Source: Gammaproteobacteria bacterium | Lineage (GTDB): Bacteria > Pseudomonadota > Gammaproteobacteria > Pseudomonadales > UBA6940 | Length of the DNA stretch: 27,086 nt | Assembly (NCBI GenBank): GCA_038135915.1 | Contig: JAYPYM010000019.1 | Coordinates: 1-27,086 of the forward strand | Direction of reading: 5' to 3' | In this document: piece by piece, positions 1-27,086 of the stretch | Numbering within the stretch: position 1 is the first letter of the stretch | Layout of the letters: each line of letters begins with the position of its first letter | The notes under the pieces: model-generated | Told to the model about the DNA's origin: nothing | Database searches by the model: none | What the model saw: the letters and a program-made list of their open reading frames with translations, nothing else | Program-made: the position numbers and the translations under genes

Positions 1-900
1 CTCACCCCAAAGCAACCGACTAAGATGGGTGTGTAAAGGGTTGCCTGTGGGTACGAAATAGGGCTCTACACTATGCTGTAGCAACTGGGCTTTGTTTTTT
101 TCAACGTTAGAGGTGATGAACTTTAGTGCTTTTTTTGAGTGTAATATGCCTATGGGATGATCAGGGTCATTTTTGTAGAGTAAGATTCGGGTATGTTGTA
201 TTCGTTTAAGCGCTTGCATGATTTGGTCAAAGCTTTCGCTAATATCAATGCCAGAAATTTCCTGTCTTGGTATCATAATGTCGTCTACGGTTACTTTTTC
301 TAGGTCTAAAATGCTTAAAAGCATATTTCGATGTCTTCTTGGGATGACCTTGCTAGACTCTAGTACGACTGTGCGTAGCTCTTCAGGGTTTAATGCCTCT
401 TTATCCTCTGTATTTGTTGTATTTACACCAAGGGGCTTAAGAATTAGATTGGTAAAGAGATTCACTAGCCATATCAGTGGTGAAAATACTTTGATGAGAG
501 GGTTTAATACATAGGCCGCCGGGAAGGCTATTTTTTTGGGGTGTAATGCCGCCATGGTTTTGGGTGTTACTTCTGCAAAAATCAATATGATAATAGTGAG
601 CGTAATGGTCGCAATAGCAATCCCTGTATCACCCCAGACTCGAATGGCAAGTATAGTGGCAATAGCTGATGCCAGGATATTGACAAAATTGTTACCAATT
701 AAAATTGCGCTGATTAATTTGTCTGGCCTTTTTAATAGGTAATCCACTAGCTTAGCAGTGCGATTGTTTTTACTGACTAAATGCCTGAGTTGATACCTAT
801 TCAACGACATCATGCTGGTTTCAGAGCTGGAAAAGAAAGCAGATAGCACCAGCAGGCCAAGTAGAATCAAGAGTAAGCTGGTGTTAGAGAGATCGTTCAA
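1..900 (-). CDS. HlyC/CorC-family transporter (DUF21 membrane domain plus CBS pair); partial, C-terminus runs off the window start. Probable TTG start at 900.
   Basis: The minus-strand reading frame is open from about 900 down to position 1, so it is absent from the ORF track. Its N-terminus is hydrophobic, 'LNDLSNTSLLLILLGLLVLSAFFSSSETSMMSLNRYQLRHL', which matches the DUF21 pattern. A CBS-pair region follows ('VTVDDIMIPRQEISGIDISESFDQIMQALKRIQHTRILLYKNDPDHPIGILHSKKAL'). The plus-strand ORFs 218-514 and 536-742 are antisense artefacts of this gene. Confidence 0.75.
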   Translation of the reverse strand, partial: MNDLSNTSLLLILLGLLVLSAFFSSSETSMMSLNRYQLRHLVSKNNRTAKLVDYLLKRPDKLISAILIGNNFVNILASAIATILAIRVWGDTGIAIATITLTIIILIFAEVTPKTMAALHPKKIAFPAAYVLNPLIKVFSPLIWLVNLFTNLILKPLGVNTTNTEDKEALNPEELRTVVLESSKVIPRRHRNMLLSILDLEKVTVDDIMIPRQEISGIDISESFDQIMQALKRIQHTRILLYKNDPDHPIGILHSKKALKFITSNVEKNKAQLLQHSVEPYFVPTGNPLHTHLSRLLWGE

Positions 901-1040
901 GTGATTATTTACTCATGTCCAAATGCAGGTGTGGTTAATAGTGAGTGATGAACCAGAGAGTCGATAAAACTTCATGACTTTTAATAACCAAGTATAAACA
1001 AAGGAAACCTAGGATCCAAGTCTGTCTACCGTCTTTTATG

Positions 1041-1099
1041 AACCGAGCGTGCTCAGCAAAACAGGTGTCGTGTTCAGCAAAACAGGTATAAAGCAGCCA
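1041..1099. repeat. Tandem direct repeat of 'tcagcaaaacaggt' (two copies about 22 bp apart) upstream of the CorC-like gene; candidate regulator-binding sites.
   Basis: Read directly from the sequence: 'gctcagcaaaacaggtgtcgtgttcagcaaaacaggtataaag'. Confidence 0.4.
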
Positions 1100-1367
1100 A
1101 GCTTAGGCTCAGTGTAAAAATAGTCGACCTCAGTGATGAAAAAGTAGTCGCGATTTTTTTGCAGATGTGTTTTAAGCGAATGTTCATGGTGATAGTCTTT
1201 CAAATAGTTGCATGGTGTCAAAATAATCCTTGGGCAATTGTGGGGGTAAGGCAGCCTATTCAAGCTTTCTTGGAGTTGCTAGAGTGTATGCGGGTCAAAT
1301 GGGATATTCAGCTGGATATTTCTGCTTTAATTGGTGAAAAGGTGCAGTAAAATGCTGTGATTAAATA

Positions 1368-2759
1368 CTAACTTTTCTCTGGAGCAGTTGCTTTAGATAA
1401 GCTTGGAGTTAAGCATATTTCATTAACACAGGCTTGAAAGTTACCATCCCTCAAATGAGTGTTTATCATATCGCCGGGCTTCACATCATGAATGCTGTGA
1501 ATGATTAAATGTTTTTTGGATTGGTGGGCGTGCTCACTGATGCTATACCCTCGCTCTAATGTATTCAGTGGGCTAAGGGCATTCAGCTGCGCAACTAGTT
1601 TGCTGAAGCTATGGCTGACGGATTCTCGTTGTTGATTGATCATTTGGTGGAGTTTTTCAAGCAAGATTGATATTTTTTGCCGATTTTCATCAAGCTGCTC
1701 ATTAATTCTGTGGGTTGTGAAGCGTTGGTTGGTCAGCTCTAACTCTTTTCGTTTCCACTTGATTAAATCTTTAGTGGTATAGGTCAGCTTAGACTCAAGA
1801 AAATCCAATTTCTGACTGATTTCTTCTAGTTTTTGTCTAGGGTGTTTTAGTCTCTTGTTGGTGCTGAGCCAGTTTGAGTTAGCGTGTTTTAATAATTGGC
1901 GTATTGAAGTCATGAGTCGCGCATCATATGACTTTAAAGCTTGGCCCAACTCTGATTGATCTGGTGTTGCTAATTCGGCGGCAGCTGAAGGTGTTGGGGC
2001 TCTTAAGTCTGCTACAAAGTCACTGATGCAAAAATCTGTTTCATGTCCAACAGCACTGATCACAGGTGTTTCACATGAAAAAATACCGCGAGCCAAGGCT
2101 TCTTCATTAAAGCACCAAAGGTCTTCCAAAGAACCGCCACCTCGACCGATAATAATGACCTCAACCTCTGGGTCGCGATCTGCATGCTCCAGCGCATTGG
2201 TAAGCTCTTGCGTAGCTTGGTGTCCTTGTACACTGGTGGGAAAAACCTTAACTTTAGCGATAGGATACCGCCTTTGTAGCACATGAAGAACGTCCCGAAT
2301 GGCTGCGCCGGTGGGGGAGGTGATGACACCAATTGTGCTGGGGTATTTTGGTATAGGGACTTTATGAGCATGGTTGAACAGACCTTCAGCTTCAAGCTTT
2401 CTCTTTAACAGATCAAAAGCTTTTCTAAGCGCGCCTTCTCCTTCGAGTTCCATGTTTTCAATAATAAGCTGGTAGTCGCCTCTTGGCGCGTAGATGCTGA
2501 TTCTGCCTTGCGCAATTACGTTAAGTCCGTCACTTGGTAAAAAGCCTAACCCAAACTGGCTACGACGAAACATGGCGCAACGAACTTGGCTGGAGTCATC
2601 TTTAAGCGTAAAGTACAGGTGACCCGATTTTGGCTGAGATAGGTTGGATATTTCGCCTTCCACCAAAATTTGAGCAAACTCAGTCTCTAGGAGTGCTTGA
2701 ACTTCCTGGTTCAGCCCAGTAACCGAAAAAATATGCTTTTCTGATAAAGTAGAATCCAT
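1368..2759 (-). CDS. xseA: Exodeoxyribonuclease VII large subunit
   Basis: 463 aa. It has an N-terminal OB-fold and a central catalytic region with 'IGRGGGSLEDLWCFNEE' and 'ISAVGHETD' motifs, followed by a long coiled-coil C-terminus typical of XseA. Confidence 0.93.
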   Translation of the reverse strand: MDSTLSEKHIFSVTGLNQEVQALLETEFAQILVEGEISNLSQPKSGHLYFTLKDDSSQVRCAMFRRSQFGLGFLPSDGLNVIAQGRISIYAPRGDYQLIIENMELEGEGALRKAFDLLKRKLEAEGLFNHAHKVPIPKYPSTIGVITSPTGAAIRDVLHVLQRRYPIAKVKVFPTSVQGHQATQELTNALEHADRDPEVEVIIIGRGGGSLEDLWCFNEEALARGIFSCETPVISAVGHETDFCISDFVADLRAPTPSAAAELATPDQSELGQALKSYDARLMTSIRQLLKHANSNWLSTNKRLKHPRQKLEEISQKLDFLESKLTYTTKDLIKWKRKELELTNQRFTTHRINEQLDENRQKISILLEKLHQMINQQRESVSHSFSKLVAQLNALSPLNTLERGYSISEHAHQSKKHLIIHSIHDVKPGDMINTHLRDGNFQACVNEICLTPSLSKATAPEKS

Positions 2760-2915
2760 GCTCAGTTTGGGTTTAATTAGGCGAGAAATGACCGTATCAT
2801 ATTAAGATTAAATTCAACGTCCGGTGATATGTGTTTGGCCGATTATTTAACCTCGAAAAGACATTAAATTCAACCGTTTAAGTTCTATAAAATGATAAAT
2901 TCTAGTTGGTGAAAT
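2760..2915. promoter_or_regulatory. Divergent promoter region between xseA (minus) and the sdhE-like gene (plus). It contains a 13-14 bp direct repeat, 'ttaaattcaac(c)gt', at about 2810-2823 and 2864-2878.
   Basis: AT-rich 156-bp spacer between two divergently oriented starts. The repeat was read directly from the sequence. Confidence 0.3.
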
Positions 2916-3251
2916 ATGCCTATATGCAATGATAAAAAATCTGATCATAACGATGACCAGCCTGTTAGTACTTCAGTGGACAGTACCTCAGCGGATAGTA
3001 CCACAGTGGATATGGCTCGCTTGAGATGGCAATGTAGGCGCGGAATGAAGGAGCTAGAAGTGTTAATCCAGCCTTTTTTTGAGCAACACTTTTTGCATTT
3101 AGATAACGTTCAAAAAGATGACTTTGCTGAGCTGCTAAAGGCATCTGATGTTGAACTGTATGCGTGGTTTCTAGGTTATGAACAACCGGATTCAGATCGA
3201 TTGGCAGCACTCATTGACATGATTCAAAGTGCAGCATACTCAAAGGTTTAA
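2916..3251 (+). CDS. sdhE: SdhE/YgfY (CptB) family FAD assembly factor and antitoxin-like protein. The true start may be the internal Met at 3012 (MARLRWQCRRGM...).
   Basis: It carries the family signature 'RLRWQCRRGMKELEVLIQPFFEQHF...DDFAELLKASDVELYAWF', which aligns by eye with E. coli SdhE ('[25 protein letters not shown]...'). The N-terminal 32 aa (Ser/Thr/Asp-rich) are not typical of the family. Confidence 0.75.
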   Translation: MPICNDKKSDHNDDQPVSTSVDSTSADSTTVDMARLRWQCRRGMKELEVLIQPFFEQHFLHLDNVQKDDFAELLKASDVELYAWFLGYEQPDSDRLAALIDMIQSAAYSKV

Positions 3252-3675
3252 TTTCCGCCCATCTCAAATTGCCTTGAGGTTTTATTATATCCTTTACATA
3301 ATGGCAAATATTGGTATATGTATAGTAAATATGTCCGGAATTGTTAAAGTAATGTTGGTGCTTTATTTATACCTTAGCCTGAGATACTTTCTTCGGCCAA
3401 ATGCACTGCTTGAACATTCAAGGGCAATGAAGGCGCTGATACTCTATTCAGAGGGGGAGGTTAAAGCGGTTTTTAATTCAGGGAAAATCTTTAGTATTCA
3501 AGTTACTTTAATACAGAGATTTTTACCTGAGCTGATAAAGTACAGCGTACGAGATGAGCATAAGGGCGCTTCTCGCTATGTTAGAACATCTTGGCTGTTT
3601 GTCTGGCCGGATTCTCTCCCTCCAGAGGAATATAGATTGTTTAAAATGCGACTGAATTTAGAAGCGATTGCCTAG
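3229..3675 (+). CDS. YgfX/CptA-like inner-membrane protein (DUF1434). The start is uncertain; ATG at 3301 (MANIGICIV...) is an alternative.
   Basis: It sits immediately downstream of the sdhE-like gene, as ygfX does in E. coli. It has two hydrophobic N-terminal helices. The C-terminal region 'GEVKAVFNSGKIFSIQVTLIQRFLPELIKYSVRDEHKGASRYVRTSWLFVWPDSLPPEEYRLFKMRL' parallels YgfX 'GEIRLLMDGRLRW...LWLAADSMDEAEWRDLRRIL'. Confidence 0.5.
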   Translation: MQHTQRFNFRPSQIALRFYYILYIMANIGICIVNMSGIVKVMLVLYLYLSLRYFLRPNALLEHSRAMKALILYSEGEVKAVFNSGKIFSIQVTLIQRFLPELIKYSVRDEHKGASRYVRTSWLFVWPDSLPPEEYRLFKMRLNLEAIA

Positions 3676-3962
3676 AAAAATAGATTAATATTAGGTGGAT
3701 AATATCGCCTGAAAGTGAGTAACCCTTTTATGCTATTCAGTAAGTAATTTGAGATGATATTGCTGATAACAATGGGGCGGTATAGTTGTTCTGATTATCA
3801 GGCATCATTAGCATAGAAACTGCTTTTCATATAGCAGCAGGTTTGATTAGATTAGTGTATTTAATGGGTCGCTAAAGTGCCCTGTATTTATTTTGCACCG
3901 AGTGATTTTCTTCTGTACACTAAATGCGTTGAATAAAAGACCAATAACCTTTGGGGTACTTT

Positions 3963-4442
3963 ATGTCAGACATTAAGCGTCCGTCCTCTGAGCCATCTGT
4001 GATTGAAAGTGCCAAATCGAACAAAGAGTGGCTGTTAAATCGAACAGCCATACGTAAAGCTAAAGAATGTATTGTCATTATCGAACAAGAGCTCGGTATA
4101 CGTTTAAAGCTTACTCACCCCAATTTTTTGGAAATGATCTACGAATATGCGGAGCTTACTGGTTCGCCTGCTTTGAGGGGGGCTTTCATCGAGCTTGCAG
4201 AGATGGCAGGTATTCGGTTTAAAAGGCGTACTACCCCAAAAGTAAGCCAAAAAGTTGTGCCTCATCCGCAGATGAATAATAACCTTGAGTCTAGCGTGAA
4301 TAAAAGTCATTATTCTAATAATAATGCTAATTCTTCAGATAACGCTGAGGTTGTTTACTACCAAAAAAAGGCCTATCCAAAATTCAATGAGCAGGGCCAA
4401 ACCTTTAAGGGCCTATATAGAGGCCACCCTCTATACGAGTAA
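3963..4442 (+). CDS. Hypothetical protein, 160 aa, with an Asn/Ser-rich low-complexity C-terminal segment.
   Basis: ORF 3951-4442 in the track. An ATG at 3963 is preceded by 'ggggtac'. I recognise no family. It is flanked by long AT-rich spacers. Confidence 0.45.
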   Translation: MSDIKRPSSEPSVIESAKSNKEWLLNRTAIRKAKECIVIIEQELGIRLKLTHPNFLEMIYEYAELTGSPALRGAFIELAEMAGIRFKRRTTPKVSQKVVPHPQMNNNLESSVNKSHYSNNNANSSDNAEVVYYQKKAYPKFNEQGQTFKGLYRGHPLYE

Positions 4443-4653
4443 AGTTAGTTTGGCTTTGGTTGATTAGTAGATCAGTTACGCAATCACATCGGGTTATTTG
4501 ATTTGCTTGATCTATATTTTTATTTTTAATATTTTTTCAATATTGGCTTTCTTTACCCATTCAAGCTTTATGCTATTAGCTTCACTATAGGAACTGAGCT
4601 TGCAGTAATATTAATATGTGATCTCGTTTAAGGGTTCGTTCACTCAGCCAAGT

Positions 4654-4676
4654 AAGCCCGCAGGGTAGCGGGGCTT
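4654..4676. terminator. GC-rich hairpin (aagcccgc-agggta-gcggggctt) between the convergent genes; candidate bidirectional terminator.
   Basis: The two arms were read from the sequence. No strong U-tract follows, so it is weak as an intrinsic terminator. Confidence 0.3.
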
Positions 4677-4693
4677 AAGGTCTGAATACTGAG

Positions 4694-5260
4694 TTAGCTA
4701 GCGGGTGGGGTACTTTCTTTAAAGTAAGGATTCGCCTTTGCGTTTTCTAATAAGGTTAATAGGTTCTCATAGGCGGAAAACTTTAGCCGATCTCGATAAA
4801 TGGCCCAGTCAATAAAACAAGCGCAACGGATATGGCTATCCGAAGCCATGGATTCTTCAGGCTTTACTAGGGCATCTAGCGCTTTTAAGCCCGATTGAAT
4901 TCGAGCCGATTGTCGTGCTAAGTAGGGCACTGAGGATAAGTCCAAGCCTGAGCGTTCCAGCAAAAACAGATTAATCGTGGAATCTAAGAGTGTATTGGTC
5001 AAGGTGAAAAGATCAAAATCCTGAAGGTCCTTAAAAAAATCTTTACCGGAAAGTTCTCGAACATATTTGAGAATGGAGCTGGAATCCGTCAGAGTCAAAT
5101 CACCATTTTTTAAAAAGGGTACTTTTTGTACAGGCGACAATTCAGCGCTCATTTTGTAGTCTGTTTCGATAAATTCATATGCAATCTTTCCTTGGCTTAA
5201 CGCAATTCTGCAATGCCTAACAAAAGGCGAAGTATAGCTACCATAGAGCTTCATAATCAT
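4694..5260 (-). CDS. Glutathione S-transferase family protein
   Basis: N-terminal thioredoxin-like GST fold: 'KLYGSYTSPFVRHCRIAL...VPFLKNGDLTLTDSSSILKYV'. It is about 188 aa, which is typical. Confidence 0.8.
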   Translation of the reverse strand: MIMKLYGSYTSPFVRHCRIALSQGKIAYEFIETDYKMSAELSPVQKVPFLKNGDLTLTDSSSILKYVRELSGKDFFKDLQDFDLFTLTNTLLDSTINLFLLERSGLDLSSVPYLARQSARIQSGLKALDALVKPEESMASDSHIRCACFIDWAIYRDRLKFSAYENLLTLLENAKANPYFKESTPPAS

Positions 5261-5419
5261 ATTTCCTAATGATGGTTAGATTAAAAAATGTAGTTATTTT
5301 AGTCGACTTTAAAGTGGTTTAGGTGAGTGTTACAAATATTCTTAGCTTAATCAAACCCTGATTACATGTTAACACGCTCATAGGTAAGCGAATGGTTTGA
5401 TCAGAGAGGTACCGGAGAT

Positions 5420-6379
5420 TTAAATATTCGAGTAACCTCTAGATAGATGAAACTCAGCTGTGATATTTCCGGGTCTTCCTTCAATAGGCAGTGGCCCATT
5501 GTAGGATTCAACTGTAAAGGGTTTAGAATCTGTTTTTCTATCTACTCTGGATGGAACCTTGATGACGATGGTATCGTCAACAATATTTGAAATTTGATTT
5601 AAAGGAATGCCCATGCTTTTGCAGACTGATTTGATTTCTGATCGGTAGGAAGCGATATCACGATTGATCTTGTGGTTAAACCTGTTCTCACTTTTCCAGA
5701 CTTTAAAAAAACAGTATCCTCCTTTTTCAATGATCATTGATAGGATTTCTTTTATATGTGCTTTACGTTCAACTCTTTTTTTAATGACATTAAGCACACT
5801 AATTGAGGTGACTGCGTGAATGGGGGTTCCATTATAAGTACTGTCAGAAAAATTGATCTCTTTTTTCTTGGATAGGTAATCTTCCTTAGCTTCAATTGGG
5901 TTTAGGGGTATACACTTTAGTGTTGGATAGTTTGCCTCAACAAAATCAGCTACAGATCGAGTAGGATCTCCACCTAGGTCAACAACAACGCAAGGGCTGT
6001 TTGTTGTACACCCTTCTGTCATTAAAGAAATTGGAGGTGTGGAGATATCTTTCTGAAAGAAACTTAATAAATGTAAATAAGCCCCAATGCCCTCCGAAGT
6101 TTCTATTCTCTCTTTATCTGTGCCCGTGAATTCAAAATCTATAAAACCTGTTTTGTCTGAGCTATGTCCTGCATTGGCTACTACTTTTGAAGGGTCTAAA
6201 GGTGTATTACTGACACAGCGTAAATTGTGTGTTGCACCAAATATCGTATGATAAGCTTGATCGTAAAGCTTGGTTGTCGTTTGGTGTTTTTGGGTTGAAT
6301 TGGTAATGGGTAGGAGTGGTATGCTAGATCTATCATAGAATAAAGATAGGGTAAAATTAGTTAGTGCTGAGAAATTCAT
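5420..6379 (-). CDS. Hypothetical protein, 319 aa; possibly a divergent FtsJ/RrmJ-like SAM-dependent ribose 2'-O-methyltransferase fold.
   Basis: 'CVVVDLGGDPTRSVADFV' resembles the FtsJ motif I ('VVDLGAAPGGWSQ'). The later 'GGYCFFKVWKSENRFNHKINRDIASYRSEIKSV' parallels RrmJ '[30 protein letters not shown]'. AT-rich spacers flank it on both sides. The fold assignment is by eye only. Confidence 0.5.
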   Translation of the reverse strand: MNFSALTNFTLSLFYDRSSIPLLPITNSTQKHQTTTKLYDQAYHTIFGATHNLRCVSNTPLDPSKVVANAGHSSDKTGFIDFEFTGTDKERIETSEGIGAYLHLLSFFQKDISTPPISLMTEGCTTNSPCVVVDLGGDPTRSVADFVEANYPTLKCIPLNPIEAKEDYLSKKKEINFSDSTYNGTPIHAVTSISVLNVIKKRVERKAHIKEILSMIIEKGGYCFFKVWKSENRFNHKINRDIASYRSEIKSVCKSMGIPLNQISNIVDDTIVIKVPSRVDRKTDSKPFTVESYNGPLPIEGRPGNITAEFHLSRGYSNI

Positions 6380-6654
6380 AGGTCAGTATACTTTTAACTA
6401 ACAGATTTATATAAAAGTTTTCTTAATCAATTAATACAGTTCATTTTATAGAAGCTAATATTTGTTATATATCTAATGATTTTTAGAATTAAACCATATG
6501 CTCATACTGATGTCTAAAGATTTTCTGCGAGCGTCCTAAGATGACAATAGCTAGTATCATGTACTACATTGTAACAGGGGATTCTGCCTTTTTTGGCCTA
6601 TTGAGTGATATCAGAAAAGAACCCTTTGTTTTCTCTAATTAAGGTTATTTTAAC

Positions 6655-7275
6655 ATGAATCTTATTAAAGTGAGTGCGATGTTATTTGTGGTTTTATACT
6701 TCGCCTCTGATGCTGCATTAGCAGAATTTTATAAGTGTAAGGATGGAAAAGAAATAAAGTATCAACAGAAACCCTGTTTTACACCAGTGGTTGATGAGGA
6801 GACCAAGCGTGAGGCAGAAAAAATAAACCCGGATGGAAAAGAGGTTCTGATTCATGAAGTGCTTACTAATAAATTTTTATACCCACAGCTCGACTTACCC
6901 TACGAAGAAAAAATCAAGTTAAGAGATAAGGTAAAAATTACGGCTGTTGGTATTCTCACGGATTGGTCGCCTAAAAGGCCCACCAGAATATCAGTTTACG
7001 ATTTTAACGGTAATAAAAAGGGTGAGAAGATCGGCCATGAAAACTTCACTAAGTATTTGTTAGATATATGCGGCTATTCCTACAATGCCGCTTGTAAATC
7101 TCCCGATGAAAGAGGGTCTACCATAGGAGAGTTGAGAATCGAAGTGACTGCATTTACAGATTCAATCTTAATCAGACTAAACGGAATGTTGAGGCCTTCA
7201 AATAAGTATGCGATTTATAATGGCGTGAGGGTATACGGCGTCAAAGAGAAAAAAATAACGGAGGACTATTATTAA
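6655..7275 (+). CDS. Secreted hypothetical protein with an N-terminal DUF4124-like motif.
   Basis: It has a signal peptide ('MNLIKVSAMLFVVLYFASDAALA'). It is followed by 'EFYKCKDGKEIKYQQKPC', which is similar to the DUF4124 'YKWVDENGVVHYSDxP' pattern. Confidence 0.55.
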   Translation: MNLIKVSAMLFVVLYFASDAALAEFYKCKDGKEIKYQQKPCFTPVVDEETKREAEKINPDGKEVLIHEVLTNKFLYPQLDLPYEEKIKLRDKVKITAVGILTDWSPKRPTRISVYDFNGNKKGEKIGHENFTKYLLDICGYSYNAACKSPDERGSTIGELRIEVTAFTDSILIRLNGMLRPSNKYAIYNGVRVYGVKEKKITEDYY

Positions 7276-7456
7276 GTTACAGCCTTGCTCATTGTAACCA
7301 TCAGTTATCTCCCAAGTAACTGTTTGTAAGAAATCTTAGATTCACTTTATTTCTAAATCTTATGGATATTTTCCCTCCAAATTTTGTCTTAACTGAAGCG
7401 ATTTAAGCGCTTGTTTTGGTTTTATATTGTATTAGTTCTATGAACGGAGATAAACT

Positions 7457-8194
7457 TTGAAAGTATTAGTGAGCTTACATATCTTTATGGGTGCCTTTCT
7501 TGTATCCATTGCCCAAGTTGGACTAACGGGGGAGACCTATTTTCGTAGTGGTCCAGAGCAGACTGTATTTATAGAGTTGTTCACATCTGAAGGTTGCAGT
7601 AGCTGCCCGCCGGCCGAGAGAAAATTGAATGCGCTTAAGGATAACCCAGATCTTTGGAAAACTATTTTTCCAGTAGCCTTTCACGTAGACTATTGGGACT
7701 ATTTAGGGTGGAAGGATCGGTTCGCTAAAACCAGCTATGCTAATCGCCAAAGATATTATGCCCAAGCAAATCATGTTTCTGGCGTATATACGCCGTCATT
7801 TTTGGTAAATGGCAAAAGTGCTGGTGTGAGGCTTTCTCCAATACCTCGTAGAGAGCAAAAGGCTGGGTTTCTTCGAGTCAGAGTTCAGGGCGATCAAGTT
7901 ACGGTTGCATTTACACCAGATGAACAGAAAAAGTTAAATGAAATTGAGTTTCATCTCGCGTTAATTGGCATGGGGCTTGAGACAAATATTACTCGTGGAG
8001 AGAATAGGGGACGATTGTCTAATCATGAATTTGTGGTTTTGGACCATACAAAACAACGTCAACAAAATACCGTTTGGCGTACAAGCCTACCTCGTACCAC
8101 GCAGCCTGCTGATCGCTATGCTTTAGTTGCTTGGGTCACTCAAGCAGGGAGCCTCTTCCCAATACAGACAACTGGTGGGTATTTGCCGAATTAA
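7457..8194 (+). CDS. DUF1223 domain protein (thioredoxin-like, secreted). TTG start, with 'ggag' 6 nt upstream.
   Basis: It carries the signature 'ELFTSEGCSSCPPAE' of DUF1223. It also has an N-terminal signal peptide. Confidence 0.8.
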   Translation: MKVLVSLHIFMGAFLVSIAQVGLTGETYFRSGPEQTVFIELFTSEGCSSCPPAERKLNALKDNPDLWKTIFPVAFHVDYWDYLGWKDRFAKTSYANRQRYYAQANHVSGVYTPSFLVNGKSAGVRLSPIPRREQKAGFLRVRVQGDQVTVAFTPDEQKKLNEIEFHLALIGMGLETNITRGENRGRLSNHEFVVLDHTKQRQQNTVWRTSLPRTTQPADRYALVAWVTQAGSLFPIQTTGGYLPN

Positions 8195-8203
8195 AGGAAT
8201 GGC

Positions 8204-8518
8204 CTATTTGTTATGGTTGGTGGTCTGGTCGGCCTGGATTTCCTCAAATGGAACTAAGAAATAGCCTGAAACACAAAGGCTGAAGGTTAGTAGCAGCAGC
8301 AGGGCGTCAGAAATATCGAAAAATGACCCTGCTAATGTAGGGATGAATACAATCGTTGCGGCCCCTGGCAATATGTAAGTCTCATTTACTTTTAGTTTGG
8401 ATTTGCAATTCGAGCACTCTAAGTCTCGATTGTAATTGCTTGAGAAATTAATAATATTAATAACCCGTTGTTTTAAACTAATTGCTGGTTTTTTGCATAC
8501 GGGGCACTTGTTTACCAT
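8204..8518 (-). CDS. Small zinc-ribbon membrane protein, hypothetical.
   Basis: It has two CxxC pairs ('CPVCKK...CSNCKS') followed by two hydrophobic helices. I chose the start at MVNKCPVC; the ORF track extends it to 8527. Confidence 0.45.
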   Translation of the reverse strand: MVNKCPVCKKPAISLKQRVINIINFSSNYNRDLECSNCKSKLKVNETYILPGAATIVFIPTLAGSFFDISDALLLLLTFSLCVSGYFLVPFEEIQADQTTNHNK

Positions 8519-8812
8519 ACTGATCACCAGGTTTGATTATATTCTTGACTATTATTATTGATATCAAAGTATTTTATCTTTTATTTTCCTCGGTCAGGAT
8601 ATATTAATTTGACCTTTATTTTCAATAGATATTGATAAAATGATACTAAAATACGACATGAATAATCCACATAAGAGGACAGGCCATTGTATTTGCGCTT
8701 AAATTAAGGGACTAATGGGTGGAATTCTTGAAAGAAGTAATACTAATAGGTTTGTAAAGAAGATATCAGTATTAGTCAATCACTAGTGTTAGCAAACAAG
8801 GGAGAAAGTGAA

Positions 8813-9217
8813 ATGCGTGGTGCGGGAGGGAGTCCAGGCGGGGTAGGCCAGTTTCTAATGGGTTTCGTGATGATGTGTATTGGCGGTTACCTATTTTTGA
8901 ACTCCATAGAAGTTACTTCGAATTTTGGCTTGAGCCGTACTTTCTTCAGTTTTGGTGGTATTAATTTGACCGGTGGCATGGTGCTTTTTCCATTTATTTT
9001 TGGTATTGGCATTGTTTTTTATAATGCTAAAAACCCTATTGGCTGGTTGCTGGTGATAGGTAGTTTGTCTGCATTTGCTTTTGGTATCATTAGTAGCATT
9101 GATTTTGTTTTTCGGCGTACTTCTGCGTTTGAGTTGATAACGATACTGGTCTTGGCGGTGGGTGGTCTTGGCATGTTTTTAAATTCATTAAAAAATTTTG
9201 AAGACAAGGAAACCTGA
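8813..9217 (+). CDS. Small polytopic membrane protein, hypothetical.
   Basis: ATG at 8813 is preceded by 'agggagaaagtgaa'. It has about four hydrophobic helices and a Gly-rich N-terminus. The ORF track starts it at 8786. Confidence 0.5.
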   Translation: MRGAGGSPGGVGQFLMGFVMMCIGGYLFLNSIEVTSNFGLSRTFFSFGGINLTGGMVLFPFIFGIGIVFYNAKNPIGWLLVIGSLSAFAFGIISSIDFVFRRTSAFELITILVLAVGGLGMFLNSLKNFEDKET

Positions 9218-9239
9218 GGCTCATCTTGTCCGTATTAGA

Positions 9240-12200
9240 CTAGTCTTTTAATTGATCGAGTACAGATTGAATTTTATCATGTGTTCTGAGGTCAATATCT
9301 AACTTTTTCTCCATGCTGCGAACCAATGGGAAGATTGAGTGTTCCATCGTATCGGCTAAGGCCTTCAGAATTCTATCGATACCTGGCACTGGCTGGTTAA
9401 TCACTTCTATATTATTCTGGGTGGATGCCAGGTGTTTGAATAGGTTTTCGATTGATTTGATCAAAGACTCTATTTCTAACTTCGTCTGGCTATTGTGTTC
9501 GCTGGATTGTTTGATGGCATCGGTAATGTTCGTCAACTCTGGTGCTAGGTGTTCATTCACCACCTTGTTAGTGACAAAGAGAATTTCTTTCAATAAACGT
9601 TTTCGGTCAACACTTTTCGATGCCATTGCTTGTGTTTGTTGATGTTCTACTTGGTCCCCTATGGCATTTATAGATTTAACCATATCATGCATTTGCATAA
9701 TGATTTTCTCGCCAATTTCACCGTCACCACCAATGGATTGGTTTCGCTTGAATTCTTCTTTAATGTAAGTCCATCTATGTTGGTCTTCTTCGGATAGCAT
9801 TCCCCTAATCTCTGCGAGTTTGAGCAGGTTTGCTTGTGCGCCTGTGGTTAATAGTTGTGCTTCACCGCGATAGTGGTCATCGATCATAAGCGCTAGTTCA
9901 TCTTCATTCATGACCGCAGAAATCTTTTCAGCCATTTTATTCATATTTCGGTAGCTACCCTGCAATTTGAAAGGTGGCTCTGTTCGGTATTGGTCATCTT
10001 GTGCGGCTGAAGCAATATAAGCTTGATTGACTTTTAATACGATGTCTTGAACCTTGAATAGTCTTTGTAATACTTCAGTAATCTCATTGATCTCTGCTGC
10101 TGAGTAAGGGTGAGAGAGTTCTGAAGCGGATATTTTTTCCCCTTTTGCTATTCGTACCAGTAGGTAAACGTCATCTAGGCGGCGAGTGGCGAGCGGTGCT
10201 AGTATTGCATTTGATGTTAAGCAGTTTTCAATGTAACTGAGTGCGAATACCTCATCCATGCCACCCAATATATCGCCTAGATTATAAATGTCGGCTCTGT
10301 TTGCGAGCATGTCGGGTATTTGGAAGGTCTCGCCGGATTCTGTATAAGGGTTTCCAGCCATGACAACACAGAACTTTTTACCCCTAAGGTCATATGTTTT
10401 TGTTTCGCCTTGCCAAACGCCTTCGATCTTTCGAGTACCGTCACAGAGTGATATAAACTTCTGCAAAAATTCTGGGTCGGTGTGTTGGATATCGTCGAGA
10501 TATAACATCACATTATTACCCATTTCTAGCGCCAAATTCAGTTTTTCTAGTTCTTGCTTGGCTGTTGAGTTCGGTGCTTGAGCTGAATCTAATGAGGTAA
10601 CTTGGTGACCTAAAGATGGGCAGTTAATCTTCATGAAGATCAGACCAAGCCTATTTGCAACATATTCCATCAGTGTTGTTTTACCATAGCCAGGTGGGGA
10701 TATCATCATTAACAGTCCCATCAAGTCTGTGCGCCGGTTTTCACCAATGGTGCCCATTTGTTTAGCCAGGTTATCACCAATAATAGGGAGGTAAACCTCA
10801 TTGATCAGTCGATTTCGAACGAATGAGCTTAATGGTTGTGCCTTGAAGCTTTCGAGTTTTAAGCTCTTCTTTGAGGCAGCTGATATGTCCGCTTTAATTT
10901 CCTGAAATGATCGGTATGCTGGTAGGTCCACTAAAGTATGGGTTGACATTCTGGAAAGAAAATCGTCGATGGTTCCCTGTATCTCGCCACTCTTAATACG
11001 ATTATGATCCCCTAATAAACCGGTACACACAAGTTTGAGCGTTGCTTGGGTTGGGCGATAGCTAAGTTTACCTTCTAGGCCTAGGTAGGCTGCAGCTTCT
11101 GGGATAAAATCTGCCCACTCAGTGAGAGAAGCCTTTTCTAGTACTGCAACCAACCAAGCTGAAATAAAGTCTATCTTTACTTTTGTCGGTAATATTTCCT
11201 CGTTGATGGTTTTTTCGAATGCTTTCCACGCTGCATCTCCAAGGCGCCGTTTTAATTCTGCTTTCATTTTCTGTGCAGGCTCACTTAGGATAAACGCAAA
11301 TTGATCTCTGATGAGCTCTTGAAAGAGATAACTTGCGGCAGAAGCAATATCGCTATCGCTACACGTTAACGCTTTGGTGTCACAAAAGTCATTAATTGCA
11401 ATTTTTATTTCAGCTTCTAGGTCTAGCTGGGCTTTGTTGTTATCGAGCTCATGAATCAAATGATTGGAAGATTTCGCTCTAAGTTGCCAGGTGGTGTAAA
11501 GTGCGGATGGTCCTTTCACCCCTGATGCGCCTTGGTGATTCATATGGTGCCAAAACCATTGCGCTAAACTCCGGCTGGTTGGTGTGTAGATCAGGCAGTC
11601 GCCTTGATCAAAGATGCGAATGAGCTGTTCAAGTATTTTTGCACCGTCATGATCATGAATACCTTTCTGATAGCCCTCTTTGTACCGAGGTACTGCAAAT
11701 TGACTCACAATTTTATTGATTTCGTCTTCTTTCAATAATGCGGTGCGTAGCATGTCTAAGCTTAGGCCATCACGGTGCTCACGCGCAGATTGGAAAATTA
11801 GGTAGGCCAGATACTCACCTCTGTATACGTTAATACTTTCAGATTCTAAGTGCCAATCCCAATATTTGGACAGTGCTGCAAGTTTTTCATCATGGATCGG
11901 TTGGAAGAAGTTTGTCCCTGTGATATGCAGAGACAATGTCTTATCTCTAGTTAATAAAGTCAGGTCTACAGGACTTGTGTTGACACTAAATTTATGGGTT
12001 GGCCCCATTTTTATAACTTGGCCGCCATCCTCGTATATGTCACTTTTATCTCTTAGACTCCTCAATGCTTGGTCTTTTGCAGTTTTAAACTGAGCATCAA
12101 TTTCATCAGAAAGTATCGGGTTATCTAGCTCTCTTAGCTCTTCACTTAGTTGATGTATTTTCATCACCATCGGATCGGCGACAAAATATGCGTTCAACTC

Positions 12201-14609
12201 ATCTGCATCCTGAAATTTGAGTGATCGCCTTTCCACGCTTGAAAGGACGCGTTTAGCAGCATTAAATAGGCTTTGACATCTCCGCTCTCGCTCATCGAGT
12301 AGTTGTTGCTTATGAGATTCGAATGTTTGATAAAGTTGCTCACGTTGGGTTACGATGTCAGCGATGAATTCATCAAAGCTACTGAACTGACTTTCTAAGG
12401 TTTCGATCTGTAATAGCAATCTAGACAGCTGCTCGTCACAGGCCTCAGGTGTATCTGCCATATTCAGTGCCTGAATGATACTTTGAGAAAACAGCTTAAA
12501 TTGAGCGCTAAAAGACTCAGTGGCTTCGGAGGCGCCTAAGCTTTTATTCTTCTTGTCGGCTCGCGCCTTGCATTGGTTTAGCTTGCCGTAGATCTCAGAT
12601 ATCATATCAATGATCTGGGTGCGGACTCGGGCATCACTCACTTCTAAGGTAGCAACCAATTCAGAAATTAGATCTAGCTGGGTTACTGTTTCTTGAATCG
12701 CCGTTTGAATGGGCTCAAGATCAACAATTGCTGTTGTTTTGTCTATTTGCTCAGAGAAATGGTGATATTTATCATGGTAAGGCGCAAGGGATTCTGGTTT
12801 TTGAAGGAAAACCAGTGTTTTTTCGCTCAAGTTGGTATAGGCATCTTCCAACGATTGGTTGAACTCATCAAGCGCATCTAGGTTCATGTAACGATATGAC
12901 TTGAGGGTGATGATATGACCGCGTTGCTGCCTGATTTCGTGTAGGGTGCTAACAAAATCTTCCACCGTTTCAAACTGTATAGAGCGAATGCGTCCAATCA
13001 GCTGGTCTTTTTTAGATTCAGCATCCTTTAGTGCTGAATTAGATTCCAGCTGAATAGATTGAACCTTTTCGTACTCATCGATGATCTGCTCTGCATTCTT
13101 CTGTATGTCTTGTATTTGGGTGGCGATGTTTTTCGTTTCTGGGTCCGATAACCAGTAATGATCGTCAAATAGTTTTTGCGTTGACCTTAGTAATGAATCG
13201 TATAATTTGGAGGAGACGTCTTTCTCCTGTAAGAAGCCACAAATACTGTACAAATCGGATATGCCGCGGACTAAGGCAGAGTTACCGATTTTGCCATAAA
13301 AGCTATCGTTTACCGGGGTTTTTTCAGCCTGTTCATCGCTGATGTAAGGGGTCTTCCAAAATTGTAATGGGTGATTACGAGTGGGCTCTTTTTCAGCGGA
13401 GAAGATCGCCAACTTGCCAGTGTCGAATAAAGCGTAGCCGTGGCCGATGATAGGGTTGACAATCTGTTTGTTAATGAGATTGTAAGAGTAGAGCGCTTTG
13501 GTGCCCTCAATTGGTTCATAGAATATGTATAGAACATCTTCACCATTAGGGGAGCGGATGGTTTTCTTGTATTTTAAACCATTAATATCTTGGTCGAATA
13601 TCTTATGTTCTCCCGTTTCAAGATAGATGCCGCCTGGGAAAATAATACCATGATCTTCAGGTAGTCGAACACAAGAGCTACCTATGTGGTCAATTCTGAT
13701 TACCTGCTCAACTAAGGGGTTGAACACAAAATAGCGAAATTCTTTCTCTTGATAAGGTCTAATTTTGAGTAGAATGAGGTTGCCCACTTCAGCGTAAAGA
13801 TATTCGGCATCATCTAGTGTTTGGTTTTCGTCGACAACCTTCTCGTTGTATATGCCTAAGCCATCTGAGGTGTTGTTTTCTATTTTTATGGTGAGGTCGC
13901 CGCCAATGGTTTCTACGAAAACCTTATCAAGAATATTTACGTGTGCGTGCTCGCCGTCAACGAAGTCTTCTCTTGAGGTGTTTTGCCATTCAAAATCAAT
14001 GGCTGGAGGTAGCTCGATATCTCTTTCGCCACGGTTATCAATGTACTCTGGTGTAGTCTCTTTGCCCTCTAATGCCCAACGAAATACCTTTATATCATCC
14101 ACTCGCTCGCCGGTTTGGAAGCTTGCTAATAAAAAGCCTTTATTGATAGTGAGTAACGAAAGTTGTGACTGTGAATAGTATTGGTACAGTTCGTGAAAAT
14201 CTCGAAGAAAATTTGAGTTATGAAGAAATGTATCTGATTTTGAGCAAGGTACTATTTCAAAGCTTGGGTTTTCAGGATCGCCACCTTTCTTGATGTCGTA
14301 GAGTGCGAAAACGTCTTCCACCTGAATATCTTTTCTTAGGCCTACAAATACATTATAGCCAAATAACAACTGGTTTCCGATCTGTAAAATATCTCTTGCA
14401 ATACAGTTGTTTTCTGTGCGAATGCGAGAACGTGCCAACACACTTAGATCTGATTGTCCAAACGCCTTAATTCTAGCGGCATTTAAACCTGCTACTTCTT
14501 GATGGAGGCTGCTTTGTAGCGCGTCCAATCGTTTCCGAATAACATCGTAGGCACCACCTTCGGCGACCGCTTGGTCGACCGATGATTGTTCTTGTTCGTT
14601 ATTACTCAT
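9240..14609 (-). CDS. Giant 1789-aa protein with a single MoxR/AAA_5-like AAA+ ATPase module (about aa 1290-1460). It is otherwise uncharacterised: a beta-rich N-terminal region, then extensive coiled coils.
   Basis: Walker A 'ISPPGYGKTTL' maps to nt about 10677-10710. Walker B-like 'VMLYLDDIQH' maps to about 10491-10511. The MoxR-type sensor segment 'VVMAGNPYTESGETFQIPDMLANRADIYNLGD' matches the MoxR '[22 protein letters not shown]' pattern. The ATG lies 2 nt after the flotillin stop (14609 versus 14612). Confidence 0.88.
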   Translation of the reverse strand: MSNNEQEQSSVDQAVAEGGAYDVIRKRLDALQSSLHQEVAGLNAARIKAFGQSDLSVLARSRIRTENNCIARDILQIGNQLLFGYNVFVGLRKDIQVEDVFALYDIKKGGDPENPSFEIVPCSKSDTFLHNSNFLRDFHELYQYYSQSQLSLLTINKGFLLASFQTGERVDDIKVFRWALEGKETTPEYIDNRGERDIELPPAIDFEWQNTSREDFVDGEHAHVNILDKVFVETIGGDLTIKIENNTSDGLGIYNEKVVDENQTLDDAEYLYAEVGNLILLKIRPYQEKEFRYFVFNPLVEQVIRIDHIGSSCVRLPEDHGIIFPGGIYLETGEHKIFDQDINGLKYKKTIRSPNGEDVLYIFYEPIEGTKALYSYNLINKQIVNPIIGHGYALFDTGKLAIFSAEKEPTRNHPLQFWKTPYISDEQAEKTPVNDSFYGKIGNSALVRGISDLYSICGFLQEKDVSSKLYDSLLRSTQKLFDDHYWLSDPETKNIATQIQDIQKNAEQIIDEYEKVQSIQLESNSALKDAESKKDQLIGRIRSIQFETVEDFVSTLHEIRQQRGHIITLKSYRYMNLDALDEFNQSLEDAYTNLSEKTLVFLQKPESLAPYHDKYHHFSEQIDKTTAIVDLEPIQTAIQETVTQLDLISELVATLEVSDARVRTQIIDMISEIYGKLNQCKARADKKNKSLGASEATESFSAQFKLFSQSIIQALNMADTPEACDEQLSRLLLQIETLESQFSSFDEFIADIVTQREQLYQTFESHKQQLLDERERRCQSLFNAAKRVLSSVERRSLKFQDADELNAYFVADPMVMKIHQLSEELRELDNPILSDEIDAQFKTAKDQALRSLRDKSDIYEDGGQVIKMGPTHKFSVNTSPVDLTLLTRDKTLSLHITGTNFFQPIHDEKLAALSKYWDWHLESESINVYRGEYLAYLIFQSAREHRDGLSLDMLRTALLKEDEINKIVSQFAVPRYKEGYQKGIHDHDGAKILEQLIRIFDQGDCLIYTPTSRSLAQWFWHHMNHQGASGVKGPSALYTTWQLRAKSSNHLIHELDNNKAQLDLEAEIKIAINDFCDTKALTCSDSDIASAASYLFQELIRDQFAFILSEPAQKMKAELKRRLGDAAWKAFEKTINEEILPTKVKIDFISAWLVAVLEKASLTEWADFIPEAAAYLGLEGKLSYRPTQATLKLVCTGLLGDHNRIKSGEIQGTIDDFLSRMSTHTLVDLPAYRSFQEIKADISAASKKSLKLESFKAQPLSSFVRNRLINEVYLPIIGDNLAKQMGTIGENRRTDLMGLLMMISPPGYGKTTLMEYVANRLGLIFMKINCPSLGHQVTSLDSAQAPNSTAKQELEKLNLALEMGNNVMLYLDDIQHTDPEFLQKFISLCDGTRKIEGVWQGETKTYDLRGKKFCVVMAGNPYTESGETFQIPDMLANRADIYNLGDILGGMDEVFALSYIENCLTSNAILAPLATRRLDDVYLLVRIAKGEKISASELSHPYSAAEINEITEVLQRLFKVQDIVLKVNQAYIASAAQDDQYRTEPPFKLQGSYRNMNKMAEKISAVMNEDELALMIDDHYRGEAQLLTTGAQANLLKLAEIRGMLSEEDQHRWTYIKEEFKRNQSIGGDGEIGEKIIMQMHDMVKSINAIGDQVEHQQTQAMASKSVDRKRLLKEILFVTNKVVNEHLAPELTNITDAIKQSSEHNSQTKLEIESLIKSIENLFKHLASTQNNIEVINQPVPGIDRILKALADTMEHSIFPLVRSMEKKLDIDLRTHDKIQSVLDQLKD

Positions 14610-14611
14610 GA

Positions 14612-16591
14612 CTATGCTGCTGTATTTTTGCTGGTCAAGTGTTTCATCAGGGTGGAGACAGTATTGCTCTTGTCTGCTAGTCCATCAATTGCTTTGCCGA
14701 TAGATAGGGACTTAGCAAAGTTATTGAAGAAGTGTTCTTCACCGCCAACTATATCGATGTGGGCTTTTTCTAATGCTTGAGCTAGTACTTCTGCGTTTTC
14801 TTTTGCAATCTCTTTACCTGCATCAATAGATGCTAGCGCTTCTTTAAGCGCCGTTTCCAGTGTCATTCTGAATTCTTCATGATCCCTGGCATCTTTCGAC
14901 ATTGCATCCATAGCGGTAAATTTATCTGTTAGGCCGTCAGCCTCTGCTTTGAATTGCTCGCGGGTCACGTTTGCATTCACCATGCCCATTTCTTTTGCAG
15001 CGTTGGCTTCGGAATTGCCTTTGGCTTGTATAACGTTTGCTTCTGCCATGCCCATTTCTCGCGCAGCATTGGCTTCAGAGTCGCCTTTTGCTTTTATCAC
15101 GTTAGCATCAGCTAAGCCTTCCTTCTCAAATGCATCAGCTTTAGCTTCCATGACTTTAGCCTCAGCCAGCCCTTCTTTCTCAAAGGCTTCGGCTTTAGCT
15201 TCCATCACTCTGGCTTCTGCAATGCCTTTCGCTGCCTGCTCAGCTTGAACCCCCTCTGCTAATTTTTTCTTAGCATCGGCTTCTTTAGCTGAAGCTTCTA
15301 ATTCTGCATTTGCCAGGGTAACAACCTCAAGTGCTTTATGTTTTGCAGCGAGTTCTTCGGCTTCTGCGGCTTTAATATGTTTAACTTTCTCTTCTTCAGC
15401 AGAGGCTTCCGCAGCTAATACTCTAACTTGCTTAGCACGATCTGCTTCTGAGACTTCTCTAACCTCTTTGATATGCTCTTCTTCGATAGCGACAGTCTTG
15501 TCTACTGCTACGCGCTCGCGAATCACATTGGCTATTTCTTTCTTTTCAATTTCAACAGCTTTTTCTGCTTCAATTGTTTTGAGTTCGACTTCTCTTTCTC
15601 GACTGACTTTTTCTAGGTCTCTGGCTTTAATCACACGCTCTTCTTCGATCGCAACGGCACGCATTCGATTTTGTTCAGCGACCTCAATTTCTCTTTGTTG
15701 ATTTTCTTTCTGAACCGATAATTCCTGATTGACTTGTATGGTTTTAGATTCTGCTTTTTTGCGCTCTTCTTCTTGAATACGAAGTGTTTCAGCTTCCTCT
15801 CTTGCTTTGATAGATGCAATTTCTCTGGCTTGTTTTTCCTCTGCCTCTGCCTGTTGACGTTCTAATTCGAGCATAGCCTCTTTAGTTGCAACATTTTTTT
15901 TCTTAATAGCAAGTTCTTCGTCACGTTCGAAAATATTGGTTCGTACGTTCTGTTGAGCTGTTAGTTCCGTAATTTTCTTGATTCCTTCAGCATCTAGTAT
16001 GTTATTTGGGTCAAGTGCTTTTTTCGGTGTTTGTTCTAAGTAGTCAATTGCTACATCCTCTAGAACATAACCATTTAAGTCTTCGCCAATTACTTCGATA
16101 ATTTGATCTCTAAATTCCTGTCGGTTCTCGAAAAGATTCACAAAATCTATTTTTTTACCAACTGTTTTAAGGGCCTCTGAAAATTTGGCTTGAAACAGCT
16201 CATAAACTGCAGCTTTGTCAGACGCACGATCCACCCCGATGGATTTAGCAACTTTAAGTACGTCTTCTTGCGTTTCATTCACCCTCAGGTAAAAAGCAAC
16301 TGTAATGTCAGCTCTAAGATTATCATGGCATATGAGGCCGTCTTGACCTCGACGATCAACTTCGAGTGTAATGAGTGATATTTTCATTAGCTCTTTTTTA
16401 TATATAATGGGCCAAACCAGTGCGCCTGTGAATTTTACCTTAGGCTTTGGAGATAAGTCGTTAACGATCAGTGCGGTGCCTTGTTCCACTTTAATGTAAA
16501 AGGCTTTAACCGCAGCTGCGATGCCTATAATGGTGACGAATACAATCAGTACGCCAATGATGAGAGGGAATATAACAGATGCGTCAGCCAT
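14612..16591 (-). CDS. yqiK: Flotillin / SPFH (band 7) family protein, YqiK-like, with a C-terminal repeat-rich coiled coil.
   Basis: It has an N-terminal TM helix ('FPLIIGVLIVFVTIIGIAAAV'), then an SPFH domain. A long Glu/Ala/Lys coiled coil follows with tandem 'EAKVMEAKA(E/D)AFEKEGLA' and 'EANVI(Q/K)AKG(N/D)SEANAA(K/R)EMGM' repeats. Confidence 0.9.
   Translation of the reverse strand: MADASVIFPLIIGVLIVFVTIIGIAAAVKAFYIKVEQGTALIVNDLSPKPKVKFTGALVWPIIYKKELMKISLITLEVDRRGQDGLICHDNLRADITVAFYLRVNETQEDVLKVAKSIGVDRASDKAAVYELFQAKFSEALKTVGKKIDFVNLFENRQEFRDQIIEVIGEDLNGYVLEDVAIDYLEQTPKKALDPNNILDAEGIKKITELTAQQNVRTNIFERDEELAIKKKNVATKEAMLELERQQAEAEEKQAREIASIKAREEAETLRIQEEERKKAESKTIQVNQELSVQKENQQREIEVAEQNRMRAVAIEEERVIKARDLEKVSREREVELKTIEAEKAVEIEKKEIANVIRERVAVDKTVAIEEEHIKEVREVSEADRAKQVRVLAAEASAEEEKVKHIKAAEAEELAAKHKALEVVTLANAELEASAKEADAKKKLAEGVQAEQAAKGIAEARVMEAKAEAFEKEGLAEAKVMEAKADAFEKEGLADANVIKAKGDSEANAAREMGMAEANVIQAKGNSEANAAKEMGMVNANVTREQFKAEADGLTDKFTAMDAMSKDARDHEEFRMTLETALKEALASIDAGKEIAKENAEVLAQALEKAHIDIVGGEEHFFNNFAKSLSIGKAIDGLADKSNTVSTLMKHLTSKNTAA
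14955..15240. repeat. Coding tandem repeats (about 66-bp and about 54-bp units, two copies each) inside the flotillin 3' half.
   Basis: Two 66-bp units lie at about 14962-15027 and 15028-15093. Two 54-bp units follow at about 15110-15225. The antisense ORF 14949-15248 is an artefact of these repeats. Confidence 0.7.
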
Positions 16592-16622
16592 GACAGCTAT
16601 CTCCTAGTAGATGAGTTGTTGG

Positions 16623-17312
16623 TTATAACTTTGATTTCATTTCTTCAAAGACAGACTTTGGTAATACCTTGTAAATATTTTCCGATTCAATATACTCAAA
16701 CAGCACTACTTTATCGCCTCTGGAAAGCCCGTGATCTTCATCTGTACGAGCTTTTAGAATTAGCCCAGCGCCACCGTCTTCTACGCTTACTTCACCAAAC
16801 TTTGTATTAAGCGTTGAAGTACGGACGATTGCATCTCGACCAATAAAGTTCTCAGTGCTGTGCTCTTTGGTGATTTCTTTAAAGAAAGGTTTTAATGGTT
16901 TAATGCATGCAGCAGTAATGAGCGCACTGAGATAGCTTGCGAATAAAAATATCACTAATTTCCAAGCAAAACTTATGATGCCGGCATCTGGCATATGGGG
17001 CGCCGTAAAATAAATGCTGTAGTAAGAAATGAGCCAGCCGAAGAATGCGATGATAGACAAAGATACTGTAAATGGAACCCCATCTAGCCTTAGCTTCATG
17101 AGTAAACCACCAAGATTTGTGAGCCCATCTGTGTGTAACGAATCTCCTTGTGCCGCAGCGCTAACATCTATGATATCAATGTCCACTACGCCTAGAATAG
17201 CCGCTAGCCAGAATAGCACAGACAACAGTAGCAAAAAACTAAATACAACAGTCGGGAATGAGGAGATTGTTTGATAAAATGGGTCAAAACTTTCATGTAA
17301 AAAAATTAGCAT
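16623..17312 (-). CDS. yqiJ: YqiJ-like inner-membrane protein with an NfeD-type C-terminal OB-fold domain (flotillin partner).
   Basis: It has multiple hydrophobic helices. They are followed by 'NFIGRDAIVRTSTLNTKFGEVSVEDGGAGLILKARTDEDHGLSRGDKVVLFEYIESENIYKV', which is an NfeD-like beta-barrel. It sits immediately upstream of the flotillin gene, 31 bp away. Confidence 0.78.
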   Translation of the reverse strand: MLIFLHESFDPFYQTISSFPTVVFSFLLLLSVLFWLAAILGVVDIDIIDVSAAAQGDSLHTDGLTNLGGLLMKLRLDGVPFTVSLSIIAFFGWLISYYSIYFTAPHMPDAGIISFAWKLVIFLFASYLSALITAACIKPLKPFFKEITKEHSTENFIGRDAIVRTSTLNTKFGEVSVEDGGAGLILKARTDEDHGLSRGDKVVLFEYIESENIYKVLPKSVFEEMKSKL

Positions 17313-17522
17313 CGTTATATTAGCTCTTTGAAGCTCCCCGTCTATTGGCCCTTGATAATTATTGTAGATGAAAAATCTCTACAAAAGCTCAGTGCTTGAT
17401 TGGAAATTTAAGACCTGGATACTAGGCGTATTAGCTCGAATATATATTTTTGAAACGTACCAGTCAAATACAGATGAGTACGCTTTTATTTTTGTACATT
17501 TTTAATTCAGGTATTTATTTAT
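17313..17522. promoter_or_regulatory. AT-rich intergenic region; likely promoter of the yqiJ-flotillin-giant ATPase operon and end of the pilin operon.
   Basis: A 210-bp AT-rich spacer. It is the only sizeable gap between two long runs of same-strand genes. Confidence 0.3.
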
Positions 17523-18215
17523 TTAGATTCTCATACAGACCGTGTAGTAACGATTTTCCACGTAAGTTGTGGTGGTGGTGCCGGTAGCTGGAGCTTGGAT
17601 AGTACCTCGTACATTAGGGTTACTACGGGTTGCTCTTAGATTTCCAGTTTCACCATTACCGTTGTCTACCAGTATATCTAGACTGCTAGCAGCACTAGAA
17701 GGTAAACCGCTCATGCATACTTTTACGCCGGTTAAGCCATTGTTGATGCTTGCAGTTGTAACACCGACTAGCCCGCCAAATGGGTTTTTTAGTAAGGCTG
17801 CTTGACCAGCCACTGATGGATCGCCTTTGATAAATTCACCTGCTTTTAAGTGTTGCCAATAATTATCGCTCTCGCTACTTCCAGGTGTTCCTGGGTTAAA
17901 GGTTTGCAGGTTGTTTATGTTAATGACTCCATTTCTATTGCCCGCTGCAGTGACGTCTGACCATAAAGCACCACGATTTTGTAGCCTAGTTAGGTCGCCA
18001 TCATCTCCCGGTTGGGCGCGATGTTGTGCTACATAGTCTTTGTGCGCCGCTGCTACATTATTAATGATTGCTGCCGCCTTCTTTACCTTTGCTCCTTGAA
18101 TAAGCGATGAACCTTTTAGAACACCTCCGATGAGCAGTCCAATCACCACGAGTACAATTGCCATTTCGATGAGCGATACACCTGACTCTCTCGATTCAAT
18201 TTTCCGATGTTCCAT
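17523..18215 (-). CDS. Type IV pilin (prepilin with N-terminal methylation motif). C-terminal Cys pair; candidate major pilin.
   Basis: Class III signal 'MEHRKIESRESG|VSLIEMAIVLVVIGLLIGG'. It has C-terminal 'VCMSG...TVCMRI' cysteines. Confidence 0.8.
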   Translation of the reverse strand: MEHRKIESRESGVSLIEMAIVLVVIGLLIGGVLKGSSLIQGAKVKKAAAIINNVAAAHKDYVAQHRAQPGDDGDLTRLQNRGALWSDVTAAGNRNGVININNLQTFNPGTPGSSESDNYWQHLKAGEFIKGDPSVAGQAALLKNPFGGLVGVTTASINNGLTGVKVCMSGLPSSAASSLDILVDNGNGETGNLRATRSNPNVRGTIQAPATGTTTTTYVENRYYTVCMRI

Positions 18216-18244
18216 TTTGTTACCCCTGAAGATTTTCTATGGCT

Positions 18245-18991
18245 TTAATTGGCTTGCCCGGACTCAACGAGTGTATATGCGATTTGATTCGAAGAAATCC
18301 AGGTTAATATATCATCGAAAGCCGCTCCAGCGGCCTCGCTTGGTTCTCGGTTTACAAATATAGCATTAAGGTTGTCTATATTCTCCGATTGAAAGGGAGC
18401 TGGCTGTGAGGCATCGGGTCCTAAAGAGAAAATGACTGCAGCAATGTTTGTAGCGACTGTGGTAGCACATGCAGTGTTGTTACAAATCTGTATGTCTGGT
18501 GCTGTCGCTGAGAGTGTCGATATATTAAATGTGTCTATAGCGTATGCAAAAGTGCCCACACTTGTTAGGCTATAACGGATAGGGTTTCCCCAATGATCAG
18601 TTAATATGTTATTCGCATCGACAATACCATTGAGTCCTAAATCTGCATTTGGTATGAATCCATGTTCGCTTCTGCAATTTGTATTAGCACCACCAACTCT
18701 TGATTCAGCACCATTTGAATTTGTTGGTGTGATAGTGGCTGGGCAGGGTAGGTGGCCATTTTGGGCTAGATATCCTAAAATAGCTGCTTCAGCTTCTTGA
18801 ATAAGCGTTTCTGTAGACTGGATATTTTTTCGTGTCTGTTGGGAGCTTAGCGGTCCAAGAATAGAGCTAATTAGAAGCCCTACGATCACCAGCACTACAG
18901 CAATTTCTATCAGTGTAAAGCCACGTGGTGAGCTTTGAATGTGAGAAGAAGTATTAAAGCTCGAGTACTTTGATTTGGTCGTTGAAGGCAT
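18245..18991 (-). CDS. Prepilin-type protein with an unusually long 24-aa leader.
   Basis: '...SSPRG|FTLIEIAVVLVIVGLLIS'. 'gagga' lies 9 nt upstream of the ATG. It overlaps the preceding gene by 38 nt. Confidence 0.72.
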   Translation of the reverse strand: MPSTTKSKYSSFNTSSHIQSSPRGFTLIEIAVVLVIVGLLISSILGPLSSQQTRKNIQSTETLIQEAEAAILGYLAQNGHLPCPATITPTNSNGAESRVGGANTNCRSEHGFIPNADLGLNGIVDANNILTDHWGNPIRYSLTSVGTFAYAIDTFNISTLSATAPDIQICNNTACATTVATNIAAVIFSLGPDASQPAPFQSENIDNLNAIFVNREPSEAAGAAFDDILTWISSNQIAYTLVESGQAN

Positions 18992-20039
18992 CTGATAGAT
19001 TCCTCGTATTTCTAAAAATATAATCTAGATCGTTATCTGTATTGTCATCTTCGTAAAAATTCGGAAGATCCAAAATGGTTCTATCCTGGGCGCCGATTGG
19101 TATGCCAGGAGAAACAATCAGCGCATCAGGAGTTGCTGTTACATCTCCTGAAATAGAAATGCAGTCTAGGTCTCCATCAGCACATACCCGGTAGTGGATT
19201 TGGTCGTTCCAGTGAAGATGCACCCATGAGGAGTTTGTCAGTAGCGGGACTGGTGTAGTGCAGCTAACAGGGTCACTTCCGGATGAAAATGGTACAAATC
19301 CTGAAAGTGTACCTGCATTCGATGTTCCGTCTGCGGTGATACTTGCGGAAGGAAAATTACCACAATTATTTCTATAATCAGTCAGTGCGTCTTCAGTAAT
19401 AGCTAATACGCGTTGCTCTATTGTTTGCCAGAACAAACTGGTGTCAATTGCAGATACACGGTCATTAGTGGTATTGCTGGTTTGTGCGGTAAAATCAGTG
19501 TCTCCATCAGCATTCTCTCCTTCTAGATAATTAATGGCATTGATTGAGGTCCAGGTCTGTGTATTGATAGCTTCACCCGGGAGGAATAGAATCGCTGCTG
19601 CGGGATTTCCATCAAGCATTAAGTTGCTGGCTAGTGATGAATTAAGGCTTGTAGTGGGGAAGTCATTTCTAGTGTAATTGAGAGCTACTGAATACCATAC
19701 TGGCGCACCATGAGCATCTGTTTCAACATTCATATTTAGGGTTTGGAATGGGAACAGGCCAATATCATTATCGCAAATGCCGCTAGTACGATTTTCTAGC
19801 CCATCTCCGGTTGTATCAGGGCAGGGTAGTTGGCCTGCTGGCGCTTGTTGCAACGCAAAACCGAGTAAGTTTTTTCTTAACTGTTTTAATAGTTTGGTAT
19901 TCAAGCTAGATTGTTTTAAATCTTGTTTGTTTAGGGAAATCGACGCTATTTTTGCGCTGGTGATGGTAATCATTATCAGTGCTAGCAATGCTAGGACTGC
20001 AATACCTTTCGTAGATTCTGACTTAATGCCCATTCTCAT
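18954..20039 (-). CDS. Minor pilin / pseudopilin-like protein (GspK/PilX-like N-terminus), 361 aa.
   Basis: Hydrophobic N-terminus 'KGIAVLALLALIMITITSA' without the canonical G-F-T-L-I-E motif, as in GspK-type minor pseudopilins. It has a large Cys-containing periplasmic domain. Its start overlaps the upstream stop (ATGA). Confidence 0.55.
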   Translation of the reverse strand: MRMGIKSESTKGIAVLALLALIMITITSAKIASISLNKQDLKQSSLNTKLLKQLRKNLLGFALQQAPAGQLPCPDTTGDGLENRTSGICDNDIGLFPFQTLNMNVETDAHGAPVWYSVALNYTRNDFPTTSLNSSLASNLMLDGNPAAAILFLPGEAINTQTWTSINAINYLEGENADGDTDFTAQTSNTTNDRVSAIDTSLFWQTIEQRVLAITEDALTDYRNNCGNFPSASITADGTSNAGTLSGFVPFSSGSDPVSCTTPVPLLTNSSWVHLHWNDQIHYRVCADGDLDCISISGDVTATPDALIVSPGIPIGAQDRTILDLPNFYEDDNTDNDLDYIFRNTRNLSDAFNDQIKVLEL

Positions 20040-20647
20040 GGTTTTGATATCTTCTCCAATATTAGGCTTTCAAGTATCATGCTTTCCAACTCAGCATCTG
20101 GAATGCCTGTTGTACCATCTACGCTCTTTATATCTTCAGTCTTGTCTGGCTTTTGTGTTTCGGCAATTCTTTTTGAGTGGTCTTTTTGTTGTATTTCGTA
20201 ATGTTCTTTTACTTCATTGCTGTTTAAGAACCAGGTTTGGCCTGTCTTGAAGGTCATTTCTAGGTCATTTGCTTGCACATGTACTTTGCCAGGCTGCTCT
20301 TTCAGGGGGTTAGACTGGAGAAACTCATTTTTTTGGTCGTCACTGTAAATTAAACGGTTGTTGCTCCAAACTGTTGTCTTACCATCGTGTCTAATGATGA
20401 CGCCGGACAATTTAACTGATTCAGTTGTTATGGCGTTTTCTGGTTGTTCTGAAGATACCATCTCAGGTGCGTTAGTTCTAGTAGTTTCGGGTGTAGCGGT
20501 CTCTGTTGGTGTATCTTCAGGAGTCGCGGTGCGTAGGTGATCTAGGAATGCTCTTTGGTCTTGTGTGGTGAATAGCCTGCCAAAGTTTGAGTTAGCGTAA
20601 ACAAGGGTGTTAATCATGAGCATCAAGATGAGTAGGCTAGATCGCAT
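20036..20647 (-). CDS. Periplasmic protein with signal peptide and Thr/Pro/Glu-rich linker (PilP/MshK-like position).
   Basis: I chose the start at MRSSLLILMLMINTLVYANS (ATG 20647); the ORF track extends it to 20767. A 'TPEDTPTETATPETTRT' linker is followed by a beta-rich domain. Confidence 0.5.
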   Translation of the reverse strand: MRSSLLILMLMINTLVYANSNFGRLFTTQDQRAFLDHLRTATPEDTPTETATPETTRTNAPEMVSSEQPENAITTESVKLSGVIIRHDGKTTVWSNNRLIYSDDQKNEFLQSNPLKEQPGKVHVQANDLEMTFKTGQTWFLNSNEVKEHYEIQQKDHSKRIAETQKPDKTEDIKSVDGTTGIPDAELESMILESLILEKISKP

Positions 20648-21302
20648 ATGGGTCCTCAACATTATTTCCTTGTTGTTCGTTAAGTGGTAAGAACGTATAC
20701 CATGATAATCTACACTCTCCATTGAGACCTTGGAATAGGTCTTGCTCCAATTTACTAGGGCTCCCAAGCTCCGATTGAATCACTTTTAAATAACAATATT
20801 CGACACTGAATATGCCGTTCGCTTTGTTTCTTAGTTCCTTGAACAGATTAAAGAAATCACCTTCATGCATAATTTTCATGTCTAACTTCATGGGTGTTGC
20901 TTCAAATTGTGATGAGGGGTGGGTGTAAAAGTCTACCGGTTCGCTGGATATGAGGGTTTTCTCAACTGTATATTCTAGTTTCGGTAATGCTAATTTTTCA
21001 CTGGTTCCTTTCAATGTTTCTAACCATTGTAGTCGTTGGGTGTTACCTACAACACCTTTCTCAACCAATGGCAGGTATCTTTTGATATATTGATCATATG
21101 TTTTTTTCTGCTCAGCTGACTGAAAGTTTAACTGTTCCTGTTCGAAAACAGTATTTTCTGCTGCTTTCAATTGATCATTCATATTTGATGCATAGATTCC
21201 TGACAACACAGTAGTGGAAAGCGAAATTGTCAGCATGATCAGTCCGACACTATGTGCTTTCCAGTTAACCTGATTATTGTCATTGCTCATAATAGGGCTC
21301 AC
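20637..21302 (-). CDS. PilO/GspM-like bitopic inner-membrane pilus assembly protein.
   Basis: Short cytoplasmic N-terminus, one TM ('VGLIMLTISLSTTVLSGIYA'), a coiled coil, then a periplasmic domain. GTG at 21302 or ATG at 21290. Confidence 0.55.
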   Translation of the reverse strand: MSPIMSNDNNQVNWKAHSVGLIMLTISLSTTVLSGIYASNMNDQLKAAENTVFEQEQLNFQSAEQKKTYDQYIKRYLPLVEKGVVGNTQRLQWLETLKGTSEKLALPKLEYTVEKTLISSEPVDFYTHPSSQFEATPMKLDMKIMHEGDFFNLFKELRNKANGIFSVEYCYLKVIQSELGSPSKLEQDLFQGLNGECRLSWYTFLPLNEQQGNNVEDPYAI

Positions 21303-22977
21303 TGGTAACGGGGTATGTGTCCAAACGTTCGGTGGGCTGAAGCATTACCACGATTTCAAATTTTTCTTGGTCATCATCTGAAGAGGTAAGAGGTTCGGTA
21401 CCGGTTTGGCCTAGGTAGTCAGATGTTTCTCTAATATCAACAGGGGTCTGTTTTACCCAGGTTTTCCTGACGATGTCTAGTTTGTCTAACTCTTTAACGA
21501 ACTCCTCCATGATCACCACGGTATGTCGATAAACCTCTTCTGCTTGCTTTAACTTTCCTTGGAGGTGAATGATTGGGGTGCGACTATTCTGTAGATCTTG
21601 GTCTATTTCTGGTGTTGGTGAAAAGTCAGTTGAATCTGCTGGTTTGATAGTGAGATCATTAATCAGTTGCATGAGTTCATCGCCGTGTACTTTCTGCCAT
21701 TGTAGTCCACTAAGCTCGATGTTCTCAAAGTATTTGTTATCCATGACGGTACTTAATACATTAAATATATTATCAGGAGATTGCTCTGATTCTTTGACTA
21801 ATTGCTTCGAAAATTCTACGTCATCGCGCATGGATTGTGCAGTATTCAGTTCATCTTGAATATTGCTGTAATTTTTATCATAGTAAGCTAATAATTGGTT
21901 GAGTTTTTCCTCTGCGATTCTAGTTTTACTATTAAATCCAAGTGCCTGTATGATTAATGTTGCTGTGATGCAAAAGAGTATTAGGGAGCCGTAGTAACAG
22001 GTATAGCTGATTGTTTTATTTATGAGCTGTTTTGAATAATTCCTTAAGTCTGCCTTGGGTGCGTAATGATTTGTCTTCGGACTCAGCTTTGAACAGATAT
22101 AAGAAAATAGTGCATCGCTATCCAGCGGTGTTTGATCTGATCTATTCTTTAGTTTGATTCCAAGGTCCTTTGCGACTTCTTCAATACTAAAAAAAATGTA
22201 TTGGAATGTATTGGTATTCTCATGTTGATCTAAAGCCTGCTCTATAATTTGTTCCGGGACGAAATAAACTAAATCTATTCTGTCTGAATAACTAAGGTAT
22301 CTTTTATTTAATAAAAATTGATGAAGTTGGTTCACGCCTTCCGATGCGTATGCAGAAATATCCATTTTATTGGTTTCGGCTTGGTCAATTCGAATCTGTC
22401 GAGATAATAAGAACATCCCATTTCTGATATAGTTTTCTCTAAGCGTACCGTTTGAGTGCTTTGTAATGAGGATAACATTATCTGATAGATGCCGGTATCT
22501 TTTGATTAGTTGTTCGCTCAACAATGGAATTGACCAGATCCCACAGATAGGTACTTTATGTTTGTGTATTGCTTCGATCCAATTTTCGATATTTTCATTA
22601 CTTGTGATGGAAGAAAATAGAATTTCCTCGTCTTTCCTTCCAGACTTTTCTTGCCCAACTTTGTGATAATGGGTATATTTATTATCGCGGTAATATCGTC
22701 TAATATTCCTTTCTATTAATGCCGATCTATCCTTTCCTTTCAAAGGTGGTATGGTTTCTAGTAGGAAATCTTCTTCTAGTAAGTCTAAAAGAATAAAGCA
22801 GTATTGCGTTGGGCTGATTTCAAGATATTCCTCAAATCGGTCTACATCTGTTTTATCCGTCGTAAAGCTATAACGTAAATCTAAGCGGTGACCGTTCCAA
22901 TGGAAAACGTTCAGTGCAAAGCCAGATATCAGGAATACTCTGTTTATCAAGAGCCCAGACTCCCTATCGTTTCCCAA
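21280..22977 (-). CDS. GspL / PilM-PilN fusion-like (MshI-like) bitopic assembly protein, 565 aa.
   Basis: A cytoplasmic domain of about 315 aa is followed by a single TM ('ISYTCYYGSLILFCITATLIIQALGF'). A periplasmic coiled-coil domain comes after that. Topology only; I did not verify the fold. Confidence 0.55.
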   Translation of the reverse strand: MGNDRESGLLINRVFLISGFALNVFHWNGHRLDLRYSFTTDKTDVDRFEEYLEISPTQYCFILLDLLEEDFLLETIPPLKGKDRSALIERNIRRYYRDNKYTHYHKVGQEKSGRKDEEILFSSITSNENIENWIEAIHKHKVPICGIWSIPLLSEQLIKRYRHLSDNVILITKHSNGTLRENYIRNGMFLLSRQIRIDQAETNKMDISAYASEGVNQLHQFLLNKRYLSYSDRIDLVYFVPEQIIEQALDQHENTNTFQYIFFSIEEVAKDLGIKLKNRSDQTPLDSDALFSYICSKLSPKTNHYAPKADLRNYSKQLINKTISYTCYYGSLILFCITATLIIQALGFNSKTRIAEEKLNQLLAYYDKNYSNIQDELNTAQSMRDDVEFSKQLVKESEQSPDNIFNVLSTVMDNKYFENIELSGLQWQKVHGDELMQLINDLTIKPADSTDFSPTPEIDQDLQNSRTPIIHLQGKLKQAEEVYRHTVVIMEEFVKELDKLDIVRKTWVKQTPVDIRETSDYLGQTGTEPLTSSDDDQEKFEIVVMLQPTERLDTYPVTSEPYYEQ

Positions 22978-24152
22978 ACCGGACCTAGTACGGATACCAT
23001 AATCCAGCCCAGTAACCCACCCATGATCACAGTCAGAATTGGAGTGATTGCAGGCTCTATTTTTTCTACGGCATCTTCAATTTCTCGATTAAAAAAGTAG
23101 GTGACGTTTAACAGTGATTCATCAATGTTACCGGTGCTCTCTCCCACACGGATCATACGGATGACTAATGGTGGGAAAACGTCGACTGCTTGAAAACTGT
23201 CACTAATCCCTTTTCCTTCATTGATATGCTGGCGAACGTTATCTACAGCGAGTTCTAAGATAGGGCTGTCCATCAGCGGTTTGCATATATCCAGGGATCG
23301 TAACACTGTTATTCCAGATGAGTATAATAAAGACATGTAGTTTGCTAGCCGAGCAAGCTTAATCTTGTATAGAATGTTACCAATAATAGGGAAGTGAAGT
23401 TTGAGGTGATCGAATTTGAACCTCATTTTTTCGGACCGTTTGCAAAGTAATTTTATCGTCATAAAGGTAACGATAGGTGTCGAGATAATGACCCACCAGT
23501 AACCAATAAAGAAATCAGAAACAGCGATCAGCGCCTTTGTGTGAAACGGGATTTGTCCTCCCATTTCTTCTACGAAAGGGATAATTTGGGGTACTAAATA
23601 GACCATTAGAAAAGCTGTAACACAGAAAACAACGATCGCAACCACGGTAGGGTAGATTAGCACCTTTTTTGTTGCTGAGATCAGTTCATCTATCCACTTT
23701 AGTGTTTTCCCCATATCCTTAAGAATCTTTGGCAGCTCTCCAGTTTCCTCTCCTACTTTTATGAGGGAGGTGAAAACGGTGTCAAAGTCTTTGTCGAACT
23801 CGCTGAGCGCTTCGGAAAAAGTCTTTCCGCCATTTATTGACTCTGCAATTGCAGCCAATACATCTCTGTAATACCCTTCTGTAGCTGTGTCTCTTAGGTC
23901 ATGGATTGAGTCTAGTAAGGGTACGCCAGCTTTAGTCAGTTGCTCCAGCTGAAAAACAAAATTTATTAATTCATTTCGCTCTAATTTTCTATGTCCAAAT
24001 CGGCTTCCTTTTGCTGTTAGCTCTTCGTAGCGAATGAGGTCCTGTGATTGTGCTGCTAGCCTAGCCTCAAGTTCTAATATGTTGTTAGCATGTAGCTGAC
24101 CTTTAACCAACTTCCCGTTTTGATCTATTGCTTTATATTTGTATTTGCTCAT
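22947..24152 (-). CDS. Type II secretion / type IV pilus platform protein (GspF/PilC/MshG family).
   Basis: 401 aa with two T2SF-type repeats and three TM segments. Its start overlaps the GspE stop (ATGA). Confidence 0.88.
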   Translation of the reverse strand: MSKYKYKAIDQNGKLVKGQLHANNILELEARLAAQSQDLIRYEELTAKGSRFGHRKLERNELINFVFQLEQLTKAGVPLLDSIHDLRDTATEGYYRDVLAAIAESINGGKTFSEALSEFDKDFDTVFTSLIKVGEETGELPKILKDMGKTLKWIDELISATKKVLIYPTVVAIVVFCVTAFLMVYLVPQIIPFVEEMGGQIPFHTKALIAVSDFFIGYWWVIISTPIVTFMTIKLLCKRSEKMRFKFDHLKLHFPIIGNILYKIKLARLANYMSLLYSSGITVLRSLDICKPLMDSPILELAVDNVRQHINEGKGISDSFQAVDVFPPLVIRMIRVGESTGNIDESLLNVTYFFNREIEDAVEKIEPAITPILTVIMGGLLGWIMVSVLGPVWETIGSLGS

Positions 24153-25846
24153 TGTTCAGTCAACCTTTTGGTTAGATCGACCACTCTTCCAAGTTCTTCA
24201 ATTGTGGTTTCGCCCTTGATAATTCTCGCGATGCCGTCGTCGGCCATTGTTTTATAGCCTGACTTAAATGCTTGGCTGCGTATTTCCTTTATAGTGGCGT
24301 GCTGCAGAATGAGCTCGTCAATTTCATCATTCATTTGTAAAATTTCTATTACTGAAGACCGGCCTTTGAATCCTGTATTATCACAATATTCACAGCCTAC
24401 TGAGTCATATATAGATAGATCTTTTTTTACTCCCAGAATGTATTTTTCAAAATCTTCTGCTGCTCTTGGTTTCTTGCACATTTTGCATAGTTTTCGTATC
24501 AGCCTTTGACCGATGATCCCTATGATGTTGCCCGCCATCAGGTCTGCCCTAACGCCAATATCGATTAGACGAGAGAATGCACCAAGTGCTGAGTTCGTGT
24601 GAAGAGTTGTAAAGACCTGGTGTCCTGTCATAGCAGCACGGAATGCATTCTGGGCAGTGGCTTCATCACGTACCTCACCGACGAGTATAATGTCTGGGTC
24701 TTGACGCATTAAGGATCTTATGCCGTCAGCGAAGTCCATTTTAGCAACTTCGTTTATCGATGTTTGACGGATAAGTTCCATGGGGTATTCTACAGGGTCT
24801 TCGAGTGTCATGATATTGACCTGCTCAGATTTCCTGTAGTTTAACATGGAGTACAGGGTTGTCGTTTTTCCGCTTCCAGTTGGGCCGGTGACTAGTATGA
24901 TTCCTTCAGGTCTGCTCATAAGCAGTTTTAACAGTTTCAGTGCGTCTGGTTGCACGTCTAGGTTATCCAGCGGTACGATACCCCTAGCTCTATCAAGAAC
25001 CCTGAGAACAATATTCTCTCCGTGTGTTGTAGGTTGAGAGGCTACTCGGAAGTCTACTGTTCTACCCGCAACCGACATTGATATTTTACCGTCCTGGGGC
25101 GATCGTGTTTCCGCGATATTCATGCCAGATAAAACTTTTAATCGGACAGATATGGGAGACCAATAATCTTTATGCAGCGCCCGAATTTGCCTTAGTACAC
25201 CATCGATTCGATACCTAAGTCGAAGGAAACGTGCCTCTGGTTCAAAATGTATATCTGAGGCATTCTTCTTTACTGCGTCGATTAGGATTGCATTAACCAA
25301 ACGAATCAGTGGTTTGCTGTAGCCTTCACCTTCTGTTTCAAGTGTTGAGTAATCGACGACGCCTGTTTCAATTTCTTTTAAAATTCCGTTTACGGACAAC
25401 TCATAGCCGTAAAACTGATCTATTGCGTTGGTTATATCTCCTTCGCCGGCGATAGCTGGAGTAATTTCTACACCAGATGGTAATGTTGCTTTAATCTTGT
25501 CTAGAAGAATGACATCCATCGTGTCTGACATCGCAATGAAAAGTTTTTTCTGTTCTTTATCAAAGCTATATGGCATGACTTTATGACGGAGAGCGATGGG
25601 TTTGGGTATCATTTCCATCGCTTCTTTGTCTGGATACACCTTGCTGAGATCGATGCTTTCGCTGCCAAGCGTTTTACTGAGAATATCGCGTAGAATAGCC
25701 TCAGTAACAAACCCTAGTTCTGTGAAAAGCTGTCCAAGAGGTTTATGTTTTTGCTTTTGTTCTGTTATCGCGATTTCTAATTGGTCTTGAGTAATAAGAC
25801 CCATTTCTAGTAGTTGATCACCAAGTCGTTTTGGAGGTTTAGTCAT
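24149..25846 (-). CDS. GspE/PilB/MshE-family secretion ATPase with an N-terminal MshEN (cyclic-di-GMP-binding) domain.
   Basis: Walker A 'LVTGPTGSGKTTTL', Walker B 'ILVGEVRD', and a tetracysteine zinc motif 'CKMCKK...CEYCDNTG'. The N-terminus carries the 'RLGDQLLEMGLITQDQLEIAITEQ' and 'PLGQLFTELGFVTEAILRDIL' motifs. I chose the start at MTKPP (25846); the track ORF extends to 25894. Confidence 0.9.
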   Translation of the reverse strand: MTKPPKRLGDQLLEMGLITQDQLEIAITEQKQKHKPLGQLFTELGFVTEAILRDILSKTLGSESIDLSKVYPDKEAMEMIPKPIALRHKVMPYSFDKEQKKLFIAMSDTMDVILLDKIKATLPSGVEITPAIAGEGDITNAIDQFYGYELSVNGILKEIETGVVDYSTLETEGEGYSKPLIRLVNAILIDAVKKNASDIHFEPEARFLRLRYRIDGVLRQIRALHKDYWSPISVRLKVLSGMNIAETRSPQDGKISMSVAGRTVDFRVASQPTTHGENIVLRVLDRARGIVPLDNLDVQPDALKLLKLLMSRPEGIILVTGPTGSGKTTTLYSMLNYRKSEQVNIMTLEDPVEYPMELIRQTSINEVAKMDFADGIRSLMRQDPDIILVGEVRDEATAQNAFRAAMTGHQVFTTLHTNSALGAFSRLIDIGVRADLMAGNIIGIIGQRLIRKLCKMCKKPRAAEDFEKYILGVKKDLSIYDSVGCEYCDNTGFKGRSSVIEILQMNDEIDELILQHATIKEIRSQAFKSGYKTMADDGIARIIKGETTIEELGRVVDLTKRLTEQ

Positions 25847-27086
25847 TTCGTCTGGCCAATATCTTAAGTCGACTGATAACGGATTGAATATCAATTAGGC
25901 TATTAGAATTATGGCCCGCGAGCTCTAATGTGCTGCGATACAAGCGAATGGCTTCTTGCGTTTCGTTCAAATGATCTAATGCAATAGCTAAATTATAAGT
26001 GTACTCAATCTTGTTTGGCTGTTTGTACCATGCAATTGAAAAAGATTTTTTTGCAGCCGGCCATTGGTTATTGGCAGCTTCCATGGAACCTTTCATGAAG
26101 TGCAAATGCGTAGCGTTTGGGTGTGTGCTAATGAGCTTGTTTACTCTGGTCATGAGATCAGGAGAAGGGTTCCCTAGGGAAGAAATTGATATGATACCGG
26201 AAAGAGCGTACTCATCTGAGGGGTCTATGGCTAATCGGTTATGGTACAACTCTAAAGCATAAGCATATTCTTGCTCAGCCATTGCTACTGCTGCATTACC
26301 TAGTAATACGTCTCGATTATCAGGTGCTAGTCTCAGTGCCTCTTGGTATTTCTCTTTAGCTATTAGAATATGGCCAATCTGAAAGTTTTTGTAGGCTGCC
26401 CCGATGAGAGCGTCTAATTTTTTTAACTCGTTTTTGGGTTGATTTACCTTGATTTTTTTCCTTGGCACGGGGTTTTTAGTTTTAGCTAATGTTTTAGCTG
26501 GGAGAGGCTTGATTTTATTCTTTGTTTCCTGAATGATGGGTTTTTTCTTTGCAACGATAGGTTTTTCTTTAACTGGTTTTACCACACTAATTTCAGGCGT
26601 TGGCTCCTCTTTTGGATCTACTTGAGCAAGTAACCCTATGGTCTCTATTTTTTCAATTTCCTCTATTTTATCGATATCTAGACTTTTTTGACTTTCTGAT
26701 TCAACTAGGTCAGTTGGGAAAAGTAATTCTTCAATCGGTTCTTGGTCGTTGGCTGTTTGAGGAAAGTTTTCCTCTTGTTCATAATGTGTAGTAGTATCTT
26801 CCTGTGCTAGCATAGGAGTTAAGGGTTGATATTGATTCGGCAAGTATATTCCATAGTAGTAAGATCCGATAGCTACTAGGGTACCTAAGGAAAAGATAGT
26901 TAAATAGGCCGTTGCGATTAGGAATCTCTCTTTCGTTTTTGATTTTTTTGTTTCATTTTTTAACTCTTCTAGTAATGCTGATTTCTCACCCGGTGATTCC
27001 GTAGGCTTTTCACGGTTAGTTTTTTCCGAATAGGATTCGATATCATCTTCTTCAAATTCTGAAGATTCAGTGGGTTCATGATGGTT
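25839..27086 (-). CDS. TPR-repeat protein (MshN-like position) with an N-terminal TM segment; partial, N-terminus runs off the window end.
   Basis: TPR-like repeats ('YQEALRLAPDNRDVLLGNAAVAMAEQEYAYALELYHNRLAIDPSDE'). The frame stays open beyond 26843 to the window end, through a hydrophobic 'FLIATAYLTIFSLGTLVAIGSYYYGIY' segment. The stop lies 8 nt inside the GspE start. Confidence 0.7.
   Translation of the reverse strand, partial: NHHEPTESSEFEEDDIESYSEKTNREKPTESPGEKSALLEELKNETKKSKTKERFLIATAYLTIFSLGTLVAIGSYYYGIYLPNQYQPLTPMLAQEDTTTHYEQEENFPQTANDQEPIEELLFPTDLVESESQKSLDIDKIEEIEKIETIGLLAQVDPKEEPTPEISVVKPVKEKPIVAKKKPIIQETKNKIKPLPAKTLAKTKNPVPRKKIKVNQPKNELKKLDALIGAAYKNFQIGHILIAKEKYQEALRLAPDNRDVLLGNAAVAMAEQEYAYALELYHNRLAIDPSDEYALSGIISISSLGNPSPDLMTRVNKLISTHPNATHLHFMKGSMEAANNQWPAAKKSFSIAWYKQPNKIEYTYNLAIALDHLNETQEAIRLYRSTLELAGHNSNSLIDIQSVISRLKILARRND

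Follow-up and report, generated by a model that had tools for sequence, protein, structure and literature searches.

An operon class that brings together a CesT/Tir-type protein, PspA, a Band-7/flotillin protein, an AAA+ ATPase and YqiJ has been described by Ravi et al. (2024; PMC11237479, preprint 2020), together with an abbreviated form that does without the PspA dyad. In P. aeruginosa this system is represented by the phage-shock-like operon bacABCDEF (PA3732-PA3727; PA14_16140-16200), in which the orthologues of the flotillin and the giant protein discussed below were named bacD and bacE (Wallart et al., 2024). RT-PCR products were obtained in PA14 across every bacA-F junction, and BacB-F were co-induced 6- to 13-fold in a bacA mutant (Wallart et al., 2024). 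Furthermore, PA3728-PA3732 were up-regulated in all phage-infected samples, and osmotic shock induces PA3731. Deletion of PaFlo3, the flotillin BacD, lowered biofilm formation in P. aeruginosa by only about 20% with no effect seen on growth, motility, oxidative-stress survival or virulence. An eLife paper on the Arc pathway was also considered as evidence on the cluster and was set aside, as it does not deal with these genes and PA3729 appears among its pull-down proteins solely as background.

We analyzed a window (the whole 27,086-nt stretch of DNA) in which ORF calls placed three minus-strand genes in the order YqiJ-like protein (229 aa), YqiK-like flotillin (659 aa) and a soluble giant protein (1789 aa). 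The three are orthologous to bacC, bacD and bacE (PA3730-PA3728) and stand in the same order, the giant protein being 48-52%, the flotillin 62-65% and the YqiJ-like protein 35-42% identical to its counterparts at Pseudomonas loci. Unlike the P. aeruginosa operon, the window has no bacA (DUF2170), bacB (PspA) or bacF (PLD-like) gene, and its flotillin and giant genes are 2 nt apart, compared with some 150 nt in locus L041. From the class of Ravi et al. (2024) it differs in nothing of kind: a flotillin with transmembrane segment, Band-7/SPFH domain and coiled coil, a large AAA+ protein with N-terminal helix/coiled coil and beta-propeller (DUF3686) directly downstream of it, and, upstream of the flotillin gene, a gene for a putative YqiJ/YuaF-type protein with three TM segments were all present, and the CesT/Tir (DUF2170)-PspA dyad that heads the full form was missing in the 27-kb window. 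The cassette is thus a member of an already described system and, judged by gene content, the locus falls into the "abbreviated operon" subclass of Ravi et al. (2024). The initial annotation had not recognised the system as characterised and is corrected on this point, since the operon and the names of its orthologues were already in print (Ravi et al., 2024; Wallart et al., 2024). Its expectation that flotillin and giant are co-transcribed was borne out for the PA14 orthologues by the RT-PCR of Wallart et al. (2024), whose primers, when located in L041, fall at the 3' ends of the flotillin and giant genes and in the PLD-like gene; PA14_16190 is therefore the giant gene. We consider it probable, at roughly 60%, that the locus is an abbreviated three-gene, PSP-associated flotillin/YqiJ/AAA+ operon whose giant protein would serve as an ATP-driven scaffold remodeller under envelope stress.

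Gene products and junctions of the three-gene locus

The unit at 9240-17312 was confirmed by the ORF calls, by the 2-nt junction and by its recurrence in related loci (Table 1). The flotillin TAG and the giant ATG lie within ...gcaTAGtcATGagt..., the tightest spacing among 77 loci. In the relatives, naive gaps (measured from longest-ORF starts) were mostly 60-450 nt; the close coupling on which the initial annotation had laid weight is accordingly not a family trait, and in this locus it is the 2-nt gap that suggests a single transcript of flotillin and giant. The stop codon of the 229-aa ORF and the flotillin ATG are separated by 31 nt, and AGGAG precedes this ATG. Upstream of the operon, a candidate promoter sits in the 210 nt that separate the YqiJ-like gene from a gene for an MSHA-type pilin; a promoter/terminator scan of the region gave sites no more numerous than in shuffled sequence. 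No sigma-54 site was seen by eye upstream of the operon, the match there being sigma-70-like instead.

Table 1. Features of the cassette in window coordinates, with the evidence for each.
Feature	Position	Strand	Basis
YqiJ-like (NfeD-type) inner-membrane protein, 229 aa	16623..17312	-	ORF call, hydropathy, hhalign
YqiK-type flotillin, 659 aa	14612..16591	-	Band_7 match, YqiK identity, hydropathy, conservation profile
AAA+ giant (soluble, 1789 aa), orthologous to BacE/PA3728 of P. aeruginosa	9240..14609	-	ORF call, Pfam, genome scan
Junction TAG-tc-ATG, flotillin stop / giant start	14607..14614	-	2 nt between, read from sequence
Candidate sigma-70-like promoter, TTGACT / 17-nt spacer / TATATT	17439..17467	-	Consensus match only
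DUF3686 region of giant, residues 35-485	13155..14507	-	Pfam PF12458, E = 1e-187; AlphaFold model
Long helical / coiled-coil region of giant, residues 425-856	12042..13337	-	AlphaFold, pLDDT mostly 80-90
DUF7902 within helical region, residues 607-689	12543-12791	-	Pfam
Single AAA+ ATPase module of giant, residues about 1260-1560	9930..10832	-	Pfam AAA, AAA_22, AAA_5; invariant motifs
Walker A SPPGYGKT, residues 1304-1311	10677-10700	-	Motif
Walker B LYLDDIQH, D1372-D1373	10482-10508	-	Motif
Sensor-1 N1420; R1438; QGSYR 1550-1554	Within AAA+ module	-	Motif

The YqiJ-like protein was predicted by hydropathy to have hydrophobic segments at residues 14-54, 77-97 and 110-139 and a soluble C-terminal domain at about 150-229. 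Membership was considered for the sequence families YqiJ (PF21001/PF07290) and NfeD (PF01957). The protein itself matched nothing in Pfam even at E = 10; among 26 family members, seven weakly matched YqiJ_N PF21001 (best E = 5e-4) and one matched NfeD at E = 0.25, and the family profile found no match in the PDB. The putative YqiJ identity is based on a profile-profile match, in which the 26-member family alignment was aligned to E. coli YqiJ with an hhalign probability of 94% (E = 1.4e-7); the aligned C-terminal region is conserved in the family.

The flotillin begins with a membrane anchor (1-35), which is followed by an SPFH/Band_7 domain (about 34-183), a long Glu/Ala/Lys-rich coiled coil and a conserved C-terminal part, the conservation profile having been built over 84 giant-linked flotillins. 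At full length it gave no match in Pfam even at E = 10, and none was found among PDB sequences. Residues 1-231 alone, however, matched Band_7/SPFH with E = 7e-8 and 33.1 bits, above the cut-off of 23.6, and BLASTP aligned the protein to E. coli YqiK at 31% identity over 458 residues (E = 1e-44). On these two sequence matches the protein is classed as a YqiK-type flotillin (SPFH2), as initially annotated.

For the giant protein, the AlphaFold model of residues 1-1100 showed an N-terminal helix followed by a beta-rich, propeller-like domain with strands at 56-419 in the DUF3686 region, and then long helices at 425-856, in agreement with the beta-rich N-terminal region and coiled coils proposed at the outset. 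Foldseek searches with this model returned proteins built of a beta-propeller or of a propeller plus helical repeats, all with very low TM-scores. Matches such as IFT-A, nucleoporins, clathrin and dynein (TM-scores 0.04-0.34) were rejected as homologues, and only the arrangement "propeller then helical repeats" was kept. No hydrophobic segment was found by hydropathy. The Pfam search found DUF3686, DUF7902 and AAA+ domains only, and no DNA-binding, nuclease, toxin, protease, MIT-like or SMC/Rad50-type ABC domain. An NCBIfam scan of all three proteins gave nothing, and a literature search for DUF3686, PF12458, DUF7902, PF25472 and IPR020958 found no paper.

A single P-loop ATPase module was found by Pfam, as had been expected, with AAA+ matches at about 1298-1423 to AAA (PF00004; 29.7 bits), AAA_22 (27.6 bits) and AAA_5 (23.0 bits, at a cut-off of 22), so that AAA_5 does not clearly beat the other profiles. 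Across 28 sequences sharing 30-51% identity, no variation was seen in Walker A, Walker B, sensor-1 or two Arg residues. Walker B carries DD rather than the usual DE, and fast hydrolysis is therefore not assured. The AAA+ part of the predicted model was poorly supported (pLDDT 64, below 50 around the P-loop), and fold searches with this low-confidence part gave generic AAA+ proteins and no clade placement. When the giant and its 28-member family profile were searched against PDB sequences, the matches were confined to the P-loop, in RuvB, Rix7 and p97. The MoxR/dynein-like AAA_5 label given initially is tentative. A VWA partner gene, looked for as a trait of this MoxR/AAA_5 (dynein-related) subfamily, was absent among the Pfam-scanned conserved neighbour families (PspA, DUF2170, rhomboid, PLD and a zinc-ribbon protein).

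Public databases name the giant a "DNA repair ATPase". It might accordingly be taken for a DNA-repair enzyme that lies beside a flotillin gene by accident, and what speaks for this is names only, namely the product name used by NCBI and the words "ATPase involved in DNA repair" with which Pfam describes DUF3686. Against the names stand the empty literature search with DUF3686 or PF12458, the lack of any DNA-binding, nuclease or SMC/Rad50-type ABC domain in Pfam, and PDB matches to generic AAA+ proteins that extend no further than the P-loop. Moreover, the conserved neighbours are membrane or membrane-stress genes, and adjacency to flotillin in 86/86 loci (see below) excludes coincidence. We regard a repair function as very improbable and the name as misleading.

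Linkage across genomes and the possible role of PspA

The giant family was not found to be common and unlinked to flotillin. At full length the giant shared 47-55% identity with those of 80 loci, Pseudomonas included, and a flotillin gene lay directly upstream on the same strand at all 76 genome-scan loci having upstream DNA. The same held for 10/10 more distant loci (Deinococcota, Bacteroidota, Actinomycetota, Vibrionaceae and others), which brings adjacency to 86/86 loci in at least six phyla. YqiJ-like homologues were located upstream of the flotillin gene in 71/80 scanned and 8/10 distant loci. The arrangement, which recurs in 76/76 and 10/10 related loci with upstream DNA, is far beyond chance, and the view of the three genes as a conserved functional unit is upheld.

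The linkage was also reciprocal. Among the records of a plasmid collection, 13 matched the giant-linked flotillin at full length, and exactly these 13 carry the giant; the other 306 flotillin-bearing records, none of them among these 13, matched residues 5-392 only, at no more than 29.5% identity. The giant-linked flotillin subfamily is about 100 aa longer than the YqiK type, and the giant proteins paired with it measure 1600-1900 aa. Flotillin, not PspA, is thus the invariant partner of the giant protein, and the linkage holds both ways.

Other neighbours were less constant. DUF2170 and PspA genes were found upstream in 51/69 determinable loci, and downstream a rhomboid gene was present in 32/74 and a PLD gene in 26/74. 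PspA was missing from the remaining 18/69 loci, the window included, and also from two Streptomyces loci and one Deinococcus locus that were inspected. None of the PspA, DUF2170, rhomboid or PLD genes occurs anywhere in the 27-kb window, which adds a further, minimal example of the three core genes occurring on their own; in this organism, a link to PspA would therefore need to work in trans.

The frequency of PspA raises the question of whether the giant's real client is this ESCRT-III-like polymer, the giant being a functional analogue of Vps4 and flotillin only the membrane platform. Such a role would suit the upstream DUF2170-PspA pair, the framing of the operon from the PspA side by Ravi et al. 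(2024; PMC11237479), the seeming absence of a Vps4-like ATPase from bacteria noted in a 2025 review, and the recruitment of PspA to the membrane by SPFH proteins of B. subtilis. PspA is nevertheless dispensable, as the loci without it show, whereas flotillin is never missing and the giant goes together with one particular flotillin subtype; nor does the giant have a MIT-like domain in Pfam. We therefore judge PspA as the true client to be unlikely.

Proposed mechanism under envelope stress

For the preferred reading, a remodeller of the flotillin scaffold, the following steps are envisaged. First, the YqiJ-like protein and flotillin would form a membrane-anchored SPFH scaffold at the cytoplasmic face of the inner membrane. 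Second, the 1789-aa soluble partner may dock on this scaffold by way of the propeller-like domain at its N-terminus and the region of long helices. Third, the one AAA+ module, which presumably forms a ring oligomer, would spend ATP on assembling, remodelling or recycling the flotillin scaffold, and the ESCRT-III-like polymer of PspA may be a further substrate where PspA is present. The giant-flotillin contact, the ring and the ATPase substrate are what we infer here. Such remodelling would occur during envelope stress, for example osmotic shock or phage infection; the envelope-stress and membrane-remodelling role suggested initially fits the frequent PspA and DUF2170 neighbours as well as the P. 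aeruginosa data. A stricter version, in which the flotillin assembly itself rather than PspA is the obligate client and the giant a dedicated SPFH-microdomain machine with a propeller-plus-helical docking arm, is possible, and we put it forward tentatively.

The cassette might also act in anti-phage defence, the flotillin scaffold sensing membrane damage by phage and the giant serving as effector or switch, e.g., in abortive infection. The induction of PA3728-PA3732 by phage infection would agree with this, but it is classical phage-shock (stress) behaviour and does not imply immunity. The cassette is found on megaplasmids such as pQBR103, its patchy distribution suggests horizontal transfer, a PLD-family (HKD) gene lies downstream in some loci, and in locus L070 toxin-antitoxin-like genes are inserted between flotillin and giant, all of which could be read in favour of defence. 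Nevertheless, PADLOC-DB 2.0 matched 0 families for the three proteins, no homologue was found in 50,697 phage records, the giant has no nuclease or toxin domain in Pfam, and the conserved neighbourhood is made up of PspA, DUF2170 and rhomboid genes instead of restriction, Abi or other defence genes. A defence role for the cassette is not indicated, and we consider it quite improbable.

If the stricter version, with the flotillin assembly as obligate client, is true, bacterial flotillins would gain an energy-consuming cycle; HflK/C-FtsH is the one SPFH system known to have such a cycle. In the current view, no motor is dedicated to bacterial flotillins and PspA; the cassette pairs a specific flotillin subtype with an AAA+ giant in at least six phyla. 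The giant would also become a candidate for the ATPase that drives bacterial ESCRT-III/PspA-type membrane repair, for which a Vps4-like enzyme appears to be absent in bacteria according to the 2025 review.

Comparison with known systems

The yqiJ-yqiK pair of E. coli has the same two-gene core and order as the window, with YqiJ related at the profile level. In contrast, yqiK of E. coli K-12 is not followed by a gene for a giant protein, and YqiK-type matches span only residues 5-392 of the window flotillin.

With Vps4-ESCRT-III of archaea and eukaryotes there is a possible functional analogy, in that an AAA+ gene lies beside the ESCRT-III-superfamily gene PspA in most relatives. Unlike Vps4, the giant has no MIT domain, its AAA+ module is C-terminal in a roughly fourfold larger protein, and PspA is absent from the window.

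HflK/C-FtsH offers an SPFH scaffold coupled to an AAA+ machine, as proposed here, with an SPFH cage around a membrane AAA+ protease. FtsH, however, is membrane-embedded and has a protease domain, whereas the giant has neither transmembrane segment nor protease domain, and the sequence relation between the two is limited to the P-loop. In addition, the flotillin-giant pair may, as in the initial annotation, be likened to FloT and DynA of B. subtilis, where a flotillin works with a large nucleotide-driven membrane protein.

Layout and conservation of the operon

Three consecutive minus-strand ORFs, encoding a YqiJ-like protein, a flotillin and a giant AAA+ protein, match exactly the coordinates proposed in the initial annotation (table). 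The flotillin stop lies 2 nt from the start of the giant gene (TAG-tc-ATG; 14607-14614), which is the shortest such junction among 77 loci, and in relatives (the genome-scan loci L001-L080) the gap, measured from longest-ORF starts, is mostly 60-450 nt. The YqiJ-like and flotillin genes are separated by 31 nt, and AGGAG precedes the flotillin ATG. Immediately upstream, in the same orientation, is an MSHA-type pilus gene set, several further ORFs of which had no Pfam match; the set is 210 nt from the YqiJ-like gene, so that read-through into the operon may occur. A sigma-70-like match, TTGACT-17-TATATT, was found inside this gap. A convergent ORF 22 nt from the giant gene closes the unit downstream; among 80 loci, its product had a homologue (59% identity) in Paraglaciecola (L057) only, also just downstream of the giant gene.

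Features of the operon and its flanks in the window
Feature	Position	Strand	Remarks
MSHA-type pilus gene set	17523-26843	-	directly upstream of the operon
TPR protein	25839-26843	-	pilus set
MshE-like ATPase	24149-25894	-	pilus set; T2SSE and MshEN domains
T2SSF platform protein	22947-24152	-	pilus set
N-methyl-motif pilins (two)	18245-18991; 17523-18215	-	pilus set
YqiJ-like gene	16623-17312	-	229 aa, ORF call
Flotillin gene	14612-16591	-	659 aa, ORF call
Giant gene	9240-14609	-	1789 aa, ORF call
Convergent ORF	8786-9217	+	143-aa multi-pass membrane protein; no significant Pfam match

The giant family is moderate in size, including 850 representative clusters (50% identity) at E ≤1e-3 and 258 at E ≤1e-30; a separate search yielded at least 4987 matches at 90% clustering. 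Scanning one genome per species revealed at least 571 relatives, and the best 80 loci, from Gamma-, Beta- and Zetaproteobacteria and Gemmatimonadota, were kept. A flotillin homologue (49-76% identity) was located directly upstream of the giant gene on the same strand in all 76 of these best loci that had upstream DNA, and a YqiJ-like gene lay 5' of the flotillin wherever the sequence was long enough. Ten more distant loci, identified with the first 700 residues of the giant (33-50% identity), came from Deinococcus, Hymenobacter, Streptomyces, Nonomuraea, Vibrio, Photobacterium, Halomonas, Proteus and the pQBR103 megaplasmid; flotillin was upstream in 10/10 and a YqiJ-like gene was present in 8/10. 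In addition, 319 records of a plasmid collection matched the flotillin, only 13 of them covering at least 80% of the protein, and these were exactly the 13 records holding the giant; the other 306, mostly of the E. coli YqiK type, matched residues 5-392 only, at no more than 29.5% identity. The giant and one distinct flotillin subfamily therefore travel together in both directions. The upstream flotillin in both sets of loci and the reciprocal plasmid test strongly support the functional linkage of the two proteins that the initial annotation had put forward.

Characteristics of the encoded proteins

Scanned whole, the flotillin had no Pfam match even at E = 10; its residues 1-231 alone passed the Band_7/SPFH cut-off (E = 7e-8). 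Its long Glu/Ala/Lys-rich tail probably triggers the HMMER bias filter, and such flotillins can therefore escape routine annotation. It shared 31% identity with E. coli YqiK (E = 1e-44) and carries one hydrophobic anchor, at the N-terminus. The YqiJ-like protein has three hydrophobic segments and no Pfam match; a profile of its 26-member family aligned to E. coli YqiJ with 94% probability (hhalign), and 7 of the 26 relatives weakly matched YqiJ_N.

Hydropathy analysis found no hydrophobic segment in the giant protein. Pfam assigned residues 35-485 to DUF3686 (PF12458; E = 1e-187) and 607-689 to DUF7902. In the AlphaFold model of residues 1-1100 (pLDDT 72.8), a helix (20-50) is followed by a beta-rich part (56-419), long helices (425-856), a small beta unit and another helical domain. 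Foldseek matched this model only to propeller or propeller-plus-helical-repeat proteins with very low TM-scores, which we take as a description of the fold and not as homology. The C-terminal ~140 residues (about 1650-1789; 9240-9660) are missing from a shorter family branch of about 1600-1650 aa (e.g., Xenorhabdus, Gilliamella, Lysobacter, Glaciecola), in which matches end near residue 1650; members of the long branch have a conserved extreme C-terminus behind a variable linker.

One P-loop AAA+ module was detected by Pfam at about residues 1298-1423 (AAA 29.7 bits, AAA_22 27.6, AAA_5 23.0). Walker A SPPGYGKT (1304-1311), Walker B DDIQH (1372-1376), N1420, PDMLxNR (R1438) and QGSYR (1550-1554) are invariant in 28 family members (30-51% identity), indicating that the ATPase site is under selection. 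The extended Walker B, LYLDDIQH (1368-1376; 10482-10508), has Asp-Asp in place of the usual Asp-Glu, invariantly in the 28 members, and resembles the DnaA-type 'DDIQ' box. Matches in sequence and profile searches of PDB were confined to the P-loop of RuvB, Rix7 and p97, and the model of residues 1150-1789 was weak (pLDDT 64). The fold of the module is AAA+; the 'MoxR/dynein-like' subtype was not established, and VWA was not among the Pfam-scanned conserved neighbour families. No basis was found for the 'DNA repair' name of the protein.

The wider operon and its variants

Unbiased clustering of every ORF in the 80 loci identified the conserved neighbours. Of the 69 loci in which this could be determined, 51 carried DUF2170 (YjfI, CesT/Tir-like) and PspA/IM30 genes upstream; rhomboid and PLD-family genes lay downstream in 32/74 and 26/74, respectively. 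The window has none of these four genes and is one of 18/69 'abbreviated' loci, the form without the DUF2170-PspA pair. Some loci carry extra genes between flotillin and giant: a 79-aa protein, TerB-like by eye, with a 179-aa zinc-ribbon protein (L009, 9091-9885; the same type of pair is downstream of the giant in L001), the 179-aa zinc-ribbon protein only (L074, 9446-9985), two tandem ORFs resembling Rpn-family transposases by eye (L063, 8003-9903), and a 512-aa ORF with two small ORFs that have the look of a nucleotidyltransferase/HEPN-type pair (L070, 6570-9962). On pQBR103 of P. fluorescens SBW25 (L087), one same-strand block (1034-14238) comprises YjfI-PspA-rhomboid, DUF2491, DUF350, DUF1190 and glutathionylspermidine-synthase genes, then YqiJ-like, SPFH and giant genes, and thus fuses both PspA contexts of Ravi et al. 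(2024).

Proposed role and relation to known systems

The three-gene locus represents a known envelope-stress module in minimal form. Most likely, the soluble giant would use its propeller and helical part to dock on a cytoplasmic flotillin/YqiJ-like scaffold and spend ATP to assemble, remodel or recycle it, an action that would extend to the PspA polymer where PspA is present. The invariant partner is flotillin rather than PspA; in our view, this points to flotillin as the primary client. No mention of DUF3686 or PF12458, and no test of the ATPase itself, was found in the literature searched. This gap, and the bearing of the ATPase on the question of what powers the dynamics of flotillin and PspA in bacteria, leave the locus of some interest.

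The suggestion that the operon was uncharacterised was not supported, as both the operon of Ravi et al. and the P. aeruginosa bac operon had already been described. The former, of the CesT/Tir-PspA-Band-7/flotillin-AAA+-YqiJ class, at times also includes a PLD hydrolase, and abbreviated operons, in which the PspA dyad is lacking, have a wide distribution (Ravi et al., 2024; PMC11237479). In P. aeruginosa, the cluster PA3729-PA3732 was named bac; osmotic shock induces PA3731, and a PA3731 mutant shows defects in biofilm formation, swarming and virulence. Every phage-infected sample showed induction of a set of 17 genes that includes PA3728-PA3732. An anti-phage defence reading of the cassette found no direct support. 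Deletion of the flotillin (PaFlo3) alone gave marginal phenotypes only. The bac cluster was extended to bacABCDEF, with RT-PCR products at every junction and BacB-F up 6- to 13-fold when bacA was mutated (Wallart et al., 2024). The primers of that study, mapped on P. paraeruginosa (L041), fall at the 3' ends of the flotillin and giant genes and in the PLD-like gene, and PA14_16190 (BacE, PA3728) is therefore the orthologue of the giant.

Follow-up and report, generated by a model that had tools for sequence, protein, structure and literature searches.

The operon analyzed here has been described computationally. Ravi et al. (2024, mSystems, PMC11237479) reported the same gene cluster, including an abbreviated three-gene form, and proposed that it acts in ATP-dependent membrane dynamics. 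In the portion of that article consulted here, the ATPase consists of a DUF3686 propeller-like domain, a coiled coil with DUF7902, and a C-terminal AAA+ module, and its operon partners are a Band-7/flotillin protein and a membrane protein of the YqiJ/YuaF type. All of these are found in the window, by which we mean the whole 27,086-nucleotide stretch of gammaproteobacterial DNA that was analyzed. The same portion of PMC11237479 does not mention an Asp-Asp Walker B motif, a Walker A motif that begins with Ser, or clade features of the ATPase.

PspA, a frequent neighbor of this operon, is an ESCRT-III-family protein. In Bacillus subtilis it is recruited by SPFH proteins (PMC8581546, cited in PMC10936438), and according to a 2025 review, bacteria apparently have no Vps4-like regulator of PspA (PMC7619361). 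In Pseudomonas aeruginosa, PA3728 to PA3732, called phage shock proteins, were induced in all phage-infected samples (PMC12041424), while paFlo deletions, including that of PaFlo3, caused no pronounced phenotype (PMC13086221). PA3728, which appears in a list of genes with recurrent mutations in isolates from cystic fibrosis, is probably the P. aeruginosa member of the giant ATPase family, and PaFlo3 would be the counterpart of the flotillin in the window's operon. Our literature search returned no experimental work on any member of this ATPase family and no mention of DUF3686 or PF12458. The family is widespread and already catalogued, and its name "DNA repair ATPase" appears to be a mislabel. 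What the window adds is a fairly divergent family member in the abbreviated operon form, not a new kind of system.

A three-gene operon ending in a giant ATPase

The three genes lie on the minus strand of the window in the order yqiJ-like gene, yqiK-like flotillin gene, and ATPase gene. The first (positions 16623 to 17312) encodes a small YqiJ/DUF1449-like membrane protein with TM helices and a C-terminal beta domain, an SPFH partner of the NfeD type. Pairwise BLAST of this protein against Escherichia coli YqiJ was negative, and the relationship is detected by the family profile alone, which matches E. coli YqiJ at 90.7% (E of 1.3e-6) and a Hymenobacter "DUF1449 family protein" at 99%. The second gene (14612 to 16591) encodes a flotillin with a TM segment, an SPFH/Band_7 domain, and a long Glu/Ala-rich coiled coil. 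It is 31% identical to E. coli YqiK (E of 1e-44), and its residues 1 to 230 match Band_7 in Pfam (E of 8e-8). A Pfam scan of the full-length flotillin ORF returned nothing, even at an E of 10; we suspect that the low-complexity coiled coil hid the domain there. The last gene (9240 to 14609), whose ATG follows the flotillin stop codon by 2 nt, encodes the 1789-amino-acid (aa) ATPase, in which Pfam recognizes DUF3686, DUF7902, and the AAA+ module. At the level of sequence, the three genes form a tightly, translationally coupled operon. Promoter and terminator scans gave counts at or below the shuffled expectation and for this reason are not used as evidence.

Among 80 genome loci, the operon is kept in about 90%, with a flotillin gene upstream of the ATPase gene in 74 and a YqiJ-like gene in 70. 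The gene order is identical in Hymenobacter, the step from flotillin to ATPase recurs in Streptomyces, and the operon is kept across Pseudomonadota, Bacteroidota, and Actinomycetota. Genes for a CesT/Tir-like chaperone (DUF2170) and for PspA_IM30 are found upstream in 57 of the 80 loci. Because the 27-kb window has neither gene of this dyad, we regard the locus as the abbreviated three-gene form, and any link to PspA would have to act in trans. The PLD, rhomboid, and Zn-ribbon genes that many relatives carry are likewise missing from the window copy, no VWA domain was found in the window ORFs that were scanned, and the flanks consist of housekeeping and pilus genes, with no defense genes. None of the three operon proteins has a match in NCBIfam or PADLOC.

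A public database holds an exact copy of the 1789-aa ORF (P0001), the nearest database relatives of which are only ~55% identical. Our family search yielded 1024 matches at an E of ≤1e-3 among 1.84 billion representatives, and 448 cluster representatives at an E of ≤1e-30; the database homologues share the DUF3686-DUF7902-AAA+ architecture. DUF3686 (aa 35 to 485; 13155 to 14507; E of 1e-187) starts with a helix at its N terminus and continues as a beta-propeller-like domain. Its low-confidence AF2 model has ~25 strands, and the Foldseek matches to that model are all beta-propellers (best E of 3.9e-5, with low TM-scores), in agreement with an earlier, sequence-only reading of this DNA, which had suggested a possible propeller in a beta-rich N-terminal part. 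DUF7902 (aa 607 to 689; 12543 to 12791; E of 5e-25) lies within a long helical region. The coiled coil that the sequence-only reading placed at aa 500 to 1000 holds up in part: by a crude composition test, aa ~500 to 850 are poor in Pro and Gly and show heptad periodicity, but aa ~850 to 900 appear beta-rich. At its C terminus, the protein ends in a conserved tail with the consensus NQPxPG...PLV..M.KK.DIDLRTH, with near-invariant columns (aa ~1736 to 1789; 9243 to 9404) and preceded by a variable low-complexity linker.

Motifs and conservation of the AAA+ module

The flagged module (10230 to 10745, minus strand) corresponds to aa ~1289 to 1460 of the ORF, with an AAA+ alpha/beta core at aa ~1290 to 1446 (10272 to 10742). 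It carries SPPGYGKTT, MLYLDDIQH, and AGNPYTESGETFQIPDMLANRAD, and Pfam AAA, AAA_22, and AAA_5 all match it above their curated cut-offs. SPPGYGKTT is the sole GK[ST] P-loop in the entire protein, and neither Pfam nor a P-loop scan found a vWA or second NTPase domain in it. The earlier view of one AAA+ module toward the end of the giant chain, with no second P-loop or vWA/MIDAS motif, is thus upheld.

Both nucleotide-binding motifs are variants. The Walker A motif (SPPGYGKTT, aa 1304 to 1312; 10674 to 10700) begins with Ser rather than Gly or Ala, so that a strict [GA]xxxxGK[ST] search finds nothing; this deviation had escaped the earlier reading. The Walker B motif (MLYLDDIQH, aa 1368 to 1376; 10482 to 10508) departs from the AAA+ rule hhhhDE in that it reads MLYLDD, and Asp-Asp stands for Asp-Glu family-wide, as had been claimed for this one protein. 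By its position in the motif, the Mg-binding Asp is retained, and the position of the catalytic Glu is taken by Asp. The P-loop Lys and Thr are intact; the sensor-1 position is occupied by Asn and that of the arginine finger by Arg. The AF2 model and an alignment with Lon predict a pre-sensor-1 beta-hairpin at aa 1394 to 1407 (10389 to 10430). The segment at aa 1417 to 1440 (10290 to 10361) contains strand beta-4, the candidate sensor-1 residue Asn1420, and "IPDMLANRAD" with the candidate arginine finger R1438; within it, aa 1420 to 1440 (10290 to 10352) read NPYTESGETFQIPDMLANRAD. We infer these two roles for N1420, which is invariant and sits after beta-4 in the AF2 model, and for R1438, also invariant, which hhalign places opposite the Arg in "LLDRME" of Lon. 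In the helical lid or extension, the most conserved motif is QGSYRNMNKM (aa 1550 to 1559; 9933 to 9962). Its Arg may be the sensor-2 Arg, a role that stays conjectural because the lid region (aa ~1445 to 1600) gave no significant hhalign alignment with any of nine E. coli AAA+ proteins.

These features are highly conserved. In more than 300 homologues from several phyla, the catalytic motifs, the Asp-Asp Walker B among them, show little or no variation, and the motifs are unchanged in 120 database homologues and 81 genome homologues. In a set of 150 cluster representatives (50% identity), all variants listed for 149 sequences contain "DDIQH"; SPPGYGKTT occurs in 131 of 139 such representatives. 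Asn1420 and the "IPDMLANRAD" region are also invariant or near-invariant, and between Streptomyces, Deinococcus, and gammaproteobacteria, the module retains 54 to 70% identity. With Pfam matches above curated cut-offs and motifs that do not vary among homologues, the flagged module is far beyond chance. The family, with only 1024 matches at an E of ≤1e-3, is discrete and strongly constrained. The module was found in none of 50,697 phage records and in 13 of 72,556 plasmid records, the latter mostly megaplasmids or chromids.

Placement of the module among AAA+ ATPases

Two AF2 models, of the AAA+ module and of the DUF3686 part, were computed from shallow alignments (20 and 15 sequences, 67 to 73% and 55 to 61% identical to the query), and both have a mean pLDDT of 59 overall. 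The model of the module, in which the core is confident, shows, as a predicted structure, an AAA+ fold in which an alpha/beta core is joined to a helical lid, with a pre-sensor-1 hairpin and no helix-2 insert. The hairpin strands, aa 1394 to 1399 and 1402 to 1407 (model positions 195 to 200 and 203 to 208), have a pLDDT of about 75 to 83, and the hairpin region aligns with that of Lon. In a single AF2 model from a shallow alignment, aa 1330 to 1347 form a short helix and a loop, with no hairpin (pLDDT of 83 to 90). The absence of the insert, the lid architecture, and the number of propeller blades are provisional because the models are of low confidence overall; the shallow alignments and low-confidence models also explain the poor TM-scores and rmsd values in fold searches.

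The sequence-only reading had assigned the module to the MoxR/AAA_5 (dynein) type. A module of this dynein/midasin type would make the protein a chaperone-like ATPase that matures or inserts cofactors, as RavA, CbbQ, and NorQ do. We consider this assignment unlikely. The helix-2 insert is not seen where the model is confident. MoxR proteins do have a lone AAA+ module with a pre-sensor-1 hairpin, and the layout after strand beta-4, "N-P...E..G...[IL]P....R", is also theirs; "IPDMLANRAD", however, aligns equally well with "IPAPLLDRME" of Lon. AAA_5 exceeds its cut-off of 22 bits in 20 of 20 members, a marginal result (23.0 to 25.1 bits; profile positions 2 to 125 of 139), and the scores of AAA (PF00004) and AAA_22 equal or exceed it. 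PF00004 aligns only over profile positions 2 to 68 of 131, its N-terminal half. The MoxR model itself, AAA_3, stays below its cut-off of 27 bits, with a score of 13 and matches in 10 of 20 members (best E of 0.048). This weak HMMER alignment covers positions 3 to 125 of 131 and repeats the motif alignment made by eye.

Comparison with individual proteins points elsewhere. We aligned the family profile by hhalign with annotated AAA+ proteins of E. coli K-12 as single-sequence templates, for which scores are comparative only; on that scale, RuvB reached a probability of 95.8%, ClpX 91.4%, and Lon 88.0%, against 65% for McrB, 28% for YehL, and 21% for RavA. The Lon alignment, at 129 columns, is the sole one that covers the whole alpha/beta core, the hairpin, and "IPxxLxxR". 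Those with McrB, YehL, and RavA cover no more than the P-loop or the stretch from Walker A to Walker B; for McrB, which we take to be an AAA_5 protein, only 22 P-loop columns align, and for FtsH, 34 P-loop columns. The MoxR proteins of E. coli thus give the weakest profile alignments among those tested. Searched by itself at an E of ≤10, the C-terminal half of the module has no sequence match in the PDB, solved MoxR-type chains included, and PDB searches with the whole protein and the family profile produced matches at the level of the P-loop only, to p97, Rix7, and RuvB. The PDB match of best E to the family profile, a designed coiled coil, covers only the C-terminal tail and was discarded as spurious. 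In a structure search with the low-confidence model of the module, NorQ/CbbQ ranked nominally first, tied with ClpB-D2 and Lon. No MoxR-like gene was found in the 80 loci, and the operon has no vWA/MIDAS partner. Taken together, the profile comparison favors RuvB, ClpX, and Lon over RavA, YehL, and McrB.

The giant ATPase shares with the HslU/ClpX/Lon/ClpAB-D2/RuvB group its best profile alignments and, in the model, the pre-sensor-1 hairpin without a helix-2 insert. It differs from that group in its Asp-Asp Walker B, in a lid that is apparently enlarged and in which no resemblance to known lids could be detected, in the lack of a protease or DNA-junction partner, and in the fusion of the module to 1290 aa of N-terminal propeller and coiled coil. 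It also lacks the aromatic residue of pore loop 1: the loop opposite GHRRTYIG of Lon is GHQVTSLD, with the family pattern GH-x-V-T/L-S-L-D, a difference that makes a threading unfoldase of the classical kind less likely. The Walker B motif has a parallel in another clade. LYLDDIQH aligns in hhalign with LLIDDIQF of DnaA as well as with the LDEI of Lon and RuvB, and DnaA, whose weak ATPase is stimulated by partners, is a precedent for a working AAA+ protein with Asp-Asp. Overall similarity to DnaA is weak (61% probability by hhalign), and DnaA belongs to the initiator clade, which lacks the pre-sensor-1 hairpin.

A proposed role at flotillin and PspA assemblies

On balance, we favor a reading in which the giant protein, cytoplasmic and driven by its one ATPase module, acts as an ATP-gated remodeler of flotillin/PspA membrane assemblies, a proposal drawn from gene neighborhood and domain logic. 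The missing PspA and CesT/Tir-like genes of the window and the absence of a pronounced phenotype in the paFlo deletions count against it. The protein would oligomerize through its AAA+ module, and the N-terminal propeller, the long coiled coil, and/or the conserved C-terminal tail would bring it to the flotillin/YqiJ assembly on the cytoplasmic side. ATP binding and hydrolysis could then drive the assembly, remodeling, or dismantling of membrane scaffolds, or of PspA polymers docked there. The motor may act as a gated switch: the invariant Asp-Asp Walker B suggests low basal hydrolysis and a requirement for a partner as trigger, and slow or switch-like hydrolysis is a plausible consequence of the motif.

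Such a role would be comparable to that of Vps4 on ESCRT-III in archaea and eukaryotes, although the ancestry would not. The possible analogy lies in an AAA+ protein that is genetically linked to PspA in most relatives. Unlike Vps4, the giant ATPase is not a classic-clade AAA protein, given its half-length PF00004 match and its hairpin; it has no MIT domain, is ~4x larger, and in the window is linked to PspA only indirectly. A stronger form of the proposal, which we advance tentatively and hold to be distinctly less probable, is that this ATPase is the missing remodeling or disassembly motor of flotillin (SPFH) cages and/or PspA polymers, a counterpart of Vps4 from another AAA+ lineage in which Asp-Asp serves as a partner-gated switch.

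The Walker B motif can also be read in the opposite sense, as the mark of an ATP-binding scaffold that essentially does not hydrolyze. If Asp-Asp abolishes catalysis, the protein would be a scaffold or nucleotide sensor that tethers or organizes flotillin assemblies, and the invariance of both variant Walker motifs, the pore loop without an aromatic residue, and the very long coiled-coil and propeller parts, typical of scaffolds, would all fit. We nevertheless judge this improbable. Across phyla there is no variation in the candidate sensor-1 Asn, the candidate arginine finger, or the predicted pre-sensor-1 hairpin, and such constraint on trans-acting catalytic residues is expected of an active, oligomeric ATPase. 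Moreover, DnaA, with the same DDIQ motif, still hydrolyzes ATP under partner stimulation.

A role of the operon in phage defense or biological conflict, with the giant ATPase as the sensor of infection and membrane effectors downstream of it, seems to us very unlikely. The phage induction of PA3728 to PA3732 would fit such a role, as would the PLD/HKD hydrolase or rhomboid gene that adjoins the operon in some relatives; but induction by phage is expected of an envelope-stress (phage-shock) operon. The negative PADLOC result, the near absence of the module from phage and plasmid records, the preservation of the operon at high identity over several phyla, and its housekeeping and pilus flanks in the window all speak against a defense function. 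Least credible of all is a DNA repair ATPase, for which there are only the inherited names (Pfam "ATPase involved in DNA repair" and NCBI "DNA repair ATPase"). Against it stand a single AAA+ P-loop, a search of the protein that detected no features of DNA binding, of nucleases, or of the SMC/Rad50 or ABC type, the lack of an NCBIfam match, obligate operon partners that are membrane proteins, and a domain, DUF3686/PF12458, that goes unmentioned in the literature searched.

We therefore find no support for the "DNA repair ATPase" label, and MoxR/dynein-type is not the class to which the module should be assigned. For the proposed ATP-gated remodeler, residues that can be mutated to test the idea are now defined (K1310, D1372/D1373, N1420, and R1438). 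Bacterial flotillins and PspA/Vipp1 are now regarded as ancient machines of membrane organization and membrane repair. As a large family that is conserved across phyla and linked to flotillin/YqiJ and usually to PspA, the giant ATPases are a strong candidate for the energy source of these machines.

Motifs and conservation of the AAA+ module

A minus-strand ORF of 1789 aa (9240..14609) encodes the giant protein, and all of the motifs flagged by the sequence-only reading lie within it on that strand: Walker A SPPGYGKTT (aa 1304-1312, nt 10674-10700), the Asp-Asp Walker B MLYLDDIQH (aa 1368-1376, nt 10482-10508), and the sensor-like segment NPYTESGETFQIPDMLANRAD (aa 1420-1440, nt 10290-10352). 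A pattern search of the whole protein identified GK[ST] only once, in agreement with the claim of a sole P-loop; the strict pattern [GA]xxxxGK[ST] had no match because Walker A starts with Ser. Pfam matches to aa ~1298-1423 (AAA, 29.7 bits; AAA_22, 27.6; AAA_5, 23.0 with a cutoff of 22) and the motifs together confirm a single AAA+ module with an Asp-Asp Walker B. NCBIfam and PADLOC returned no match.

A database search identified at least 4987 relatives, which carry source names such as "DNA repair ATPase," "AAA family ATPase," and "MoxR-like ATPase"; the nearest, an identical entry aside, is ~55% identical. When 1.84 billion representatives were searched exhaustively with a family profile, 448 proteins matched at E<=1e-30 and just 1024 at E<=1e-3, so by sequence the family is a discrete one that stays separate from other AAA+ families. 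Phage records do not contain the module, and plasmids rarely carry it. The window protein adds a fairly divergent new member to a catalogued family, one already described computationally.

The AAA+ module is the best-conserved part of the protein, with the window copy 54-70% identical to those of Streptomyces, Deinococcus, and Hymenobacter. Walker A, DDIQH, AGNPYTE..F.IPDMLANRAD, and QGSYRNM in the lid show little or no variation among 120 homologues from the database, 81 from genomes, and 150 representatives of clusters formed at 50% identity. The conserved module, with its unusual but fixed Walker motifs, is probably catalytically equipped; a scaffold that does not hydrolyze ATP is a possible alternative. 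The Walker B DDIQ is common to the ATPase and DnaA, in which hydrolysis is weak and stimulated by a partner. By analogy, the Asp-Asp Walker B suggests low basal hydrolysis with a partner as the trigger.

Fold and affinities of the protein

The AF2 model of aa 1200-1660 is of low overall confidence (mean pLDDT 59) with a usable core (pLDDT 71-90). In this model, alpha-1 follows the P-loop and beta-2 (aa 1324-1329) leads into a loop and short helix without a hairpin (aa 1330-1347). These are followed by alpha-2 (aa 1348-1363), beta-3 with Walker B (aa 1367-1372), alpha-3, a beta-hairpin (aa 1394-1407), and beta-4 (aa 1413-1417), after which comes N1420. The modeled core is of the AAA+ type, carrying a pre-sensor-1 hairpin and lacking a helix-2 insert.

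Foldseek searches against the PDB returned AAA+ proteins only (NorQ, 4.1e-5; CbbQ, 4.5e-5; RuvB, 5.3e-5; then Skd3, MCM, ClpX, FlrC, and Lon), and structure searches did not separate the candidate clades. As a tie-breaker, we used hhalign to align a 129-sequence family profile with each of nine E. coli K-12 AAA+ proteins taken from the annotated genome. RuvB ranked highest (95.8%, 74 columns), followed by ClpX (91.4%, 66 columns), FtsH (90.3%, 34 columns covering the P-loop only), and Lon (88.0%). The Lon alignment spans 129 columns, comprising the whole alpha/beta core and the hairpin, and also takes in IPAPLLDRMEVIRLSG versus IPDMLANRADIYNLGD. Lower matches were McrB (64.8%, 22 columns), DnaA (61.5%, with LLIDDIQF on LYLDDIQH), and PspF (26.1%, 84 columns).

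A MoxR-type chaperone, as the MoxR/dynein-type label would imply, is weakened by these comparisons: the MoxR proteins YehL (27.8%, 21 columns) and RavA (21.4%, 83 columns) fall near the bottom of the list, and Pfam AAA_3 (MoxR) scores 13 bits versus a cutoff of 27. The C-terminal half of the module had no match among solved chains by sequence search, nor did the lid among the E. coli AAA+ proteins by hhalign. On these results, the "MoxR-like" motif is a general trait of AAA+ proteins that bear the hairpin. The module itself is divergent, and its affinities, if any, lie with the HslU/ClpX/Lon/RuvB group rather than with MoxR or dynein.

An invariant CPSLGH (window ~10605-10622, minus strand, aa ~1330-1335) follows beta-2, and hhalign sets its Gly-His on that of the Lon pore loop, GHRRTYIG. 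Unlike such unfoldases, the ATPase lacks the aromatic residue in the aligned loop (GHQVTSLD), and this segment may be a noncanonical substrate-contact loop.

In the AF2 model of aa 12-500 (mean pLDDT 58.6), a helix at the N terminus precedes ~25 strands, and helices follow from aa ~445. Foldseek matches to this model are beta-propellers throughout (BtuK1, lactonase-like proteins, a nucleoporin, prolyl-oligopeptidase propellers, and the clathrin terminal domain), with a best E of 3.9e-5 and poor TM-scores, so that the beta-rich part appears propeller-like in this low-confidence model. Pfam assigns aa 35-485 to DUF3686, "ATPase involved in DNA repair" (E 1e-187), and aa 607-689 to DUF7902 (E 5e-25); a role in DNA repair has this inherited label as its support, in name only. 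Within the coiled coil proposed for aa 500-1000, aa ~500-850 are Pro/Gly-poor with a 3.5-residue hydrophobic periodicity, which by this crude composition test fits a coiled coil. Overall, the single AAA+ module, its Asp-Asp Walker B, and the propeller-like N terminus stand, and a specifically MoxR/dynein-type assignment is not supported.

The final ~55 residues form a conserved motif, NQPxPG...PLVxxMxKKxDIDLRTH (window 9243-9404, minus strand, aa 1736-1789), after a variable, low-complexity linker. The motif resembles a short docking peptide, and some relatives, whose matches end near aa 1650, seemingly lack it.

The ATPase is genetically locked to flotillin and YqiJ

A gap of 2 nt separates the ATPase start codon from the stop of the preceding ORF (659 aa; 14612..16591, minus strand), which encodes a YqiK-type flotillin (31% identity to E. 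coli YqiK, E 1e-44). Its Pfam match (Band_7, E 8e-8 on aa 1-230) appears only when the N-terminal 230 aa are scanned alone; a whole-protein scan returned nothing. In the C-terminal part of this ORF (14967-15209, minus strand), two tandem repeat arrays, both in frame (66- and 54-nt periods, ~2.2 copies each, 80% match), encode NVIxAKGxSEANAAxEMGM and VMEAKAxAFEKEGLAxA inside a Glu/Ala-rich coiled coil. Upstream of the flotillin, a 229-aa membrane protein (16623..17312, minus strand) has a family profile matching E. coli YqiJ (90.7%) and a Hymenobacter "DUF1449 family protein" (99%).

Among 80 genome loci, a flotillin gene lies upstream of the ATPase homologue in 74 and a YqiJ-like gene in 70, with exceptions mostly at contig ends, and 57 operons start with DUF2170 (CesT/Tir-like) and PspA_IM30 genes. 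In genetic terms, the ATPase is tied to flotillin/YqiJ and, in most cases, to PspA as well. This gene order recurs in Bacteroidota (Tir, PspA, DUF1449, flotillin, ATPase), and flotillin then ATPase is seen in Actinomycetota. Two Methyloprofundus MAG loci (L023 and L026), with 6.7-10 kb upstream of the giant ATPase and no flotillin or YqiJ-like gene detected, are the only clear exceptions among loci with sufficient flank.

Genes often found just downstream of the ATPase in relatives encode rhomboid-family (41 loci), PLD/HKD-domain (29 loci), and TFIIB-type zinc-ribbon proteins (28 loci), for example, L002:15247-15819, L071:15213-15920, and L001:15298-15831. With a membrane protease and a phospholipase-like enzyme beside a flotillin/PspA operon, there is a hint of turnover of lipids or membrane proteins. 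The window contains none of these genes, nor DUF2170 or PspA_IM30, and apart from the flotillin and YqiJ-like genes, none of its genes is conserved alongside the ATPase. On one side lie xseA (1368-2759, minus strand), an adjoining, overlapping SdhE-CptA type pair (sdhE, Sdh5 flavinator; cptA/ygfX-like, Cpta_toxin; 2916-3675, plus strand), GST, and DUF1223. On its upstream side the operon directly adjoins an MSHA-type type IV pilus/type II secretion-like cluster (17523-26843, minus strand) with two prepilin-type N_methyl proteins, T2SSF, a T2SSE ATPase with an MshEN domain, a TPR protein, and four ORFs without a Pfam match; in related loci, no gene of this cluster is conserved together with the ATPase. 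Two small candidate ORFs near the ATPase 3' end (8786-9217, plus strand, convergent with the ATPase gene; 8204-8527, minus strand) have no Pfam match and no counterpart in any related locus.

A possible energy source for flotillin and PspA systems

Ravi et al. 2024 (PMC11237479) already describe this operon, note a wider distribution of abbreviated operons that lack PspA, and propose a role in membrane dynamics. Judging by gene order in the P. paraeruginosa locus L071, we infer that P. aeruginosa PA3728 is the orthologue of the window ATPase. This "ATPase" is listed among those genes with recurrent mutations in cystic fibrosis isolates (PMC8190622), and PA3728-PA3732, termed phage shock proteins in one paper, are induced by phage infection (PMC12041424); a role in anti-phage defense has no support beyond that induction. 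PaFlo3, the presumed P. aeruginosa counterpart of the operon flotillin, has a short-NfeD partner gene, and paFlo gene deletions had no pronounced phenotype (PMC13086221). The literature searched contained no mention of DUF3686 or PF12458 and no experimental study of the ATPase. According to a 2025 review, bacteria appear to lack a Vps4-like ATPase (PMC7619361).

We propose that the ATPase would oligomerize through its AAA+ module and dock on the cytoplasmic face of a flotillin/YqiJ assembly via its propeller, coiled coil, or C-terminal tail. ATP would then be used to assemble, remodel, or dismantle flotillin/YqiJ scaffolds or PspA polymers. The interest attaches to the family, which may serve as the energy source for bacterial flotillin and PspA systems, rather than to any feature peculiar to the window copy.
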